Below, one piece after another: positions 1 through 64,000 of a stretch of DNA of 64,000 nucleotides. This DNA is from Bacteriovoracia bacterium. Its GTDB lineage: Bacteria > Bdellovibrionota > UBA1018 > CAIPTA01. The notes under the pieces were generated by a model. That model had not been told where the DNA came from. It saw only the letters and a program-made list of their open reading frames with translations, and made no database searches. Both the position numbers and the translations under genes were made by a program. The DNA is taken from positions 1,408,001 to 1,472,000 of the forward strand of contig JBFWVL010000001.1 of the NCBI GenBank assembly GCA_050246755.1, in the 5' to 3' direction. The first letter of the stretch is position 1. Each line of letters starts with the position of its first letter.

Positions 1-320
1 TTGCGACGGATGTAAATCGCGCAGGAAGCGAGGGCCAAAAGAAAGCCGCCGTAAAATACCAAACCGCCTTGCCAAAAATCGAAAATTTCTCCGGGGTAGC
101 GGGAGAAATAGGGAATATTGGTGAGCACGAATAAAATGCGCCCGCCAATCACGCCCGTTACCAGCGCGAGAAACGCTAGGTCTAGAAATTTCGCCGGATC
201 TAAGTTACGGAGCTTCGCTAGGCGGGAAAGGAGGAGAAGGGCGGCCACGTAACCGACGGCGATGAAAAAACCATAGGAATGAATCGGGGTTTCGCGAATA
301 TGGAAGAGAACCGGAAACAT
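1..320 (-). CDS. lgt: Prolipoprotein diacylglyceryl transferase, N-terminal part (runs off window)
   Basis: Hand translation from ATG at 320: MFPVLFHIRETPIHSYGFFIAVG...GGRILFV...WQGGLVFYGGF, typical Lgt motifs; lies directly after lspA. Confidence 0.9.
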   Translation of the reverse strand, partial: MFPVLFHIRETPIHSYGFFIAVGYVAALLLLSRLAKLRNLDPAKFLDLAFLALVTGVIGGRILFVLTNIPYFSRYPGEIFDFWQGGLVFYGGFLLALASCAIYIRR

Positions 321-322
321 TC

Positions 323-835
323 CTATTCTCCCTCAGCCCGCTCCTGGCGGTTTTTTTCGGACTCGAAAACCAGGCTGACCATCAATAAAAATACGCCGCA
401 GCAGATCGCGCTATCGGCAAGATTGAAGGCCGGAAAATGCATGCGCTCATGCCAGTGAAAATCGAGAAAATCCACTACGTAGCCGAGCCGTAGGCGATCG
501 GCCAAATTCCCGAATGCGCCACCCACGATGAGAGAAAGCGAAAAAATGCTGAGATGCTGATTCTCTTTCAGACGATAAAATACCACGAAGATCACGGATA
601 GCATGGCGATGGGAACCACGAAGAAAAATGGCTCCCGCCAGGTGGGGCCAAGAGTGGCCAGCAGGCCGAACGCCGCGCCCGCGTTGTGCACGCGGGTAAG
701 ATTAAAGAAATTTTCCAGTACCACGATGCTTTCGCCCAAATGAAAGCGGCTCATCACCAGAAATTTAAATAGCTGATCGAAGGCCGTAAGCATGCCGGTG
801 AGCGCGAGTAAAATGAGGTATTTGCGAGGAACCAT
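323..835 (-). CDS. lspA: Lipoprotein signal peptidase II
   Basis: DQLFK, NAGAAFG, GAFGNLADR, VVDFLD and FNLADSAI motifs. Confidence 0.96.
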   Translation of the reverse strand: MVPRKYLILLALTGMLTAFDQLFKFLVMSRFHLGESIVVLENFFNLTRVHNAGAAFGLLATLGPTWREPFFFVVPIAMLSVIFVVFYRLKENQHLSIFSLSLIVGGAFGNLADRLRLGYVVDFLDFHWHERMHFPAFNLADSAICCGVFLLMVSLVFESEKNRQERAEGE

Positions 836-881
836 TCCTCCTCCAAAATACCTCGTTTTGCGAAGCGCGCCAATAGGCGGC

Positions 882-2318
882 TTAGTCTTCGCTATCTTGG
901 TAGTCTTTTGCGGTTAGACCGTACTTCTCCAGCTTACGTAAAAGGGTTTTCTTGGGAATATTGGCGTGTAAGGCGGTCTGATTGATCCGGCCGTTAAACA
1001 CCTTGAGGGCGCTCATGATGAAGTGCTTCTCGAATTCCTCTTTTTGGCTCTGGAAATCGAGATTGCTAAGGTCGATGGAATAGCTCAGGCCTTCTTCTTT
1101 CCCGCTGCTCTTCACGTTGTCGGACGCGATGGAGGATTTACCCACGCGCGAGAGTCCGCGAATGGAATCGGGCAAGGAAGCGGCGGTGATCTCTTGGGTG
1201 GATTCGATCACGAACGCGTGCTCCATCACGTTCTCGAGTTCGCGGATATTTCCGGGCCAGTTGTATTTCATTAGTAGTCCGCTAGCTTCTTCATTCACGC
1301 CGGTGATCTTCTTGCCGTAGGTGCCGTTGAACTTGTCGAGGAAATGCTGCACCAGCGCGAGGATATCGTCTTTGCGCTCGCGGAGAGGGGGCAGGAAGAT
1401 GGGCAATACGTTCAGGCGATAGAATAAATCCTCGCGGAATTCGCCCTTCTTGATCATTTCTTCCAGATTGCGGTTCGTGGCGGCGATGATGCGCACGCTT
1501 ACCTCGATTTCGCGGTTCGATCCCACGGGAGTGAACTTCTGCTCCTGGAGCGCGCGCAACAGTTTTACCTGCAGGGCGGGAGAGATATCACCGATCTCGT
1601 CGAGGAAGAGGGTGCCTCCGTCGGCGTACTGGAATTTTCCGATCTTGCGGCCGTCGGCCCCGGTGAAGGCGCCCTTTTCGTGGCCGAAAAATTCGCTTTC
1701 GATGAGGGCTTCGGGAATCGCGCTGCAGTTGATCGCCACGAAGCGCTCATCTTTGCGGGGGCCGTTCATGTGAATGGCCTTGGCCACGAGTTCTTTACCG
1801 GTACCGCTTTCGCCACGCACGAGCACCGAGGTGTCTACGCGCGCGAGTTTATCGATCATGGTGAAGAGGCGCTTCATCTCGGTGGAGCTGCCCACGAGGC
1901 CCTTGTTCTCGCCGGCGCTCACCACGGGAGCGGAGAAGCTCACGGCGCGCACGATCGAATGCGCTTTGAGGGCGCGGTCCACGAGGGACACGAGGTCTTC
2001 GCTCTTAATGGGTTTTTCGAGGTAGTTGTAGGCTCCCTGGCGAACGGCGTCCACCGCATCTTTCACGTTGGAATAGGCGGTGAGCATCAGCACGATGATG
2101 CTGTTATCGTAGGCCTTTATTTGCTTCAAGGCTTCGAGTCCCGACAGCTTGGGCATGTTCACGTCGAGCAGCACGAGATCGTACTTGCCCGTCATCACCT
2201 TGTTCACGGCTTCCTCGCCGTCGCAGGCTTGGTCCACTACGAAGTGTTGTTCCGCGAAGGCGGAACTTACGGTTAAACGGAGGGCGTTGTCATCATCTAC
2301 TACTAGTACGCGAAACAT
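882..2318 (-). CDS. Sigma54-dependent response regulator (NtrC/AtoC family)
   Basis: Receiver domain (VVDDD, LLDVNMP, KP), Walker A GESGTGKE, GAFTGA loop, LFLDEIG, WPGNIRELEN, C-terminal Fis-type HTH. Confidence 0.96.
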   Translation of the reverse strand: MFRVLVVDDDNALRLTVSSAFAEQHFVVDQACDGEEAVNKVMTGKYDLVLLDVNMPKLSGLEALKQIKAYDNSIIVLMLTAYSNVKDAVDAVRQGAYNYLEKPIKSEDLVSLVDRALKAHSIVRAVSFSAPVVSAGENKGLVGSSTEMKRLFTMIDKLARVDTSVLVRGESGTGKELVAKAIHMNGPRKDERFVAINCSAIPEALIESEFFGHEKGAFTGADGRKIGKFQYADGGTLFLDEIGDISPALQVKLLRALQEQKFTPVGSNREIEVSVRIIAATNRNLEEMIKKGEFREDLFYRLNVLPIFLPPLRERKDDILALVQHFLDKFNGTYGKKITGVNEEASGLLMKYNWPGNIRELENVMEHAFVIESTQEITAASLPDSIRGLSRVGKSSIASDNVKSSGKEEGLSYSIDLSNLDFQSQKEEFEKHFIMSALKVFNGRINQTALHANIPKKTLLRKLEKYGLTAKDYQDSED

Positions 2319-2328
2319 AAGTACCTCT

Positions 2329-4227
2329 TTACTGCTCCGCCCGGATGGGCAAATGAATGGAAAACTTACTGCCTTGGCCTTGCTCGGAAATCGCTTCTAC
2401 CGTGCCGCGGTGAAGCTCGATAAAATATTTAGAAAGGTAGAGCCCGAGCCCGCTCCCCTTGGTTTGGTCTCCCGGAATAGATTTTCCACGGTAGAACTTG
2501 GTGAATAATTGTTCTTGTTCCTCGGTGTCGAGCCCGGGACCATTGTCTTCCACGGTGATTTCCACGAATTCTCCCACCTCGCGGGACCGGATTTTCACCC
2601 GCGATCCGGAGGGGCTATACTTGATCGCGTTGTCGATGATGTTCGTGAATACCTGGATCAACAGCGCCGAATCGAGGGGGATGGGGAAAAGGGTATCGAG
2701 CTGCATGTCGATCTCCACGCCCTTGGCTTGCGCTTGAAACGAGAGCTTTTCCACGCATTTTTCGATGAGCTTATTCACGTCGCGGGTGCGCTTATTCAGC
2801 TTCAGGTTATTTGATTCTACCTTCGTGAGGTTGAGGATCTTAGAAATAAATTTATCGAGATTCTCGGTGGAATCGATAATCTGTTTCACCTCTCCGCGCT
2901 GCTGCTCGGGAAGGCCGGGGGCGCGCAGGATCATCTCCGCGATACCCTGAATGCGGGCCACGGGAGTTTTCAAATCGTGGCTCATGAGCGAGAGGAAATT
3001 ACCTTTCATCTCTTCCACCTGCACGAGGAGGTCGTGCTTTTCCTGAACTTCCCAGCGCTTTTTGTATTCAAGAATGGCGCGGTAGGGAACGATCAAATAG
3101 TAGGTGAAGAACATGGCGAGAAAGGGATGCACGAGAGGTAGCCAGTAGCCTGCGCGAAAAAGCCAGAGCGACACGAGAAAGAGCGTTCCGGAAAGTACCA
3201 CTAGCGCGAACACTCCGCGCGAAGGGCTCATGCCGATGGCCACGAAAGCCAGAGCGAGGGCGAGCCCGAACGTGATAAGGCCGTCCACCTGGTCGGGCAC
3301 GCTGATCATGCCGCGGTTTTTAAGGAGGGTGTCTAGCAGGGAAGCGTGCACGAAAATTCGGGGGTTCGAGTAAATTACGCGAGAAAAAGGCGTATAGGCG
3401 AAGTCGCTCATCGTGTCTCGGCGCATGGTGTCTACCAAGATAATTTTTCCGGCCAAGTCTCCCAGGCCGCGGTTGTCGAGTACGTTGCGGAAAGAAAGCT
3501 GGGTAAAGGCCCCTTCCGAAATCTCGGTGGGCTGAGGATAACGAATCAGCAGATGCCAGGATTCGGCGGGCTCGTAGAAATAGGCGCCGCGGAGTTGCTG
3601 GGATTTTTTGATGAGCTCCTCGCGGGATAGCTCGGGAAAGGCCACGCGCATGTGCACGGAGGGATCGCCCATTACCGTTAAGAGGCCCCGGCGCATCACT
3701 TTATCTTCGGCGAACATGGTTCCGTCTTTATGAAGCACGGAGGGAGAATGGGGAAGCAAACTCAGGGGATAAGGAGGTAATACTTCCCCGCCCAGATCCA
3801 CGTCGCTGCCGAAATATACTTGAGTCCCGGCGGCGCGCGCTTGGCGGGCGATCTCCACGAAACGCTCCGAGGCGGAAGGCTTCGTTTCCACGTCGGTAGC
3901 GTCAAATTTATTTAGGTATACCACCGCGCGAGGCTTGGCCCGCAAAAGGTGCTCGAGCGCGAGCGCGTGCGCCTCGATGGAATCAAGATCGGTACCCCGC
4001 CATTCGCCCTTTTCTGATAGGGGCAAAAGTACGATATCGGGGTGCACGGTTTCCGTGCCTTTCCAGCGCATACGGAGGTCGTAGAAATAGGCCTCTACAC
4101 GGAAAAGGTTCGTATTTAGGGAAACGAGCGCCAATAGCAAAGCGATGCTGAAGCTAAGGAATAGCTGGGAAGCCGCGAAGGGCTTAAGGGTTTGAATTAG
4201 CGCAAAAAACTTACGTTTCATCATCAT
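2329..4227 (-). CDS. CHASE2-like sensor histidine kinase
   Basis: N-terminal TM, periplasmic domain, about 3 TMs, H-box SHDLKTP, N-box NIIDNAIKY, DNGPG and GSGLGL; start placed at the ATG run at 4227 rather than 4335. Confidence 0.9.
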   Translation of the reverse strand: MMMKRKFFALIQTLKPFAASQLFLSFSIALLLALVSLNTNLFRVEAYFYDLRMRWKGTETVHPDIVLLPLSEKGEWRGTDLDSIEAHALALEHLLRAKPRAVVYLNKFDATDVETKPSASERFVEIARQARAAGTQVYFGSDVDLGGEVLPPYPLSLLPHSPSVLHKDGTMFAEDKVMRRGLLTVMGDPSVHMRVAFPELSREELIKKSQQLRGAYFYEPAESWHLLIRYPQPTEISEGAFTQLSFRNVLDNRGLGDLAGKIILVDTMRRDTMSDFAYTPFSRVIYSNPRIFVHASLLDTLLKNRGMISVPDQVDGLITFGLALALAFVAIGMSPSRGVFALVVLSGTLFLVSLWLFRAGYWLPLVHPFLAMFFTYYLIVPYRAILEYKKRWEVQEKHDLLVQVEEMKGNFLSLMSHDLKTPVARIQGIAEMILRAPGLPEQQRGEVKQIIDSTENLDKFISKILNLTKVESNNLKLNKRTRDVNKLIEKCVEKLSFQAQAKGVEIDMQLDTLFPIPLDSALLIQVFTNIIDNAIKYSPSGSRVKIRSREVGEFVEITVEDNGPGLDTEEQEQLFTKFYRGKSIPGDQTKGSGLGLYLSKYFIELHRGTVEAISEQGQGSKFSIHLPIRAEQ

Positions 4228-4380
4228 AGGTGGCCGTTGGGGCACCCCCCCTGCGCAACATTTGAGCCAAAAATATCCCGGCGGCGGAATATTTTTCCTG
4301 AGGAGTTTCGCGCTCTTCTTTAGTTCTTGCTTCAAAGCGACGATAGGAAATTGCCTATCTTTTAGACGGACGCGCAGAGC

Positions 4381-5346
4381 ATGAACAAGATACCCAAAGA
4401 CCAGCCTTTAATCGTTCTCAGTATTGGGACCAAGATCCTCATGAAGGATGTGATGGACCAGTACCTGCGCAGCTTGGGCGAAGTGAAAACCTATTACGCT
4501 GCCAAAATGAGCATGGCGGTGGAAAGCTTCCGCGAAAAAAAGCCAAATATCATTTTTTGCGAGCAGGCATTTGGCGAAGGCAGCGCTCTCGAGCTGATCC
4601 GGCAAATCGGTGGCCTTCCCCAGTCGGGGGACCAGTACTTCGTGCTGGCTACTGAGCAGAGCTCAGACGAGCTCATGGCCCTTTCGGCTGAAGAAGGAAT
4701 CGACGAAATTCTGGTGAAGCCTTTTTCCACCGAAACAATTCACCAGATAGTGGAGCGCTATTTCGATAAAAAGTCGGCCGCTGATCTGGATTGGATCAAA
4801 GATTTAAGGATGGCCAGGAAATCGTTCGAAGAAAAGCGCTTTCAGGAATCCGACGAGCTCTTCGGGGCCGCGGCCCGCAAATACGCGCAAAATATCAACG
4901 TGCAGCTCGAGTGTTCCGCGCATTTTCTCGAGCGCGGAAATGCGGAGCGAGCGGAAAAGCTCGTACAGTGGGTAATAGAAACTTCAATGGAAAACCCACG
5001 CGCCCTGCAACTTGCGGGGATGGCGCTGAAAAAGCTCGGCCGTTTCCGCGAAGCGGTGGACCGGTTTCGCCGCGCCGACAAGCTGAGCCCGCTCAATAGC
5101 ATCCGTCACGCCGAGCTGGCTGAAACGTATATGCTAATGGCGGAAGAACTTGTTCAGGCGGCGCTAAAGAGCGAGAACGAGAGCTCCACCCTTATCCTTA
5201 AGAAGGCCAAGCTGCACCTAATGCGCAATGACTATGCGGGAGTGGTAACTTACCTCGATGCAAAACGCGCTTTTCTGAGTGAAGCCGGAAAAAAAGAAGC
5301 GGACGCATACACTGCATTAGCGAAAAAACTCGGTGGCTTTAAGTAG
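4381..5346 (+). CDS. Atypical receiver domain plus TPR-like protein
   Basis: REC-like N-terminus (IIFCE, ILVKPF) followed by helical TPR-like repeats. Confidence 0.75.
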   Translation: MNKIPKDQPLIVLSIGTKILMKDVMDQYLRSLGEVKTYYAAKMSMAVESFREKKPNIIFCEQAFGEGSALELIRQIGGLPQSGDQYFVLATEQSSDELMALSAEEGIDEILVKPFSTETIHQIVERYFDKKSAADLDWIKDLRMARKSFEEKRFQESDELFGAAARKYAQNINVQLECSAHFLERGNAERAEKLVQWVIETSMENPRALQLAGMALKKLGRFREAVDRFRRADKLSPLNSIRHAELAETYMLMAEELVQAALKSENESSTLILKKAKLHLMRNDYAGVVTYLDAKRAFLSEAGKKEADAYTALAKKLGGFK

Positions 5347-6157
5347 GGCTTAGTTTCAAAATCTGGCGGGCCTCGGCCGGGCTCGCCACTTCTCGCTGCA
5401 GCAAGCGGGAAAGATCGGCGATCCGCTTCACGAGCTGCGCATTGCTCTCGGCCAGCACTCCCTTGGAGAAATACAAATTATCTTCGAATCCTACGCGCAC
5501 GTGCCCGCCGCTGACGATCGCGAGCGGCGCCACCTGCAGCTGAAATCGCCCTACGCCCGCCACCGCGAAGGTGGATCCTGTGGGAAGCTTAGATTTCATG
5601 TGAAACAAATTTTCTGGCGCGCCGGAAATACCGTGCTTGGTTCCCAACACGAATTGAAAATGGGCGGGCTCGGCGATCACGCCACTCTTAACGAGGCTCA
5701 CCCCGTATTCCAGCATGCCTAGATCGTAGACTTCGATTTCCGGCTTAATATTTAATTTCTTCATCGCGGAGGCGAGGGCTTCTACGTCTTTGGGAAGATT
5801 TTCGAATACTTCGTCGCCGAAATTAATCGAGCCCACGTTTAGCGAAGCCATCTCGGGCTTAAGATTCAAGGGAGCGAGGCGTTCCGAAACGGGAGTGCCC
5901 ACGGCGCCGCCGGTGGAGTATTGCAAAATTAAATCGCAGCGATCGCGGATCAGCTTACTCACCTTGGCGAAAAGTTCCGATGATTGGCTCGGTTTTTCTT
6001 TATCATCGCGCACGTGCAGGTGCACAATCGCGGCGCCGGCCTGCCAGCAGGCGTAGGCGGCCTCGGCCTGTTCCTCGGGAGAGCAGGGCAATTTCGGGTT
6101 CATGGCTTTCGTGGTTTCCGCACCCGTGATGGCGGCGGTAATAATCAGTTTCGACAT
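5339..6157 (-). CDS. kce: 3-keto-5-aminohexanoate cleavage enzyme (BKACE/DUF849)
   Basis: IITAAITGAE, HLHVR, STGG, GHVRVGFEDN motifs; lysine-pathway context. Confidence 0.93.
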   Translation of the reverse strand: MSKLIITAAITGAETTKAMNPKLPCSPEEQAEAAYACWQAGAAIVHLHVRDDKEKPSQSSELFAKVSKLIRDRCDLILQYSTGGAVGTPVSERLAPLNLKPEMASLNVGSINFGDEVFENLPKDVEALASAMKKLNIKPEIEVYDLGMLEYGVSLVKSGVIAEPAHFQFVLGTKHGISGAPENLFHMKSKLPTGSTFAVAGVGRFQLQVAPLAIVSGGHVRVGFEDNLYFSKGVLAESNAQLVKRIADLSRLLQREVASPAEARQILKLSPT

Positions 6158-6163
6158 CACTCT

Positions 6164-6192
6164 ATCTCACGCGCCCAAGCGGAATTTGTCAA
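6164..6192 (-). promoter_or_regulatory. Sigma70-type promoter for kce, leaderless geometry
   Basis: TTGACA-N17-TGAGAT-N6-ATG on the minus strand. Confidence 0.55.
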
Positions 6193-6202
6193 CGGCGCGT
6201 TG

Positions 6203-6916
6203 CTACCGGATAATTTCGTGCACCAGGGAGTAGAGTGCCTTTGGTAAATGCTCGAGCTGGGCCACGCGCACGTATTGCCCGCGGCCCTGGCGGGCAAGGT
6301 TGCGGCAAAACCGGGTGCTTGCCCAGGGATTGCCCGTTTGCACCATATGTAGGCGCGGCAATCGCGGAACGATATGTTCTGGATTTTTCCCGGCCGTAAA
6401 CCTGCCGTCGGTCATGAGAATCACGGCTTTCTTGGGTAGTTTTCCTGAGGCGGCTTCTTTTTCGGCTTCGATCAGCCCCGCTTCGATATTGGTGAGGCCG
6501 CGTGCCGGAACCTCCATGAATTTCTCGAGAATTTGGTAGATATCCATTTTCACGCCGAGAGGCTTGATCACGGTGGCGTCGGATTCGAAAACCACGACGG
6601 CGAGATCTTCGGGATCGAGCTGCAGGGCAATCACGGCCAGCGCCACCGCATTAATTGCTAATTTTCGCCCCGTCATGGAAAGGCTGGTGTCGAGGCAGAC
6701 AATTACCTCCGCGCGACGGGGTTCTTTTCTCTCCACGATGAGATCTTGCAGCGTGGGATCTTCTTCGAGCGAAGCTTCGAGGTCGAACTCTTCCTGGGGA
6801 TGCAGGTTCCATGCGTCGTTTACCAGAGAATATGGCCTCTGCACGGCCCCCATCACGGCCAGAGCTTTGCGAACAATGGCGCGGATGGCTGCCGCGCGGA
6901 TCTTCGCGCGTTTCAC
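6203..6916 (-). CDS. von Willebrand factor A domain ORF; its frame stays open upstream to 7150 with no start codon
   Basis: MIDAS motif DTSLS, then T in LTNIE and D in LMTDG. Confidence 0.9.
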   Translation of the reverse strand: MKRAKIRAAAIRAIVRKALAVMGAVQRPYSLVNDAWNLHPQEEFDLEASLEEDPTLQDLIVERKEPRRAEVIVCLDTSLSMTGRKLAINAVALAVIALQLDPEDLAVVVFESDATVIKPLGVKMDIYQILEKFMEVPARGLTNIEAGLIEAEKEAASGKLPKKAVILMTDGRFTAGKNPEHIVPRLPRLHMVQTGNPWASTRFCRNLARQGRGQYVRVAQLEHLPKALYSLVHEIIR

Positions 6917-7083
6917 CTCGTCGAGACGTTTCTTGATTTCGTGGTAGTGGAGAGCTTTATCCCAATCGGATTGTGAAAGATTTTCTACGGCCCCATCACC
7001 TTCGTCGGAAAGAATTTCGGGGGGGAAGAATTTTATTTCCGGCTCGGTGGCATCGGAGGGAAGATCGCCGTATTCGAGCTCAA

Positions 7084-7959
7084 TTAACTTGTCCGGCTTT
7101 TTTTTTTGGCTTGTTCGGCGATTTGCTCGATGGCCTTCTGGAATCCCAGCTCAGTTCCTTCTTCGGTAAGCTCCACGCGCGTAGGCAGGGCAAGCAACGC
7201 AGCGCGAATAAAAGACTCCCATTCCCCGCCAAGACTCTGGGCGATATCGTAGATACTGATCGCCGCGCGGATACTGGCGCCGCGCTTGAAGAGCACCGAG
7301 CTTCTAGTGCCACGCACGAGTTGCACGCTCCACTCGAGAAGCTGGTTATCCGCTTTTCCTTTTTCGCGGAAGCTCGAGGCGCGCTGAAGAATACCACGTT
7401 CTTCATTTTCGCTCTGGTAGTGAAGAGAAATGAGCTCAAAGCGATCTAGCAAGGCTTCGCTGAGATGGCTTGTGGCCACGAACTCGCGGGGGTTCTGCGT
7501 GGCGATCACGGTGAAGCCTTCTTTAGCCTTCAAGGTGCCGATACGTGGAATTTCAATTTTGCGTTCATCTAGGGCGGGAAGCAGAACGTTCTGCACGCCC
7601 TCAGGCATCCGGTTAAGCTCGTTGATGAAAAGGATAGAGCCCTTGCGAAGCGCCTGCGCCAACGGGCCGTCGAAATAGGAATCCGCGCCGTAACCTTTTT
7701 TCAGCACGGTAGGAGGATCAAACCAACCGGTGAGTTTTTGTTCGGTATAACGGGAATCCCCGTCTACGCGAATCACTTCCTTGCCCAGTAGCTCCGCCAC
7801 CGCGGCCACCAAGAAGGTTTTTCCTACGCCCACGGGCCCTTCGAGCAAAACATGCTTGCCGGCGCCCACGCAGTGCACGAGGTTTTCCACTTCGCGTTCA
7901 CGGCCTACCAGACCATATTTCTCGTGAAGGGTTTTTAGGATTTGGGCGGCGGACTTCAC
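7084..7959 (-). CDS. MoxR-like AAA+ ATPase
   Basis: Walker A GPVGVGKT, Walker B-like LFINELNR, ATQNP, LSEALLDRF; GTG start at 7959 overlaps the kamE stop (GTGA). Confidence 0.92.
   Translation of the reverse strand: MKSAAQILKTLHEKYGLVGREREVENLVHCVGAGKHVLLEGPVGVGKTFLVAAVAELLGKEVIRVDGDSRYTEQKLTGWFDPPTVLKKGYGADSYFDGPLAQALRKGSILFINELNRMPEGVQNVLLPALDERKIEIPRIGTLKAKEGFTVIATQNPREFVATSHLSEALLDRFELISLHYQSENEERGILQRASSFREKGKADNQLLEWSVQLVRGTRSSVLFKRGASIRAAISIYDIAQSLGGEWESFIRAALLALPTRVELTEEGTELGFQKAIEQIAEQAKKKSRTS
7098..7107 (-). other. A10 slippery run, candidate -1 recoding site
   Basis: GCC AAA AAA AAA AGC CGG ACA AGT TAA in frame 0; the -1 frame is open into the vWA ORF. Confidence 0.65.
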
Positions 7960-8765
7960 TTCTTGGCCTTCTTTCGGCGAATCATTTCGTCTACCACGTA
8001 GCTTGCCACATGGGAGGGGAGAGTTCCAGGCCCGAAGCCGGCATCGAGGCCGCACTCGATCGCGGTGGGGTGATTGAGGCGCGGGCCTCCCGCTACGAAA
8101 ATAAATCTCTCGCGCAGCCCCTGCTTCTCGGCGAGCGCCATGAGATTTTTTAGATTATCGATGTGGCAGTCTTTTTCGTCCACGATCTGGGAAACTAGGA
8201 TCGCATCGGCATCGGTTTCTACCGCGATCTTCAGAAGATCTTCGTTCAGAACCTGCGCGCCTAGATTGCGCGCATCGAATCCTGAATAGCGCTCGAGGCC
8301 ATAGTCGCCCTTATAGCCCTTCATGTTGAAAATCGCGTCGATGCCCACGGTATGGGCGTCGAACCCAGTGGTGGCGCCGAGGATCACGATCTTGCGTTTG
8401 ATTTCCTTTTTAATGAGATCGTTAATCTCGTAGAAGCTCTTGAACTCGGTTTCCACTTTCAGCACGTGAATTTTGGTGAAATCCACGGAGTGCGTAGTGG
8501 CACCGTAGGCCACGTAAAAGCTGAATCCCTCGGAAGGCTTTTCCATCGCCACCACTTTGATGTCTTGGAATCCCATCTTACGCATAAACTCCCGCGCGGC
8601 CTCCTCGGCCTCGGGGGAGGGGTTGAGCGGCAGGGTGAAAGAAACCTGCATGCGCCCATCGTTCATGGCGTCGCCGTAAGGTTTAATATTTTTCAGGTCC
8701 ACCATCTTTACGGAGGGATGGTCGGGAGCGCCATATGGAAGAAATTGGGTTTCTTTCTTATCCAT
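7956..8765 (-). CDS. kamE: Lysine 5,6-aminomutase beta subunit (B12-binding)
   Basis: KPYGDAMNDGRMQVSFTLP dimerisation domain, DAHTVG B12 motif, NMKGY PLP lysine; ATG at 8765 overlaps the kamD end. Confidence 0.95.
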   Translation of the reverse strand: MDKKETQFLPYGAPDHPSVKMVDLKNIKPYGDAMNDGRMQVSFTLPLNPSPEAEEAAREFMRKMGFQDIKVVAMEKPSEGFSFYVAYGATTHSVDFTKIHVLKVETEFKSFYEINDLIKKEIKRKIVILGATTGFDAHTVGIDAIFNMKGYKGDYGLERYSGFDARNLGAQVLNEDLLKIAVETDADAILVSQIVDEKDCHIDNLKNLMALAEKQGLRERFIFVAGGPRLNHPTAIECGLDAGFGPGTLPSHVASYVVDEMIRRKKAKK

Positions 8766-10350
8766 AATCTTTAGCCTCCAAGCGATCGAGCATGGGGTTG
8801 ATATACCCATCTTCACGGTTGAAAACCCCTTTATAGCCCTTGCCGCCATCGATCTTACGGCTTACTTCGGCGAAGCACTTTTGCTCGATCGCCTTGAAGA
8901 TCCCGATTTTATCGATGTGGCGCAAGAGTTTCACGGAATCGTCGAGAACTTTCTGGGCCCACTTCTCGATCTTCCCGCCCTTTTTGTAAATGATCTCTTC
9001 GCCGAGGTGCTCGGCGCCGCCGAAAATATAGTTGCAGCTCTTGAGCGCCATGAAACGATCTCCGAGCAAGGGCGTATGGATAGCTTCGGTGGGCATGCCA
9101 AGCAGGTGGATTCCCTGATTCGTCATCACGCTCACGAGATTGAACATCGCGTCGTACACGTGGCTGAAATGAATATCGCCCTCCATGTGGCGGGTGGGGG
9201 GCATATACTTCAGGGGGGCCTTGGGGAAAATATCGCGGGTCATTTGCGCGCGCGCCACCTCGAGGAGAATCACGTCGGGATGAAATGGATTCATCTCCAT
9301 CGCGTGGCCGAGGCCCATATACTCGGGCTTCATATTGGCCGATAGCGCAAAGCGCTCGTTGATGAACTGGGAGGCAAGAACCTGGTGGCCGTTTTCCACG
9401 GCGTCGGCGGTGGTGAGGTAGTTGTCTTCGCCGGTATTGATGAAAATTTCCGATAGCGCGCATACCAGCCGCGAAAAATGCTGGTCGATCAGAGTGCGCT
9501 TCATGTTGATGTCGCGAAAAAGAATCCCATAGAGTGAATCGCACAATAAAAAATCTAGGCGTTCCTGCGCGGCGATCGAAGCGATTTCCGGCATGCAGAG
9601 GCCCGAAGAATAGTTCGTGAGGCGGATATAACGGCCGAGCTTCAGGCCCTCTTCATCGAGCGCCTTGCGCATGATGCGAAAGTTTTCCTGCGTGGCGTAG
9701 GTGCCGCCAAAGCCTTCCGTGGTTGCGCCATGAGGAACGTAGTCGAGCAAAGATTGCGCGGTGGAGCGGATCACGGCAATTACATCGGCCCCGGCCTGCG
9801 CGGCGGAGCGCGCTTGCACCACATCTTCGAAAATATTGCCCGAAGCTACGATCACGTACTTGAGCGGCGGCTTCCTGAAAGAAACATCATGCGGATCGAT
9901 CAGCTTGCTTTTGAGGCGGTTCCGCTCTTTACGCTTGTCGACCAGCGCCTTGAGCGCCACTTTGGCGAGCGCGTCGGCTTTTTTGAAGATGTCTTTTTCT
10001 TTCGCTACCGGGATTTTGGATAACCGGAATGCACCGTTGGCGCGAATGAGGGTGTCTACCACCTGGGCGGGCGTGGCATTTTGCTGAACGCAGGCATTGG
10101 CCATCCAGAAGGATGCCCCCCGCCCAATGGCGCCGTCTTCTTGCAGCTGATCCACGATCACGTTCGCGATCGGATAATGTTGTTTGATCTGGGGATTGAA
10201 GTAGGCACCGCTTACGCCGAGCAGCCGCAATACGGAACGCTCTGTGGCCACGGTAGAATGCGCGTCGATCACTTCCCGAACGTCTTTGGAAATTTTTACC
10301 GCGATTCGGCGGCAGTCAGCAATTTTTTTTCGGTCAAGGGCGAGCTTCAT
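8758..10350 (-). CDS. kamD: Lysine 5,6-aminomutase alpha subunit
   Basis: VIRSTAQSLLDYVP, GFGGTYATQENFR, NYSSGLCMPEI, KYMPPT. Confidence 0.96.
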   Translation of the reverse strand: MKLALDRKKIADCRRIAVKISKDVREVIDAHSTVATERSVLRLLGVSGAYFNPQIKQHYPIANVIVDQLQEDGAIGRGASFWMANACVQQNATPAQVVDTLIRANGAFRLSKIPVAKEKDIFKKADALAKVALKALVDKRKERNRLKSKLIDPHDVSFRKPPLKYVIVASGNIFEDVVQARSAAQAGADVIAVIRSTAQSLLDYVPHGATTEGFGGTYATQENFRIMRKALDEEGLKLGRYIRLTNYSSGLCMPEIASIAAQERLDFLLCDSLYGILFRDINMKRTLIDQHFSRLVCALSEIFINTGEDNYLTTADAVENGHQVLASQFINERFALSANMKPEYMGLGHAMEMNPFHPDVILLEVARAQMTRDIFPKAPLKYMPPTRHMEGDIHFSHVYDAMFNLVSVMTNQGIHLLGMPTEAIHTPLLGDRFMALKSCNYIFGGAEHLGEEIIYKKGGKIEKWAQKVLDDSVKLLRHIDKIGIFKAIEQKCFAEVSRKIDGGKGYKGVFNREDGYINPMLDRLEAKDYG

Positions 10351-11395
10351 AGAGGGATTGTAAGATTGTACGCAGCTCGCCGCTCTCCCGCAAGATGTCG
10401 AGCGTCAGGGCGGCATGTCCCTCGGTATACCCATTTCCGATCACTAACGTTACGTCGGCCCCCACGCCTTCGGCGCCAAGGGCCGCGGCGGAGAAGCTCG
10501 TGGCCATACTGAACAGGTACACGGTGCCTTTATGGCGGGTGGAAAGAATGCTGGCCATTTCGGTGCCGGCCACGTTGGCCACGTTGATCACCAGATCGGC
10601 GCCTTGGCCGCCAAAAGCCGCGCGAATTTTCACTGAAGCCTCTACGGCGTCCCGCGCGTTGCCCTCGATCACTTCGTCCACGAAGGAAAGCTGGCGCAGA
10701 CGCTCTGCGGCCACGGGAGAGTACTCGAAGGCCACTACTTTGCCGGATTTACCGGCCTGCTTTTTTGCTTCGTATAGGCAGAATAAGCCGCTTTTTCCGC
10801 CGCCGCCGATCACGGCCACGTTCATGCCGGGTTTCACGAGCTGCGCGGTTTGGGCGGGGGCGCCTGCCACGTCGAGCGCCGCGAGGGCTAGTCCTTCGTT
10901 GATATCGGCCGGAATCTTGGCGGCGATTCCGCTATTGAACAAAATGGCGTGTCCCTCCACTTCCACTCGTTCGATCTCGGGCAGAACTTTTTTAATGCGC
11001 GTGATTTTGAGGGGGGTGAGGGTAAGGGAAACGAGCGTGGCGATTCGGTCTCCCGCTTTAAAATTTTTGAAGTCGGGATTGGTGATATTGGCGCCCACTT
11101 GCTTTACGGTGCCGATCAGCATCCCTCCCGATCCCGTTACAGGATTTTGCAGCTTGCCGCGATTGCGGATCACTTCGAGAATAGCGGCGCCGGTGCGTTC
11201 GGCGTCTTTGTCGTTGGCGCCGTAGAATTGGTGAAAACTGGCGGAATCCACATTGAGGGAAGAAACCTCGATCAAGATCTCTTCCGCGCTGGCCGGGAGC
11301 TCGGCATCGAGGCGCTGGGCCTGTTGCGGAAGAACGCCCTTGGGTTCGAGCACGCGATGGATTCCTAAGTGAAGCTTAGGATCAAGCGCGGGCAC
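10334..11395 (-). CDS. kdd: L-erythro-3,5-diaminohexanoate dehydrogenase
   Basis: GIHRVLEPKGVLPQ, GKLQNPVTGSGGM, ATLVSLTLTPL, LDVAGAPAQ, AALGAEGVG; GTG at 11395 follows AGGAGG. Confidence 0.94.
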   Translation of the reverse strand: MPALDPKLHLGIHRVLEPKGVLPQQAQRLDAELPASAEEILIEVSSLNVDSASFHQFYGANDKDAERTGAAILEVIRNRGKLQNPVTGSGGMLIGTVKQVGANITNPDFKNFKAGDRIATLVSLTLTPLKITRIKKVLPEIERVEVEGHAILFNSGIAAKIPADINEGLALAALDVAGAPAQTAQLVKPGMNVAVIGGGGKSGLFCLYEAKKQAGKSGKVVAFEYSPVAAERLRQLSFVDEVIEGNARDAVEASVKIRAAFGGQGADLVINVANVAGTEMASILSTRHKGTVYLFSMATSFSAAALGAEGVGADVTLVIGNGYTEGHAALTLDILRESGELRTILQSLYEARP

Positions 11396-12434
11396 GCTCC
11401 GCCTCCTGCACCCGCTCTTCGGCCATGCGGTTTGCCACGGTATTGGTAGGCAGTTTTTCTTGCTGCGAGCGCGCGATAATGTTTTTGATCGTGTCGTAGA
11501 TTTTGGCCACGTGAGCGTAGGCACGGTCGCGGTTATAGCCTTCGCGCTCGTGGTAAATATTGATCAGGCCGCCCGCATTAATGGCGTAGTCGGGGGCGTA
11601 GATAATTCCCTTTTTCAAAAGCTCTTCCCCGTCTTTTTCGGTGGCCAACTGATTGTTCGCGGCCCCCGCCACCACTTTGCATTTCAGGCGCGGCATGGTT
11701 TGGTTATTGATGATCGCTCCGAGGGCGCCGGGGCTGAAAATATCGCAAGCCACGTCGTAGACGGCCTCCGGGTTCACCACTTCGATATTGAATTCCTTGC
11801 GCGCGCGTTCCACGCTCTCGGGATTGATATCGCAGCCGGTAACTTTGGCGCCTTCCTGGTGGAGGTATTTTAAGAGGTAGTAATTTACGGCCCCTAGGCC
11901 CTGCAGGGTAATGTGCAGGCCCTTGAGGGATTTTTCCCCGAAGGCTTTTTCTGCGCAGGCGAGCATGCCGTTATATACACCCCACGCCGTTACGGGGGAT
12001 GGGTCTCCGCTGGAATTAGTTTCGCCGGCGATGCCGAGAATATGGGAAGTCTTGCTCTTGATCGTTTTCAGGTCACTAGAATCGATCCCGACGTCTTTGG
12101 CGGTGATGTAGTTACCTTTGAGGGTTTCCACGAAATCGCCAAAACGCCGCAGGAGCTCGGGAGTTTTTTGCGAAACGTCACCGATGATGATGCTTTTCCC
12201 GCCCCCCAGGGGAAGGTTTGAAATCGAGGCTTTGTACGTCATGCCCTTGGAGAGGCGCAAAACATCGGTGATGGCTTCGTCTTCATTGCGGTAATTCCAC
12301 ATACGGCAGCCACCAGTGGCCGGGCCTAAAGCAGTATTGTGGAGGGCGATAATGGCCTTTAGGCCCACTTTAGAGTCGTTGCAGAACACGATTTGTTCGT
12401 AATTATCTGCCTTAATTTTCTCAAAAACGCTCAT
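11382..12434 (-). CDS. Glu/Leu/Phe/Val dehydrogenase (leucine dehydrogenase-like)
   Basis: GPATGGCR, GMTYK, GGGKS, GDPSPVTAWGV, GAANNQL, PDYAINAGG. Confidence 0.93.
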   Translation of the reverse strand: MSVFEKIKADNYEQIVFCNDSKVGLKAIIALHNTALGPATGGCRMWNYRNEDEAITDVLRLSKGMTYKASISNLPLGGGKSIIIGDVSQKTPELLRRFGDFVETLKGNYITAKDVGIDSSDLKTIKSKTSHILGIAGETNSSGDPSPVTAWGVYNGMLACAEKAFGEKSLKGLHITLQGLGAVNYYLLKYLHQEGAKVTGCDINPESVERARKEFNIEVVNPEAVYDVACDIFSPGALGAIINNQTMPRLKCKVVAGAANNQLATEKDGEELLKKGIIYAPDYAINAGGLINIYHEREGYNRDRAYAHVAKIYDTIKNIIARSQQEKLPTNTVANRMAEERVQEAERARA

Positions 12435-12592
12435 CGGGTTGTCTCCACTCTTTCTTCGAATTAGGGCAATTTCCGCTGTCTTACTACGAGGTTAGGAAAG
12501 GTGTACCCCGTTTTTCCTCCCTGTACAAATTTTCGTCAGGCGAGCTAAGTGACTATACTTATTGAGTAATGTGGGATTTTGCCAGTTTAGGG

Positions 12593-12630
12593 TGCCTGAA
12601 TTTTGCACACCGCTGTACAGAATGGTGACA
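12593..12630. promoter_or_regulatory. Two candidate enhancer-binding-protein sites (TG-N13-CA), 21 bp apart; a third at 12522-12538
   Basis: TGCCTGAATTTTGCACA and TGTACAGAATGGTGACA, plus TGTACAAATTTTCGTCA; 90-200 bp upstream of a sigma54 promoter. Confidence 0.5.
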
Positions 12631-12718
12631 GGGGGAAAGGTAAAAGGGCAGAGGGGCAGAAGGGCAAAAATGGCGTAAATAACTAGAATCTTAGGCCAAA
12701 ATACAATATCCGATCATT

Positions 12719-12734
12719 TGGCACTGGCATTGCA
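12719..12734 (+). promoter_or_regulatory. Sigma54 (-24/-12) promoter
   Basis: TGGCAC-tggca-TTGCA, exact consensus, in an intergenic region. Confidence 0.85.
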
Positions 12735-12827
12735 CGCACTACCACAAGGCGATGTGTCTGGAGACCCAAGTGCCCCTTGCGGATAGTTTTTCGCAACGAC
12801 CAACGAACGAGAAGAGTGGAGATAGCT

Positions 12828-14474
12828 ATGATGTATAGCAAACAAGAGAAGCAAGCGTTTCAGCTGATCGCAGCCGCAGTCCTCTTAGGAATTTTTTCTT
12901 TAAATCCGATGGCGCGAGCCGCCGACGATGCTGCCGATGCAGTACGGGTAGAGAAAGCACAAGAGCCTCGCGAAGTGGCGTACGAGCCAGAAGAGCGTGA
13001 CGGAATCAGCCTCAAAGAATTCAACAGAATGCTTCGCGAGCCCCTCCAGGTGAGGCCGAACGAAACGAATACGGACGTAGACTTCCTCGGTGATATTCCT
13101 GCCCGCTGCGTGTACGACAAGCAAGGCGAGATGACCGCCAGCATCGACTACGATACCGATGCCAGCACCAAAGACCGTCACGTGTTTCGCGTGCACGTTC
13201 CTCTTTGCGAAAATATCCCTAACTTTAAGCGTAAGCCCGGCGAAAAAATGGTGAAAGTATCCACTATTCCCGGCGCACGTAAGCTTAAAGACGTGAAGGG
13301 CAAAGTAGTGCTCGCCAGCGGATTTAAAGATTCCGACTCCAAGCCTACGATTGAAGAATTGAAGCACGAAGGCAAAGCGATCGAAATCGCTTCCGACGAT
13401 TTCCAGCGCATGGCCGAGCAAGCTGCAATGAGCGAAGCTGCCCAGAAGCAATTGGCTGCCCGCGAAGAATCCGACCGTAAGGCCGCCATCGCGCAAGAGA
13501 AGGCAGATAATATTCGCCTGCAAAAACAAGCCGAGCTCCAGTGCAAAGAAGGCGACTTCGTTGCTCTCGATAAGACTTTCGATGCTATTCCTGAATTGAA
13601 AGAACACGTTGGCAGCTGGGGACAAAAGAAGCTTCTCGCGGCCATCGACAATGCCGAAACCGCCGACGAAGCCCGCGATGCTTTCGAAGCCTATAATAAC
13701 GCCGCTGACTCTCTTGGCTGGGAACGTGCCGATATGCGCAAAGCCTCCGAGAAATACTCCGAGAAGCGTATGTCGCTCATCAACGCCGCGATTTCCGACC
13801 TGCAAGGCGGAGGCGAAGGCAGCTTGAAGGACGCCGAGAAAATGGTGGACGAATGGGCCGCTGAATTCAAAGGCTTCGATAGCAAAGCTAAGAAAAAAGG
13901 CAAAGATGACCTAGCGGTTGCTTACGGAAACCTCGGCGCCATCGCGCAGAATGGTTCCAAGAAGAACGCGAAAGCTATCGCCCAAACGGTTGCTTCTACC
14001 GAGAAGCTCTACAAAAAGGCGAAGAAGTACGCCAACGCTTCCGATAAGAACAATATCGAAGGCGCCCTCGCTAAGCTGAACGGCCAAGCCTTCACGGCCT
14101 GCGTGAAAGCCGATCCCGCTCACATGGCAGCGTGCGAAAGCAAATACCGCGAGAAAACCAAGACCCATAGCGAGAACTACGCTACTGGCCTAGCTCAAAA
14201 AGCGAAGAACGGCGACGAAGAAGCCGCGGCCGAAGTTCAAGCCTTCGCCCAAGATTTCCTCAAGGCCGAAGGTTACGGACAATCGATGAACTACGCTGGT
14301 TTCGGAACCTTGCACCAAATGCCTGGTTTCTTCGAGCAGACCAAGATGCAGTCGCTGCAGGAAATGCAGATGCGCGCCTACCAACAGCAAATGAGCCAAA
14401 TGTACGGCGGCATGGGAATGGGAATGGGTATGGGCGCCGGAATGCAGCAGCGCACCTCGTTCTTCGGCTTCTAA
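12828..14474 (+). CDS. Hypothetical secreted helical protein with Gln/Met/Gly-rich C-terminus
   Basis: Signal peptide ending ARA, long Ala/Lys/Glu-rich ORF, GGAG upstream, followed by a terminator. Confidence 0.85.
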   Translation: MMYSKQEKQAFQLIAAAVLLGIFSLNPMARAADDAADAVRVEKAQEPREVAYEPEERDGISLKEFNRMLREPLQVRPNETNTDVDFLGDIPARCVYDKQGEMTASIDYDTDASTKDRHVFRVHVPLCENIPNFKRKPGEKMVKVSTIPGARKLKDVKGKVVLASGFKDSDSKPTIEELKHEGKAIEIASDDFQRMAEQAAMSEAAQKQLAAREESDRKAAIAQEKADNIRLQKQAELQCKEGDFVALDKTFDAIPELKEHVGSWGQKKLLAAIDNAETADEARDAFEAYNNAADSLGWERADMRKASEKYSEKRMSLINAAISDLQGGGEGSLKDAEKMVDEWAAEFKGFDSKAKKKGKDDLAVAYGNLGAIAQNGSKKNAKAIAQTVASTEKLYKKAKKYANASDKNNIEGALAKLNGQAFTACVKADPAHMAACESKYREKTKTHSENYATGLAQKAKNGDEEAAAEVQAFAQDFLKAEGYGQSMNYAGFGTLHQMPGFFEQTKMQSLQEMQMRAYQQQMSQMYGGMGMGMGMGAGMQQRTSFFGF

Positions 14475-14485
14475 GAAGAACGCCT

Positions 14486-14530
14486 AGAAATAAAAAAACC
14501 GGCGCCGAAAGGGCCGGTTTTTTTATTTCT
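14486..14530. terminator. Bidirectional intrinsic terminator
   Basis: AGAAATAAAAAAACCGGC...GCCGGTTTTTTTATTTCT inverted repeat between convergent genes. Confidence 0.92.
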
Positions 14531-14542
14531 GAAATCCGGAAA

Positions 14543-16120
14543 CTAGAAAACGGTGGTAGCCGTAAACGAGAGGGCGGTCACGGTATTCGCGGGATTTTGC
14601 TTCGAAGCGCTATTCACGTACTTGAAGTAATCGCCGGGGAAAAGCATACCGAGGTCGGCGCCAAAAGAGATATTGTCGTCCCAGTTATAGCGAGTGCCGA
14701 TATCGGCCTCGATACCCAGATTATCACTCTGGTCCGCCACGGAGGTGAAATAGGTGCGGGTGCGGTGGTTATATACGTCTTTGCCGGCCTTGGCGGTTTG
14801 ATTGGCTTTTGCCCAAACTAAGCCGAAGTTCAATCCCCACTGTTCCCAGCGTTTTTCGGAAGAAAGCATCACGTATTTCGCATTGGTGATGGCGGCGTCG
14901 TAGGGTGAAACCGTGGCGGGATTCACCGCGCCCACGCCCGGAGCTGCCGCGGTGCCAGCGGTATTTACGGGAATCGGATCCGGATTCACGGCGCCGAAAT
15001 TGCCGAGATTATAATTGAATAAAATCTGCCCAAGCTTGTAGGCCCGGTGGAACTGCATGGCTCCGAAGGCGCGTCCGCGGTTGGCGGCGCCCGAGGTAGT
15101 GGGGGACTGGCCGGGAGCGGAGCCGAATTTTAAGCTGTGCTTCCAGGTATCGTATTTGAGCGCGGTTTCCACGGCGATGGAAGTGGCTTTATAGGTATTG
15201 CGCTCACCTACTCCGTTCACGTCGCCGATCTCGCCGCTGTAGATTGGCAGTTCGGCTCCGAGCTCCACCCGGCGCCAAGATTTTTTAGCGTAGAGGTTGA
15301 GGAGCTTCAGGTTCATTCCGTTAGAGCCGCCAAGGTAGGTGGCTTGACCCCCTGGATAATAGTAGCTGTTCTGCGCGTCGTTTGCGTTGCGTTTATAGTA
15401 GAGCGCGCCGCCCTCGAGGTCTTCCTCGGGGTTTTCGTACTTCAATCCCAAGCCGTAATCGGTCACGTCGTCGGACCCCTGAAGGATCGCGTCGCTGAAG
15501 GGATTGCGGGCCCCAGCCAGGTTGCGGCCCATGGAATTTTTTGCGTAGATCGGCATCAGGCTCAGATAGCCGAATTTCGAAACGAGACGAATCGTGTCCG
15601 AAGTGCTCTGGTAGCGATCGAAAGGGCGATCGCCCGAATTGAAGATCACGCCCAAGCCCCAGTGAAAGGGAGCGCGTCCTACTTGGATGGTACCGAAATC
15701 GGTTTGAACGTCGAGCCATAGGCGGGCCACATTGAGGGTCATGCCGTCTTTCTGCGTGCTGAAAGGATTATTGCGGTCTTCCTGGGGAACTCCACGGCCG
15801 AAAAAACCGTATACGGGATCGCCCACGTTCCATTCGGAGAGAACGATCACGTTGTCGTTCACGAGCGCGCGCGGCTTGAGCTTCATGAACACGCCCGAGT
15901 AGGTGGTGCTCTTTTTCCCTTGGCCGGGAATATATTCGCCGCCGAGGCCGGCGTTGGAATAACCAGGAGAGGTTTTATCCATTTGGTAGTTATGAATGAA
16001 GGTATGATCGGCGCGGAAGTAGCCGGCCCAGTCCAGCGTGAGCGCGGAAGCATTATGCGGGCTGAGTAAAAATGCAAAAGTGATGCCTAGAATGAATTTG
16101 TTTACGAAGCGCTTATTCAT
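14543..16120 (-). CDS. Outer-membrane beta-barrel protein (putative porin)
   Basis: Signal peptide (ASA), GYFR and GRAPFHWGLG, alternating amphipathic strands, terminal Phe; GGAG upstream of ATG 16120. Confidence 0.8.
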   Translation of the reverse strand: MNKRFVNKFILGITFAFLLSPHNASALTLDWAGYFRADHTFIHNYQMDKTSPGYSNAGLGGEYIPGQGKKSTTYSGVFMKLKPRALVNDNVIVLSEWNVGDPVYGFFGRGVPQEDRNNPFSTQKDGMTLNVARLWLDVQTDFGTIQVGRAPFHWGLGVIFNSGDRPFDRYQSTSDTIRLVSKFGYLSLMPIYAKNSMGRNLAGARNPFSDAILQGSDDVTDYGLGLKYENPEEDLEGGALYYKRNANDAQNSYYYPGGQATYLGGSNGMNLKLLNLYAKKSWRRVELGAELPIYSGEIGDVNGVGERNTYKATSIAVETALKYDTWKHSLKFGSAPGQSPTTSGAANRGRAFGAMQFHRAYKLGQILFNYNLGNFGAVNPDPIPVNTAGTAAAPGVGAVNPATVSPYDAAITNAKYVMLSSEKRWEQWGLNFGLVWAKANQTAKAGKDVYNHRTRTYFTSVADQSDNLGIEADIGTRYNWDDNISFGADLGMLFPGDYFKYVNSASKQNPANTVTALSFTATTVF

Positions 16121-16323
16121 GATTCTCCTCTGGGCGGGCATTTTGTGTGCACCGCAAAAACCGCTGCTTTTATTGCATCCATATAAGTCTGTGATTTGGG
16201 TTCAAGTCAAGGTAAAACCCTAGAGTTACGCGCTCCGCGTTGGAGGAATGGCCGCAGCGCGACGAACTTTATTTCGTCGAAAAGGTTTTCGATCTTCCTG
16301 GCGCGTAACGAAGGAGTGCTCAC

Positions 16324-18741
16324 TTGCGTTTGTGGATTCGCCGCTTGGCTTGGGCTTCGGCCGTGATTGTTCCCATTTTATTGGTGCTCGCTTTTTTCGG
16401 GTTGCGCTCGGTTTCCGCCGAACTGGAAGAGAAATTCCACGCCTCGGTGGATTCGGTGCCTACCAAAGTATATTCCGGTCTTTACTGGCTGAGGCCCGGA
16501 GTGGGGGCTAGCGCGGAAGAGCTTCGCTACCGCCTGCACGAACGGGAGTATAAAGATGTGGGCGTGGCCGAGAACGTGCGCGCACCGGGAACGTTCGCGA
16601 TTCAGCTCGATGAGCAGAAACAGCTTACCCTGCTTACGATCTCCACCGTAGATTTTCAGTATCCGGCGGTGGCAAAGGAAGTTCTGTTCGGCAATCCCCA
16701 GGCGGCCACCGGGCCGGCTAAGTACTCCGTATTTTGGCGCGATGGCCAGGTAGAAAAGGTATTGGACGTCGAGAGCGCCGAGATTTCCGGCGGCTTCGCG
16801 CTCGAACCGATCCTCGTGGCCCAGCTGAATGAAGGAAATGCCCAGGCTAGAAAAACCGTTACGATCGCCCAGATCCCCCACACCCTGATGAAAGCAATCG
16901 TGCTCACGGAAGACCAGCGTTTTCTCGAGCACGGCGGAATCGACCCCCGAGGAATCATCCGCTCGATCTACGTGAACCTGCGCTCGGGATCCTACGTGCA
17001 GGGCGCAAGCACCATTACGCAGCAGCTGGCCCGGAATATTTATTTGAGCCGCGAGCGCACCATTACCCGCAAGCTGAAGGAGATGGCGGTTTCGCTTCTT
17101 CTCGAGCTGAAATTTTCCAAAGACGAAATTCTCGAGAAGTATCTGAACGAAGTGTACTTCGGGCAATCGGGCAGCGTGGCCGTGCATGGCGTAAGCGAGG
17201 CCGCGAAATTTTACTTCGACAAGAATCTCGACGATCTCACCGTGGCCGAGCAAGCCCTCCTCGCCGGGATCGTGAAGGGGCCCTTTTTCTATTCGCCCAT
17301 TCGCCACTTTGATCGCGCTAAGGCGAGGCAGGAGGTAGTGCTCACCAAAATGTCGCAGGCGGGCGTGATCACTGAGGCGCAGTATAAGAGCGCATTGGCC
17401 GAGAAATTGCGCTTCGCGCGCGTAAATCCCGTGCAGAACCGCGCGCCCTATTTCACCGATATGGTGCAGGCGCAGCTGGTTAAGGATCTACCAGAGCAAG
17501 AAGTGCTCGGCGCCGGCTATACGATCTTCAGCACCCTCGATACCTACTACCAGCACTTGGCGGAAACGAGCGTGGCGGCGGGCGTGGCCACCGTGGAAGG
17601 CCGCCTCAAGCAATTCGTGGAAAAGGAAAAAAAAGCCAAGGCGAAAAAATCGGCCAAGCAGAAGGAAGAAAATCCGGGGCAGCGACCAGACGAAGAGATG
17701 CGCTTGGTGCAGGGGGTATTCATCGCCGTGGATCCCGCGAACGGCCACTTGCTTGGGCTGGTGGGGGGGCGCGCTTACGAAGAATCAACCTACAACCGCG
17801 CGCTCTTGATGCGCCGGCAGATTGGCTCGCTGATCAAGCCGTTCGTTTATCTCACCGCGCTTATTTACGGCCGCGCGGCGGATGGAACTCCACTCAGTGC
17901 CATTTCTAAATTCGAAGATAAACCGTTTACCTACGAGTTCGACGGCAAATCCTGGACGCCGAAAAACTACGAAGACGAATTTGCGGGAATGGTTACGCTG
18001 CGTTTCGCGCTGGCCAATTCCATCAATACCGTGGCCGCCCAAGTGGCGATCGCCACTGGGCTCGATAAGGTGGTGGAAGTGGCGAAGCTTGCGGGCTTCG
18101 AGTCCGATATTCAGCCGCTTCCCAGCCTTTCGCTCGGCGCGATCGGAGTTCCGCCAATGGAAGTGGCCACGGCCTATACCACCTTGGCAAACTTCGGCTT
18201 ACGTCGGGAGCTCACCGCCACCATTTTGGTGGTAGGCGAAGACGGAAGGGCCGTGGCGCGCTACCAGCCTCGCGAAGAGAGAGCGCTGCCTCCGGAAGAG
18301 ACGGCCAATCTCGTGAATTTGATGACTTCGGTATTTGAAATTGGAACGGCCAAAGGCAGCCGGGCGGCAGGTTTCGTTTGGCCTGCGGCTGGAAAAACGG
18401 GAACCACGAATGAATTCCGCGATGCCTGGTTTGCCGGATTCTCCCGCAAGCTACTTGGGATTTCTTGGATCGGCTTTGATCGTGACGATGAGATCGTGCG
18501 TAAGCATCGGAAAGCATTGAAACTCACGGGAGCGGTTGCCGCACTGCCGGTATGGAGCAGCTTTATGGCTAACGCGCATAAAGATCAGGCGAGCCAGGCC
18601 CTCGCTTACCCGGAGAACGCATTGCGAACAATCAAAATAGATTTAATTTCTGGTGGGCGTGCGACTCTCCGCTGCATGGGTGATAGTGTGGTAGAAGAAG
18701 TGTTTACTTATCGAAATGCACCGCTCTACGAATGTAACTAG
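16324..18741 (+). CDS. mrcB: Class A penicillin-binding protein (PBP1B-like)
   Basis: EDQRFLEHGGID, GASTITQQL, RKLKE; SLIK, SIN and KTG; UB2H-like segment. Confidence 0.9.
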   Translation: MRLWIRRLAWASAVIVPILLVLAFFGLRSVSAELEEKFHASVDSVPTKVYSGLYWLRPGVGASAEELRYRLHEREYKDVGVAENVRAPGTFAIQLDEQKQLTLLTISTVDFQYPAVAKEVLFGNPQAATGPAKYSVFWRDGQVEKVLDVESAEISGGFALEPILVAQLNEGNAQARKTVTIAQIPHTLMKAIVLTEDQRFLEHGGIDPRGIIRSIYVNLRSGSYVQGASTITQQLARNIYLSRERTITRKLKEMAVSLLLELKFSKDEILEKYLNEVYFGQSGSVAVHGVSEAAKFYFDKNLDDLTVAEQALLAGIVKGPFFYSPIRHFDRAKARQEVVLTKMSQAGVITEAQYKSALAEKLRFARVNPVQNRAPYFTDMVQAQLVKDLPEQEVLGAGYTIFSTLDTYYQHLAETSVAAGVATVEGRLKQFVEKEKKAKAKKSAKQKEENPGQRPDEEMRLVQGVFIAVDPANGHLLGLVGGRAYEESTYNRALLMRRQIGSLIKPFVYLTALIYGRAADGTPLSAISKFEDKPFTYEFDGKSWTPKNYEDEFAGMVTLRFALANSINTVAAQVAIATGLDKVVEVAKLAGFESDIQPLPSLSLGAIGVPPMEVATAYTTLANFGLRRELTATILVVGEDGRAVARYQPREERALPPEETANLVNLMTSVFEIGTAKGSRAAGFVWPAAGKTGTTNEFRDAWFAGFSRKLLGISWIGFDRDDEIVRKHRKALKLTGAVAALPVWSSFMANAHKDQASQALAYPENALRTIKIDLISGGRATLRCMGDSVVEEVFTYRNAPLYECN

Positions 18742-18758
18742 AGCGAAAGGATGGGCGC

Positions 18759-19175
18759 TTGCCTCCGTTGCTTCGAAAAAAAGGCAGCCAGAAGAGAATT
18801 CAGGAACGATTGAAGCTGGTGACCGCACGGCATAAGATCTATCTTTGGCCGGAGGGTGGAACAGGAGATCCCATCTCGGGATTTGGTTTCGTTTCGGATT
18901 TTTCCGATATGGGAGTGGGAATTTACCTTAGCGAGAAGCTCAAGGTGCAAACACCGGTTACCGTGGCGTTCGAAGACCCTAAATCCGTTACTTATCGGGG
19001 CCACGTAATGTGGAGCTCGCGGCTTTCGTCCAAGCAGAATTTTTTCGGCCACGATACGCCGAAGTACCGGATTGGCATTAAGTTTATTTTTGGCACCGAG
19101 GCCGAGCGGCTGCGCTACGAAGCTTACTATAACGACGCGCTAAAGCGCGTGCTGCAAATCAGTCTTGGCATTTAG
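18759..19175 (+). CDS. PilZ-domain protein
   Basis: RxxxR (RIQER) and DxSxxG (DFSDMG), terminal IGIKF strand. Confidence 0.7.
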   Translation: MPPLLRKKGSQKRIQERLKLVTARHKIYLWPEGGTGDPISGFGFVSDFSDMGVGIYLSEKLKVQTPVTVAFEDPKSVTYRGHVMWSSRLSSKQNFFGHDTPKYRIGIKFIFGTEAERLRYEAYYNDALKRVLQISLGI

Positions 19176-19225
19176 TTTCCAATTTTAGCAAAATTGCATG
19201 ATTCTAAACCCACGAGGTACCGCCC

Positions 19226-20191
19226 ATGGCCCGCAAAATCGCGACTCTACTCTCTCTTTTCATCGTATTTTACTTAGGAGCTCACTTCTGGATTCGCTGG
19301 AAAAACCGAATTCAAGTGGACACCATCAAAACGAGCAGCCTGATCGAATGCGAGCCGCACCAAGTGCGCGGGCTTAAAGTATTGCAGCGGGAGGCGGCGG
19401 CGGAACAGATGATTGTGTTCGAGCGCACCGACAATCCGGAACCCGGCCTGCCTCCAGCCGCCCAGCTCGCGCAAGCCGAGTGGAGTGAAAGCACCCCCGC
19501 CATGGGAGAGGCTGATTCTGCTTCGTTGAACCGGCTCGCCTCGCTGGTATGCGAGCTCTACGATCCAATTCCGCAGAGGCCCGAGGAAATGGTGGAATCT
19601 TCGGCTCCCGAAAGACGGGCGCAGCGCCTGGAGGTATCGTTGGTGAGGGGTGAAAAGCTGGAGAGGCACGAAATCGATTTCGGCCAAGTGGGGCGCGACC
19701 GGCTAAACGTGATCCGTTATCGCTCCGGCAAGGGGGAACGCACGGTAAAAATTCCGCCCCAGCTGCTGCAGCTCCTTTCACGGCCCGCCAAGGATTTCCT
19801 CAATCTGCGTGTGCTGAGAAGTACTGCGGATAATATTCAAAACGCCGTGGTGTCGTTCGACGGCAAAGAACGGTTTACGCTAGAGCGCGCTGGTGCCGAC
19901 TGGAATATTTCTTCCGGCGGAAAAATAATAAAACCTAGCGAAGAGGTAGAGCGTTACCTTAATCGTTTGTCCACCCTCAAGGCCCTCGAGGCCAAGCCGG
20001 GAGTGGCCGCGGACTGTCAGAAGAAGCCGCATAGGGTTTCCCTAGAGCTAAGCCTGGTTGGCGGAAAAAAAGAGTTCGTGGGATTTGACTTCGGAAAATC
20101 GGGCGACGTGAGCGCGTGCAATGGCTCGCGGGCGGCATCGTTTCGCGTGCACCAGGATCTCGTGAAGCACCTGGATTTGGTGCGCAAGTAG
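19226..20191 (+). CDS. Membrane-anchored DUF4340-like protein
   Basis: N-terminal TM and two repeated segments of the type FER...W...AD...L..L..L. Confidence 0.55.
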   Translation: MARKIATLLSLFIVFYLGAHFWIRWKNRIQVDTIKTSSLIECEPHQVRGLKVLQREAAAEQMIVFERTDNPEPGLPPAAQLAQAEWSESTPAMGEADSASLNRLASLVCELYDPIPQRPEEMVESSAPERRAQRLEVSLVRGEKLERHEIDFGQVGRDRLNVIRYRSGKGERTVKIPPQLLQLLSRPAKDFLNLRVLRSTADNIQNAVVSFDGKERFTLERAGADWNISSGGKIIKPSEEVERYLNRLSTLKALEAKPGVAADCQKKPHRVSLELSLVGGKKEFVGFDFGKSGDVSACNGSRAASFRVHQDLVKHLDLVRK

Positions 20192-20195
20192 AGGG

Positions 20196-21011
20196 CTAAT
20201 CGTGCTCGGCTAAGAATTTTTCGAGTGCGGCCGAAAACCGTTCCGGCTGCTCGGCGTGCACATAGTGGCCGGCGTCGGGGATAGTGACGAGCGTCACCTC
20301 TTTTCGCGCGGCTTTCATTCGCTGGGCTTCGTCGGCAGGAAATTCATGGCTGCGCTCTCCGCGAATCAGCAAGGTGGGCAACTTTAGCGAGGCGAATTCG
20401 TCCATCGCGTTTTCAACCCGCCCCGTGCGAACGGTTTCGATCATTCCCGGGGCGAAAAAACGCCAATCCATCGTTCCGTCGGCGGCGGCCTCCAGATTGG
20501 CGTGGAGAAAGGTGCCGGTGAGTGGATCGTCGCGGAAATTCTCCGTGAAAAACTGCTTCGCCGCTTCCCGAGAGTGAAAAGGAGTGGGAATTCCGCCGAG
20601 TAATTTTTCGATCCACTGCAGGCGCGTGGCATTATCCTCGGCGCCGGAATCCTCCATCGTGAGGGAGCGGCAATTTTCCGGAAAAAGAGCGGCGAAACGC
20701 AATGCCACGCGCCCTCCCATAGAGTGGCCCACGATATGGCAGGAACCCCAGCCCAAGTGATCGAGCAGCGATTTTAGGTCATTCGCATAGTCTGAGGGAG
20801 AGTAGCCGGCCTGGGGCTTCGCACTGCGGCCATGCCCCCGCTGATCCAGCACCAATACTTGGCGTTGCTCGCGGAAATGCGGAGTAATTTTTCCCCAGTT
20901 GGCGGCGAAACCCATTAAGCCGTGCAAAAACACCAGTGGCGGCAAAGTATTGGCCGCCGATTCGGGCCCTTGGACTCGGAAGTATAAGGATTCTGGGGGG
21001 ACTATTGACAT
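20196..21011 (-). CDS. Alpha/beta hydrolase (YbfF-like esterase)
   Basis: HGLMG, DQRGHG, GHSMGG nucleophile elbow, AGHYVHAEQP; start uncertain (21011 or 21041). Confidence 0.9.
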   Translation of the reverse strand: MSIVPPESLYFRVQGPESAANTLPPLVFLHGLMGFAANWGKITPHFREQRQVLVLDQRGHGRSAKPQAGYSPSDYANDLKSLLDHLGWGSCHIVGHSMGGRVALRFAALFPENCRSLTMEDSGAEDNATRLQWIEKLLGGIPTPFHSREAAKQFFTENFRDDPLTGTFLHANLEAAADGTMDWRFFAPGMIETVRTGRVENAMDEFASLKLPTLLIRGERSHEFPADEAQRMKAARKEVTLVTIPDAGHYVHAEQPERFSAALEKFLAEHD

Positions 21012-21033
21012 CGGTTTCTCATGCTTATATTCT
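21005..21033 (+). promoter_or_regulatory. Sigma70 promoter of rho
   Basis: TTGACA-N17-TATTCT. Confidence 0.8.
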
Positions 21034-21157
21034 CGCCTCAACAGAACTTATCCTTAATCACCTTCTAGTTCTGAAATTTCAAGGTCAATCCCAGCAAGTT
21101 TCTCAATTCAACATTAAATAATGTTCAATTTCACAAAGTCAGTACGGAGTTTATTCC

Positions 21158-22735
21158 ATGAGCGATAACGATTCGCAAAATAACGATAGTCCAAACGAAG
21201 GTCGCGGCGGCAGTGGCGGAGGCGAACGTCCTCAGCGGCGCCAATTCCAGAATCGTGATCGTGGAGATCGTGGCGGTGGCGGAAAGCCCCGCGGAGATCG
21301 CGAAAATCGCGGTGGCGGGGAACGAGGAAATTATCGCCGTGGCGGAGGAGAGGGTGATCGCCCTCGCCAGAACAACCAGCACGCCGCGGAAGATGCCCGT
21401 GAAGAAGCGGCCGAAGCGGCGGCGGTAGCGGCTTCGGGAGTGCCCGATTCTTTGGATCCCGCGAATCCTCCCCGCGACGTAAAGATTCTGCAAATGAAAG
21501 ATCTCAAGGCGAAGAAGCCCCACGAATTGGCGGAGCTCGCCACGCAGATGGGAGTGGAAAACGCCGCGGGTTTGCGTAAACAGGAAGTGATCTTCCATAT
21601 TTTGCAGTCCACGGCTTCTGGAGACTACGCCGTGTTCTCCGACGGGGTATTAGAATGTTTGCCGGACGGATACGGCTTCCTTCGTTCTCCGGACTATAAC
21701 TACCTTCCCGGACCAGATGATATTTACGTTTCTCCCTCGCAGATCCGCCGTTTCGGCCTTCGCACCGGCGATGGCATTACCGGCCAGATCCGCCCGCCCA
21801 AAGACAACGAGCGCTACTTCGCCCTCCTGAAAGTAGACTCCATTAATTTCCAGACGCCTGAGCAATCGCGCGAACGCGTGCTCTTCGACAACCTGACCCC
21901 CCTCTACCCCACCGAGCGTTTCAAGCTCGGCGACGACGGAAAAAATTATTCCACGCGTATCATCGATATGATCGCGCCCATCGGCAAAGGCCAGCGCTGC
22001 TTGATCGTGGCCCCGCCGAAGGCCGGTAAAACGGTTCTCCTCCAGAGTCTCGCGAACGCTATCACCACCTACAATCCGGAATCCTTCCTGATCGTATTGT
22101 TGATCGACGAACGCCCCGAGGAAGTGACCGACATGGCTCGCTCGGTAAAGGCCGAAGTGGTGAGCTCTACTTTCGATGAGCAAGCTTCTCGTCACGTGCA
22201 AGTGGCCGAGATGGTGCTCGAGAAGGCAAAACGCTTGGTGGAAACCGGCAAAGACGTGGTGATCTTGCTCGATTCGATCACCCGCTTGGCTCGCGCCTAC
22301 AACACCGTGGTTCCTCCTTCCGGAAAAATTCTTTCCGGGGGCGTGGATTCCAACGCCCTTCACCGCCCAAAACGTTTCTTCGGCGCTGCTCGTAAAGTGG
22401 AAGAAGGGGGCTCGCTTACCATCGTGGCCACTTCTCTCGTGGATACCGGATCCCGCATGGACGAAGTGATCTTCGAGGAGTTCAAGGGAACGGGTAACTC
22501 CGAGATCGTGCTCGATCGTAAATTGCTCGAGAAGCGGATCTTTCCGGCGCTCGACATCAATAAGAGCGGTACCCGTAAAGAAGAACTTCTCATTCCCGAA
22601 AAAGACCTTCAGCGTATTTGGATTCTCCGCCGCGTTCTGCAGCCGATGAATACCATCGATGCGGTGGAATTCTTGCTCGACAAGGTTTCCCATACCAAAT
22701 CGAACCGGGAATTCATCGATTCGATGAGTAGCTAG
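21158..22735 (+). CDS. rho: Transcription termination factor Rho with N-terminal low-complexity extension
   Basis: [46 protein letters not shown]. Confidence 0.98.
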
Positions 22736-22756
22736 GGCCTATAAACAGCTCTTATC

Positions 22757-22798
22757 AAAGGGATCGCTGACAAAAGTTAGCGATCCTTTTTGTTTTTT
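22757..22798 (+). terminator. Intrinsic terminator after rho
   Basis: AAAGGGATCGCTGAC-aaaa-GTTAGCGATCCTTTT followed by a U tract. Confidence 0.8.
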
Positions 22799-22879
22799 AG
22801 GGCCCCGAGCCGAATAGTTTTTGTTCGCCCGCAACCCATGGTACCTATGGCCAAACTTTGAATCTTGGGGGATATCACG

Positions 22880-25426
22880 GTGACCAAAACTTTGGCCTTG
22901 GGCCTTCTGTTAGTGAGCAATCTTTCCGCCTTTGCAGCTGCGGATTTCGCGTCGGCACCAGCGGTAGTGGCACCCCGAAGAATTTCCGATTCCTTCGCCC
23001 CGGCCCCCGCCTCCGGTACCCAGCGCTTGCAGAGTCTTTTTCCTGAAAACGGGATGTATCTCCGGATCCTAAAATCTTCCCTCGAGAAGGAATTTTTGCT
23101 GCAAGCCGGATTGATCCCGCAGCCAACTATTCCCTTGGGCCAGTCTCTTCGTTCCCGCATCGTGAGCTTTAGCCAAAAGGGCAATCGCGTGTATATGCTC
23201 GAAGCTACCCAGGGCCACGCGATCACCGATGAGCTGCCGCAAACTTTAATCATCACTTCTTTTCCGATTGTCTCGGAGCAGACGGATGGCCTCACGATCG
23301 ATTTCAATTTGGGGATGAGCGAAATTTTCGCGTCTTCCGACTGGAAAGCTTCTGATTTAGAAGCGGGCTTTCCGGACTTCGAATACAAAACGGTAAAAAC
23401 CAAAAATAGTTTTCTGAAGCGCTTAGAGCTGGTGGGCAACAAGCTCGTGGTGCACCAAGTGGCCAGCCTCGACGTGACCATGGGAGGAAACTTCGAAAGC
23501 GATACCGTGGAAGTACGCTACTACCTTTCCCCTTACGAGCCCAACGCCGGATTCGAATCCACGCTGGGCACCGATTTCACCCGCATGGGATTTTTCGAAG
23601 TAGCCCCAATTTTTAAAGCCGACGGAAAAGTCGTGACCCGTGCTACCAAATTCGACCTACGTAAGCCCATCGTGTTCGCCATTTCCGCGAATACGCCGGC
23701 TAATTTCCGTCAGGCCGTGAAGGATGGGATCCTTTATTTTAACAAGATCTTGGGTGAAGGAAAAATCCAAGTGGTGGACGCGCCCGCGGGAGTGACTGCG
23801 CCCGACCTCGAAAGAAATATTTTCCAGTGGGTGAAGTGGGATACCGGTATGGGAGCTTACGCCGATGCGCAAATGGACCCCCGCACCGGTGAGGTAACCC
23901 ACGCCCAAGTGTATATGGGCAGCGTTTTTGCGTTTCAGGGAAAGAAAGAGGCGCGCCGTCTCCTGGCCCGGCTCAAAGCCGCCGGTGAGAAGCCCGAAAA
24001 AACACAGTTTACCTTGCGCGGATTTCGCCCTTTCGCGAGCTGCGAAATGGCCGACACGAAGGCGTTGCAGGCCTCCCTCGAAAAGATCGCCGATTCTACC
24101 GACGACGATGCCGCCGCGCTCAAAGCCGCGCAGGATTACGTGCGTGAAGTTACGGCCCACGAAGTAGGCCATACGCTGGGCCTCCGCCACAACTTCGCCG
24201 GCTCCCTCGCTGCGAATGTGAGCAGCGATGAAAAGCAGAAGATTTTTACCGACTACGTACAGGGTAAAAGCGTTCCGGAATCCACCATCGTGACCAGCTC
24301 CGTGATGGACTATACCTCGCTCGTGGATTCCGTGATCACCGGCTACCACATCGTCAATTCCAAGGAAGCGATGGCCTACGACACCAAGGCTCTCCAAGCG
24401 CTCTACTTCGGCAAAAAGTTTTCCAGCGAAGAGCTCCCGCTTTTTTGTACCGATAGCCACGCCGGCGGGAATTACTTCGACTGCATCCGTTTCGACCAAG
24501 GTAAAAATCCACTCTTGAATTACGCCGCAGAATCGCGCCGTGAATCCGCATTTTTGGCCGATAAAATTTTCGAAGAGTTCCTCGAGCAAAAAGAGGCTAA
24601 GAATGAAGGGTACATAACCAGTTTTTATTTCTATCCCAGTGGTTTCGCCAACGCTGGTAACTGGAGCCGTACTTTTCGCCTCGGTTCTCTCCTGAGCAAA
24701 ATGAAGTTTCTCAGCATATCCCGGTCTTTCCCGAACGAAAGCGGCGTTTACGAGCGTGGGATCGAAGCGGGCAACGTGCGCCTGATCGAGGAGCAATTCG
24801 CTCAGGCCGGCGGAGTGGCCTCGGCTTTCGCCACGTTTCCCTTGGAAACGCTGGCGGGCCAAGAGCAGCGTTTTGGGGAAATCCTAGAGCAACGCGGCAC
24901 CAAAGAAGGCTTAACCACCGAAGAGATTGCGGAGATTCGTTCGCTTTCGTTAAGGCTGTTCGCGCAGCTGCCGGAAGCCTTCGTGAAGGCGGATCTAACT
25001 TCCTTCGCCGGCGCCACGGAAGCGGGTAAAAAATTATTCCGTGATCATGAGCTATCCGACCAGCTCGCTGCTTATATGGCGCAGTTTGCGGCAAAAGTAA
25101 TTTTCGCCACTTCGGAATCCACCATTGAATCGGAGATTAAAATTCCGCAAGAGGCCGGCGAGCCTCGCACGGTAAGAATTTCTCTTCCTAAGTTCCGTTT
25201 TGATCTCGCCATGCGAATTGCGGCCGCTAAATTGCTGGATCCGGCCCGCGCAGTGAGTCCAGTTTGGGCAATGCAGGACCGCTCCGTGCTCCGTGAACGC
25301 CTGAAAAAACTGATGGAAGACGCTTTCACCTCTCCCATAGATAAGCTGCAGGCGCCGAAACTACCTCCGGCCGTGGCGCGCTGGCTGATCGAAAACAAAA
25401 AGGTATTGGCAGCGCTTCCCGAATAG
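22880..25426 (+). CDS. Secreted zinc metalloprotease (metzincin, DUF5117/DUF4953-type)
   Basis: Signal peptide (AFA), DPRTGEV, HEVGHTLGLRHNF, Met-turn SVMDY. Confidence 0.9.
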   Translation: MTKTLALGLLLVSNLSAFAAADFASAPAVVAPRRISDSFAPAPASGTQRLQSLFPENGMYLRILKSSLEKEFLLQAGLIPQPTIPLGQSLRSRIVSFSQKGNRVYMLEATQGHAITDELPQTLIITSFPIVSEQTDGLTIDFNLGMSEIFASSDWKASDLEAGFPDFEYKTVKTKNSFLKRLELVGNKLVVHQVASLDVTMGGNFESDTVEVRYYLSPYEPNAGFESTLGTDFTRMGFFEVAPIFKADGKVVTRATKFDLRKPIVFAISANTPANFRQAVKDGILYFNKILGEGKIQVVDAPAGVTAPDLERNIFQWVKWDTGMGAYADAQMDPRTGEVTHAQVYMGSVFAFQGKKEARRLLARLKAAGEKPEKTQFTLRGFRPFASCEMADTKALQASLEKIADSTDDDAAALKAAQDYVREVTAHEVGHTLGLRHNFAGSLAANVSSDEKQKIFTDYVQGKSVPESTIVTSSVMDYTSLVDSVITGYHIVNSKEAMAYDTKALQALYFGKKFSSEELPLFCTDSHAGGNYFDCIRFDQGKNPLLNYAAESRRESAFLADKIFEEFLEQKEAKNEGYITSFYFYPSGFANAGNWSRTFRLGSLLSKMKFLSISRSFPNESGVYERGIEAGNVRLIEEQFAQAGGVASAFATFPLETLAGQEQRFGEILEQRGTKEGLTTEEIAEIRSLSLRLFAQLPEAFVKADLTSFAGATEAGKKLFRDHELSDQLAAYMAQFAAKVIFATSESTIESEIKIPQEAGEPRTVRISLPKFRFDLAMRIAAAKLLDPARAVSPVWAMQDRSVLRERLKKLMEDAFTSPIDKLQAPKLPPAVARWLIENKKVLAALPE

Positions 25427-25634
25427 CGGCCACCAGGGGATAAGGCGCGCCCAATAAAGCCCAATCTTTTCAGTCGGTTGCATGGTGGATTGGGTGGCCT
25501 CAGGCCGGGTTGTGAACTGCCCTCAAACTGTGCTAAACCCTTGATCTCCGTTCACTGTTTTTCAAAGTTTTCACCCAAGAGCATTAACGGGAAATCTTCG
25601 GATACTCCCCGCTCTTGCACTAAACGAGGTTCTT

Positions 25635-25859
25635 ATGAAAAAAGGCATCCACCCCCGCTACGTAGACACTACCGTTACTTGCAACTGCGGTAACAAAATG
25701 GAAATCGGCGGCTACGTTCCCGATCTTAAAGTAGAGATTTGCTCGAACTGTCACCCCTTCTATACCGGCACCCACAAGGTGATGGATACCGAGGGTCGTC
25801 TTGAGCGCTTCAAAAACAAATACGCTAAATCGACTATTCCCACTTCTGGGAAGAAGTAG
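25635..25859 (+). CDS. rpmE: 50S ribosomal protein L31 (zinc-binding type)
   Basis: [22 protein letters not shown]. Confidence 0.98.
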
Positions 25860-25909
25860 TTCGTCTCGGCGCGGATTTCTGAAAAGCGATTTTCGCTGAG
25901 GGCATACGT

Positions 25910-26977
25910 GTGTTCAAAAAACTCGAAGCAGTAGAGAGACGATTTGAAGACCTGGAGCGTAAGCTTCAGGATCCTTCTATCAACTCCAATGATATCCGCA
26001 AGCTCTCTAAGGAGCATGCGGATCTGCGTGAGTTGGTGGACACGTACCGTATTTTTAAGCAGACTGAAAAGGATCTGGCTTCCGGCAGAGAACTGATGAA
26101 CGACAGTGATCCCGAGATGCGTGCCGCTGCGAAGGAAGAAATCGTGGCGGCCGAGCAGAAGATCGAGGAGCTCACTAAGCAACTCAATTTCCTCCTGATT
26201 CCCAAAGACCCTAACGACGAGAAAAACGTGGTGCTTGAAGTGCGTGCCGGTGCCGGGGGCGACGAGGCCGGCCTTTTTGCCGCCGAAGTTTTCCGCATGT
26301 ACCAGCGCTATGCCGAGAAACGCGGCTGGCGCGTGGAGGTGCTGAACGTGAGTGGTACCGGAATTGGCGGGCTTAAAGAGGCCACCGCCTTGATTACCGG
26401 AGATAAAGTTTATTCGCGCCTGAAGAACGAAGGTGGCGTGCACCGCGTGCAGCGTGTTCCCGATACGGAAACGCAGGGACGCGTGCACACTTCCACGGCT
26501 ACGGTGGCGGTGCTCACCGAGGTGGAAGAAGTGGACATCCAGATCAATCCGAACGATTTGCGTATCGATGTGATGCGCGCCTCCGGTTCCGGCGGACAAA
26601 GCGTGAACACCACCGATTCCGCCGTGCGCATCGTGCATATTCCCACTGGCACCGAAGTGAAGTGCCAAGATGAGAAAAGCCAAATTAAGAACCGCGATAA
26701 GGCGATGAAAATTCTGCGCGCGCGATTGCACGCGGCTGAACAAGAAAAAATCGACGCCGCGCATTCCGCCGCGCGCCGCTCCATGGTGGGCACCGGCGAC
26801 CGCTCGGAACGGATCCGTACCTATAATTTTCCCCAGAGCCGGCTTACTGATCACCGCATTGGCTTAACCGTGCATAACTTGCCCGATATTATGCAGGGCC
26901 AGATCGATCCGGTGATCGACGCTCTCATTGCCCACTCGCAGGCGGAGCTGCTGAAAAACAGCGCTAGCGTACTTTGA
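25910..26977 (+). CDS. prfA: Peptide chain release factor 1
   Basis: PxT motif (VPDTE), GGQ, RSERIRTYNFPQ. Confidence 0.98.
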   Translation: MFKKLEAVERRFEDLERKLQDPSINSNDIRKLSKEHADLRELVDTYRIFKQTEKDLASGRELMNDSDPEMRAAAKEEIVAAEQKIEELTKQLNFLLIPKDPNDEKNVVLEVRAGAGGDEAGLFAAEVFRMYQRYAEKRGWRVEVLNVSGTGIGGLKEATALITGDKVYSRLKNEGGVHRVQRVPDTETQGRVHTSTATVAVLTEVEEVDIQINPNDLRIDVMRASGSGGQSVNTTDSAVRIVHIPTGTEVKCQDEKSQIKNRDKAMKILRARLHAAEQEKIDAAHSAARRSMVGTGDRSERIRTYNFPQSRLTDHRIGLTVHNLPDIMQGQIDPVIDALIAHSQAELLKNSASVL

Positions 26978-27822
26978 CGATAGCCGACATTTTAAAATCT
27001 ACCCCGAAGCGCAAGCGGAACGAAGCTTTGTGGCTGCTTGAATTTATCCTGAAAAAAAATAGATCCGAGCTTTTGCTGGATGCCGAGCGATCCCTTACGC
27101 CAGGTGAGCGGATAAAGTGGTCGGTGGCTTCGCTGGCCCGCAAGACGGGAAAGCCCCTGCAGTATATCGTGGGCAGCGCTCCGTTCTGGGGCAGGGAGTT
27201 TCGCGTGGGGAAGGGGGTTCTCATTCCCCGGCCCGAAACCGAAATGCTCGTGGAGCTAGCGTTAAATTTATTTTCGAAAGAGGAGGCCGTTAGCGCGCTG
27301 GATATCGGAACTGGTTCGGGTGCGGTCGCGATCACGCTGAAACTCGAGCGACCGGGGTGGAAAATAACCGGAACCGATATTTCGGCTAAGGCCCTAAAAT
27401 TTGCGAAAGAGAATGCCAAGGTATTGGCAGCGAACGTGGAGCTGGCGCGTGCCGATCTTTTTTCGCCCAAGCTGCGAAAAAAAAATTGGTCGCTGGTGAT
27501 CTCCAATCCTCCTTACCTCGATACGCGTAAGGATAAAATTGCTGCCGAAGTAAGGGATTGGGAGCCGCGCTCTGCGCTCGAGCCCGCCCTCAAAGAGAAA
27601 TCAAAAGAAGTGAAAGAGCGGGCCGCCTGGTGCGCGGAAAAAATCCTGCGCGGCTGCGCGGCCGCTAAGCCAAGGTATACGGCGCTCGAGCTCAGTGCGC
27701 GCGTGGCGAAATTGCTCGAAACCCGCTGGCGCACACATGAATCGGTGGCGCGCATTTGGCGTGAGGCCGACCTCGCTGGTAAGAAGCGGTTTTTATTGGT
27801 AGCTTGGAAGCAAGATGCATAA
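26974..27822 (+). CDS. prmC: Release factor glutamine methyltransferase
   Basis: VLIPRPETE, DIGTGSG, NPPY, DLAGKKR; overlaps prfA. Confidence 0.93.
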   Translation: MTIADILKSTPKRKRNEALWLLEFILKKNRSELLLDAERSLTPGERIKWSVASLARKTGKPLQYIVGSAPFWGREFRVGKGVLIPRPETEMLVELALNLFSKEEAVSALDIGTGSGAVAITLKLERPGWKITGTDISAKALKFAKENAKVLAANVELARADLFSPKLRKKNWSLVISNPPYLDTRKDKIAAEVRDWEPRSALEPALKEKSKEVKERAAWCAEKILRGCAAAKPRYTALELSARVAKLLETRWRTHESVARIWREADLAGKKRFLLVAWKQDA

Positions 27823-29074
27823 ATTTGAAATTGAAGGCGGTCGCGTTCTCTCCGGAGCGCTCGACGCTAGCGGTAGTAAAAACAGCGCGCTTCCGCTGCT
27901 CTTTGCCACCATCCTTTCCGATCAGGCGGTTACCCTTACCCGCGTTCCCCATCTCCGCGATATCACCACCACCGTGCAGCTCCTCAAGGGAATCGGCGCG
28001 GATATTTCGCATGAAAATGGTGTGGCGAAAATCGAGATCAAGAACCTATCTTCCACTGAAGCCCCCTACGAATTGGTGCGCACCATGCGCGCCTCGATTC
28101 TCATGCTTGGGCCTTTGCTGGCGCGGGCGCGCAAAGCAAAAGTGAGCTTGCCGGGCGGCTGCAGTATCGGCACTCGTCCCGTGGACATCCACCTTCAGGC
28201 ACTCGAAAAAATGGGCGCCACCCTCAAGCTCGAGAGCGGTTATATCGTGGGCGAATGCCCGAACGGGCTCAAGGGCGCTGAAATCGAATTTCGCTTTCCG
28301 AGCGTGGGCGCCACTGAACACGTGATGATGGCGGCGAGCCTGGCCGAGGGGAAAACCGTGATCCGCAATGCGGCCCGCGAACCCGAGATCGTGGATCTCG
28401 CGCAGATGCTGCGCAAGATGGGCGTGGAGATCAGTGGTGAAGGAAGCTCCGAAATTATCATTCAAGGGGCAAGTTCGCTGAAACCGATCGCGCACGAAGT
28501 GATGCATGATCGCATTGAAGCGGGAACCCTGCTCTTGGCCGGCCCCATCACCGGCGGCAAAGTGCGCGTGAATCGCGTGAATCCCGAGGCCCTCACGGCG
28601 TTCACGGACCTGCTAAAAAAAGCCGGCGTGAAAGTTGGTATCGGTCCCGATTGGATCGAGGCCGAACGCGGCTCTAGCGAGCACGGATTGAAGTTCGCCA
28701 CCGAGCCCTTTCCTGGCTTTCCCACCGATTTGCAAGCGCAGTTCATGGCCTATCTCGCGCAAATCGGCGCGCAGAGCGAGATCGTGGAAACCATTTTCGA
28801 AAATCGTTTTATGCACGTGCCGGAATTAAACCGCCTGGGCGCTGATATTCGCGTGGAGGGTGGCAGTGCGCACGTGCACGGCAAGAAAGCCTGCTTCCAG
28901 GGCGCCGTAGTGATGGCCACTGACCTCAGGGCTAGCGCTTCCCTGGTGCTGGCGGGGCTGGCGGGTAGGGGAGAAACCACGGTACGCCGCATCTACCACC
29001 TAGACCGGGGCTACGAAGAGCTCGAAAAGAAGCTCCTCCAAATCAATGCCCGTATCCGCCGGGCACCAGACTAG
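27815..29074 (+). CDS. murA: UDP-N-acetylglucosamine 1-carboxyvinyltransferase
   Basis: SGSKNSALP, LPGGCSIG, FPGFPTDLQAQ, TDLRA, HLDRGY. Confidence 0.98.
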   Translation: MHKFEIEGGRVLSGALDASGSKNSALPLLFATILSDQAVTLTRVPHLRDITTTVQLLKGIGADISHENGVAKIEIKNLSSTEAPYELVRTMRASILMLGPLLARARKAKVSLPGGCSIGTRPVDIHLQALEKMGATLKLESGYIVGECPNGLKGAEIEFRFPSVGATEHVMMAASLAEGKTVIRNAAREPEIVDLAQMLRKMGVEISGEGSSEIIIQGASSLKPIAHEVMHDRIEAGTLLLAGPITGGKVRVNRVNPEALTAFTDLLKKAGVKVGIGPDWIEAERGSSEHGLKFATEPFPGFPTDLQAQFMAYLAQIGAQSEIVETIFENRFMHVPELNRLGADIRVEGGSAHVHGKKACFQGAVVMATDLRASASLVLAGLAGRGETTVRRIYHLDRGYEELEKKLLQINARIRRAPD

Positions 29075-29357
29075 CTCAAAAAATTCGAAATAATTTCAAT
29101 TAGTTGAATTGCTGCGTAGGTTTATGCTCAATTCCGACCAATATGCTTGACTATAAGCAGATTGTTAATTAATCTTAATAGATGGGTGCCTCTACCGTGT
29201 GAGTAGTTTGGCGGGGCAGAAAATTCAATTTGGGAGTTGTTAACAAGAGTCGGCGCAGGAATTGGAACCAGGGTTGTACGTACGCTATTTGCTTCAACAG
29301 TTGATGCCTGGATCTGAAACCGAGTCCGATGAATAAACGAGGAAAAGGAAAAGGGTA

Positions 29358-30023
29358 ATGAAGTACGTACAACTGAAAAAAATCGCGGTTACTAGCCTCG
29401 CGGCAGTAATGGCAGTTGGTCTCACCGCTTGCGGTGGTGCCAGCAAAGGTGTGAACCCGGTAATTGAAGGTATTACTGGTCCCGACGTAGAGTTCGTGAA
29501 CGGCCGTGTAGTACTAAGCATGGTGTTCCAGAACATCGCGATCGATGGCGGAGCTACGATCCCCATCCCTAAATACCCGAACTCTAGCGTGCAAGTAGGC
29601 CCTGACTTCCAAAGTGCCGGTACCTTGCTCGTGGTAACGATTGCTGCTTCTGACTTCTTGAAAGACAAGGGCGCAGCATTCCCATCCAACGCATTGCCCG
29701 GTGGACGTCCGTTGCCTTCCGTGGCTTCGGGTGTGATGCCTGCCATTGCGATCCAAGTACCTAAACTGAACAACGCCGTATTCTACGTAGGTCCTGAAAT
29801 TCTTGGTGTGTTCGTGCCGTTCAACAAGCTTGACCTGGCCGGATCTATCTTGAGCTTCCGTTTCTACAATAAGGCCGGTTCTGCCATCGGTATCCTTGCC
29901 CTCGTAGGCTCGGACGCTGCGGGCGCGAACGCTGGTATCTTGGCCATGATGCGCGTGGATCTTCTCGGCATCATCAAGGCACCTAGCGCTTCTACCTTAG
30001 CCAAGCTCGACGCTATGTACTAA
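29358..30023 (+). CDS. Hypothetical lipoprotein
   Basis: Lipobox LTAC, strong SD, own terminator. Confidence 0.8.
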   Translation: MKYVQLKKIAVTSLAAVMAVGLTACGGASKGVNPVIEGITGPDVEFVNGRVVLSMVFQNIAIDGGATIPIPKYPNSSVQVGPDFQSAGTLLVVTIAASDFLKDKGAAFPSNALPGGRPLPSVASGVMPAIAIQVPKLNNAVFYVGPEILGVFVPFNKLDLAGSILSFRFYNKAGSAIGILALVGSDAAGANAGILAMMRVDLLGIIKAPSASTLAKLDAMY

Positions 30024-30063
30024 GGTTGGATTAAGCGCAGCCATAAAAGCCTGAGCTTAACCA

Positions 30064-30096
30064 GATCCCGCTTCCTTTCAGGAGGCGGGATTTTTT
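30064..30096 (+). terminator. Intrinsic terminator
   Basis: ATCCCGCTTCCT-ttc-AGGAGGCGGGAT followed by Ts. Confidence 0.85.
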
Positions 30097-31375
30097 ATTT
30101 TATGCGGCGGATGATCACGTTTCCCATGCCCGACTTTTCAAGACCCACGTCACGGGCGGCCCCTCTGGATAGATCGATTCCCACGCCCCGGCTAGGTCCA
30201 AAGTCTTTAATATTTGTTGAGTAGGCATTGCCGCCGTCGCTAGTCCGAAAGAATCCGGTGTCATTTACCGTCACTTCGGTTTTCTGCCCAGTTTTAGTAT
30301 TCGTTACCTCTAGTACTGAGCCTTGCGGGTAATAATTGCTGGCGGCCGTGCGGGCTTCGGGTGGGTACTTCTTAGAATCTCGTTTTGAGGGATCGTACCA
30401 GGAGGCCGTAGTGTCTTGCTCGTCGCCCACTTTTCCCGGTGGTTTTTTCCCCGATTTTTCAGGGGGGATATCCCACGCCTCTTTTGTTCTATTTCCGCCG
30501 GTGGGTTGTGAATCCTTTTCGCTCGAATTGGCGGACGATTGGAGCTGTTCGGCATTTTTCCCCGTAGCGTTAGACTGTGAGGCGAGCTCTTTGAATTTTT
30601 TGTCGGTTTCATCCTTCAGTCCGTCTACGCTCTGGGCAAGCTTTTTCATTTTCTCTTTGAGATCATCCTGAAGTTTGTCGAGCTGCGCCTTTGCGGTCAG
30701 GAGCTGCTGGCAGGCCCGGCGGGTAGAGCTTTGTATTTGGCGGGCTTTCTGGAATTCGCTCTTTTTCCGGCTGTCGCAAGTTTTGTCCTTACAGGCGGAC
30801 CACTGCTTTTCCACGTCAGATACTTTTTTATTGTGCGCCTTGTCTTCGCTGATGGCGCTGTCTTTAATCCTCGCGAGGTTCTTTTTAGCATCACTGATAT
30901 TTTCGTCTTCGCCCTTAATCTTCTCGGAGGCTTGCCCGCTTGCCTGGCCTACGCCGTCGAGGATAGGCATGATTTCACGTGAGCCATTGCTTAGTTGCCG
31001 CTGGGCCACCGACTGATCGTTGCCGGAAACTTTGGTCATTTTCTGTTGAAATTCTTCGGCCTTCTGATCGGCCCTTTTATTCTCGCGGCAAGCGCCGGCC
31101 GTTGCTTCCAGGGCGGCCTGAGAGGATTCACAGAGTTTTTCCTGGCGTTGTATATATTTATCCGCGTCCAAAAGCACGGCATTGGTTCCGTCGGGACCGT
31201 TGCAGGACTGGGCTAGCTGTTTGAGGCGGTCGCGGCTGTCGCCGTTACATAGCTGGTTAAGTGTTTGCTTAGCGCTCTTGGTTTGAGGAGCTACTCCTCC
31301 GTTGGAGCGTTGGCCGCATTCGTCGCCAGCCCAGGCGAAGAGGGTGGTAAGCCAGACCAAGGCGAAAATTTTCAT
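30095..31375 (-). CDS. Secreted coiled-coil protein with C-terminal RlpA-like (DPBB) domain
   Basis: Short signal peptide; ASWY, TAA..YPQGSVLEVTN, VTVNDTG, IDLSRGAA. Confidence 0.8.
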   Translation of the reverse strand: MKIFALVWLTTLFAWAGDECGQRSNGGVAPQTKSAKQTLNQLCNGDSRDRLKQLAQSCNGPDGTNAVLLDADKYIQRQEKLCESSQAALEATAGACRENKRADQKAEEFQQKMTKVSGNDQSVAQRQLSNGSREIMPILDGVGQASGQASEKIKGEDENISDAKKNLARIKDSAISEDKAHNKKVSDVEKQWSACKDKTCDSRKKSEFQKARQIQSSTRRACQQLLTAKAQLDKLQDDLKEKMKKLAQSVDGLKDETDKKFKELASQSNATGKNAEQLQSSANSSEKDSQPTGGNRTKEAWDIPPEKSGKKPPGKVGDEQDTTASWYDPSKRDSKKYPPEARTAASNYYPQGSVLEVTNTKTGQKTEVTVNDTGFFRTSDGGNAYSTNIKDFGPSRGVGIDLSRGAARDVGLEKSGMGNVIIRRIK

Positions 31376-31729
31376 AATTAAGTTCCCAGTTTCTGTCGTC
31401 CCTTTTTTTGGAACTGCTTCCAGAGAAGCAGTTAAATTATGCCCTATTTTACGAGGGTGTTTACGTTCGATTTTCTAAATCCTTCGCTGATTTATTGCGG
31501 TTCAATCTTTCCTGATTTGCCGCTCCAATGATTTGATTTGTGACGTTGCAAGATGGGTTCGATAAAAATCGCGTCGAATTTTCATTCTCTAATATCCGAC
31601 CATACCTTTTTTTATTCTCTTCTATTCTCGTCAGCTCAAAAATAGCCCAGCGCCAAGCCCATTATCCGACAAAAACAATCCGTATTTATACACGCTCTTC
31701 GAAAAAAAAACATTTTCCTACAAAACTAC

Positions 31730-31756
31730 TTAAGCCCCCGCACCGCTCGCCGATTA
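31730..31756 (+). promoter_or_regulatory. Sigma28 (FliA) promoter of flagellin 1
   Basis: TTAAG-N14-GCCGATTA. Confidence 0.75.
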
Positions 31757-31920
31757 GTTCATTGCAGCCACCACAGCGGTTGCACAACTACAGGCCGAGT
31801 TTTCGAAGGGCGTGGGGCCCGGAAAAAATAGAGCGGTAGTTGGACGATGGTTCGCAAGGTAGCGAGTCTTCGAGAGTTGCCACAGGACGGTATAGGCAAT
31901 TATTTGAGGAGCTACTATTT

Positions 31921-32751
31921 ATGGGTCTACGTATTGCAACCAACACCACTTCGATGAACGCTCAAAGAAATTTGGGCATCTCCAACGACAGACAAGCTAA
32001 CACGTTAAACAAACTTTCTAGCGGCGCGCGCATCACCAAAGCCGGTGACGACGCAGCTGGACTCGCGATTTCCGAAAAGTTGAAGGGCAGCATCCGCTCC
32101 ATGCAACAAGCGAATCGCAACGCCAACGATGGTATCTCGCTCATCCAAACGGCTGAGGGTGGTATCAACGAAGTATCTAACATTCTTCTTCGTCTTCGCG
32201 AACTCAGCGTACAAGCTGCTTCCGACACCGTAGGCGATGCAGAACGTAGCTTCACCAACAAAGAATTCCAAGCGCTCAAGGGCGAAGTAGATCGTATCGC
32301 TCAAGTGACGAAATTCAACGGACGCAGCCTGCTTAACGGCAGCGGCGAAACCCTGGATTTCCAAGTTGGTATCGAGAACAGCCCCGAGAACGATCGTCTT
32401 CAGTACGCTACGGCGACCACGGACATCACTCTTGGTAAGCTCGGCCTCTCCGATACCGGCACCATGACCAAGCAAGCCGCCCAAGAGAACCTCTCGAAGA
32501 TCGATAGCGCCATCATGGGCGTGAACGAAAATCGCGCTGGTCTCGGCGCTCTCCAGAACCGCTTGTCTTCGACGGTAAGCAACCTCGGTATCGCTACCGA
32601 GAACTTGGCCGCCGCTAACTCGCGAATCCGCGACGCTGATATGGCTCAAGAGACTTCCGAGTTGACCAAGGCTTCGATTCTCTCGCAAGCTGGTACTGCA
32701 GTGTTGTCGCAAGCCAACTCTAGCCAGAACCTTGCTCTGAAATTGCTCTAA
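31921..32751 (+). CDS. fliC: Flagellin (276 aa, little or no variable domain)
   Basis: MGLRIATN, DDAAGLAIS, GALQNRL, SRIRDAD; GAGGAG before ATG 31921. Confidence 0.97.
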   Translation: MGLRIATNTTSMNAQRNLGISNDRQANTLNKLSSGARITKAGDDAAGLAISEKLKGSIRSMQQANRNANDGISLIQTAEGGINEVSNILLRLRELSVQAASDTVGDAERSFTNKEFQALKGEVDRIAQVTKFNGRSLLNGSGETLDFQVGIENSPENDRLQYATATTDITLGKLGLSDTGTMTKQAAQENLSKIDSAIMGVNENRAGLGALQNRLSSTVSNLGIATENLAAANSRIRDADMAQETSELTKASILSQAGTAVLSQANSSQNLALKLL

Positions 32752-32813
32752 TATCTCGAAGACGGGGCTCGAACCCTGTCCGCGAGCCCTAGAACCAATG
32801 TTCTAACCCACTG

Positions 32814-32847
32814 AAACCACAGAGGATTATCCTCTGTGGTTTTTTTT
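32814..32847 (+). terminator. Intrinsic terminator after flagellin 1
   Basis: AAACCACAGAGGA-tta-TCCTCTGTGGTTTTTTTT. Confidence 0.92.
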
Positions 32848-32871
32848 CGTCTTAATACCATACTTTTTTGC

Positions 32872-32898
32872 TTAAGTTTTATTACCTGCTACCGAAAG
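32872..32898 (+). promoter_or_regulatory. Sigma28 promoter of flagellin 2
   Basis: TTAAGTTT...ACCGAAAG with the same N14 spacing as flagellin 1. Confidence 0.7.
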
Positions 32899-32966
32899 GT
32901 ATGCATCAGTACTTGACTGATTCTCTTCGAAAGAGGTGAGGGGCTTAAACAATTAAGGAGTTAAAC

Positions 32967-33794
32967 ATGGGCTTAAGAATCGCAACTAACGTACCTTCTC
33001 TGGCTACCCAGAGAAACATCACGGCAACCTCTGAAGAAGCTAGCAAGTCATTTGCTCGCTTGTCCTCGGGCCAACGTATCACCAAAGCCGGCGACGACGC
33101 TGCCGGTCTCTCGATTTCCAATAAATTGGAAGCTAGCGTTCGCGGCATGAAAATGGCGCAACGTAACGCAAACGACGGTATCTCCTTCGTGCAAACCGCG
33201 GAAGGTGGCATCAACGAAGTATCCAACATCTTGATCCGCTTGCGTGAATTGAGCGTACAAGCTGCTTCCGACACCGTAGGGGACCAAGAGCGCGGCTTCT
33301 TGAACAAAGAAGTACAAAGCTTGAAGGGCGAAGTAGACCGTATCGCTAAATCCACGAACTACAACGGCACTAACCTGCTCGCGGGCGAAGGCAAAGAGTT
33401 GACGTTCCAAGTGGGAGCCGAAGCTGGTGAAATGAACCGCATCGCTTTCGATCCTTCGAAGACCAACGTTTCCGCCGCCGCTCTCGGCGTGGGCAGCGTA
33501 GATCTTTCTTCGAAAGACGGCGCCCTCTCCGCTCTCGGTGATCTCGACGGAGCCATCAACAAAGTGAACGAAAACCGTTCCGAACTTGGTGCTCTTCAAA
33601 ACCGCCTGCACTCCAGCTCGAACAGCTTGGGAATCGCGGTAGAGAACTTGTCCGACGCTAAATCGCGTATCTCTGATACCGACATCGCGGCCGAGACTTC
33701 GACCATGATCAAAAACCAGATCCTCCAGAACGCTGGTATCTCGGTTCTTGCTCAGGCGAACGCTGCTCCTAACGGCGCACTGAAACTTCTCTAA
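32967..33794 (+). CDS. fliC: Flagellin (275 aa), paralog
   Basis: Same conserved N- and C-terminal flagellin motifs; SD AAGGAG. Confidence 0.97.
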   Translation: MGLRIATNVPSLATQRNITATSEEASKSFARLSSGQRITKAGDDAAGLSISNKLEASVRGMKMAQRNANDGISFVQTAEGGINEVSNILIRLRELSVQAASDTVGDQERGFLNKEVQSLKGEVDRIAKSTNYNGTNLLAGEGKELTFQVGAEAGEMNRIAFDPSKTNVSAAALGVGSVDLSSKDGALSALGDLDGAINKVNENRSELGALQNRLHSSSNSLGIAVENLSDAKSRISDTDIAAETSTMIKNQILQNAGISVLAQANAAPNGALKLL

Positions 33795-33806
33795 TTCACT
33801 AATTTT

Positions 33807-33835
33807 AGGTCTGCATCTGTAGAGGGTGCAGACCT
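33807..33835 (+). terminator. Hairpin after flagellin 2 (weak U tract)
   Basis: AGGTCTGCATC...GGTGCAGACCT. Confidence 0.55.
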
Positions 33836-33935
33836 TAAGCCCGCCCTAGCTGGGAGTGTAAGCTTTCAGCTGGGGTTTTTAAGAAGGAATAGGGCTTATC
33901 GCTGGACGCTAGATCGATTGACCGTAGAGGGAAGA

Positions 33936-34190
33936 ATGAAAAAAGCATGGAAATATTTTGTGGCAGTTGTGCTCCCGGTTTCGGGACTTTCTGCTTTGTT
34001 CGCCGCCTGCTCCACTGCTCCCTGCAATAACGACGCATGCTACGACCGTAACCTCTCTTCCGCCGACCCCTATAAGCAAGGCGACATCGCGGCCTGGGGA
34101 TCTGAAAAGCAGATCGCCGAGCAAGAAGATGAACGCGACGCTAGAGCGGAAATGAAGATGAATCGCCCGGTAAGAAACCGCGAGCGTTAA
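33936..34190 (+). CDS. Small hypothetical lipoprotein
   Basis: MKKAWKY...LFAAC lipobox-like signal. Confidence 0.7.
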   Translation: MKKAWKYFVAVVLPVSGLSALFAACSTAPCNNDACYDRNLSSADPYKQGDIAAWGSEKQIAEQEDERDARAEMKMNRPVRNRER

Positions 34191-34191
34191 A

Positions 34192-34266
34192 ATGAAGAAG
34201 AAAAACCTGCTTTCCTACCTCGCGGTAAGTGCCTTCCTCGCTACCGCCTGTTTTGTGCTCCTATAA
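34192..34266 (+). CDS. Putative 24-aa hydrophobic small protein
   Basis: MKKKNLLSYLAVSAFLATACFVLL, starts 1 nt after the previous stop. Confidence 0.4.
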   Translation: MKKKNLLSYLAVSAFLATACFVLL

Positions 34267-34274
34267 GGAAGTTT

Positions 34275-34313
34275 ACCCGGCTCCGGAAAAGCATCCGAGT
34301 CGGGTTTATTTTT
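34275..34313 (+). terminator. Probable terminator
   Basis: ACCCGGCT..CGGA/TCCG..AGTCGGGT followed by TTATTTTT. Confidence 0.55.
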
Positions 34314-34360
34314 CTACAGCCTAACCGCCGCCTCTCCGATCCGTATCTTAGGAGAGGCAT

Positions 34361-34717
34361 ATGCAATCTGGAAGAGTATTGCCCGTAATCCGCCAGTTCT
34401 TTACCACCACGCTCACCGCGAAGAGCGCTACCGATTCCCATTCCCAAAATCAGCAAAAACGCGAACAAGAGCGCGAACCCACCGAAGAAGAAGCCAAAGC
34501 GGCTTTCGAGTTTCTTTTGCAGCAAGAAGAATTCAAAGCCAAGGGACTAAAGGTGGAGCTGCAATTCCTCGAGGGACGCCAGTGCATCGTGGTTTCCGAC
34601 AATGCCGGAGTCCAGCTCCGGGTAATCAAAGGCTCCGCGATCCTGCGCGTGCTTGAATCCACTATCCTCGGTAAAGACGGCCAAATGCGCGGCCGCATCC
34701 TTGATCGCCGCTTGTAA
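34361..34717 (+). CDS. Hypothetical protein, possibly FlaG-like
   Basis: SD GGAGAGG; C-terminal helix-beta3-helix pattern (VVSDNAGVQLRVI); near the flagellins. Confidence 0.55.
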   Translation: MQSGRVLPVIRQFFTTTLTAKSATDSHSQNQQKREQEREPTEEEAKAAFEFLLQQEEFKAKGLKVELQFLEGRQCIVVSDNAGVQLRVIKGSAILRVLESTILGKDGQMRGRILDRRL

Positions 34718-34741
34718 TTTATAAAACCCAAAGGAGTTCTC

Positions 34742-35047
34742 GTGAAAATTCTTTTCGCCACCATAAGCCTTGCCCTCGCCACTTCTTCGGCCATGGCCGG
34801 AAAAGGAGAAAGCTGCCTGGACAAAAAAGAGATGAAAATGCTCTCTACGATCCGCGGAAACCTTGTGCAGGCCAAAGTAAGCCGGCCCGACTGCGCCCGT
34901 TTGCGCGGTGCCGGCGCATGCATTTCCCCCGCGGACCAGGCTAATATGCAGTTCCTGGAGCGGAAAGAGAATGGCGATGCCGAAGCCTGCGGTGAAACCC
35001 CCGATCAGCAAGAAATAGATTCAGTTGGCGAAGAGGCGAATCCTTAA
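34742..35047 (+). CDS. Small secreted Cys-containing hypothetical protein
   Basis: AAGGAG SD, signal peptide (AMA), 4 Cys. Confidence 0.65.
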   Translation: MKILFATISLALATSSAMAGKGESCLDKKEMKMLSTIRGNLVQAKVSRPDCARLRGAGACISPADQANMQFLERKENGDAEACGETPDQQEIDSVGEEANP

Positions 35048-35085
35048 CGCTCGAAACCGGCCCGCTTTTCCTGTAAATTCAGAGA

Positions 35086-35829
35086 ATGCGGGTTTTCTAT
35101 ATTTCCGATATCCACCTTCCCGAAGGCACTGCACCAGCTGCGCGGCGCTTCGCCGATTTCGTGAAATCCGTTCCTCAGCCCCGCGACACGCTCGTGCTCG
35201 GTGGAGATATCTTCGATCTCTTCGTGGGAAATAAGAAAATATTCCGCGAGAAATTTGCCGAGGCGCTGCAAGCGATCCGTGGAGCGGGCGAACGCGGCAT
35301 CACGGTTCATTACCTCGAGGGAAACCATGACTTTCATCTAGCTTCGGCTTTCGCTCACACCCCGAGCTTCCATTTTCATGCCGACGATTTCTCTTTCAAT
35401 GCCGACGGAAAAAAATTCTACGTTTCCCATGGCGACTTGATCGACGAGGAAGATAGGGGCTACCGCCTCCTACGCAGGGTAACGAAGAACCGGCCGTTTC
35501 AGCTATTTGTGCAGGCGATCCCGAATATCGTGGTGGATAAGATCGGCACCTGGTCGAGCCGCCACAGCCGGAAATATACCCGCACCGAAGGCATGGGCGG
35601 TGAGAACCAGAAGAGAATCCGTGGGCTCTATCTGGAGTTCGCCAAGGAGAAAGTAAAGCAGGGCGCGAACTTTGTGCTGGTCGGCCATTCTCACCTCCGC
35701 GATCAAATTCAGATCAAGGAAGAGGGCAAGTCGGGCGAGTATATCAACCTCGGCTACTCCGCTGATTCTTTGAACTACGCGGTATGGACCGAGGGCGAAG
35801 AGCGGTTCACGCTCAAACAGTATCCCTGA
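35086..35829 (+). CDS. lpxH: UDP-2,3-diacylglucosamine diphosphatase (LpxH-like metallophosphoesterase)
   Basis: SDIH, GDIFD, GNHD, HGD and GHSH motifs. Confidence 0.8.
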   Translation: MRVFYISDIHLPEGTAPAARRFADFVKSVPQPRDTLVLGGDIFDLFVGNKKIFREKFAEALQAIRGAGERGITVHYLEGNHDFHLASAFAHTPSFHFHADDFSFNADGKKFYVSHGDLIDEEDRGYRLLRRVTKNRPFQLFVQAIPNIVVDKIGTWSSRHSRKYTRTEGMGGENQKRIRGLYLEFAKEKVKQGANFVLVGHSHLRDQIQIKEEGKSGEYINLGYSADSLNYAVWTEGEERFTLKQYP

Positions 35830-37132
35830 TTCCCGGGTCGATCTCGGTTTCCGGCGCGCGCAGAATCACGTCTTTATCGGCGGAATAAATTCCCGGGCGG
35901 GGCAGGCCGAAGTTTGCCTCGAGCGGAAGAAAATAAGCGCCCGTGTGCGAAATCAAAAGCCGGTCCCCTTCGGTAAGCTCGGGTAAAGGGACAGATTGAA
36001 AGAGCCAGTCTCCGGAATGCGGAAGGTTTCCGTACACGAAGGTATTGGCCATGCTCAAGACGTCTTGCCCTTTCTCGCTGCTAGGTAGAGCAATGGGGTA
36101 AATTCCACGGTGGAGGGGGCCGAGGATGGCCGTATTTCCGTCGGTGATCACTACGTCGCCTTCGGGGTAGAATTTTTTCTTCACGGCACGCACTTCGATC
36201 ACGGTGCTCAGGGCCCGGGAACATACGGCGCGGCCGGGCTCGAAAAAAATCTTCCATGCTTGCGCGCGCTTCTTGCCGAGAGTATCGGCTACGACCGAGC
36301 TTACCGTTTCGCCAAGCTCTCCGAGGGAGAAGTCGCGCTCGCATTTCTCGGCGCGGAATTTTTCTGCCTGCGCCGGATTATGGAATACCGCGAGTTCGGC
36401 GGGTTGGGGGCGATAGACATAGGGGGAATCAATGCCCCCGCCCAAATCCAGGAAAGAAATTTTCGGGGCCGAAAACGAATCGACCATTTCGGCCGCGCGA
36501 ATTAGCTTCTCCGTGCGGTTTTTAAAATCTAGGCTAATTTCCAGAAGTGACTGCACCGAGGCCCCGGGGTTGGAGTGCAAATGAAGGCCGAGGGAAGAAA
36601 CTGAATTTTTTGGAAAACGGGCCAAGGCGTCTTTCAATGAATCCGCGTCGGCGTGAAAGCCAAAATGGCTATTTCCGTCATGGATTCGCAAGGCAATGGA
36701 AAGGGGACTAATGGCATCGCCGTTTTCTTTGAGGGCCTCTCCCAGCAACTGAGCCATCGGCAAGGAATCCACCGTGAGCCGCTGGATTCTTTGCCCAAGC
36801 AGGGCCTCCTCGAGGCCGGCTTTAGTCCAGGCGGCACCGTTCAACAGAATTTGGCTTCCCTTGGCTCCGGCAAGCGAGGCCTGGCGCCGGTCGGCCGCGC
36901 ATACCGTTTCGATATTCCAGCCGTCACTCACGAGGCAGCGCAGAAGGGCTAATAGAGAATTTGTTTTGGCGGAGTAATAGAGCCCGATATTAGGCAGGCG
37001 AGAGGAGAGGGCGGTTTTTAGGGTGGCAGCATCTTCTTTTAAGCGGTCCTCATAGTACACATGGAAGGGTGTAGGGTATTTTGCTAGGTGGGCCGGTAGG
37101 GCAGCGGATTTTTCGCGTTTCGTCAAAGTCAT
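35813..37132 (-). CDS. PLP fold-III decarboxylase-like protein (LysA/ODC family, divergent)
   Basis: YSAKTN, LDLGGG, FEPGR, HTGAY. Confidence 0.8.
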   Translation of the reverse strand: MTLTKREKSAALPAHLAKYPTPFHVYYEDRLKEDAATLKTALSSRLPNIGLYYSAKTNSLLALLRCLVSDGWNIETVCAADRRQASLAGAKGSQILLNGAAWTKAGLEEALLGQRIQRLTVDSLPMAQLLGEALKENGDAISPLSIALRIHDGNSHFGFHADADSLKDALARFPKNSVSSLGLHLHSNPGASVQSLLEISLDFKNRTEKLIRAAEMVDSFSAPKISFLDLGGGIDSPYVYRPQPAELAVFHNPAQAEKFRAEKCERDFSLGELGETVSSVVADTLGKKRAQAWKIFFEPGRAVCSRALSTVIEVRAVKKKFYPEGDVVITDGNTAILGPLHRGIYPIALPSSEKGQDVLSMANTFVYGNLPHSGDWLFQSVPLPELTEGDRLLISHTGAYFLPLEANFGLPRPGIYSADKDVILRAPETEIDPGIRDTV

Positions 37133-37185
37133 GGTAGAATTGTATATGGCCCTCCCTTGGAGTGCCACCTGAGGAGGAGTCTTGG

Positions 37186-37809
37186 GTGTCGAAGAATAAT
37201 ACCGGTAGTATTATTTTCGTGAGTCCCGGTGAGTATTTTCACGGGGCGGTTGCGGGAGCCGCGGCTACGCTGCGCGTGGATGTGTCGGATCACGCCAAAC
37301 TTTACCTCGCCCAGCTTCTCGGGCAATTCATTAGCATCGAGCATTTTTATCCTAAAGACGCCGACGGAAATCCCGCCGATACTCTCACCGAGCAGTTAAA
37401 AAATGCGCTCGCGGAAGAACAGGCCCGGGCTCGCGCGCTTCGCCTGAAGCAGCTCGGGGATTTCTCGCTCTATATCGCCGGCTTCTTCACCGATAGTCTA
37501 AGCCGCAAGCTCGTGGACGTAGATTACTATATTGGGATGGGAGAGGCGGCCTACGAGAACGCGGCCCGGCTCGAGAAGAAAGCCAAGGCGGATTTGTTCC
37601 TCGAGCTTTCGAGGAAGTTCCCGCAATTCGTAGAAATTCTCTCTCAGATCAGCGAAGAAACAGGGTTCAATCCGGAAAATCACCGCGATCTTTTGCGCGT
37701 ATATGACCTATGGAGTAAAACCGGCAGCGAGCGCCTTGCCAAACAGCTCGCCAAGGCCGGCATTGTGGCCGGCCCGAAAAAGCCCGGCGATTCCCAGGAC
37801 GATTCTTAG
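37186..37809 (+). CDS. Conserved hypothetical protein
   Basis: GAGGAG SD before GTG; LGDFSLYIAGFFTDSLSRKLVDVDYYIGMG looks like a conserved family core. Confidence 0.75.
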   Translation: MSKNNTGSIIFVSPGEYFHGAVAGAAATLRVDVSDHAKLYLAQLLGQFISIEHFYPKDADGNPADTLTEQLKNALAEEQARARALRLKQLGDFSLYIAGFFTDSLSRKLVDVDYYIGMGEAAYENAARLEKKAKADLFLELSRKFPQFVEILSQISEETGFNPENHRDLLRVYDLWSKTGSERLAKQLAKAGIVAGPKKPGDSQDDS

Positions 37810-37812
37810 GTT

Positions 37813-38439
37813 ATGCCGCTTCTCCTTAAAGTTATTTTGTTCAATGCCTTGATGGCCTTCGCCAATGCGCCTGCGGTGGAATTTCGCTCCACTCAAAATA
37901 TCCATGCTTCTCCGCAAATTCCTCTCCCTGCTCAATGCGAATCGAAATCCCTCGCGAAGAACATGAAGAATAGCTATATGCGCCAATTGGGTTCCTGCGG
38001 TTCCACCCAAAAGCTTTACGAGGAAGCTAACCGCGTGCGCAAAGATATCTTCGTGAAGAGGATCGCGAATACCGGCCTGCCGCCCGAGCCGGGAGATGCC
38101 TGCGAGACCGAAAGGCGCGTAGCGCTTCAGGAGAGCGTGATCGACGCCTACCAAGTGGTGGACGACGCGGTAAAAGCGGAGGAAGAGCGCCTGGCGAAAA
38201 TTTGCGGCGGTGACCGTGCCCAGATGGAAGAGTGGCGCGCTTTCGCGCAAGCTCACTGCGTGGAGCCCGCGAGGTCGGCGGCGGCGAACCTCGCGCAAGA
38301 ATTCAGGCGCGACCTCGACGCAGTGGTGGCCGACGGACAAAAAATCAAGAAAGCGTACCAAAGGCAGTTGGATGCCGATATGAGTTCGATCGCTAAAGAA
38401 ATTGCGGCGGCGCGCGCCTGTGAGAAAAGACTGAAATAA
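37813..38439 (+). CDS. Hypothetical secreted helical protein
   Basis: Signal peptide (AFA), 6 Cys, followed by a terminator. Confidence 0.7.
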   Translation: MPLLLKVILFNALMAFANAPAVEFRSTQNIHASPQIPLPAQCESKSLAKNMKNSYMRQLGSCGSTQKLYEEANRVRKDIFVKRIANTGLPPEPGDACETERRVALQESVIDAYQVVDDAVKAEEERLAKICGGDRAQMEEWRAFAQAHCVEPARSAAANLAQEFRRDLDAVVADGQKIKKAYQRQLDADMSSIAKEIAAARACEKRLK

Positions 38440-38470
38440 AAAAGCCAAGGCACTAGGCCTTGGCTTCTCT
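38438..38470. terminator. Terminator between convergent genes
   Basis: AAGCCAAGGC-actag-GCCTTGGCTT. Confidence 0.75.
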
Positions 38471-38486
38471 AAAAAGAAATTCCAAT

Positions 38487-39137
38487 CTATTCGATCGTGA
38501 ACGTCTTGATCGCGTCGCCTTGGCTGATCTTCGGCACGTTGTCGAGGCCTTCCACAACTTTGCCGAATACGGTGTATTGGTTATCGAGGTGGGGAGCGCG
38601 GCCGAGCATGATGAAGAATTGGCTGTCGGCCGAGTTCGGATCCGCGGTGCGGGCCATCGACCAGATGCCCATTTCGTGGAGATGGGAATTGAATTCCGCC
38701 TTGAGCTTGGTGCCCGAGCCGCCGGCGCCGGTGCCGGTAGGATCGCCCGCTTGCGCTACGAAGCCGGGAATCACGCGGTGGAATTTAATACCGTTATAGA
38801 AGCCTTCGGAAATCAGCTGGGCAATGCGCTTCGCGGTGGCGGGAGCGTCGCTCGTGAAGAAACGGAATTTAATCACGCCGCCTTTTTCGAGGGTCATGGT
38901 GGCAACGGCTTTGGAAAGCCCGTCGGACTGGGGATTTAGGTCGTACTTGGTGGACATGGCGGTATTCTCCTGTGGTGCGGAAGTGGTGGCGGGAGTGGAA
39001 GCGGTGCTTTCGGTAGGGGCGGAAACGGCGGCTTCTTCATTGGAGGAATCCCCCCGTTTCATGAAATAAAAGCCGGCGGCGGCGATAACAACTAGCGCCA
39101 CGAGAACGATACCTATGATTTTGCCTTTTCCCTGCAT
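38487..39137 (-). CDS. Membrane-anchored cyclophilin-type peptidyl-prolyl isomerase
   Basis: FYNGIKFHRVIPGFVAQAGDP, SMAR, SADSQFFI, HLDNQYTVFG. Confidence 0.95.
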   Translation of the reverse strand: MQGKGKIIGIVLVALVVIAAAGFYFMKRGDSSNEEAAVSAPTESTASTPATTSAPQENTAMSTKYDLNPQSDGLSKAVATMTLEKGGVIKFRFFTSDAPATAKRIAQLISEGFYNGIKFHRVIPGFVAQAGDPTGTGAGGSGTKLKAEFNSHLHEMGIWSMARTADPNSADSQFFIMLGRAPHLDNQYTVFGKVVEGLDNVPKISQGDAIKTFTIE

Positions 39138-39204
39138 TTGACACCCCTTCGGCGGTCAGTTAACGATACCCCAGGATACTAAAGACGTTTCCCGTAACCG
39201 GCAA

Positions 39205-39945
39205 TTGGAAAAAATGGAAAAACCTTTCTGGGATCATCTAGAGGAATTGCGCGCCCGGCTGATGAATTGCCTCTATGCGCTACTCGCCACCTCGCTGGTG
39301 GGCTACCTAGTGCGCATGCCGGTGCTCGATTTTCTCAAGGCCCCCCTTTTTAAGGCCCTCCCCCCGGAACGCCAGCATCTCTATTTCACCGGGATGTTCG
39401 AAAGCTTTTTTAATCACTTGCAGATTTCGCTCCTCGTCGGAGTTTTTCTCGGGAGTCCTTATTTTGTGTACCAAATCTGGGGATTTATCAGCCCTGGCCT
39501 ACACGGCCACGAAAAGAAACTGGCCACGCCCTTTATCCTGGCCGCTACTCTCTTCTTTTTTCTTGGTGCGGCGTTCGCGTATTATCTAGTGCTCCCGCTC
39601 GGATTTAAATTCTTCCTCGAGTTTGGACAGCCGGCCGATGTGCCGATGATCACGGTGAAAGAATATTTTAGCGTTCTTTTCCGGCTATTGCTCATCTTCG
39701 GGGGAAGCTTTGAATTGCCCGTGGTGCTGGTGCTGCTAGCTAAGGTGGGGATCGTGAATTACGAAATGCTCATCGCACAGCGAAGGAACGCGATTATCGC
39801 GATTACTTTGGTTTCAGGTTTAGTGGCGCCGCCGGATGTGATGTCGATGCTGCTGATGATGGCCCCCCTCTACGTGTTCTTCGAGGGCGCGGTGCAAGTG
39901 ATACGGATGATGGAAAAGAAAAAGACCCCCCCTACGAACCGTTAG
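39205..39945 (+). CDS. tatC: Twin-arginine translocase subunit TatC
   Basis: DHLEELRARL, YQIWGFISPGL, FELPV, PPD. Confidence 0.96.
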   Translation: MEKMEKPFWDHLEELRARLMNCLYALLATSLVGYLVRMPVLDFLKAPLFKALPPERQHLYFTGMFESFFNHLQISLLVGVFLGSPYFVYQIWGFISPGLHGHEKKLATPFILAATLFFFLGAAFAYYLVLPLGFKFFLEFGQPADVPMITVKEYFSVLFRLLLIFGGSFELPVVLVLLAKVGIVNYEMLIAQRRNAIIAITLVSGLVAPPDVMSMLLMMAPLYVFFEGAVQVIRMMEKKKTPPTNR

Positions 39946-40000
39946 GCCCGTTATGGGGAGGGGGATCTTTTCCGGCACTGAGGAGTGCTGGGAACTGAAA

Positions 40001-40216
40001 TCAACCGGTCTTTTTCGCGTGTTTCCAGTGGTCGTACTGCTCTTGCTTCTTGTCGAAGTCCATAGCGGGTTCGCCCATTTTGTTGATGAGACCGAATTTA
40101 AATTGGTCGAAGTGTTCGGCGCAGAAAGCAAATTTGCTAGGTGGGTGTTTGCACTTGTTCACTTTGCAGTGAATGGCTGCCGAAACTTCTGGTTTGCCTG
40201 GTTTTTTGTCGCCCAT
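40001..40216 (-). CDS. Small basic Cys/His (zinc-finger-like) protein
   Basis: CAGGAG SD; C-x4-C-x9-C-x2-H. Confidence 0.7.
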   Translation of the reverse strand: MGDKKPGKPEVSAAIHCKVNKCKHPPSKFAFCAEHFDQFKFGLINKMGEPAMDFDKKQEQYDHWKHAKKTG

Positions 40217-40390
40217 GAGTATCTCCTGTAATTAACTGATCAATAAGCCCTGATTTATCTCACATAAAACTTCTCGGGTATTACCGGTGCCGTCTTTAGT
40301 GAAATGATCGGGTATTTTACAAGCAGTTGATTTTACTAGATTAAATAGCTAAATTTTCTCTGGCGCGGATGCTATAATAGAGGTCTATCT

Positions 40391-41992
40391 TTGGGGGCTC
40401 TAATGACCTATTTCCGCCTTATCCTGCTACTAGCAACCGTTTTGGTTGCCTCCGTTCCCCCTGCCGGCGCTGACGCTGCCGAGGAGCGAATCTTTGCGGT
40501 GGTTTCTAAAGTGGAGGGATCCGGGAACGCTCGCGTGCGCCGTGAGGCGGGAACCGAAAGCGTGGTGGGGGAGCAGATGGAAATTTACGCCGGTGATCGC
40601 ATTTTCACCGACGATACCTCCACCGTAGACATCCTCCTCCAAGACGGAACGATCATTCGCGTCGGCATCCGCTCGGAATTCACGCTCAACGAGGTGAACC
40701 TGCAGGCCGGTATTCTTTCTTGGGTATTCGGCTTGGCTCACGGAACGGTGCGCTCCCTGATCGAGAAGTCTCCCGATAAAAAGACCACCCGGCTGCGGAT
40801 AAATACGCCAGCGGGCACCATGGGCGTGCGTGGCACCGAGGTTTTGCTCGAGCACCAGAAAGAAAGCGGCCTCACCTCGATCTTCACGTTAGAGGGCCAG
40901 GTGGATTTCGGCGCACGCGGCTGCCAAGAAACTAAAAAATGTTTAGTTGTGGGCGCGGGGAAATTCTCGCGGATTAAATCGGGAGAAAGGCAGCCTGCCC
41001 CGGCAGCGTCCTTCACGATGAAACAAGTATTGAGCTTGCCCACACCCGCCGCCGATAGCGTTTCGGCGCCGCCCGGAACGGTGGGGGGAGGGAATAAAGA
41101 ATCCGCGGAAGTGGAGCGCTTGGCGCTTTTTCAGGGAATTTCGCGCGCGAACGCGGGGCTATTAGCCGGGATGGACGAAGCGGCGCTCTCGAGGACAGTG
41201 AAAGGCGCCCAGGAAAACATGCAAAATGCTCAGGACCAATTTTTGGGAAGAACCGCGGAGATCCGTGAGGCTATGTACGCGGCGATGCGCGAAGGCACCT
41301 TCGAAAAAGTGCTGAAGGTGGCGGAAAGTTACGAAACGGTGAAGAACGGAAAAGCTCCCGTGGACGATCCCGCGGAAAAACTGACGTTCGGGCCCCTGGC
41401 CGTTAAAAAATTCGCGCTGGGAAAGGCCGTGATTGAATCGAGCGCGTTTAATTCCAATGCCACGGGAGTAAAACCCGCCACCAAGGAGCAAATCGAAGTG
41501 GCCACCGCGAATAAAGCGCCGGCGGCGAAGCCGGTACTGGGGCCGGAAGTGGCGGCATTAGTGAGCCAAAGTTCCGATGCCCTGAAGAAAGCGTCAGAAT
41601 GGGCACAGGCGGTGGAGGTGAAGACCGCTGCCCTAAAGGGAAATTCCGAAGTGGCGGTGGACCCCTACAAGACGTATCGCCTCCCAACGACCTCTCAGGA
41701 AAAGGCGGTGGTACAAACGGCCGAAATAGCGCAAGAAACCCGCGTTCGTCTCTCCTCAGTCAAATCCGGTAGCTGCAATATTCTCTGTTCGATCGCGAAA
41801 TTTTTTAGCGGAGATACGAAATCCAGCGCGAACACCAAGACAAGTAAAACGGCTACCGCTACGGCCCCGAGAGCTTCAGCGAAGATGGCTACTTGCGCGC
41901 ATCCGATCACCACGTGCACGTATCAGCCTTGTGATACGCGCACGGGAAAAATTTGTAAGCAGGAGAAGATCTGTAAGCAAACCTGCCAGTAG
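40391..41992 (+). CDS. Secreted FecR-domain protein with Cys-rich tail
   Basis: GDRIFT...DGTIIRVG, INTPAGTMGVRGTE; start may be ATG 40403. Confidence 0.8.
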   Translation: MGALMTYFRLILLLATVLVASVPPAGADAAEERIFAVVSKVEGSGNARVRREAGTESVVGEQMEIYAGDRIFTDDTSTVDILLQDGTIIRVGIRSEFTLNEVNLQAGILSWVFGLAHGTVRSLIEKSPDKKTTRLRINTPAGTMGVRGTEVLLEHQKESGLTSIFTLEGQVDFGARGCQETKKCLVVGAGKFSRIKSGERQPAPAASFTMKQVLSLPTPAADSVSAPPGTVGGGNKESAEVERLALFQGISRANAGLLAGMDEAALSRTVKGAQENMQNAQDQFLGRTAEIREAMYAAMREGTFEKVLKVAESYETVKNGKAPVDDPAEKLTFGPLAVKKFALGKAVIESSAFNSNATGVKPATKEQIEVATANKAPAAKPVLGPEVAALVSQSSDALKKASEWAQAVEVKTAALKGNSEVAVDPYKTYRLPTTSQEKAVVQTAEIAQETRVRLSSVKSGSCNILCSIAKFFSGDTKSSANTKTSKTATATAPRASAKMATCAHPITTCTYQPCDTRTGKICKQEKICKQTCQ

Positions 41993-42001
41993 CGGCGCGG
42001 G

Positions 42002-43273
42002 CTAGATATCCCGCTCCATGGCCTTCTGGAAGTGCGAGATGATCGCTTCGCGCGCTACGTGGGAAGCTTTCACCTTCCAGTATTTGCGATTGATGATCAT
42101 CGAGGCGAAGGCGATTTTTTTCTTGGGATTCGTGCTCGACTGCGCGAATCCCACGAACCAGTCGTAGCGTCCGGCGGGAGCGGTGCCCGAGAGCGAGCCA
42201 GTCTTGGCGCCAATGAAAAGCTTAGAGAGCACCGGGTGGTGATTATAGTCGCGGTATTCCTTGCGGGCTGTGCCGCGGGTGATGGTATTTTCCATGATCA
42301 TCGAAAGCGATTTGGCCGTGTCTTGGTCCATCGGGTGGAAGAGCATTCCCCCGTCTTCCATCTCGTACACTTTCGCTCCGTCGGCGGTGCTCACGTCTTC
42401 CACCACGTGGGGTACCACCATCCGTCCACCGTTGATCACGCTGGCGGCCATGAGGGCAGCCTGAATGGGATTAAGCGTCTGGCGCTGGGTATAGCCGGAT
42501 CCGGATTCGGCGAGGCCGAAATCATCGGTGGGCACGAGGGCCGAACCCATTTCGAGGGGCATTTCGAAATCGATCTTCTGGTTGAAGCCGAAGCCATTGG
42601 CATATTTCTGGAGGGCCGCCGGGCCTACCCGGGTCATGGCGATCTTACCGAATACGGTGTTCACGGATTTAGCGAAGGCTTCTTCAATGGTGATGAAGCG
42701 GGTCCAGCGGTTCACGTAGTCGCGGAGGTTGCCTTTATAGAGGGTGCCGTAGCGGCCGTTCACGGGGAAGAGCGCATTCGGGCGGATCTTGCCTTCGTCG
42801 AGCGCGGCGGTGGAAGTCACCATTTTAAAAACACTGGCGGCGGGAAAGGTGGCTTGCAGGGCCAGGTTTCCTTCGTGTCCTTGGGAGCTATAGTCCACCA
42901 TCGCGAGGATCTTGCCGGTTTCGGGATCTAGGGCCACGAAGGCGCCGAAATCGGGAGAATAGCGTTCATAAACATTTTCTATTTTTGCCTGGAGCTCGGC
43001 ATCCAGCGTAAAGTGCACGCGGTAAGATTTATCGCCGCTCTCGATGGGAAAATAATCGAGCTTGAGGTGGTTGGAGGTGAGGCGTTGGTCGCCGAGAATC
43101 TTGGCGATCTCCGAGCGTTCCATCTGGTGGTGAAATACCGAGCTGCTGGCTAGCTTACGAATAGCCGTCTTCGGCTTCGATTTACCTGGTGTGAGGAGGA
43201 TGCCCGTAGCGAAAACCGCCAATAACGCAGCGCATCCGGATAACCACAAAACGGGCTTGAATTTATTCATCAT
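42002..43273 (-). CDS. Monofunctional penicillin-binding transpeptidase-domain protein
   Basis: TLDAELQ, DPETGKILAM, ASVFK, SVN, KTG. Confidence 0.9.
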   Translation of the reverse strand: MMNKFKPVLWLSGCAALLAVFATGILLTPGKSKPKTAIRKLASSSVFHHQMERSEIAKILGDQRLTSNHLKLDYFPIESGDKSYRVHFTLDAELQAKIENVYERYSPDFGAFVALDPETGKILAMVDYSSQGHEGNLALQATFPAASVFKMVTSTAALDEGKIRPNALFPVNGRYGTLYKGNLRDYVNRWTRFITIEEAFAKSVNTVFGKIAMTRVGPAALQKYANGFGFNQKIDFEMPLEMGSALVPTDDFGLAESGSGYTQRQTLNPIQAALMAASVINGGRMVVPHVVEDVSTADGAKVYEMEDGGMLFHPMDQDTAKSLSMIMENTITRGTARKEYRDYNHHPVLSKLFIGAKTGSLSGTAPAGRYDWFVGFAQSSTNPKKKIAFASMIINRKYWKVKASHVAREAIISHFQKAMERDI

Positions 43274-43396
43274 GAATTAACCCCTAGAACTAATTAGCTT
43301 TTCGGAGGGAGTCCCCCCTCCATTTAATGATATCAGGCTAGTGTAGCACTTAAAATACAGAAATTATGAGAAAATACCGAAATATATCAAGGCGAT

Positions 43397-44680
43397 ATGC
43401 TCACCTATAAAGAGAAATTAAAGCAGTTTTCGGAGCGCCTTATTGAGGCCCAGAAGCAAGTTAGGCTTCTGGAAGCCGTGCGTTGGGACCCAAAAATCCT
43501 CGAAGAAGTGCGTAAAAACAAATACAAAGAGCTTCCCAAAGTGGACCGCTCCACCTACGAAAATATCCCCCTTGGCTACGACCCCGACCTCAAGATCGCG
43601 GAGCTCCAAGGCATTGCCAACGACCTCGTGAACGATATCGGCCCGGAAGATTCCCTGGTGCGGATCCTGCTCGCCACCTGCCAGGAATTTCAGGACGTTC
43701 TGCGCATGCTCCAGGTAAGGGGGCGGCCCGAATTTTACGAGTATTCCAAAAAGCTCTACGGCTCGCCCCAGGATCATTTTTTCGGATCCTTGATCAGCGT
43801 GAAGGATCTCGGCCTTCACCTTTATAATATTTTGTCGGGCGTGCAAGACAGCCCGGCGGCCGACGAACGGATGCAGCAGGTGGACGCCCAGCACGCGCTC
43901 AAAGATCTCGACGAGCGCTTCGGCAAATATTTTCCCGGGCAAAACGTGAAGGTGACTATCGAGGACGCGATGGTGGCCGACGCAGCCGCGAGCGCCAAAA
44001 CAATTAAGCTCCGCGAAGCCGCCACTTTTACTAAGCGTGATATCGATATTCTCGAAGTACACGAAGGCTGGGTGCACATGGGCACTACGATCAACGGCCT
44101 CGAGCAGCGCGTGGCCAAGTGGCTGCATAAAGGCTCCCCCCGCGTGACCGCCACCCAGGAGGGCCTCGCGGTATTGATGGAAATTTTTTCCTTCGTTACG
44201 TTTCCTCGTCGCGCACGCAAGATCAACGATCGCGTGCTGGCGATCGCCAAGGCGGAAGAAGGCGCGGACTTTCTCGATGTGGTGGAATATTTTCGTACCG
44301 AAGGCTACGAGGAAGACGATTGCCTAATCGCGGCGCAGAGAGTTTTTCGCGGCGGCGACGTGAAGGGTCGTTACCCTTTCACCAAAGACATCTCCTATTG
44401 CAAAGGTTTCGTGGAAAACTATAACTTCATCCGGGCTTGCATTCAGGCCGGCCGAAGCGAAATCGTCCCCTTTCTCTTCGTGGGTAAAGTGCATGTCTCC
44501 GACGTTCCCGTGCTCTACCAGAAATACCGCGAAGGAATCGTGGATCCGCCCAAATTCCTCCCCCCGTTCTTTAAGGACCTCAATTCCCTGATCGTATGGA
44601 TGAGTTTCTCCAACTTTTTGAGTGCCGCCGGCATGACCAGCGCTCAGGATGCCTATCGCAACCTGATTCAGAAGATCTAA
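43397..44680 (+). CDS. QEGLA-motif protein (DUF1704, gluzincin-like)
   Basis: HEGWVH, TQEGLA, RVFRGG, FTKDISY. Confidence 0.9.
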   Translation: MLTYKEKLKQFSERLIEAQKQVRLLEAVRWDPKILEEVRKNKYKELPKVDRSTYENIPLGYDPDLKIAELQGIANDLVNDIGPEDSLVRILLATCQEFQDVLRMLQVRGRPEFYEYSKKLYGSPQDHFFGSLISVKDLGLHLYNILSGVQDSPAADERMQQVDAQHALKDLDERFGKYFPGQNVKVTIEDAMVADAAASAKTIKLREAATFTKRDIDILEVHEGWVHMGTTINGLEQRVAKWLHKGSPRVTATQEGLAVLMEIFSFVTFPRRARKINDRVLAIAKAEEGADFLDVVEYFRTEGYEEDDCLIAAQRVFRGGDVKGRYPFTKDISYCKGFVENYNFIRACIQAGRSEIVPFLFVGKVHVSDVPVLYQKYREGIVDPPKFLPPFFKDLNSLIVWMSFSNFLSAAGMTSAQDAYRNLIQKI

Positions 44681-44758
44681 TATCCCTTCCGCTTGATTTC
44701 ATTTGGTTTCCGCGTTCTACTATTTTGAAATTACGTTAATCGAAAGGACTCGCGGAAA

Positions 44759-45580
44759 ATGAAGATGAATAAATTAGGTCTTTTTGCTGTTGCTCTAGCT
44801 ACCTTGCTCGGTGCCAATGCGTTCGCCGCCGTGGAACTGGCGAAAATCGGCTCCAAGTCTCTCACCGACGCCGACATGAAGAACCTCGTGGGCGCGATTC
44901 CCGAAGGACAAAAACAACAAATTAACGGCGACGCGAACATTAAAAACCGCATGGTAGAAAACCTCGTGGCCGAAGAGCTCTTCGTGCAAGAGGGCGAAAA
45001 AACCGGCCTCGCGAAAGACAAAGAATTCCAGGCAGCGCTCGAGCGTGCCCGCCGCCAGCTTTTGGCGAACCGCTACCTCCAGAAGAGCATCATGCCCAAG
45101 ATCACGGACGCAAACGTGCGTAAGTTCTTCGACGCAAACAAGCTCCGTTATAATCAGGACGAAGTGCACGCGTTTCACGTGCTCCTGAAAACCGAAGCCG
45201 AAGCCAAGGAAGTGTATTCGAAGGCTAAAGGCGGAGAAGATTTCGAAGTGCTCGCGAAGAAATACTCCAAGGATCCTACCTCGGCCCAGAACATGGGTGA
45301 TCTCGGATTCATGACCCGCAGCCGTATGCCGCCCCAGTTCTCGGAAGCCGCGTTCGCGATGAAGGCCGGAGAAATCAGCCAGCCCGTGAAAACCCCTTTC
45401 GGTTACCACATCATCAAGATGGTGGAGAAGCGTGAAGGCAAGCCGGTTAAGTTCGAGGACGTAAAAGAACAAGTGCGCGCCGACTACCAGAACGAGTCGA
45501 TCAACGACCTGATTTCTTCGCTGAAGAAAACGAATAAGGTTGTGGTGTTCGAAGACAAAGTGAAGGCACTGAAGTTCTAA
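44759..45580 (+). CDS. Periplasmic PpiC/parvulin-type PPIase (SurA/PrsA-like)
   Basis: Signal peptide, HVLL, FEVLAKKYSKD, GDLG, PVKTPFGYHIIK. Confidence 0.93.
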   Translation: MKMNKLGLFAVALATLLGANAFAAVELAKIGSKSLTDADMKNLVGAIPEGQKQQINGDANIKNRMVENLVAEELFVQEGEKTGLAKDKEFQAALERARRQLLANRYLQKSIMPKITDANVRKFFDANKLRYNQDEVHAFHVLLKTEAEAKEVYSKAKGGEDFEVLAKKYSKDPTSAQNMGDLGFMTRSRMPPQFSEAAFAMKAGEISQPVKTPFGYHIIKMVEKREGKPVKFEDVKEQVRADYQNESINDLISSLKKTNKVVVFEDKVKALKF

Positions 45581-45604
45581 TTTTCGCTTAAGAGACAGAA
45601 GACT

Positions 45605-45642
45605 GAGGCCCGGCGGTTAAATCCTTCGGGCCTCTTTTTTTT
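45605..45642 (+). terminator. Intrinsic terminator
   Basis: GAGGCCCG...CGGGCCTC followed by T8. Confidence 0.85.
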
Positions 45643-47094
45643 CTAGACCGCGGGCTGGCGCTTCCTTTTCTTCTCTTTTTTCACGCCCGAGGATTTCTGC
45701 CGGAATAAAGGCACGCCCGATTTCACGAGCTTGCCGCTCTCGTCGAATACGCTCTTGGCGCAGGGATATTTACCCTCTAGCGAATCCACGAAGTTCGGTA
45801 CTCCCGGCAGGGTCACGTGCTGGATTACGCGGGCCACGTGGCGTTGGAGCACGCAGGTCTTGAACCACTGCCAGTTCTGGATGCTGCCATTGAGGTTCGT
45901 TACGTCGATCTTATCAGTGAGCTCGTTATATTTTCCGGTCCAGTAGAGGCTGTCGATCATGTCGGCGGGAGAGAAGTTCTTGAAGGTGGCCACCTTCTCG
46001 AGATCCGCGCGTGTCCATTTATTATAATGGGCCAACGCGTCCACGGCTTTGGGGCCAGCGTTGTAGGAACCCACGGCCAGCAGCCAGCCCATATGTAGCG
46101 GGTACGCGCGGTCGTAGCCGGCCTGGCAGCTGCGCCCGAATTTTTCCTCGGGCTTATACTGATCTTTCTGCTTGAGGCCGGTGGGAATGAAGCGGGCGTA
46201 GAGCGAGGCGAGCTCGTTGGCCTTGGCGGCGATGCCGTTGCGGGGATCTTGGCAGCTCGTTACGAAGGCGCGTACGGCATCGTAGCGCATTCTCTGCACG
46301 GCATTCGAGGCGGGAGGGAAATCGCTTACCACATCTTCAAAGGCGATATTCTGGAAATGTTCTTTCTGCAGGCGGTATTCGGGCAAGCCATGGAGCCGGG
46401 TTTTCGCGATTTCGTAGAATGGTTTCACCAAGGTGGTTTCGAGCTGAGCGCAATCGAGCGGCGCTTTTCCCAAACCGATCCCGCGGCGGCGCGCGCCCTT
46501 TTGTTTTTCGGCCCAGCGGCACCATTCCAAAATATTTATTTGTCCAAGGCCGCAGGAGAAATTATTTCCGTCTTCGGCGATACCAAGCTCGGAAAAGAGT
46601 GATTCCTGGTAGAGCGCGCCGGTGAGCACCTGGGCGGGCATTTTATTTTCCTGGCTGGCTTCGTAGACGGCGGCGAGTTTCACGCTGCGCAGGCGCACGG
46701 CATTGTTCTGCATCCAGGCCAGCTCGATGGCGCCAGCCGAAAAGCTCCCGGGCCGCAAAGCTTCACGGCGCAGAACCTCGGTGGCGCGGCAGTAAAGGAG
46801 GGGGCGTTTGTTGAGGCGCCAGTACTCTTGGTCTTCCGGCGAAAGATTGGCGGGAAAATCTTTTTGGGGATCGTTCACGCGGGTGAGGTCGAGGCAGTCG
46901 CGATCGGGCATGCCCGGAATCAATTCTTCCACACAGCCTACCGGAGGCTGGGCCCAGTCGACGGGAGTTACGAGCGCGGAAGCGGGCCTGCGGTCCGGGG
47001 TGTTCTCGAATTCTTCCAGTAGATCCGCGGCGTGAAACGCGAAGGCGGAGCTGGAAAATAAAAAAAGCGCGCAGATGGAAATTTTGGCGAGCAT
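45643..47094 (-). CDS. Secreted protein with divergent Slt/lysozyme-like motifs
   Basis: Signal peptide; LYQES, GLGQIN, SYNAGP. Confidence 0.6.
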   Translation of the reverse strand: MLAKISICALFLFSSSAFAFHAADLLEEFENTPDRRPASALVTPVDWAQPPVGCVEELIPGMPDRDCLDLTRVNDPQKDFPANLSPEDQEYWRLNKRPLLYCRATEVLRREALRPGSFSAGAIELAWMQNNAVRLRSVKLAAVYEASQENKMPAQVLTGALYQESLFSELGIAEDGNNFSCGLGQINILEWCRWAEKQKGARRRGIGLGKAPLDCAQLETTLVKPFYEIAKTRLHGLPEYRLQKEHFQNIAFEDVVSDFPPASNAVQRMRYDAVRAFVTSCQDPRNGIAAKANELASLYARFIPTGLKQKDQYKPEEKFGRSCQAGYDRAYPLHMGWLLAVGSYNAGPKAVDALAHYNKWTRADLEKVATFKNFSPADMIDSLYWTGKYNELTDKIDVTNLNGSIQNWQWFKTCVLQRHVARVIQHVTLPGVPNFVDSLEGKYPCAKSVFDESGKLVKSGVPLFRQKSSGVKKEKKRKRQPAV

Positions 47095-47183
47095 GGGAAT
47101 CCTCGAGTGAAAAAAGAAGGCGTTCCTAAATTATATAGGAGGAGAAAATGGCTGCCAACGAGGGAGCCTACACGCGAGCGGCT

Positions 47184-47762
47184 CTAGGCTTTTTTACCCA
47201 TGGCTACCAGGTACATTTCCACGCTCGCTTGGCGGGTGCTGTCCGGCTTGAAGGGCTTGAACGTGGTGAAGCGGGCTTCGATTTGTTTGCGCACGCTATG
47301 CGCATCTTCGCCTTCAAATAATTTCACCACGAGATTGCCACCCACCTTGAGGTGCTTCTCGGCCACCGCGAGGGCATGCAGGCAAAGCTCGGCGGAGCGG
47401 GCCTGATCGCGGATCTTCACGCCGGAAGTTTTCGGCGCCATATCGCTGAGCACTACGTCGAAGGGGCCTTCCGGCATATGCTCGGGCTCGAGCTTGAAGG
47501 CATCGCCGTGGATGAAGCGAAACTGCGGGTGCTTGAGCTCCACTTTTTCCAGGTCTACCCCGAGCACGAGGCCACGGGGGCCAACCATCGGCAGAGCCAC
47601 TTGCACCCAGGCGCCGGGGGCGCATCCAAGATCGAGCACCTTGGCGCCGGACTTTATGAGCTTAAATTTTTTTTGGATTTCTTGGAGCTTATAAGCCGAG
47701 CGCGCGAGGTAGCCCTCTTCCTTTGCTTTGCGGTGATAGAAATCTTTTTTTTCATACGCCAT
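47184..47762 (-). CDS. rlmE: 23S rRNA Um2552 methyltransferase
   Basis: RSAYKL, LDLGCAPGAW, SDMAP, KPDSTR, E-x-Y. Confidence 0.96.
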   Translation of the reverse strand: MAYEKKDFYHRKAKEEGYLARSAYKLQEIQKKFKLIKSGAKVLDLGCAPGAWVQVALPMVGPRGLVLGVDLEKVELKHPQFRFIHGDAFKLEPEHMPEGPFDVVLSDMAPKTSGVKIRDQARSAELCLHALAVAEKHLKVGGNLVVKLFEGEDAHSVRKQIEARFTTFKPFKPDSTRQASVEMYLVAMGKKA

Positions 47763-50172
47763 AAAATTCCACCACCGTGCAGCCCTCGCCGCCCTCCTGG
47801 AGGGTGCCGGGCCGGTATTTCAGCTCGTATTTAGTCTTTTTTAGGAAATCCCGCACGGCTTTTTTCAGGGCCCCGCTGCCGTGGCCATGCACGATACGCA
47901 CGAAGGCCTTCCCGCTGCGGCTGGCCCGGTCGATATAGGTGGCCACTTGGTCCATGGCTTCGTCTACAGTACGGCCGATGAGGTTTAATTCAGTTGGCAG
48001 AGAGAAATCTTCGGTGGGCCGTTGGCGGTTCGCCGTTCGCGGTGAAGAAGGAGCGCGGGATTCGGCGCGGGGCTCGATTTGGTCCCACTTCACTTTCATG
48101 CGCAGGTTTCCGACCATCACCTCGGCCTGCTTTTCTTTCAGCGCCGGATCCGAAAGCAAAACGCCTTCGGTGCGCATCGTGAGCAGGCGCACAGGCCCGT
48201 TCTTGCGGAAGCTCACGGCCTCTTCCTCGTGCTCGATCGGAATGGTTTTGGGCGGGGGCTGGGCGGGGGCCACTTCGTCCACCATCTGGTGCACCGCCTC
48301 GAAGCTCTCCTTCAGCTTTTCGGTTTCGGCTCTGGCCGCCACGGCGGCTTCCTGCTTCTCCTGCACCGAGGGAAGGCGTTTTTTATAGGCGGTGATGGTG
48401 CGGTCCACTTCGGCCATGGCACTGCGTTCGGCCTCTTTCACGAGTTCGAGGGCTTCGTCGCGGAACCGTTTCTTATAGGCCGCGAGATCGCTATTGAGTT
48501 TGGCGTAGCGGGCCTGCTCCTCCTCGAGATTTTTTTTCACCGCCTCGAGCTCCAGCTTGGCGGCAGCGAGCTCTCGCTCTTGGCCTTCCAGTTTGTCTAC
48601 GGCGCTCTGCTCGGCCACTTTTTCTTCCGAGAGAAAGGAGCGGGCCTGATTCACCAAGCCGGAAGATAATCCTAACTTCAGGCCGATCTCCAGCGCGCGG
48701 CTGGATCCTGGCACGCCCATGCGCAGGCGGTAGGTGGGAGAAAGCTTCTCGGGATCGAATTCCATCGAGGCGCTCTCGAAGGCGCTTTCACCCGAGGCTT
48801 TCAATCCGTTGAGGTGAGTGGTCACGATCGCGTAGGCTCCGCGGGATTGCAATTCGGAAAGAATGGCCCGAGACAGCGCGGTGGCTTCGTCGGGATCGGT
48901 GGCGTGGAGGATCTCATCGATGAGCACGAGGGTGCCGCGCTCTACGCTCTCGAGAATCTCTTTGAGGTGGAGGATGCTGCCCGAAAAGCTCGAGAGGCTG
49001 AGTTCGAGGTTTTGGGAATCGCCGATCTGCGCGAGCACCTTGCTCAAAAAGGGAAGCTTAGATTCGCCGGCGCAGGGTAGAAAAAATCCCGCCCGCGCCA
49101 TGAGTGAAGAGAGGCCCACGGCTTTCAGCAGTACGGTTTTTCCGCCCGTATTGGGGCCGGAGATCACGAGCACGCGGCGTTCGGGGCCGAGCACGAAGCC
49201 ATTGCGAATGATTTTTTCGGGGGCGAGCACGAATCCCAGGAGGGGGTGGTAGAGCCCGTCGAGGAAGAATCTATCCGAGAACTCGGGGCGAGAAACGCCC
49301 TTGATGGTTTCGTATTTGCGCGCGAAGCTGGCGCGCGCGAGGCAAAGATCGATCTCCACGGAGGTCTCATACGCGTGGGCGAACTCGGCGGCGTGGGGGA
49401 AAAGCTTGGCCGAGAGCTCAGCGAGGATGCGATACACTTCCTCTTCGATCTGGAGCTGGGTTTGTTTGATTTTATCGTTCGCGTCGCGCACGGCGGCCGG
49501 CTCCATGAACACGGTGGCCCGCGTGGCCGAGCTTTCCACTACGAATCCCGAAACTTTATTGCGGAATTCGGATTTCACGGGGATGAGGTAGCGCCCGTCG
49601 CGCACGTCGTAGAATTTTTCCTGGAGGAAGCCGTCGCGGAAGGCTTGCTGCAGTACCGCTTCGACGCGTTCCCGCGCTTCGGAATGCAGGCGCCGCTCCT
49701 GATCGCGCAGGCTGCGCAGGGCGGGGCTCGCGGAATCTTTTACTTGCCCGTGGTCATCGATCGCGCGCACCAGGGCTTCGGTGAGGGGGGCGAGGGGAGG
49801 AAGCGAAAGAGCGCGGGCGTGGAGGCCGGCGCAGGCCAATACCCCTTCTTTGCCACCGAGGATGGCCTGGAGTTCCTGGGAAATCCTCGCAAGTTTGGAA
49901 AGATGAAGGAGCTCTTTTCCATCCAGTACCGAAGAGCGTTCCAGGCGCTCCAGCACGGGCTCCAGGGAATCCAAAGTGGAGAGGAATACGAAATTTCCCA
50001 GCTCCAAAGCGCGCAGGCCCTGATCCGTGAGCTCTAGGAGCGCTTCCGCTTCGTGGCGATTTTCGCTCGGCGCTATCTCGAGCGCGGCAAGCTTCGCTGG
50101 TGCGCTCAGGCAATGAACGCTATAATGCCGGAGCAGTGATTGCCATTCCAGCGATGGAAGATCCGAATTCAT
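47752..50172 (-). CDS. mutS2: MutS2 ATPase with C-terminal Smr domain
   Basis: GPNTGGKT, LSSFSG, LIDE, TTH, PGSSRALEI, VHGHGSGAL. Confidence 0.95.
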   Translation of the reverse strand: MNSDLPSLEWQSLLRHYSVHCLSAPAKLAALEIAPSENRHEAEALLELTDQGLRALELGNFVFLSTLDSLEPVLERLERSSVLDGKELLHLSKLARISQELQAILGGKEGVLACAGLHARALSLPPLAPLTEALVRAIDDHGQVKDSASPALRSLRDQERRLHSEARERVEAVLQQAFRDGFLQEKFYDVRDGRYLIPVKSEFRNKVSGFVVESSATRATVFMEPAAVRDANDKIKQTQLQIEEEVYRILAELSAKLFPHAAEFAHAYETSVEIDLCLARASFARKYETIKGVSRPEFSDRFFLDGLYHPLLGFVLAPEKIIRNGFVLGPERRVLVISGPNTGGKTVLLKAVGLSSLMARAGFFLPCAGESKLPFLSKVLAQIGDSQNLELSLSSFSGSILHLKEILESVERGTLVLIDEILHATDPDEATALSRAILSELQSRGAYAIVTTHLNGLKASGESAFESASMEFDPEKLSPTYRLRMGVPGSSRALEIGLKLGLSSGLVNQARSFLSEEKVAEQSAVDKLEGQERELAAAKLELEAVKKNLEEEQARYAKLNSDLAAYKKRFRDEALELVKEAERSAMAEVDRTITAYKKRLPSVQEKQEAAVAARAETEKLKESFEAVHQMVDEVAPAQPPPKTIPIEHEEEAVSFRKNGPVRLLTMRTEGVLLSDPALKEKQAEVMVGNLRMKVKWDQIEPRAESRAPSSPRTANRQRPTEDFSLPTELNLIGRTVDEAMDQVATYIDRASRSGKAFVRIVHGHGSGALKKAVRDFLKKTKYELKYRPGTLQEGGEGCTVVEFYGV

Positions 50173-50196
50173 GGGGGCAATCTACCAGATAGGCAT

Positions 50197-51648
50197 ATGG
50201 CACTCAAATGGAAGGAAATTTCGCTCCTGCTCGAGGAAGCACGCCCCGTGCTGCTGGGCTCTGCTATGCAGAGAATCGTGCAAGTGCGGGAAGTGGCCGC
50301 CGGCGAGAGCTTCTATTTTCAGGGTTTTGGCGAGCTGGGGGGCTGGCGGCTTTGGAGCTGCCTGCAGCAGGATAATGCCTGCCTCGTATTTGCCGGGGAA
50401 GACTGGGATCTTGAGGCCCAGCCGGAGCCTTCCACCTTCGTGATGGTGCTGCGCAAGCATCTCGTGGGCCGCAAGATCACCGGCCTCGAGCAGGTGCATG
50501 GCGAGCGCATCGTGCTGCTACATTTCGACAATGAAATGTCCCTGCTCTTTGAGCTGCTCCCCAAACGCGCCAACTTGCTGCTCGTGGATTCCTGGGACCC
50601 TGCAAAGCGCACCGCTCGCTCCATCCAATCCTTCCGCACAATCTCGCTTGCCCCCGGCGCCATTCATAGCCTGCCTCCGGCGCCGCCTACTTTGTCGGAA
50701 GAGATTAGAACGTTCGGAGAAGCGGATCCCGGCGCGGCCTTTCCCTTTCACGAAGCGGTGGCCGAGAAGTATTGGAATTTGGTGCAGAAAAGCGGGCTCA
50801 CTTCTCACAAAAAACTTTGGCGCCAGGCCTGGAAGAGCCATAGCCGCAAAGTAAATTCGGCGCTCGAGAACGTGAAAAAAGATTTCAAGGAAGCCGAAGA
50901 GGCGGAGCTATTTCTTAAGCGCGGGATGGCGCTCGTGGCTCACCTCTATGAGCTCGGCCCGAAAAAATTTCCAAAAGAGAAAAAAATCGAGCTCGACGGA
51001 ATCGAAATCCCGCTCGACCCCTCGAAAACCTATTCCGACAATTCCGAAGCCTGCTTCAAGAAATCGAAAAAATTCACCCGCGCCGTGGGCGAGCTCGCGG
51101 GCCGGATCGAAACGCTCGAGAAGAAAGTGAACGAGCTCGCCAAAACGGCGGAGAAAATCGAAAAGGCCGCCACCGACGAAGAGCTCGATGCGCTCGCGCC
51201 GGAGTTCGAAAAAGAGGGCTTGCCCCTGCCGGAAAAATCCGACGGGAAAGAGGAAAAGGAACAAGCTTCCGCGAAGCCCTTCCTGGAATTTAAGTCCACC
51301 GATGGTTTCCGCATCCTCTGCGGACGCAACCAGGCCGAGAACCGCCGCGTTACTTTCCAGGAAGCAAAGGGCAACGATCTCTGGATGCACGCGAAGGGCT
51401 TACCCGGCGCCCACGTGGTGGTGAAGGGCCAAAAAAACAAAACCATTCCGCTCTCCACCCTGCTCGAGGCCGCGCAGCTTTGCCTCTATCATTCGAATAT
51501 TCGCAAAGGGAAATCCGCCGAGGTGGACTATACCCAGCGTAAACACGTGCGCGCGATCAAGGGAACGGTGGCGGAAGTTACCTATACGGGGAATAAGACG
51601 CTCTACCTGGATGCGGATCCCGAAGTGATGAAGAAGCTACTTAGCTGA
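50197..51648 (+). CDS. rqcH: NFACT/RqcH (FbpA/Rqc2) ribosome quality control factor
   Basis: FVMVLRKHL, ERIV, FELL..RAN, coiled coils, GRNQAEN, DLWMHA..PGAHVV, VDYT. Confidence 0.88.
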   Translation: MALKWKEISLLLEEARPVLLGSAMQRIVQVREVAAGESFYFQGFGELGGWRLWSCLQQDNACLVFAGEDWDLEAQPEPSTFVMVLRKHLVGRKITGLEQVHGERIVLLHFDNEMSLLFELLPKRANLLLVDSWDPAKRTARSIQSFRTISLAPGAIHSLPPAPPTLSEEIRTFGEADPGAAFPFHEAVAEKYWNLVQKSGLTSHKKLWRQAWKSHSRKVNSALENVKKDFKEAEEAELFLKRGMALVAHLYELGPKKFPKEKKIELDGIEIPLDPSKTYSDNSEACFKKSKKFTRAVGELAGRIETLEKKVNELAKTAEKIEKAATDEELDALAPEFEKEGLPLPEKSDGKEEKEQASAKPFLEFKSTDGFRILCGRNQAENRRVTFQEAKGNDLWMHAKGLPGAHVVVKGQKNKTIPLSTLLEAAQLCLYHSNIRKGKSAEVDYTQRKHVRAIKGTVAEVTYTGNKTLYLDADPEVMKKLLS

Positions 51649-52851
51649 GGTAACCAGCGCTACTGCCTGCTCGCGCGTGGCGATCTTCTCGTTCAGCTGC
51701 TCACGGCGAACCATAGCCAATAGTTCTTTGATCTTTGGCCCCGCCGGAATACCGAGTTCCAGCAAATCTTGCCCGCGCAGCAGCGCCGGTGGATCCAAGC
51801 GCCCAGATTTCTCCGCTTCGGCCCTTTCGATCGGCAAGCGAGCCAGCCAAGGCAGCGCCGCTTCGTTCTGGGCGGTGAGAAGAGTCCAGGCGTATTTGAA
51901 ATAGGGCGAGGCAAGGGCGGTTTTCCGGTCGGCGAGCTCGAGCTTGGAATAGGCCGTGAGGCGGGTGATCTCGTCGGGCAGAGCGCGGATCATCGCCTTC
52001 ATCTCTTTGGGCAGTACGAAGAGCTTTTCTAAATCTTCGCCAGAAACCCAGAGTCCGATCCCGGCGTAGAACAAACCCATCGGCGGGGCTTCGTGAAAGC
52101 CGGCCGTGAAGGTAGGCCCGAGTTCCCCGAGACGCGTAAGCACCGAGGCTTCCGGCTCTATCGTGCCGAATACATGGGACCATAATCCCGTTTCTACTAG
52201 TCCTGCCAATCCCAGCATGGGCTGGCCCGAGGCGAAGATACGGTCCATTTCCTGGGTGATGCGTTCCCGGCTCACGAGCGAAAGCCTTCCCGACTGGGCG
52301 CGGATCGCGCTCACGATGCCGGGGCCCAACTGAAAATCCAGCTGGGCCTGGAAACGAATTGTCCGGAGCATTCTCAGCGCATCTTCCTGGAACCGCGCCG
52401 CGGGATCGCCCACGCAGCGGATGATCCGCGCTTCGATATCGGGGAGGCCGTTCACGTAGTCGATCACTTCTCCGGCGGCGGGATCGTAAAACAAGGCGTT
52501 GATCGTGAAATCACGGCGTTTCGCGTCTTCCTCAGGGTTTGTGAACGAAACTTCGGTAGGGTGGCGTCCGTCGGTATAGGCGCCGTCGGTGCGGAAGCGG
52601 GCGATTTCCACGGGGCCGGCGTCCGTAACCACCACCATGATGCCGAACTGTTTGCCTACGTCGAGGGTTTTGGGGAAGAGCGAGGCGATCTCCTCCGGGC
52701 TAGCCTCCGAAACGAGGTCGAAATCCTTGGGGCTAACTCCCAAAAAGAGATCCCGCACGGCTCCTCCGGCCACGAAAGCGCGCCGGCCGGCCCCCTGCAA
52801 TCGCAGGATAATTTCTTTCACATGGGGCGGCAATTGGTGGTACCAATCCAC
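51637..52851 (-). CDS. cca: tRNA nucleotidyltransferase (CCA-adding class II)
   Basis: GGAVRD, DFD, RRDFTINA, EDALRMLR, SRERI; CCA versus A-adding specificity cannot be resolved from sequence. Confidence 0.85.
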   Translation of the reverse strand: MDWYHQLPPHVKEIILRLQGAGRRAFVAGGAVRDLFLGVSPKDFDLVSEASPEEIASLFPKTLDVGKQFGIMVVVTDAGPVEIARFRTDGAYTDGRHPTEVSFTNPEEDAKRRDFTINALFYDPAAGEVIDYVNGLPDIEARIIRCVGDPAARFQEDALRMLRTIRFQAQLDFQLGPGIVSAIRAQSGRLSLVSRERITQEMDRIFASGQPMLGLAGLVETGLWSHVFGTIEPEASVLTRLGELGPTFTAGFHEAPPMGLFYAGIGLWVSGEDLEKLFVLPKEMKAMIRALPDEITRLTAYSKLELADRKTALASPYFKYAWTLLTAQNEAALPWLARLPIERAEAEKSGRLDPPALLRGQDLLELGIPAGPKIKELLAMVRREQLNEKIATREQAVALVTSAK

Positions 52852-52854
52852 TCG

Positions 52855-54087
52855 ATGACTACGCATACCAATTCTTTACCATGCATCGGCCTAAACCGTT
52901 ACGCCCAAGAGCGCGCCAAGAAGAAGCACCCCTGGGTGTTTTCCAACGAAATCCAAGATATGAAGCACGCGCAGAAACTCCCGCCGGGATCCCTGGTGGA
53001 CGTGCTGGATTGCCACGGTGGCTATATCGGCACCGGCTTTGTGAACCCGAAATCCTTGATCACCGTGCGCCTCCTCACCCGCGAACGCGGCGAAGCCATC
53101 GATGCTGATTTCTTCCGCAACCGCATCGAAGCGGCCCTTCGCACCCGCGAGCCCCTCTACGGGAAAAAATCCACCTCCGCCGGAACCTACCGCGCCGTAT
53201 TCGGCGAGAGCGACGGCCTTCCCGGCCTCGTGATCGACCGCTTCCAGGGCGCCTGGGTAGTGGAGCCCCATGCCTTCGGCATGTTTGCCCGAAAAAAAGA
53301 AATCATCGAAGCCCTCCGTGAGCTCGCCGGCAAAGACGCGATCGTATTCCGCACCGACCACCGCTCCGCCCAGCTCGAGGGTATGGCCGTGGAATCCGAG
53401 CTTGTGCACGGCGAGATTCCCAAATCCGGCGTATTCGCCGTCGAGGACGGAATCCGTTTTCCCGTGGACCCTCTCAAGGGCCAGAAAACCGGTTTCTTCT
53501 TCGACCAACGCGAGAACCGCGCATTCTTCCGCAACTATATCGAAGGCGCCGCCCGCGAAGGCAAGCAAGTGCAGATCGCCGATCTCTTCTGCCACCTCGG
53601 TGCCTGGGGACTCCGTTCCCTAAAAGCCGGTGCTGCACATGTGACTTTCGTGGATAGCTCGGGCCCGGCGCTCGACGCCGTGAGAGCCGCCGCTAAGGAG
53701 CTCGGAGTTTTGGATAAAGCCGACTTCGTGGAGAGCGACGTGCTCACTTTCCTCAAGGCACAAAAAGCCGGCGCTTGCGGCGCGCTGGTGGTGGATCCTC
53801 CCGCGCTGGTGCCTTCCAAAAAAGACGTGGCCGCCGGTTCCAAAGCCTACCGCGAGCTCAACGCCCAGGCTTTTCGCATCGTGCGCCAGGGCGGAGTGGT
53901 ATCGAGCTCGAGCTGCTCCTACCATATGCCCGAAGAGCGCTTCGAAGAGGTGCTCGCGAAAGCCGCCCTCGATTCGAATCGCGAAGCGAAGGTGATCTAC
54001 CGCGGTGGCATGAGCGCCGATCATCCTTTCCTTCCCGGAATGGAAGAGGGCCGTTACCTTAAGAATTTATTTTTGGTGGCGAAGTAG
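52855..54087 (+). CDS. RlmI/RlmK-like SAM-dependent rRNA methyltransferase
   Basis: HPWVFSNE (PUA), ESDGLPGLVID, GQKTGFFFDQRENR, DPP, YLK. Confidence 0.9.
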   Translation: MTTHTNSLPCIGLNRYAQERAKKKHPWVFSNEIQDMKHAQKLPPGSLVDVLDCHGGYIGTGFVNPKSLITVRLLTRERGEAIDADFFRNRIEAALRTREPLYGKKSTSAGTYRAVFGESDGLPGLVIDRFQGAWVVEPHAFGMFARKKEIIEALRELAGKDAIVFRTDHRSAQLEGMAVESELVHGEIPKSGVFAVEDGIRFPVDPLKGQKTGFFFDQRENRAFFRNYIEGAAREGKQVQIADLFCHLGAWGLRSLKAGAAHVTFVDSSGPALDAVRAAAKELGVLDKADFVESDVLTFLKAQKAGACGALVVDPPALVPSKKDVAAGSKAYRELNAQAFRIVRQGGVVSSSSCSYHMPEERFEEVLAKAALDSNREAKVIYRGGMSADHPFLPGMEEGRYLKNLFLVAK

Positions 54088-54103
54088 GTTACGCTATCGC
54101 CAT

Positions 54104-54640
54104 ATGCGTCTCTCTCTGCTTATTTGCCTTTTGCTGCTTGGCTGCACGGCCAAGCCCAAAGAACCACCTAAACCCCCAAGGGTGGGCTGCACGATCGTAC
54201 GCAAGGCGATTCCTGAGCCCAGCACTTCCGGCGACGCTGAAATGTCCACGATGAAGGATCCTTCCGATCCCCGCTATAAACCCCTAGATCTGATCCGCTG
54301 GAATCCGCAGCTAGACTTGAAGCAGCGGGAGGAGCTGATGAGCCTATATCGGCACACCCAAGTAGAAGTAGACCGGATTGATGGCGAAATGGCGAAGATT
54401 AAGGGTGAATACTTCCGGGCGGTGGTTACGCCCGCACGGGATGAGGCGAAGGCCAAAGAGTTGCGACTCAAGTTGGCGGAATTGAATCAAAGCCGACTCA
54501 ACGCCTCGTTAAATATGATCGATTTCATCGAGGTGGTGATCGGGAAGAGTGGGGGCGTGGATCGCGACTCCATCCAAAGGGCCTTGCTGCGCGAGGAGCG
54601 CCGCCTGGACGAGCTGGAAAAGATACGATGCGAGCCCTAA
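54104..54640 (+). CDS. Lipoprotein with helical Spy/CpxP/ZraP-like region
   Basis: Lipobox LLGC; LDLKQREEL followed by long amphipathic helices. Confidence 0.55.
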   Translation: MRLSLLICLLLLGCTAKPKEPPKPPRVGCTIVRKAIPEPSTSGDAEMSTMKDPSDPRYKPLDLIRWNPQLDLKQREELMSLYRHTQVEVDRIDGEMAKIKGEYFRAVVTPARDEAKAKELRLKLAELNQSRLNASLNMIDFIEVVIGKSGGVDRDSIQRALLREERRLDELEKIRCEP

Positions 54641-55689
54641 GTATTCTGCTGCTCCTTCTCACGGTCGGTTTTTCGCCGGTGGCGGAGGCGAAGGGCGGAG
54701 ATGTGAACCTGATCAACTGCTCGATCTTCGATTCTTCGGGAAAACTCCTGAAGATGTACCGGGCTTGGCTCTGCGCTTTTTTTCCGAATGGAAAAATGCT
54801 GCTCGGGGATGGCGCCACTCTCACGTTCTACGACCAGAAGATGAATATCGTGTGGGCGAAAGACATGCACGTGCATGGGTCCATTACGTATTCTGAGGCC
54901 GACGACACGGCGCTGTTGCAGGTTTCTCACGTGCTGCCCGGCGATCTGCGCGGGGATCGGCTGGAGGTCTACGACCAAGAAGGAAAGCTGATCAAGCACT
55001 TCAACTTTACTTCGAAGCATGCGTTCAAGCCGCAAGAGTTCAACTACGATCGTTTCATGCTTCCTTCCCGCGTGAAGGAAGAAGTGCACCACGTATGGTC
55101 TTTTTACCGGATCGGGCGTAATCGCTCGAAGCTCCCTTTCCTTCGCGAGGGAAACTACGTGGTGGCGGATGCATTCGGCGTGATTTATTTTTTGGATAGC
55201 AAGCTGCAGAAAATCGTCCACACGATTCATAATCATAAATTGGGGATAAGCAATTTGCGTGACGTGCAGGTTACGGAGCGCGGGAACTTGCTAGCGTATA
55301 ATAGCGGAAACGTAGACGCGCAGGGGCAGCCGTATTCTTCGCTCGACGAAATTAACCCTACGACCGGAAAATTCATTTGGCGCTATATCGCCAGTCCCCC
55401 TACTTCTTTTTATGGACCTAGTGAAGGGAATGTGCAGGAGCTCCCCAACGGAAATTTTTTGTATAGTTTGGTGATGGACGAGCGTAAGGGCAAAGAGCGG
55501 CGGCACGTTCCGCAGGAGGAGCTGGAACCCTGGATGCTCATTCAGGGCGGGCACCAATCGATCGAGATCACGCGGGATGGAAAAGAAGTCTGGAAGATGA
55601 TCTCGCACGACGATGATCTCTCCGGGAAGCCTAACGTGGTGAAGCGGCAGAATTTAGACAAGTATTTCAGCCGAAAAAAGAGATACTAG
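54628..55689 (+). CDS. Secreted beta-propeller, arylsulfotransferase-like
   Basis: Signal peptide; repeats ending GKxxW; GNVQELPNGN. Confidence 0.6.
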   Translation: MRALSILLLLLTVGFSPVAEAKGGDVNLINCSIFDSSGKLLKMYRAWLCAFFPNGKMLLGDGATLTFYDQKMNIVWAKDMHVHGSITYSEADDTALLQVSHVLPGDLRGDRLEVYDQEGKLIKHFNFTSKHAFKPQEFNYDRFMLPSRVKEEVHHVWSFYRIGRNRSKLPFLREGNYVVADAFGVIYFLDSKLQKIVHTIHNHKLGISNLRDVQVTERGNLLAYNSGNVDAQGQPYSSLDEINPTTGKFIWRYIASPPTSFYGPSEGNVQELPNGNFLYSLVMDERKGKERRHVPQEELEPWMLIQGGHQSIEITRDGKEVWKMISHDDDLSGKPNVVKRQNLDKYFSRKKRY

Positions 55690-55708
55690 CCGCCAGGACA
55701 ATTTTCCC

Positions 55709-57154
55709 ATGAGCCAAAAGAATATTCTCAGGGTGTGGTTGGCGGCGCTGGTGGGCGCGCACGTGTGGACGCACGATTTTGTCTACCGTGGCCTGCTCGT
55801 GATTTGTGGGGACAGCGATTACTACCTTCACCTATCGAAGCATCTCGGCGGACCTTCGCCGGACCGGCCCATGGGTCTTCCATTTTTTTTGGCGGCGGTA
55901 GCCGGCGTGGCCGAGCGGGTGCATATTTCCTTGGTTTCTCTCTTGGCAGTAGCGGTTCATGGGCTGGCAATTCTCGCGGCCTATGCCTGGGCAAATACCG
56001 CCAGCAGGGGCGTACGGTCGGACCGAATTTTCTTTGCCGCTCTCGGCGTGGCCACGGCAATTCAGTTTTTTCCTCTATTATTGCTGATGCACTCCGCGCT
56101 GTTGATGCCGGATTCGCTGGCCCTAAGTGCGTTAGTCTTGATTCTTTGCGGAATTAGTCGCTCAAAGCCCGGGATTCGTTCTTTGGGCTGGGCTTTTCTC
56201 GCCGGAGTGTTTGCGTTGCTGCGAAGCGGACAGCTAGCGCACGCGTTGTTGATTTCTTTTTTTCTTTGCTGGCAGATCTGGAGCTTCGAAGGGGCGAAGG
56301 GGAAGCGCGCGATTTTACTTTGCGGGGTGGTGCTGAGCGCAGCGCTGCCGATTTTTCTTTATCACGAATATAATTTTAGGCAGCTCGGCGCGCGGAATTT
56401 CGGATTTATCGGCGGAAGAACAACGCTGAGTCATATCGCGAAGGGAGCGAGTTGCGAAGAGTTGATGGAGATTGCCGGCACGGCGCAAGAGCGGGAATTA
56501 ATGAAGCAGCAATGCCGGCCCGAGGAAATGAGCAAGGCGGAAGAATACCAGTTGCTTTGGGATTCGGGGAGCTTGTTTGGCCGGATCGACGAGGCCCTCA
56601 AGGAAACTCGGGCCCAGAGTAACGAGCGCTACGAAAGATGGGCTGGGCGTGCGCTCTACCTTTTTCCCGGCAAAGCAATTGCGGCGGCGTATTCTAACTT
56701 GAACGAAAGCATGCGCCGGCCTGTTTCCTATAACTTCAAACTGGCGGCGCCCGTAGAGCTCACGGAAACCTGCAGCCTGTTCACGTGGCACCTATGGAAG
56801 ATGGCTCCTCGTGATTTTATGCGCGAAATGGGGGAGTACCAGCGGCAAAATTCTGGGTTCTTCAGGGTATTTGATTCTTTTAATGAGTGGGCGGCCCGCG
56901 CCGTTACTATCTTTTCTTTAGTATTTCTCGCCTGGCCACTTTTCTATGGTTTCACTCCGATGCGCGAGGAGCCGGTGCTGGCGCTGAGCTATGCTCTAGC
57001 TTGGACCCAGCTCCTGATCACTTCTTTCGGCGTATATTACTTTACCCGGCATCATCTGTTTTTTTGCGCGCTTTCGTTCTTCCAGTTTTCGCTGCTGCTG
57101 AATGCTATTGCACGGCTGCCGAAACGCCCGCAGGAGTCGCAATATAAGAAATAG
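55709..57154 (+). CDS. Polytopic membrane protein, possibly GT-C glycosyltransferase-like
   Basis: Many TM helices, early GDSDYY...DRPMGLP motif, large extracytoplasmic loop. Confidence 0.55.
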   Translation: MSQKNILRVWLAALVGAHVWTHDFVYRGLLVICGDSDYYLHLSKHLGGPSPDRPMGLPFFLAAVAGVAERVHISLVSLLAVAVHGLAILAAYAWANTASRGVRSDRIFFAALGVATAIQFFPLLLLMHSALLMPDSLALSALVLILCGISRSKPGIRSLGWAFLAGVFALLRSGQLAHALLISFFLCWQIWSFEGAKGKRAILLCGVVLSAALPIFLYHEYNFRQLGARNFGFIGGRTTLSHIAKGASCEELMEIAGTAQERELMKQQCRPEEMSKAEEYQLLWDSGSLFGRIDEALKETRAQSNERYERWAGRALYLFPGKAIAAAYSNLNESMRRPVSYNFKLAAPVELTETCSLFTWHLWKMAPRDFMREMGEYQRQNSGFFRVFDSFNEWAARAVTIFSLVFLAWPLFYGFTPMREEPVLALSYALAWTQLLITSFGVYYFTRHHLFFCALSFFQFSLLLNAIARLPKRPQESQYKK

Positions 57155-58916
57155 AACCGAGCGCATTCACCACTTTTCCGGTGGTGGATTTTGCGGAGAG
57201 AGCGGCGGCGGTAGTTCCCCCGGCTTTAATGGAGGCGACCACGTCGGCGGCGGTATAGCTGGGATTATAGGCATACACGAGGGCGGCGAGGCCGGCTACG
57301 GTGGGGGTCGCCATTGAGGTGCCGTTGATGGTGTTGTAGGTCGTGTTATCGAGCACTAGCTTTTTCAGATTGAATTCGAGAATGCCCACGCCGTAGCCCA
57401 CTACGCTGGCGTTCGAGGTGAGTTGAAATCCGATATTGCACTGGTTGGTGCGGCAAGCATCGAGATCGTAGCTGTAGCTTTGGGCGGTGGTGCCGGTATT
57501 TCCGCTGAGCTGATCGAGCTGAGTTCCGCCGCCGGCGAATGGGTCGGTACCGGTACTGTCGATCATGAGATTGAAATAATCGGTGCTCGCCTCGGTATTG
57601 AGGAAGGCGTAGTAGGAGAGCACGGCGGCGCTGGCGCCGGATAAGTCGAATTGTTTATATACCTGCGCATCGAGGTTGTTGGCGTAGGTTGTGGAAGTTC
57701 CATTCCAGGTGGCGGGGTTCGTGAGCATGTCGTAGGTGGTGCCGGAGAGCGAGACGGAATTGTGGGTCCAGGTGGCGTCGTTACTGGTCCAGCCGGTGGC
57801 GAAGGTATCGGTGGTATTGGTTTCGGTACCGTTCCAGGTGCTTAGGATATTCGTGCCGGGGGCGCCTACGTCGACGCTCGAGTAGCCGTAGTTGCTGAAG
57901 CTGGCGAGAGAAAAAGATTGGTCGAGCGCGGCCACGCAGATGAGGTTGGCGGTGGTGTAGTTACAGGGGTAAACGGCATTGCCGGAAGAGTCGTTATTGG
58001 TGCCGTCGTTGCCGGCGGCCACCACGATCACGATGCCTGCGTTGCTGGCGGTGGTGAGGGCGGTATTAAAGGCTGCATCGTAGCTTGACCCACCGAGGCT
58101 CATGTTGATCACTTTCGCGCCTTCGGTGCGGGCGAAGTCCACGCCGAGCACGATGTCGGCGGTGGTGCCGGAGCCAAGGGCGTCGAGCACGCGCACGGCC
58201 ATGATGCTGGCGGTCCAGCAGACGCCGGTAGTGCCCACACCATTATTGCCGATGGCGCCGATGGTGCCGGCCACGTGGGTGCCGTGACCGTGGTAATCCA
58301 TAGGATCATCGTTGGAGTTTACGAAATTATAGCCGTGGTTCGGATAGGTAATGCCCCCGTCCCACATATTAGTGGCGAGGTCGTCGTGGTTATAGTTCAC
58401 GCCCGTATCGAGAACGGCCACGGTAATTGAGCTACAATCGGTGGTGACGCTCCAGGCGGCTTCGGCGCCGATGTCTTTGCCGGAAGTACCCGGGTTGTGG
58501 GAGGTATAAGTTCCGCCCGCCACGGTTTGGCCGGTATTCTTGAGTCCCCAGAGAGAAGAGTAGGAGGTGTCGTTGGGCACCGAGCTGATGTGATAAATAA
58601 AATTAGGTTGGGCAAACTCCACGTCGCCATCGCGATTGAGCTGGGCCACCGTGTCTTCCACATTCTGGCCGGCCGCGAGTTTCATTTTCACCAGCCCGGA
58701 CTGCCCCAGGGTTTCGGCGGAGGCTACCCCATAGCGGGCGCGTAGGCTATTGCGGGCGGAAAGAGTGCTGATGCGGCTCGCGGGCTTCACGAGAACTTCG
58801 CCTGGTTTATAGGATTGTTTGTTCTGGTTTGCCCAAGGGCGAACGCGGGTTCCGGCGGCCGGCAGGATGGCTAAGCAGGAGACGGCAAGAAGAAGGGTGC
58901 GAAAATACTTTTTCAT
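57105..58916 (-). CDS. Secreted S8 subtilisin-like serine protease with inserted domain
   Basis: LDTG, HGTHVAG, AAGN, GTSMATP; N-terminal propeptide. Confidence 0.95.
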   Translation of the reverse strand: MKKYFRTLLLAVSCLAILPAAGTRVRPWANQNKQSYKPGEVLVKPASRISTLSARNSLRARYGVASAETLGQSGLVKMKLAAGQNVEDTVAQLNRDGDVEFAQPNFIYHISSVPNDTSYSSLWGLKNTGQTVAGGTYTSHNPGTSGKDIGAEAAWSVTTDCSSITVAVLDTGVNYNHDDLATNMWDGGITYPNHGYNFVNSNDDPMDYHGHGTHVAGTIGAIGNNGVGTTGVCWTASIMAVRVLDALGSGTTADIVLGVDFARTEGAKVINMSLGGSSYDAAFNTALTTASNAGIVIVVAAGNDGTNNDSSGNAVYPCNYTTANLICVAALDQSFSLASFSNYGYSSVDVGAPGTNILSTWNGTETNTTDTFATGWTSNDATWTHNSVSLSGTTYDMLTNPATWNGTSTTYANNLDAQVYKQFDLSGASAAVLSYYAFLNTEASTDYFNLMIDSTGTDPFAGGGTQLDQLSGNTGTTAQSYSYDLDACRTNQCNIGFQLTSNASVVGYGVGILEFNLKKLVLDNTTYNTINGTSMATPTVAGLAALVYAYNPSYTAADVVASIKAGGTTAAALSAKSTTGKVVNALGSISYIATPAGVSAAVQ

Positions 58917-59332
58917 AGCGCGGGCACCACGAGGCTGATTTGGGTAGAAGCCGTGCTGAGAGGATTGAGCGCGGAGTAAGCGGCCACGCGAATATAGTAG
59001 GTGCCAGGTACGAGCGAAAGGGTCGTGGAGGTGGGCGCGGATGCGCCGGAAACATAGGGAACTTCCACGAGGTTACCGGCAGACACGACGAAGCCAGAAG
59101 TAGAGCTATAGTAAACTTTGTAACCGCCGCCCGCGCTATTTACGGCGGTTTCGCGGTTGGCGGTCCAGCTGACGAGCACGGAGCGAGGAGTGGGACCGGG
59201 CCTGGGCGTGGGAGTGACGTTCACTTTTGCGCTTTGCTGGGGCATCTTGCAGGCGGTAACTAAAAATACGAGCGCGAGTAGGCTCAGCAGAGCGTACGGA
59301 AAATTTTGCGTGTATTTTACGCGAGGTTTCAC
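58913..59332 (-). CDS. Lipoprotein with fibronectin type III-like domain
   Basis: VTAC lipobox, PT linker, VSW...GYKVYY...GTYYIRVAAY; ATGA overlap with the protease gene. Confidence 0.8.
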   Translation of the reverse strand: MKPRVKYTQNFPYALLSLLALVFLVTACKMPQQSAKVNVTPTPRPGPTPRSVLVSWTANRETAVNSAGGGYKVYYSSTSGFVVSAGNLVEVPYVSGASAPTSTTLSLVPGTYYIRVAAYSALNPLSTASTQISLVVPAL

Positions 59333-59392
59333 ACCTGCCTTTCGGTTTTATTCCGGTAAATATTAGAAAAACGGAAGAATAGCGGTAGCGGG

Positions 59393-60331
59393 TTAGCGGA
59401 ATAGTTCGGCGGCAGCGGAGAAGGGATCTAATTTCCGCCGGGAAACTTTGGCGAGCAGTTCCTGCCCACGCGCGCCCGTGAGTAGTTTCTGCGCGGTGAG
59501 TGCGGCCTGATCCCGTACCACGTGCAAAATAGAGGTACGTGCGAAGTGGACGCGCTTTTTGTCGAGCCCGCCCGACTTTTCGAGGAAATCGTGGTGCTTC
59601 TGGATCGTGGCGAATACCTCGTGCACACCTTCGTTCTTCTCGGCGGAGGTTTTCAAAACCGGGATCGTCCACTCCACGTGTCCGGCAAGCTCGAGCATGG
59701 CCGAAAGCTCGCGTACCACGTGATCGGAACCTTGCCGGTCGCACTTGTTCACGATCAGGATATCGGCGATCTCGAGGATCCCGGCCTTCATCATTTGGAT
59801 ATCGTCGCCGCTCTCGGGTACGAGCACCACGAGGATGGAGTGCGCCACTTCGAGGATGCCGAGCTCGGTCTGGCCCACGCCCGCGGTCTCGAGGATCACG
59901 AGATCGTAGCCGGCGGCGTCGAGGAGCATCACCACTTCCTGGGTATTGCGGGAGAGGCCGCCCTGGCCGCCGCGGGTGCCGATGCTGCGGATGAAAACGT
60001 CGTCGTCGGCGCTATGCTCTTGCATGCGGATGCGGTCGCCGAGGATGGCACCACCAGAAAATGGTGAGGATGGATCCACGCATACCACGCCAACCTTTAG
60101 TCCCTTTGCCCGCGCGAGGCGGATGAGCTTGTCGGTGAGGGTGGACTTGCCGGCGCCGGGAGGGCCGGTGATGCCGATGAGGTGGGCCTTGCCGGTATGA
60201 GGATAGACGCGCGCGAGGGCTTCTTCCACTTGGGGCAGGCGATTCTCCACGAGGGTGATGAGGCGAGCGAGGGCGCGTTTGTCTCCCTGCACGAGGCGAT
60301 CGGCGAGATCTTTCATCCGGGTTGAACTCAT
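59393..60331 (-). CDS. meaB: MeaB/ArgK family GTPase (B12-mutase chaperone)
   Basis: GPPGAGKST, DPSSPFSGGAILGDRIRM, ETAGVGQTE, NKCD. Confidence 0.94.
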   Translation of the reverse strand: MSSTRMKDLADRLVQGDKRALARLITLVENRLPQVEEALARVYPHTGKAHLIGITGPPGAGKSTLTDKLIRLARAKGLKVGVVCVDPSSPFSGGAILGDRIRMQEHSADDDVFIRSIGTRGGQGGLSRNTQEVVMLLDAAGYDLVILETAGVGQTELGILEVAHSILVVLVPESGDDIQMMKAGILEIADILIVNKCDRQGSDHVVRELSAMLELAGHVEWTIPVLKTSAEKNEGVHEVFATIQKHHDFLEKSGGLDKKRVHFARTSILHVVRDQAALTAQKLLTGARGQELLAKVSRRKLDPFSAAAELFR

Positions 60332-60831
60332 TTTTTCCGCTGCGCTTTCTGGATGAGCTTAGTGGTGGAACGGCCTTCGATGAATTGGAGGGCGCGCGCT
60401 TGGCCGCCGTAAGATTTTACCAGGGCGGCTTCCGGGATTTTGGACATGTCCCAGTCTCCTCCCTTCACGTAGACCAAGGGCTTCAGCTGCTCGATCAGGG
60501 GCACGGGAGTGTTGGATGAAAAAAAGGTAACGCAATCCACGCAGCCGAGCGCGGCCATCACGCGCATGCGATCTTTGAGGGGCACGAGCGGGCGATCTTT
60601 GCCTTTGATGCGTTTCACGGACGCATCGGAATTCATCGCCACGAGTAGGGCATCGCCGAGCGATCGAGCTTGCTCGAGGTAAGCCACGTGACCCGAGTGC
60701 AGGAGATCGAAGACGCCATTGGTGAAAACTACTTTATGGCCTTTTTTCTGCTGGGCGCGCACCCAGGCGGCCGCTTTTTTGGCCGAGAGAACTTTGCTGG
60801 CACTGGAACGAGAGCGCAAGGGATGCCTCAA
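60328..60831 (-). CDS. rfaE2: ADP-heptose synthase adenylyltransferase (RfaE domain II / HldC)
   Basis: FTNGVFDLLHSGH, NSDASVKRIKG, KGGD, STT. Confidence 0.92.
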   Translation of the reverse strand: MRHPLRSRSSASKVLSAKKAAAWVRAQQKKGHKVVFTNGVFDLLHSGHVAYLEQARSLGDALLVAMNSDASVKRIKGKDRPLVPLKDRMRVMAALGCVDCVTFFSSNTPVPLIEQLKPLVYVKGGDWDMSKIPEAALVKSYGGQARALQFIEGRSTTKLIQKAQRKK

Positions 60832-61535
60832 GGTTTAGGGCGAACGATGGAGCCGGTGAAGCGATCTTGCCAAGGGCGGCGCTTATTATCGCGGAAAGAG
60901 GCAAGAAGGCCGATGCCCGCGAAGGCGGTGCCGATCACGAGCATGAAGAGGCGGAAGGCGGATTCTTTGAGTCCCACGGGCTTTTGGTATTTGTCGTCTT
61001 CCACCACGTGGAGATGGAGGAGCATCTTGCCGAGAGATTGGCCGCCGAAACTTTCGGAGAGCAGGAAATAGCCGCCGAGAATGATGGAATAGAGAAAAAG
61101 AGGGGAGGCTTTATCGGCGCGGAAAACTTCCCAGGCTTGGCTGCCGAAGGAGAGGGCCCAGCAGGCGAGAAGTGGAAGGAGCACGATGCTGGCATCGATC
61201 GCGAAGGCCGCGAGGCGGATAGCTTGCGACGCGGCGGGTTTTTGCAAGATCGAAGTGGCGGCGCTGGGCTCGGCGCGGGTGGTGCGCAGGGTGGAAGTGG
61301 TGAGCGTGGGCGCGGAATTGGCGATTTGGGCTTGGGAAGCGAAGCGAACGGGGCCGGCGGCCACGGCGCCAGTACCGGCGAGAGATTTCTGCTGGAGTTC
61401 TTCATTGAGGTCGAAGTCGCGTTCGGCTTGGTTTGGCTTTTTGGCGAAGCCGAGGCCTTCACTCAGGGCCGAAAAGCCGAGGTGTTCTTCAGTTAGATCG
61501 TCTAGTTCGCTCAAGTCGTGAGGTTGAAACGCCAT
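60828..61535 (-). CDS. RDD family membrane protein
   Basis: RLAAFAID, GQSLGK, WQDRFTGSIV. Confidence 0.88.
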   Translation of the reverse strand: MAFQPHDLSELDDLTEEHLGFSALSEGLGFAKKPNQAERDFDLNEELQQKSLAGTGAVAAGPVRFASQAQIANSAPTLTTSTLRTTRAEPSAATSILQKPAASQAIRLAAFAIDASIVLLPLLACWALSFGSQAWEVFRADKASPLFLYSIILGGYFLLSESFGGQSLGKMLLHLHVVEDDKYQKPVGLKESAFRLFMLVIGTAFAGIGLLASFRDNKRRPWQDRFTGSIVRPKP

Positions 61536-61549
61536 AATACTTTATAGCC

Positions 61550-62272
61550 TCAAAAATCGACCAGATGCAAGGTGATGGCGGCGGCCGTGAGGCCCGCGGT
61601 TTCTCCGCGTAGGATCTGGTGAGAAAGGGCAACCGCCTGAAAACCTTGGCGAATCAATTCTTCTTCCTCGGCTTTACTGAAGCCACCCTCGGGCCCGATC
61701 GCGAGCACGATCCTCGGCGGCTTGGCCGAGATTTTTTCGAGCAGAGCCTTGGCTAAAGAGAGGGGGGCGGAGGGGGAAAGCAGCAGCTTTAGCCCGGGAA
61801 GCTTGGCCTCGGCCTTTAGGGCATCGGCGAGGGGAAGGAGCGCCTGGATTTTCAAAGGGCGGAGGTTTCCCGACTGTTTCACGGCCGCTTGCACGAGGCG
61901 TATCCAGCGGTCCTCTTTTTCGGTGGTGGCCACGGTATGCTCGGTCTGCACGGGATGAAGGGTGTCCACGCCAAGCTCGGTGAGTTTTTCCACGAGCCAG
62001 TCCATTCGTGAGCCCTTCAGCGGGGCTTGCAGGATTTCCACCGAAATTTTGCGGGTATTGGCTTTCACCATCACGGAGAGAACTTCCACGAAGGTGGCTT
62101 CCTTGGCGGACTCCACGATGCGCCCGTGCGCTTCTTTGCCATAGCCGTCGGTGAGAAGCACTTCGTCGTCAATCCCCAGGCGGAGTACTTTGTAGGCGTG
62201 GCGTGCTTCCTCCGGGGGAAGCTGCACCTTTTGGCCTACGATAAGAGGGTCTCTCACGAGGAAACGTTTCAT
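61550..62272 (-). CDS. rsmE: 16S rRNA m3U1498 methyltransferase
   Basis: HAYKVLR, EKLTELG, KQS, IGPEGGF, ILRGETA. Confidence 0.95.
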   Translation of the reverse strand: MKRFLVRDPLIVGQKVQLPPEEARHAYKVLRLGIDDEVLLTDGYGKEAHGRIVESAKEATFVEVLSVMVKANTRKISVEILQAPLKGSRMDWLVEKLTELGVDTLHPVQTEHTVATTEKEDRWIRLVQAAVKQSGNLRPLKIQALLPLADALKAEAKLPGLKLLLSPSAPLSLAKALLEKISAKPPRIVLAIGPEGGFSKAEEEELIRQGFQAVALSHQILRGETAGLTAAAITLHLVDF

Positions 62273-63810
62273 GGGGTTTTCCGCATCACGAGTAAGTTGC
62301 GCCAGCTGCCGTTGGGCGGCATCGCCACGTTGCTAAGTTCTTTGCGGTAGACGCCCACGTTCTTAGCGTACCAGAGACCGACGTAGGGAAGATCCTTGGC
62401 CACCATGGATTGCACTTCGTCGTAGATTTTTTTGCGCTCTTTGAGGTCCACGGTGGCTTCGCCTTTTTCGATCACGGCGTCGAGAGCCGGATTTTTGTAG
62501 CGGGTGCGGTTATTACGGCCGATTTCGCCGGAGTGGAAAACCTCGAAGTAAATCCGCGGATCCACCACGCCCACCCAGCGGAGCTGGTAGAGCTCGGTAT
62601 TTCCGGTTTTCACGTCGGCATAGAAAATCCCCCATTCGAAAGCCTGGTGATCGATGAGAATGCCAGCTTCTTTGGCCTGCGCGGCGATCACGCGGGCGTT
62701 CTCGATCGAGAGCATCGCGGTGGTGGTTTTGAGGGATAATTTAAGCGGAGGCTTTCCGTTCGTGCCATTGGAATAGCCGGCTTCGTCGAGGAGGGCGCGG
62801 GCGCGGGCGAGGTCGCGCTGCACGATCGGCACTTGCGTGTTCGCGTAGTAGTTGAAATCGGCGAGGATATTGCGCGCGGGCACGGCCATGCCGCGGCTTT
62901 TGTAACGGATCAAGCCGGGGACGTCGAGGCTGAGGGCGAGGGCTTCGCGCACGCGGGGGTCGCGGAGTTTCTCGTTGGTCATATTGAGGCCAAGGTAGGT
63001 ATAGCCAATGCCGGGGCTCGAGGCCACGCGGAGCGCGGAGTTTTTTTCTTTTTCGATAAGGTCGATTTTGCGGAAGTTCATTTCGTTTTGCACGAAATCG
63101 AGCTCGCCGCGCTGGAGCTTGAGGTAGCGGGAAAGATCGTCGCGCACCACTTTGATTTTTATCTTCGGCGTGGGTGGCTCGGGGAGGCAGCCGGAATCAT
63201 TACGCACCAGGGAAATTAGGCTGGGATTCAGCTCGGCCACTCGGTAGGGAGCCACCCCGGGAATCAGCACCGGCTTATCGCCGGCGGCGATACCATCGAG
63301 CTGCATGATCTTCATAAGTTCGAGATCGGCTATCACGCTGAGGGAGGGTTTCTCGAGGCCGAGGCGGAATTTTTGGTCGCTGATTCTCTCGAATTTTTTG
63401 ATTCGCTTCATCGCTTCGGCGTGCACGGATTTATTTTTCTCGTCTTGGAAAAACGTCAGGCTCTTTTCCACGTCGCCCGACGTCACTTCTTTTCCATTCG
63501 CGAAACGGCAGCCCTTGCGCAACGTGAACTCAATGGTGGTGGGATTCACGAAGTGGAATTCTTCCGCCAGGTAAGGCTCGGGAATGAGTTTGTCGGAAAT
63601 GGTCACGAGGCTCGAATGCACCAGCTCGTTGATGTGCTGGGAGTTGGCGTCGCTCGCGTAAAGCGGGTTTAGGCTCTGCACCGGCGCGCTCACGATGGTG
63701 GTGATGGTGTCGGCGGGCGAGCGGTTGGGATTGGCGCAGCCTACCGCGAAAAGCGCGGGGCCCAAGAGTAAAAGCGGCAGGTGAATTTTCATCCCGGAAT
63801 TTGGCGCCAT
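62269..63810 (-). CDS. Peptide ABC transporter substrate-binding lipoprotein (family 5)
   Basis: AVGC lipobox, FTLRKGCRFANG, DPRVREAL, ARALLDEAGY. Confidence 0.92.
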   Translation of the reverse strand: MAPNSGMKIHLPLLLLGPALFAVGCANPNRSPADTITTIVSAPVQSLNPLYASDANSQHINELVHSSLVTISDKLIPEPYLAEEFHFVNPTTIEFTLRKGCRFANGKEVTSGDVEKSLTFFQDEKNKSVHAEAMKRIKKFERISDQKFRLGLEKPSLSVIADLELMKIMQLDGIAAGDKPVLIPGVAPYRVAELNPSLISLVRNDSGCLPEPPTPKIKIKVVRDDLSRYLKLQRGELDFVQNEMNFRKIDLIEKEKNSALRVASSPGIGYTYLGLNMTNEKLRDPRVREALALSLDVPGLIRYKSRGMAVPARNILADFNYYANTQVPIVQRDLARARALLDEAGYSNGTNGKPPLKLSLKTTTAMLSIENARVIAAQAKEAGILIDHQAFEWGIFYADVKTGNTELYQLRWVGVVDPRIYFEVFHSGEIGRNNRTRYKNPALDAVIEKGEATVDLKERKKIYDEVQSMVAKDLPYVGLWYAKNVGVYRKELSNVAMPPNGSWRNLLVMRKTP

Positions 63811-63841
63811 CGCTTATGATTTTAGCAATTCCGGAGGATTC

Positions 63842-64000
63842 ATGGGGAGAATTTCGCTTTTATTGACTTTGGTTTTCGTTCTACCTGCTCCGGCGCGCGC
63901 GCTCACACTGGAGGAGTTCCAGTCCAAACTTAAAGCCAAGATGGCTGAACTCCCGGGAAAGGCCACCGCCTCGGTGCGGGTAGAGGTTTTGGGCCGCGAT
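63842..64000 (+). CDS. Secreted protein, N-terminal fragment (possibly DacB/serine-hydrolase type)
   Basis: GGAGGA SD, signal peptide ending ARA, frame open to the window end; no catalytic motif visible. Confidence 0.5.
   Translation, partial: MGRISLLLTLVFVLPAPARALTLEEFQSKLKAKMAELPGKATASVRVEVLGRD

Follow-up and report, generated by a model that had tools for sequence, protein, structure and literature searches.

The NorQ/NorD and CbbQ/CbbO systems reach a motor-to-adaptor ratio of 6:1 with separate genes for the two components. NorD is described as reaching with a single finger into the NorQ hexamer's pore (PMC13036017). In chlD-type genes, one locus yields two products, a short one with the AAA+ module alone and a long one in which a linker and a vWA domain follow it, by a -1 shift on A_AAA_AAR or a longer poly-A run placed 3' of the AAA+ module; in-frame fused versions occur in other species, and RefSeq-style annotation presents the split form as two adjacent genes (Antonov et al. 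2013, PMC3711429; Kuznetsov et al. 2022, PMC9227772; Atkins et al. 2016, PMC5009743). According to Antonov et al. 2013 (PMC3711429), shifting on chlD poly-A runs in E. coli reporters was 10% with 7 A's, 40% with 9 and 63% with 11. The same paper describes dnaX, whose tau and gamma products are made by frameshifting on A_AAA_AAG in E. coli and by transcriptional slippage on an A9 run in Thermus thermophilus (PMC3711429).

Here we describe a locus in a Bacteriovoracia bacterium that appears to share all of these chlD-type features. It lies in a window of 64,000 nucleotides, the whole stretch of DNA that was analysed, where a MoxR-class ATPase ORF ending just past an A10 run is followed by a vWA ORF in the -1 frame. 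Judged from sequence, the A10 run is very likely a programmed recoding site that gives a short ATPase and a long ATPase-vWA fusion. The original prediction, that a -1 shift at the run joins the ATPase to the vWA domain, is strongly supported by comparison with other genomes.

Layout of the locus

The kdd, kamD, kamE, ATPase, vWA and kce genes share the minus strand (Table 1), and the TGA of kamE overlaps the GTG start of the ATPase as GTGA. The ATPase ORF runs from GTG 7959 to TAA 7086-7084 and ends with the codons GCC AAA AAA AAA AGC CGG ACA AGT TAA, as first read. The remaining features described for the vWA ORF were also recovered: it lies in the -1 frame, is stop-free from 7150 to 6203, and has GTG 6916 as its first ATG, GTG or TTG, without a well-spaced Shine-Dalgarno (SD) sequence upstream. 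The 167 nt between the TAA and GTG 6916 do read as an acidic, proline-containing peptide. The TGA at 7151-7153 and the TAA at 7084-7086 bound an ORF overlap of 67 nt, inside which any change of frame must occur. Conceptual joining of ATPase residues 1-284, the Lys run and the -1 frame gives a shifted product of about 585 aa.

Table 1. Features of the ATPase/vWA locus and its neighbours, in window coordinates.
Feature	Position	Strand	Remarks
MoxR-class AAA+ ATPase ORF (zero frame, short product)	7084..7959	-	291 aa; Pfam AAA_5
Walker A, GPVGVGKT	7816-7839	-	within the ATPase ORF
Candidate A10 slip site, GCC AAA AAA AAA A/GC	7098..7107	-	in-phase A_AAA_AAA heptamer inside; next base G
Zero-frame stop TAA, ending the short ATPase product	7084..7086	-	11 nt 3' of the A10 run
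TGA, last -1-frame stop upstream of the A10 run	7151..7153	-	
-1-frame coding sequence after the predicted shift: linker, two helices, vWA/MIDAS domain	6203..7107	-	stop 6203-6205; VWA_2 match
Acidic Pro-rich linker, residues 19-60 of the 315-aa frame	6971..7096	-	predicted disordered, pLDDT < about 50; no start codon
Two conserved helices, residues 62-75 and 78-100, N-terminal to the vWA fold	6851..6967	-	pLDDT about 85-93
GTG, first canonical start of the vWA frame (residue 79 of the frame)	6914..6916	-	start of the 237-aa database protein
MIDAS motif DTSLS (D154, S156, S158)	6677..6691	-	completed by T220 and D248
kamE, lysine 5,6-aminomutase beta subunit, directly upstream of the ATPase	7956..8849	-	NCBIfam NF052385, 345.6 bits vs cut-off 280
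kamD, lysine 5,6-aminomutase alpha subunit	8758..10350	-	NCBIfam NF052384, 743 bits vs cut-off 600
kce, 3-keto-5-aminohexanoate cleavage enzyme, directly downstream of the vWA frame	5339..6160	-	NCBIfam NF052387, 382.3 bits vs cut-off 382

The A10 run, said at the outset to be the longest homopolymer of the window, is indeed that, and it is also the sole homopolymer of at least 10 bases in the whole genome of 3,546,152 bases (3.55 Mb), which holds 43 A/T9 and 4 G/C9 runs. Contigs from four public sequencing runs of two studies (Logan contigs) span it without an indel, and two of these four sources are diverged relatives, differing by 15 changes in 376 nt and by 151 changes in 1757 nt. The A10 run is not an assembly slip.

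The ATPase belongs to the MoxR class and the vWA domain resembles NorD

The ATPase matches Pfam AAA_5 at 3.2e-25 (89.2 bits against a cut-off of 22), compared with 27.5 bits for Mg_chelatase, in agreement with its proposed MoxR-like rather than ChlI-like character. Its best solved relatives by sequence are NorQ, the MoxR structure 2r44, CbbQ and the AAA domains of midasin, and in our alignment (A2) the Walker A GPVGVGKT, the Walker B INE and R173/R226 are near-invariant. None of the NCBIfam equivalogs reaches its cut-off against the ATPase (GvpN scores 73 against 266.8), which places it in no named subfamily.

A vWA partner adjoins the ATPase at all loci. The vWA domain matches VWA_2 at 4.8e-10 (40.4 bits, cut-off 27), and D154, S156, S158, T220 and D248 are invariant in 34 sequences, so that the residues of the MIDAS metal site are complete. 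The structural model of the vWA protein has a pLDDT of 81, and its top Foldseek matches are NorD vWA domains in NorQD complexes.

An assignment to ChlD/BchD or to a chlD-type cobaltochelatase was considered and rejected. The window ATPase scores only 32.5 and 34.4 bits on TIGR02031 and TIGR02442, and the fused relatives described below score 30-36 bits on BchD-ChlD (cut-off 499.55) and 41-61 on Cob-chelat-sub (cut-off 779.45). No match to TIGR02031 or TIGR02442 above cut-off is present in the genome, and no CobN/ChlH large subunit (PF02514) was found in it at 95.69% completeness, in a search whose control matched 5 of 14 genomes. By these sequence and fold comparisons the module family is MoxR/NorQ-like, not ChlD.

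The A run and the frame offset are conserved across phyla

We compared 42 non-redundant junctions between homologous ATPase and vWA ORFs, drawn from Bdellovibrionota, Chloroflexota, Sumerlaeota, Abyssobacteria, one 'Deltaproteobacteria' MAG and metagenome contigs, a set that includes close relatives and whose counts are not counts of independent events. Loci with duplicate DNA were left out (L021-L028, identical to L002-L009; L055, identical to L032; L048, identical to L045), as were L054 and L057, both of which end before the junction, and the distant homologues L035 and L036 (ATPase identity 28-38%). The latter two carry no A run; in L035 the vWA domain has a different frame, and in L036 it is fused in frame.

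Both the poly-A run and the -1 offset on which the original prediction rested are conserved in several phyla. An uninterrupted A run lies just 5' of the ATPase stop at all 42 junctions (A10 in 28, A9 in 8, A8 in 1 and A7 in 5), followed by G in 38 and by C in 4, and the offset is -1 in 41 of the 42, the exception being L052 (A9, offset +1). Within the ATPase frame the run does not keep a constant phase (25/8/9 across the 42 junctions), and indels on both sides must therefore have been compensated in a way that kept the offset. The distance from run to stop likewise varies, from 1 to 29 nt. In L019 and L030 the interval between the -1-frame stop and the zero-frame stop is only 13 nt, little beyond the run itself, which pins the site of the shift to the run.

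The run is kept even in genomes of 62-68% G+C, in which 78-91% of the Lys codons elsewhere in these genes are AAG and 9-22% are AAA; over 26 genome loci, the joint probability of three AAA Lys codons is 10^-32.7, uncorrected for relatedness. The A run is conserved at the nucleotide level beyond what the protein needs, the mark of a slippery site.

In-frame fusions, which had been suggested as possible counterparts in other genomes, do exist and are frequent in other lineages: at least 120 proteins of 574-626 aa occur among the matches listed, from a total of 377. The listed fusions share 50-58% identity with the ATPase and align collinearly with both ORFs, their C-terminal halves being collinear with the -1 frame. 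Their existence argues that the joined protein is a functional form. Most of them lack a Lys run at the junction (75 of 119 have no KK), and a need for such a run in the protein is therefore not what maintains the A run. KKK does stand at the junction of P0121 and P0136, fused sisters of L052; a metagenome scan for the DNA of these fused forms returned split loci only.

The region between the annotated genes has the character of coding sequence

Over the 60 codons from the run to the first canonical start, read in the vWA frame, pN is 0.18-0.39 against a pS of 0.53-0.82, and the linker is evidently under purifying selection in this frame, with synonymous sites near saturation. Beyond the linker, alignment columns show W63 and A66 of the helical segment to be invariant and H70 to be near-invariant. 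A start at GTG 6916 would cut off the first helix, which is confidently modelled and contains invariant residues, and GTG 6916 is probably not the real N-terminus of the vWA protein, even though a database protein of 237 aa (P0004) is 100% identical to the vWA frame from this codon onwards.

A search among the homologues for an independently initiated vWA gene found no conserved start, an outcome that favours recoding. At the 26 genome loci, the first canonical vWA-frame start lies 4-140 codons past the run, and at least 30 codons past it in 14. The 'MPD' starts of database proteins fall on a conserved Leu that is encoded by CTT, TTG, CTG, CTC or CTA. Several relatives do have a GTG, TTG or ATG 4-17 codons past the run, from which the vWA domain may additionally be produced as a separate protein. 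In the window, ATT 7082-7084 overlaps the TAA stop at 7084-7086 and could in principle serve for reinitiation.

Proposed mechanism

In the mechanism that we propose, most expression would stop at TAA 7084, giving the 291-aa MoxR-type AAA+ ATPase, and a fraction would shift to the -1 frame inside the run, giving a protein of about 585 aa that consists of the ATPase, a disordered acidic linker, two helices and the vWA/MIDAS domain. The main route at A9-A10 runs would be slippage of RNA polymerase, which lengthens the transcript by one A. A -1 shift of the ribosome on the in-phase A_AAA_AAA/G heptamer, decoded by tRNA-Lys (UUU), probably contributes as well and probably predominates in the A7 members.

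The evidence on the two routes points both ways. No conserved RNA structure was found downstream of the run (9 relatives; consensus -0.2 kcal/mol with 3 pairs; z = -0.32 for the stretch in the window), and no SD-like stimulator was found upstream near the run, which, together with the A9-A10 runs at 36 of the 42 junctions, points to polymerase slippage. The lack of such stimulatory elements makes a classical stimulated frameshift less likely and leaves recoding as such unaffected. A ribosomal contribution is favoured by the heptamer, which is in phase in all five A7 runs and in the A8 run, together with the single tRNA-Lys (UUU) found in the assembly. Between polymerase slippage and ribosomal -1 frameshifting, we lean only slightly towards the polymerase.

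By analogy with solved relatives, the short and long chains would co-assemble through their shared ATPase domain into a hexameric ring with few tethered vWA arms. Such a ring would act in the manner of the NorQ/NorD or CbbQ/CbbO chaperones of remodelling and cofactor insertion. The rate of shifting could then set the stoichiometry of the ring, as originally proposed.

Alternative readings of the junction

The main alternative is that the ATPase and the vWA protein come from two separate genes, with the vWA protein started alone, by termination-reinitiation at ATT 7082-7084 or at GTG 6916, and with the A run serving as an A-rich, unstructured leader. Overlaps of stop and start of the ATGA type would likewise give a -1 offset, of 9 close relatives 6 also have ATT at the corresponding codon and one has GTG, some relatives have the canonical starts 4-17 codons past the run, and gene callers annotate stand-alone vWA proteins of 216-295 aa. 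An A-rich leader, however, need not be a homopolymer, yet all 42 runs are uninterrupted and 36 of them are A9-A10, even at 62-68% G+C. Nor is any start conserved: L007 and L002 have GTT, or no start, in place of the ATT, the Leu at the 'MPD' position is spelled by five different codons, and where the ATPase stop is TGA, the overlapping -1 codon is mostly CTG and not ATG or GTG. With GTG 6916 lacking a well-spaced SD and costing the protein a conserved helix, and with in-frame fusions showing the joined protein to be a functional form, we regard two separate genes as improbable.

Two further readings were weighed. Long homopolymers are classic contingency loci, and changes in run length during replication might turn a plain fusion gene on in some cells of a population and off in others; one small clade is indeed mixed, L052 with its A9 and +1 offset standing beside its fused sisters P0121 and P0136. 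But strains of a phase-variable locus should show mixed lengths and frames, whereas the out-of-frame state was assembled at 41 of the 42 junctions and A10 is unchanged in the contigs of all four runs, the two diverged strains included; the protein, moreover, is cytoplasmic and encoded in a metabolic operon, and such phase variation seems very unlikely. Slightly less probable still is that the true sequence is A11, read wrongly in an error-prone homopolymer where one added base would restore a single ORF, or that a recent inactivating frameshift has left a pseudogene. The same mistake would have had to be made in 41 independent assemblies, leaving each run, whether A7, A8, A9 or A10, short of one base, while four sequencing runs from two studies agree and purifying selection acts on both ORFs and on the linker across phyla. 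Programmed recoding at the A run is the reading that we retain.

Operon context and a candidate client

In the bacterial class of the host, the module lies in the lysine 5,6-aminomutase operon, and for this reason the B12/PLP enzyme KamDE is tentatively suggested as its likeliest client. In each of the 22 related genomes with KamD, the vWA gene shares its contig and strand and lies about 1.7-5.2 kb away from it. Among the 36 related genomes that carry the vWA gene, 14 have no KamD match, and the kamDE link is not general. The neighbours at six loci from other lineages (a hexapeptide transferase, a PfkB kinase, Obg, a MerR/TipAS regulator, an amidohydrolase, DUF2284, an M48 peptidase and a PHP domain protein) include no common partner. 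Our literature search returned no paper on the reactivation of lysine 5,6-aminomutase, and for kamD together with kamE only name collisions.

Discussion

If programmed recoding is the correct reading, the annotation of this family contains a systematic error, in that its vWA genes are called with arbitrary starts (237 aa here, 216-295 aa in relatives). A vWA profile search gave 113 clusters at E <= 1e-30, and short stand-alone calls are the majority among the 150 matches listed. The locus would also bring a new candidate client, the B12/PLP enzyme lysine 5,6-aminomutase, into MoxR biology. A more far-reaching idea, which we think unlikely, is that the shift rate is tuned to about one long chain per ring. 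The product would then be a 'mini-midasin', a MoxR hexamer with one covalently tethered MIDAS arm, representing an old and widespread way of fixing the 6:1 motor-to-adaptor ratio and serving in Bdellovibrionota as the missing ATP-dependent factor that reactivates the B12-dependent lysine 5,6-aminomutase or loads its cofactor.

In its protein families, the module comes close to NorQ/NorD and CbbQ/CbbO, in which a MoxR AAA+ hexamer works with a vWA partner. By sequence, the ATPase resembles NorQ, CbbQ and MoxR 2r44, the vWA model is closest in structure to the NorD vWA domain of NorQD complexes, the MIDAS residues are intact, and the ATPase and vWA genes are adjacent. NorD and CbbO, in contrast, are separately encoded, much larger proteins with starts of their own, and the present neighbourhood contains neither NOR nor Rubisco. 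Our literature search found no report of recoding in NorQ/NorD, CbbQ/CbbO or MoxR-type genes, although the supplement of PMC3711429, with its 146 candidate clusters, may list the family.

The predicted fusion also recalls midasin (Rea1/MDN1), whose C-terminal MIDAS domain is attached to an AAA_5-type ring by an acidic linker. Among PDB sequences, the ATPase scores highest with midasin (167.6 bits over 3 stretches), and the MIDAS domains of MDN1/Rea1 are among the fold matches of the vWA model. Midasin, however, is a single eukaryotic polypeptide, about 4,700-4,900 residues long, that unites six AAA modules with one MIDAS domain, whereas the ring considered here would use separate protomers, and the number of its MIDAS arms would be set by the shift rate.

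With dnaX, as presented in PMC3711429, the locus would share a poly-A run that gives two products per gene, in proportions believed to match the make-up of the complex and by a ribosomal or a polymerase route according to species. The protein families are unrelated, and the dnaX shift leads to the shorter product, whereas the shift proposed here leads to the longer one.

In gene organisation the parallel is with chlD. The differences are that the present ATPase is of the MoxR/AAA_5 class and not of the ChlI class, that the genome has no CobN/ChlH family match, that the context is a lysine-fermentation operon with varied neighbours in other lineages, and that the present lineages are not among the six genera given in PMC3711429. 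The type of recoding proposed here is already known from chlD, and what is new is the MoxR-type protein family. After chlD, this is a second, only distantly related AAA+/vWA family that apparently makes a 'motor' and a 'motor-plus-adaptor' through a slip on poly-A, suggesting a general answer to the stoichiometry of AAA+ rings and vWA adaptors, a question that here becomes testable in a small, soluble system.

The ATPase and vWA frames meet at an A10 run

The ATPase ORF lies in an operon ordered kdd, kamD, kamE, ATPase, vWA ORF and kce, whose neighbouring genes were named by Pfam and NCBIfam matches, and its 3' end reads GCC AAA AAA AAA AGC CGG ACA AGT TAA. The ATPase end, the A10 run, the -1 vWA frame, the GTG and the gap before it were all confirmed on the sequence as originally predicted. 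A10 is indeed the longest homopolymer of the window, and it is also the sole homopolymer of at least 10 bases across the 3,546,152-base genome, in which the other long homopolymers are 43 A/T9 and four G/C9 runs. Two A9 runs, at 27477-27485 inside a PrmC-like methyltransferase ORF (26974-27822) and at 31702-31710 inside a 99-aa ORF (31540-31839; no Pfam match) directly upstream of a flagellin gene (31840-32751), show no sign of an ORF junction.

Features of the ATPase/vWA locus and its operon
Feature	Position	Strand	Basis	Remark
Amino-acid dehydrogenase gene	11382-12434	-	Pfam/NCBIfam	Glu/Leu/Phe/Val-dehydrogenase family; heads operon
kdd	10334-11524		Pfam/NCBIfam	
kamD	8758-10350		Pfam/NCBIfam	
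kamE	7956-8849		Pfam/NCBIfam	
ATPase ORF	GTG 7959 to TAA 7086-7084	-	Sequence reading	291 aa
Last vWA-frame stop upstream	7151-7153	-	Sequence reading	TGA
vWA frame	open 7150 to stop 6203-6205	-	Sequence reading	-1 to ATPase (one base behind)
A10 run	7098-7107	-	Sequence reading	
GTG	6916	-		First ATG/GTG/TTG of vWA frame; leaves apparent 167-nt gap
kce	5339-6160		Pfam/NCBIfam	

The count of A10 rather than A11 held, with zero inserted or deleted letters, in covering contigs from four public sequencing runs (two studies), assembled contigs being such as hide minority variants. Two of these four match the window exactly and may be its source; one covering contig carries 15 changes in 376 positions, and one from the second study 151 changes in 1757 positions.

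The run and the frame offset are conserved

A vWA-frame match was found in 36 of 41 related genomes, and in all 20 loci fetched from them the vWA ORF trails the ATPase by one frame and the ATPase stop is preceded by an A9 or A10 run. Scanning species-representative genomes identified the group as Bdellovibrionota MAGs and added six lineages with the same layout: another Bdellovibrionota (L029, A10), Candidatus Abyssobacteria (L030, A9), Dehalococcoidales (L031, A7), Sumerlaeia (L032, A9), Chloroflexota (L033, A7) and a 'Deltaproteobacteria' MAG (L034, A9). L021-L028, being the same DNA as L002-L009, were dropped from the counts. Two more distant homologues have no A run: in L035 the vWA ORF is in another frame, and L036 (Microbacterium) is an in-frame fusion. 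A further 20 loci came from scanning metagenomes, with the junction visible in 18, two of them duplicates, so that the full set comprises 42 non-redundant junctions.

Across this set the run is A10 in 28, A9 in 8, A8 in one and A7 in 5, and the offset is -1 in 41; the predicted conservation of both features at homologous loci is thus borne out. The lone exception, metagenome contig L052 (1790-2010), has A9 and a vWA frame at +1, either because the run changed length in a small clade or because the homopolymer was miscounted. G follows the run in 38 junctions and C in 4, and a zero-frame stop lies 1-29 nt downstream. Because the stretch open in both frames shrinks to 13 nt (L019, L030), the frame change is placed in the run itself. 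The run starts at ATPase codon position 1, 2 or 3 in 25, 8 and 9 junctions; since its phase varies under a constant -1 offset, indels flanking the run must have been compensated on the opposite side. Such compensation is what one would expect if the frame has to be restored by one extra A or by slipping back one base, and is unexpected for two genes translated independently.

At the loci where the ATPase ends in TGA (L002, L007, L013, L014, L017, L020, L029, L040, L041, L044, L053, L058), the base before it, read by eye, is almost always C, so the overlapping -1 codon is CTG and not ATG, GTG or TTG. GTG overlaps at L059 and also at L052, where the +1 vWA frame makes it inapplicable. CTG here could reflect avoidance of a canonical start or simply base composition.

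AAA makes up 9-90% of Lys codons elsewhere in both ORFs of the 26 genome loci, and just 9-22% at loci of 62-68% G+C, where the run is still intact. If Lys codons were drawn at the frequencies of each gene, three AAA codons would recur over the 26 loci with a joint probability of 10^-32.7; shared ancestry is uncorrected, so the figure overstates the case, although synonymous sites between these loci are near saturation. Among 119 fused relatives examined of the 120 listed, 75 lack even KK in the 75 residues that follow the conserved LPTR motif, and just 13 have KKK there. Lys residues at the junction are thus no feature of the protein family, and we infer from these comparisons that the A run is a real, conserved recoding site.

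The apparent gap is protein-like

From the run to the GTG, over 60 codons compared between the window and eight relatives in the vWA frame, pN is 0.18-0.39 against a pS of 0.53-0.82, and the motifs (I/L)E(Y/F)G(D/E)LP, PE(I/V)KF.PPE and DW(D/E).A are conserved, in agreement with the protein-like peptide originally read there. The first canonical start lies 4-140 codons past the run, and at least 30 in 14 of 26 genome loci. Database proteins of the vWA family start at many different alignment columns; the commonest start, 'MPD/MPE', sits on a conserved Leu encoded in L001-L009 by CTT, TTG (3), CTG (3), CTC or CTA, so its M is a gene-caller reading of TTG and not a conserved start. Gene-called vWA proteins (window 6203-6916; database proteins P0002-P0089) have many N-termini and span 216-295 aa in close relatives. 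Such inconsistent starts amount to a systematic annotation problem across the family.

In an AlphaFold model of the vWA frame, built from a 34-sequence alignment (mean pLDDT 81), residues 1-60 are disordered and helices 62-75 and 78-100 (pLDDT about 85-93) precede the vWA fold. The GTG corresponds to residue 79, and a start there would, on this model, delete the first helix along with the invariant W63 and A66. No well-spaced SD was found upstream of it, as had been predicted.

Fused relatives and the ATPase tree

In-frame fusions, which the original prediction had raised, are present in at least 120 proteins, namely those listed of 377 matches obtained when the ATPase was used to look for longer proteins. 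They are 574-626 aa long, contain AAA_5 and in most cases a vWA domain, share 50-58% identity with the ATPase and, where the source is named, come largely from archaeal MAGs (Thermoplasmata, Nitrososphaerales and others). Thirteen align collinearly with the window ATPase and then the vWA frame, over a variable linker. In a quick, unrooted ATPase tree (80 rows, LG+G4), a single clade unites 39 fused forms (support 95); the sole fused pair within split forms, P0121 and P0136 (584 aa, KKK at the junction), is sister to L052 (support 99). The split-or-fused label changes at least twice on this tree, in whichever direction. Among 1.84 billion representatives, a profile search picked out 113 clusters at E <= 1e-30; the 150 listed are mostly 150-360 aa long, with about one in eight reaching 560 aa or more, so the split form is, judged from protein lengths, probably common.

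Polymerase slippage and ribosomal frameshifting

Both polymerase slippage and ribosomal -1 frameshifting are compatible with the data. Slippage is favoured by the 36 of 42 runs of A9-A10, longer than a ribosomal heptamer requires, by the free run phase, and by the search around the run, which found no conserved downstream RNA structure or upstream SD-like element. The ribosomal route is favoured by an in-phase A_AAA_AAN heptamer at all 42 junctions, automatic for A9 and above but found also in the A8 run and all five A7 runs (probability about 0.004 for the latter under free phase, if cases are independent), and by the 38 tRNAs found in the genome, of which the only tRNA-Lys has the anticodon UUU. 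At A10, polymerase slippage would on balance be the main route, with ribosomal frameshifting as an added contribution. As longer runs shifted more often in chlD reporters (10%, 40% and 63% for 7, 9 and 11 A's; PMC3711429), a substantial fraction of long product would be expected here by analogy.

Family, genomic context and relation to known systems

The MoxR-like call was upheld: the ATPase matches AAA_5 (89 bits), and its solved relatives by sequence are the midasin AAA modules (best; 167.6 bits over three stretches), NorQ (49.7), the MoxR protein 2r44 (48.3) and CbbQ (33), placing it by homology in the MoxR class. The vWA ORF matches VWA_2 (40 bits) with an intact MIDAS site, and its model best fits the NorD vWA domains of NorQD complexes; MDN1/Rea1 MIDAS domains come lower in the list. 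The genome contains two further, distant MoxR-type ATPase genes (G000:C5:78307-78876 and G000:C1:1046244-1046837), with identities of 39% and 32% across about 200 residues; a weak vWA-like match lies about 2 kb downstream of one of them. A single finger of the vWA domain is described as entering the NorQ hexamer pore in NorQD (PMC13036017), so that each ring is served by one adaptor; mixed short and long chains would be expected to form rings with few tethered vWA arms.

A KamD match occurs in 22 of 41 related genomes, in all 22 of which the vWA gene shares contig and strand with kamD, with about 1.7-5.2 kb between the two. Within the class, kamE directly precedes the ATPase in 15 of 20 loci, and in two the gene at that position is the dehydrogenase. 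The module is a general one, recruited into the aminomutase operon in this lineage, because KamD went unmatched in 14 related genomes that carry the vWA gene, and the six loci of other lineages have unrelated neighbours. We hypothesise that KamDE is its client. The dehydrogenase has as its best NCBIfam match the tryptophan dehydrogenase ScyB (394 bits, under the cut-off of 600), and lies directly upstream of the ATPase in two relatives without a KamD match (G004, G027; loci L007, L012, L026). Two long ORFs beside the operon, 12777-14474 (+, 565 aa) and 14543-16141 (-, 532 aa), have no Pfam match at E <= 1e-5.

ChlD/BchD or a chlD-type cobaltochelatase was ruled out (30-61 bits against cut-offs of 499.55 and 779.45), and a search of the window's own genome for CobN/ChlH gave no match. 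The literature searched gave no description of recoding in MoxR-type genes, though the supplements of a 2013 survey could list this family. In chlD, poly-A-mediated -1 recoding is reported to give an AAA+ protein and an AAA+-linker-vWA protein (PMC3711429, PMC9227772, PMC5009743). The event proposed here is of the same kind, poly-A -1 recoding of an AAA+/vWA pair, but in a different and only remotely similar family, in other lineages and another context. The kind of recoding is thus already known from chlD, and the MoxR-type ATPase/vWA family would be a new case of it.

Follow-up and report, generated by a model that had tools for sequence, protein, structure and literature searches.

A recoded AAA+/vWA gene next to kamDE as a plausible, though not exclusive, helper of lysine 5,6-aminomutase

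Why would an AAA+ ATPase and a vWA domain be encoded directly behind the genes for a B12-dependent lysine 5,6-aminomutase, in a cluster where KamB and KamC are missing? The first-pass annotation of this locus proposed that the two proteins form a pair in which the MIDAS domain grips KamDE and the ring drives the release of damaged cobalamin, as a non-orthologous replacement for KamBC. Here, we consider how the genes are organised and expressed, how closely the module is tied to kamDE across the phylum, and what else it might do.

Within the window (the whole stretch of 64,000 nucleotides analysed here), the lysine-degradation operon lies on the minus strand and comprises ELFV-dh, kdd, kamD, kamE, AAA+/vWA and kce; all features described below are on that strand, and the gene positions given previously for the order kdd-kamD-kamE-AAA+-vWA-kce were confirmed. 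The first gene encodes an ELFV-family amino-acid dehydrogenase (11382..12434; PF02812 and PF00208), which scores below the ScyB cut-off and precedes kdd in many, not all, related loci. The open reading frame listed for kdd, encoding L-erythro-3,5-diaminohexanoate dehydrogenase, spans 10334..11524 (NF052381, 245 bits, cut-off 200); the model match begins at residue 54 of this frame, and the true start is probably later than the one listed. The alpha subunit of lysine 5,6-aminomutase is encoded by kamD (8758..10350; NF052384, 743 bits, cut-off 600; PF09043, 1e-221) and the B12-binding beta subunit by kamE (7956..8765; NF052385, 346 bits, cut-off 280), whilst kce, for the 3-keto-5-aminohexanoate cleavage enzyme, is the last gene (5339..6160; NF052387, 382.3 bits, cut-off 382; PF05853, 4e-104). 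Between kamE and kce lie the AAA+ ATPase (7084..7959; PF07728 AAA_5, 4e-25), with a 0-frame product of 291 aa, and a -1 frame segment of 298 codons (6203..7099) encoding an acidic linker and the vWA domain (VWA_2, 3e-10). The claimed coupling of kamD, kamE and the AAA+ gene is borne out by two overlaps read in the sequence: 8 nt between the kamD stop and the kamE start, ATGGATAA, and GTGA between the kamE stop and the GTG start of the AAA+ gene. This 4-nt overlap was found in 17 of 29 related loci, and overlaps of 1-11 nt between the kamE stop and the AAA+ start occur in 23 of the 29, across two classes; by all appearances, the AAA+/vWA gene is translationally coupled to kamE.

What had been overlooked is the recoding. 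Rather than a separate vWA gene beside the AAA+ gene, the sequence evidence points firmly to a single recoded gene, in which the vWA domain has no start of its own. Within the 3' end of the AAA+ gene sits an A10 run (7098..7107; T10 on the plus strand), the candidate site of -1 ribosomal frameshifting or RNA-polymerase slippage. The vWA frame, -1 relative to AAA+, is open from this run onward, and its first ATG, GTG or TTG lies at 6916, 181 nt past the run, with conserved residues ahead of it; indeed, the linker, with its conserved FxPPE and WDxAxxYHE motifs, precedes any start codon. Runs of A8 to A11 occupy the same place in all 45 tabulated related loci, of which 43 require a -1 shift, one (an A8 run) requires +1 and one is fused in frame; an A9 or A10 run is kept in 42 of the 45 despite protein identity of only about 50-60%. 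The same run and -1 arrangement recurs in 6/6 loci from another class, and the locus fused in frame, a paralogue (L137:2746-4722), encodes a natural AAA+-vWA fusion of 658 aa. No conserved hairpin was seen downstream of the slippery run, and A9-A10 runs would fit transcriptional slippage and ribosomal frameshifting equally well. A precedent is offered by chlD-type genes, with measured frameshifting of 10-63% (PMC3711429, PMC9227772). Normal decoding would thus end just past the run and yield the 291-aa MoxR-type (AAA_5) ATPase, while a -1 slip at the run, by the ribosome or by an RNA polymerase adding one A, would join AAA+ residues 1-287 to the -1 segment, giving a product of ~585 aa with ATPase, acidic linker and a vWA domain bearing a complete MIDAS.

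Could these nonetheless be two ordinary genes, with a downstream or non-canonical vWA start and an A-run that encodes a Lys-Lys-Lys tail, or a fused gene split by a homopolymer error? We consider either quite improbable. Many relatives do have an ATG, GTG or TTG 2-100 nt past the run in the vWA frame, but these candidate starts vary in position, the first start here falls beyond conserved linker residues, and the run itself is preserved at the nucleotide level. Homopolymer errors are common in MAG assemblies, and the single A8 locus needing +1 could be taken in the same sense; however, the -1 relation comes from many independent assemblies, and no indel occurs in contigs of three sequencing runs. 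Contigs from two of these, which may be source data of the assembly, are identical to this stretch across the A10 region, and the third contains a diverged strain with 15 substitutions in 376 nt and no gap across the run. The A10 run is not an assembly slip. Homopolymers of nine or more number only three in the window.

The Walker A motif, GPVGVGKT (7816..7839), is mostly conserved: five of eight residues reach 90% or more among the 46 homologues compared, the other three being the majority residue at 60-90%. The Walker B region, ILFINE (7618..7635), keeps the catalytic Glu and has Asn for the usual Asp, a substitution that is family-wide; because of it, the ATPase competence of the AAA+ domain is assumed. 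NELNR, like the arginine-finger-like DRF and the sensor-2-like RGASxRA motifs, reaches at least 90% conservation in the same homologues. By sequence, the best solved relatives of the ATPase are the midasin AAA modules (167.6 bits, 3.5e-48), together with NorQ (3e-12, 1e-11). The MIDAS motif DxSxS (6677..6691) reads D137-T-S-L-S141 in the -1 segment and is completed by T203 and D231; these five residues are invariant in 52/52 copies, 23 of them not linked to kamDE, and likewise in the alignment used for the linker motifs. The predicted model of the -1 segment (mean pLDDT 80.6) has the NorD vWA domain as its top fold match, over 269 alignment columns that include the N-terminal helices and at 16-19% identity to NorD, with the MDN1/Rea1 MIDAS domains at ranks 8 and 12.

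How tightly is this module bound to kamDE? In a phylum sample of 301 genomes, with orthologue and synteny counts made by hand, 72 of the 76 kamD genomes have an AAA+ orthologue, in 70 of them on the same contig and just downstream, and order and strand are the same in 20/20 fetched kamD loci, so the synteny in relatives expected by the first-pass annotation holds. The anti-correlation with kamBC that it predicted was also found: 66 of 74 kamD loci from other phyla carry KamB and/or KamC and none of the 74 carries an AAA/vWA pair, whilst in the four kamD genomes of the phylum that lack an AAA+ orthologue, KamB/KamC-like genes stand between kdd and kamD. In the present genome (95.7% complete), the absence of these genes extends beyond the cluster: KamB (NF052386) has no match, in a search that recovers the true KamB of Caloramator at 416 bits, and KamC (NF052383) gives two sub-cut-off matches only, to MutS/MutS2-type open frames of 809 and 900 aa. 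KamB was likewise found in 0/41 relatives. AAA-linked KamD proteins, including the one here, form one clade (32/32, support 0.999), and the anti-correlation therefore rests on about one evolutionary event; the operon, to judge from these comparisons, is part of a distinct KamDE clade in which KamB/KamC is always missing. In four kamDE genomes of Myxococcales/'Deltaproteobacteria', both KamB and an AAA+ orthologue are lacking, so that KamDE does not strictly require a dedicated helper.

KamB/KamC and the AAA+/vWA module are both encoded beside kamDE, are mutually exclusive across kamD loci and include a P-loop ATPase. In contrast, there is no homology between them (the KamB model has no match and the KamC model finds only MutS paralogues), KamBC precedes kamD while the module follows kamE, and the module also occurs without kamDE, which KamBC did not in the loci viewed. 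In our literature search, no paper on a reactivase role of KamB/KamC was found, the role being given only by the NCBIfam name 'lysine 5,6-aminomutase reactivase', nor was a published description of a recoded AAA+/vWA-kamDE system. Suicide inactivation of recombinant KamDE in the presence of its substrate, which would create a need for a helper, is on record, and the native aminomutase is accompanied by a separate ATP-dependent E2 component that activates it (PMC3958899).

The module also exists where kamDE does not. Among the 97 genomes with an AAA+ orthologue, 25, from at least nine taxonomic families, have no kamD. Of the 22 loci fetched that were kamD-less or second copies, nine keep the flanks of the kamDE cluster (Aldedh on one side and/or the CCG/Fe-S protein on the other), and in four of these nine the ELFV-dh abuts AAA+; in one genome of the same genus (G004), kdd-kamDE and kce are lost, with ELFV-dh, AAA+ and vWA retained. 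Such kamD-less copies have the A-run, the AAA+ motifs and the MIDAS all intact, which means that the module can serve a purpose independent of KamDE: given its persistence where kamDE is missing, it must be older or broader than KamDE, with at least one other client.

Is KamDE, then, a client at all? One possible, if rather doubtful, explanation is that the module is a general MoxR-vWA chaperone with a non-KamDE client, an old and vertically inherited gene of the phylum next to which kdd-kamDE merely lies upstream or was inserted, the linkage being historical or regulatory. This would accommodate the 25 kamD-less genomes, the Aldedh and CCG flanks found both with and without kamDE, and the MIDAS left invariant in the 23 unlinked copies. 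The AAA+ tree, too, tracks taxonomy and not gene context, with kamDE-linked copies not forming one clade, and in one taxonomic family the module stands in a conserved permease-AAA-vWA(-DUF455) arrangement. However, one genome (G017) carries both the permease-linked and the other module type, and the permease-linked copies may be a paralogue; no alternative client gene conserved in all module contexts was found; and the kamE/AAA+ overlaps in two classes amount to more than chance adjacency. Also against it stand the tight synteny in 70/72 genomes and the fact that, inside the phylum, the module and KamBC-like genes complement each other exactly. We favour a KamDE helper acting through MIDAS binding and ATP-driven remodelling as the best explanation overall, with a probability of about 0.5, and hold it an even bet that KamDE is a client of the module.

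That the module's act is specifically the release of damaged cobalamin is a more tentative proposition. All of the linkage evidence applies equally to a helper of another kind, which might load AdoCbl/PLP during assembly, activate the enzyme allosterically in an E2/OraS-like, ATP-dependent manner, or form a RavA-LdcI-like cage on a lysine enzyme; we think this unlikely, though it has its own merits. The closest solved pair, NorQ/NorD, serves to insert a cofactor and not to repair its client, and RavA binds lysine decarboxylase. The separate ATP-dependent activator of the native aminomutase (PMC3958899) points the same way, but the positional complementarity with KamBC argues for KamBC's own role, whichever that is. 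A ChlI/ChlD-type motor inserting metal into a tetrapyrrole, such as a cobalt chelatase for B12 supply, is suggested by fs-chlD genes, which have the same two-product architecture and a -1 frameshift of the same kind, and by NCBIfam hits to cobaltochelatase and BchD models that are weak and fall far short of the cut-offs. It is close to refuted: the CobN/ChlH large subunit is absent from the genome (PF02514, 0 matches; 5/14 control genomes match), the best Pfam family is AAA_5, with Mg_chelatase reaching 27.6 bits over residues 53-91 only, and both sequence and fold relate the module to midasin, NorQ and NorD. The original proposal of a KamBC replacement is thus partly supported: the synteny, the anti-correlation and the lack of kamBC in the genome speak in favour; a dedicated character is opposed by the roughly single evolutionary origin, the 25 kamD-less genomes with the module and the four helperless kamDE genomes.

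Known systems help to picture the machine. NorQ/NorD (a MoxR-type AAA+ with a vWA adaptor; PDB 9qh4-9qhg) shares the AAA_5-type ATPase and a MIDAS-bearing vWA partner, but no nor genes lie near this module, whose operon partner is a B12/PLP aminomutase, whose Walker B reads N-E, and in which a single recoded gene encodes both ATPase and adaptor and yields, in addition, a covalent fusion of the two. The fs-chlD 'magnesium chelatase' cluster (PMC3711429, Antonov et al. 2013; PMC9227772) likewise derives two AAA+ proteins from one gene, a short one and, when the frame slips by -1 at an A-rich site, a long one that continues through a linker into a vWA domain, and both systems have relatives that are naturally fused in frame; it differs in belonging to the Mg_chelatase rather than the AAA_5 family, and here the genome lacks a large chelatase subunit, the genomic partner being kamDE. 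Midasin (Rea1/Mdn1) likewise carries AAA_5 modules, an acidic linker and, at the C-terminus, a MIDAS domain on the same chain, but has six AAA modules in a single eukaryotic polypeptide of about 4,700-4,900 residues that acts in ribosome assembly, whereas the bacterial module has one AAA per chain and is presumably hexameric.

By analogy with NorQ/NorD, ChlI/ChlD and midasin, the short and long products would form mixed hexamers, that is, a ring to which a small number of MIDAS adaptors are tethered. Its target in this lineage would be KamDE: the aminomutase would be bound through the MIDAS domain, and ATP-driven remodelling would open it for cofactor exchange or loading, the job that annotation gives to KamBC elsewhere. 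A role as KamDE helper is thus plausible, not exclusive, and through it the recoded module may be standing in for the usual repair proteins in this lineage of predatory bacteria.

The AAA+/vWA module sits in a seven-ORF operon on the minus strand of the window, which runs from an ELFV-family dehydrogenase (11382-12434; PF02812, PF00208) through kdd (10334-11524; NF052381, 245 bits), kamD (8758-10350; NF052384, 743 bits), kamE (7956-8765; NF052385, 346 bits), the AAA+ ATPase (7084-7959; AAA_5, 4e-25) and the vWA region (ending at 6203; VWA_2, 3e-10) to kce (5339-6160; NF052387, 382 bits). The first-pass annotation had described overlaps at two of these junctions, and both are exact: kamD and kamE have the stretch ATGGATAA in common, and the kamE stop and the GTG start of the ATPase share GTGA. 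In the host genome (3.55 Mb, 95.7% complete), tblastn finds a KamA-like gene ~430 kb away with 55% identity to clostridial KamA, hence the first enzyme of the lysine pathway is present.

Among class-level relatives, KamD occurs in 22 of 41 genomes and a close homologue of the ATPase (E <= 1e-69) in 36 of 41, the next-best matches being at 5e-19 or weaker. The synteny with kamDE on which the proposal of a reactivase leaned extends to these relatives, as in all 20 kamD loci fetched kdd, kamD, kamE, AAA and vWA follow one another in that order along a single strand, a count that leaves out genome G003, already covered by locus L005. Inserts interrupt two of these loci: in L044, ~3.4 kb separate kamD from kamE, and in L051, ~2.8 kb separate kamE from the ATPase. 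Of 29 loci drawn from two classes, 23 have the kamE stop overlapping an ATPase start codon by 1-11 nt, and in 17 the overlap is 4 nt; the module is translationally coupled to kamE. A phylum-wide sample of 301 genomes, all with a completeness of 90% or above, has KamD in 76 and an orthologue of the ATPase (E <= 1e-40) in 97. By hand count, 72 KamD genomes contain the orthologue and 4 lack it, against 25 and 200, respectively, of the genomes without KamD. Both genes share a contig and strand in 70 of the 72, with the ATPase at most ~5 kb downstream, and are on different contigs in the other two (G268 and G087).

The ATPase and the vWA region are one recoded gene with two predicted products. The ATPase frame crosses an A10 run at 7098-7107 and ends (..AEQAKKKSRTS*) 11 nt past it, and the vWA frame, which is -1 relative to the ATPase frame and open from before the run, offers no ATG, GTG or TTG until 6916, 181 nt past the run. 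The 61 codons in between encode conserved protein, with FxPPE and WDxAxxYHE among its motifs. Slippage by -1 at the A10 run, or one added A in the mRNA, would join ATPase residues 1-287 to 298 more, and the resulting long product of ~585 aa would consist of the ATPase, then an acidic linker, then the vWA domain with its MIDAS. Throughout the phylum, annotation has probably given the vWA genes of this family incorrect internal starts.

The A10 run is real in the host genome. Contigs from two sequencing runs match the window stretch exactly, and may be its source data; a third run, from a diverged strain, shows 15 substitutions and zero gaps across the A-run. Only three homopolymers of at least 9 nt occur in the whole window. 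A9 runs stand at 31702-31710 and 27477-27485, one in the spacer that precedes a tandem pair of flagellin genes (31840-32751 and 32967-33794), the other within a PrmC-like methyltransferase gene. The recoding site is also deeply conserved. An A-run with a -1 frame was found in 12 of 12 loci (the host locus and 11 relatives), and the same run and frame recur in all six loci of another class of the phylum, as well as in G188, a genome of family f20. When 45 loci were tabulated, the run was A10 in 26, A9 in 16, A8 in two and A11 in one; 43 need a -1 shift, one needs +1 (L028, with an A8 run, possibly a homopolymer error) and one is fused in frame. This last is a 658-aa ORF with A8 at the junction (L137:2746-4722), the second copy of a genome, G250, that also has a kamDE-linked recoded copy.

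How the shift would be made is less constrained. The A-run begins in all three codon phases, A_AAA_AAA or A_AAA_AAG is always available in the 0-frame, and single-sequence folds of the 60 nt past the run revealed, locus by locus, no apparent common hairpin, with energies of -1.2 to -27.6 kcal/mol and structures that differ between loci; polymerase slippage fits the A9-A10 runs as well as ribosomal frameshifting does. The same device has been described for chlD-type 'magnesium chelatase' genes, for which frameshifting was measured at 10-63%, and transcriptional realignment is known to take place at runs of more than seven A (PMC3711429, PMC9227772). The likeness to these frameshifted chlD genes lies in a short AAA+ and a long AAA+-vWA product from one gene via a -1 shift, here as read from sequence in 43 of the 45 loci. 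It ends with the ATPase itself, which in the chlD case belongs to the Mg_chelatase (ChlI) family and works with a large subunit, whereas here it is of the AAA_5 family and has no such partner. Mg_chelatase (PF01078) reaches 27.6 bits over ATPase residues 53-91 only, no stretch passes alone, and AAA_5 remains the best match. The CobN/ChlH large subunit (PF02514) has no match in the host genome, at 95.7% completeness, in a search whose control matched in 5 of 14 genomes; this absence argues against a ChlI/ChlD-type chelatase motor, and we regard a chelatase role for the module as close to excluded.

The ATPase consists of a single AAA+ module that covers profile positions 1-139 of 139 of PF07728 (AAA_5) at 88.9 bits, for a cut-off of 22, and, as in MoxR-type AAA+ proteins, a vWA partner with a MIDAS lies directly downstream. 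Across 46 copies, Walker A (GPVGVGKT) has five of its eight residues conserved at 90% or above, the other three being the majority residue at 60-90%. Walker B reads ILFINE (window 7618-7635), with Asn for the usual Asp and the Glu kept, in at least 90% of copies, and the DRF and RGASxRA motifs, arginine-finger-like and sensor-2-like in the terms used for MoxR proteins, are conserved to the same degree. By sequence, the closest solved structures are the AAA modules of midasin (3.5e-48), followed at a distance by NorQ (3e-12).

On the vWA side, the MIDAS residues, D137, S139 and S141 of the DxSxS motif together with T203 and D231 (numbered in the 298-codon -1 segment), are invariant in 52 of 52 copies. 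A model of this segment from a 15-row alignment has a mean pLDDT of 80.6, and past residues 1-41, mostly below 50, it shows two long helices and then a vWA fold. Its top fold match is the vWA domain of NorD in NorQ-NorD complexes; the MIDAS domains of MDN1 and Rea1 rank 8 and 12, in a search where vWA E-values are closely spaced, and a profile search against PDB sequences returned generic vWA domains only. NorQ/NorD are linked to nitric oxide reductase, whereas this module shares its operon with the ELFV dehydrogenase, kdd, kamD, kamE and kce, and no nor genes were seen among the scanned ORFs of the window. Predicting a complex of KamD, KamE and vWA residues 100-298 with custom alignments gave a score of 0.00 twice, which weighs neither way on binding.

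Elsewhere, the aminomutase is usually accompanied by one or both of two proteins that NCBIfam names 'lysine 5,6-aminomutase reactivase subunit KamB' (NF052386) and 'reactivase ATPase KamC' (NF052383). The module is not homologous to either, as neither model is among the NCBIfam matches of its AAA+ and vWA proteins. The absence of kamB, first remarked for the cluster, extends to the whole genome (95.7% complete), where NF052386 finds no match. This blank is meaningful, since the same search detects the true KamB of Caloramator at 416 bits and divergent KamB-like proteins at 105-114 bits. The KamC model yields two sub-cut-off matches in the host genome, open frames of 809 and 900 aa that are MutS and MutS2; the one inside the window is MutS2, to judge by its MutS_V and Smr domains. 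With genuine KamB and KamC as tblastn queries, the outcome was the same. The MutS2 gene (47752-50172) is divergent from an NFACT/RqcH-like gene (50140-51648), and a homologue of the MATCAP family, here bacterial, lies at 43397-44680 (PF08014, 7e-120).

Across genomes, the module and KamBC are mutually exclusive, and the anti-correlation predicted in the first-pass annotation emerged from both sides. All four KamD genomes without an orthologue of the ATPase belong to family f20, and in each the interval from kdd to kamD contains KamB-like and KamC-like genes; in the two loci tested, these score 114 and 105 bits (KamB) and 149 and 128 bits (KamC), below the cut-offs, yet as the best and sole families matched. 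G188, of the same family, has kamDE-AAA-vWA and nothing KamBC-like. With a KamD alignment as query, 185,579 species genomes were scanned and 80 loci kept. Six are of Bdellovibrionota type, all with AAA/vWA (L055 is cut within the AAA+ and L056 within the vWA), and the pair occurs in none of the other 74 (Bacillota, Bacteroidales, Thermotogota, Asgard archaea, Myxococcales and others), 66 of which have KamB and/or KamC, usually in the order kdd-kamA-kamB-kamC-kamD-kamE. KamB is found beside kamD, with no KamC-like gene detected in the locus, in L072, L078 and L130 and in four Asgard or 'uncultured archaeon' records (L081, L097, L112, L127). KamB and the ATPase orthologue are both absent from four Myxococcales/'Deltaproteobacteria' kamDE genomes (G042-G045). 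Myxococcales-type kamDE loci with neither KamBC nor AAA/vWA are L111 (9955-12387), L114, L094 and L126; in L111, KamD and KamE seem to be fused in an ORF of 810 aa that follows a 3HB-oligomer hydrolase gene.

The complementarity amounts to roughly one evolutionary event, since a FastTree phylogeny of 109 KamD sequences places all 32 AAA-linked enzymes in one clade (SH-like support 0.999). At KamE residue 154 (window 8304-8306), 31 of 32 AAA-linked enzymes have Asp and 51 of 64 KamBC-linked ones have His, and this acidic, clade-specific residue could be a MIDAS ligand, although it is one lead only. KamD has about eleven further clade-specific positions, such as Q323, R367 and V360.

The module also lives without kamDE. 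The 25 genomes with the module and without KamD belong to at least nine taxonomic families, and in the 22 kamD-less or second-copy loci that were fetched (L016-L031, L138-L143), the A-run, AAA+ motifs and MIDAS are all intact. Nine of the 22 (L017, L020, L023, L024, L026, L029, L138, L139, L140) keep flanks of the kamDE cluster, with an aldehyde dehydrogenase to one side, a CCG/Fe-S protein to the other, or both, and the ELFV dehydrogenase directly abuts the ATPase in L016, L023, L139 and L140. G004, of the same genus as the host, is without kdd, kamD, kamE and kce, and retains the ELFV dehydrogenase, AAA+ and vWA between TPR and CHASE2 neighbours, as in the window; the ATPases of G004 and G003 are sisters (support 99/95). 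In this careful-mode tree 17 of 35 inner branches are open, and we use strongly supported points alone. One such point is the clade (100/98) of permease-linked ATPases from family f5, which has the second copy of G017 as sister, so these copies may be a paralogue. In seven f5 loci the module comes after a permease of the cationic-amino-acid type, with a DUF455 protein often next in line, an arrangement that is possibly a second client context. In four of the f5 loci (L018, L019, L021, L022) the order is permease, AAA+, vWA and lastly a protein of 650-710 aa whose N-terminal domain is DUF455. No neighbour protein is common to all contexts of the module, and the 500-690-aa proteins beside it in different loci are mutually non-homologous.

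To judge from these intact copies, the module evidently acts on something besides KamDE in relatives that lack kamDE. A general B12 factor does not account for this distribution: B12-binding domains occur in 40 of the 41 relatives, including four of the five without the module, which does not track B12 use as such. Another B12 mutase has a separate, classical chaperone in this genome, a MeaB-type G-protein chaperone gene at 59393-60331 (PF03308, 5e-91), which adjoins a cytidylyltransferase-like gene. The main rival is a general chaperone whose client is another protein. It sits well with the persistence of an intact module without kamDE, amid the same flanks in nine of 22 fetched loci, which tempers the reactivase reading; on the other side stand the shared strand and short distance in 70 of 72 genomes and the exclusion of KamBC. 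We consider this general chaperone a minority prospect, and put the probability that KamDE is a client of the module at about 0.5. That the module releases damaged cobalamin from KamDE is a more doubtful proposition. The copies without kamDE caution against bestowing the name 'KamDE reactivase' from synteny alone.

Coenzyme-B12 radical enzymes self-inactivate and need dedicated ATP-driven helpers, among which one class is of the DdrAB/EutA type and another of the G-protein or KamBC type; the AdoCbl-enzyme reactivases (DdrAB, GdrAB, EutA and others) are defined as a functional class by ATP-dependent release of damaged cobalamin from the inactivated enzyme. To our knowledge, the helper of lysine 5,6-aminomutase is known only as an old fraction, E2, and by the database name KamB/KamC. 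Recombinant KamDE undergoes substrate-dependent suicide inactivation, and isolation of the native enzyme also brought along the ATP-dependent E2 component, of ~80 kDa (PMC3958899). Among open-access papers and bioRxiv, we found neither a link between an aminomutase and a MoxR-vWA pair nor an experimental account of KamB/KamC.

We tentatively posit that a midasin-like AAA+/MIDAS machine, built of short and long subunits that one gene yields through slippage on its A-run, could represent a third class of ATP-driven helpers or reactivases for coenzyme-B12 radical enzymes, unrelated to the other two and with other clients in relatives without kamDE. In such a machine, the short and long products would form mixed rings bearing tethered MIDAS adaptors, KamDE would be the client and cofactor exchange the act performed. 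The frequency of frameshifting would then set the number of adaptors per ring and the ratio of plain to adaptor-bearing subunits, which is a simple and testable idea. If true, the client range of MoxR-vWA remodellers would extend to B12 enzymes, and the lysine 5,6-aminomutase would offer a clean pair of unrelated systems that can be compared on one enzyme.
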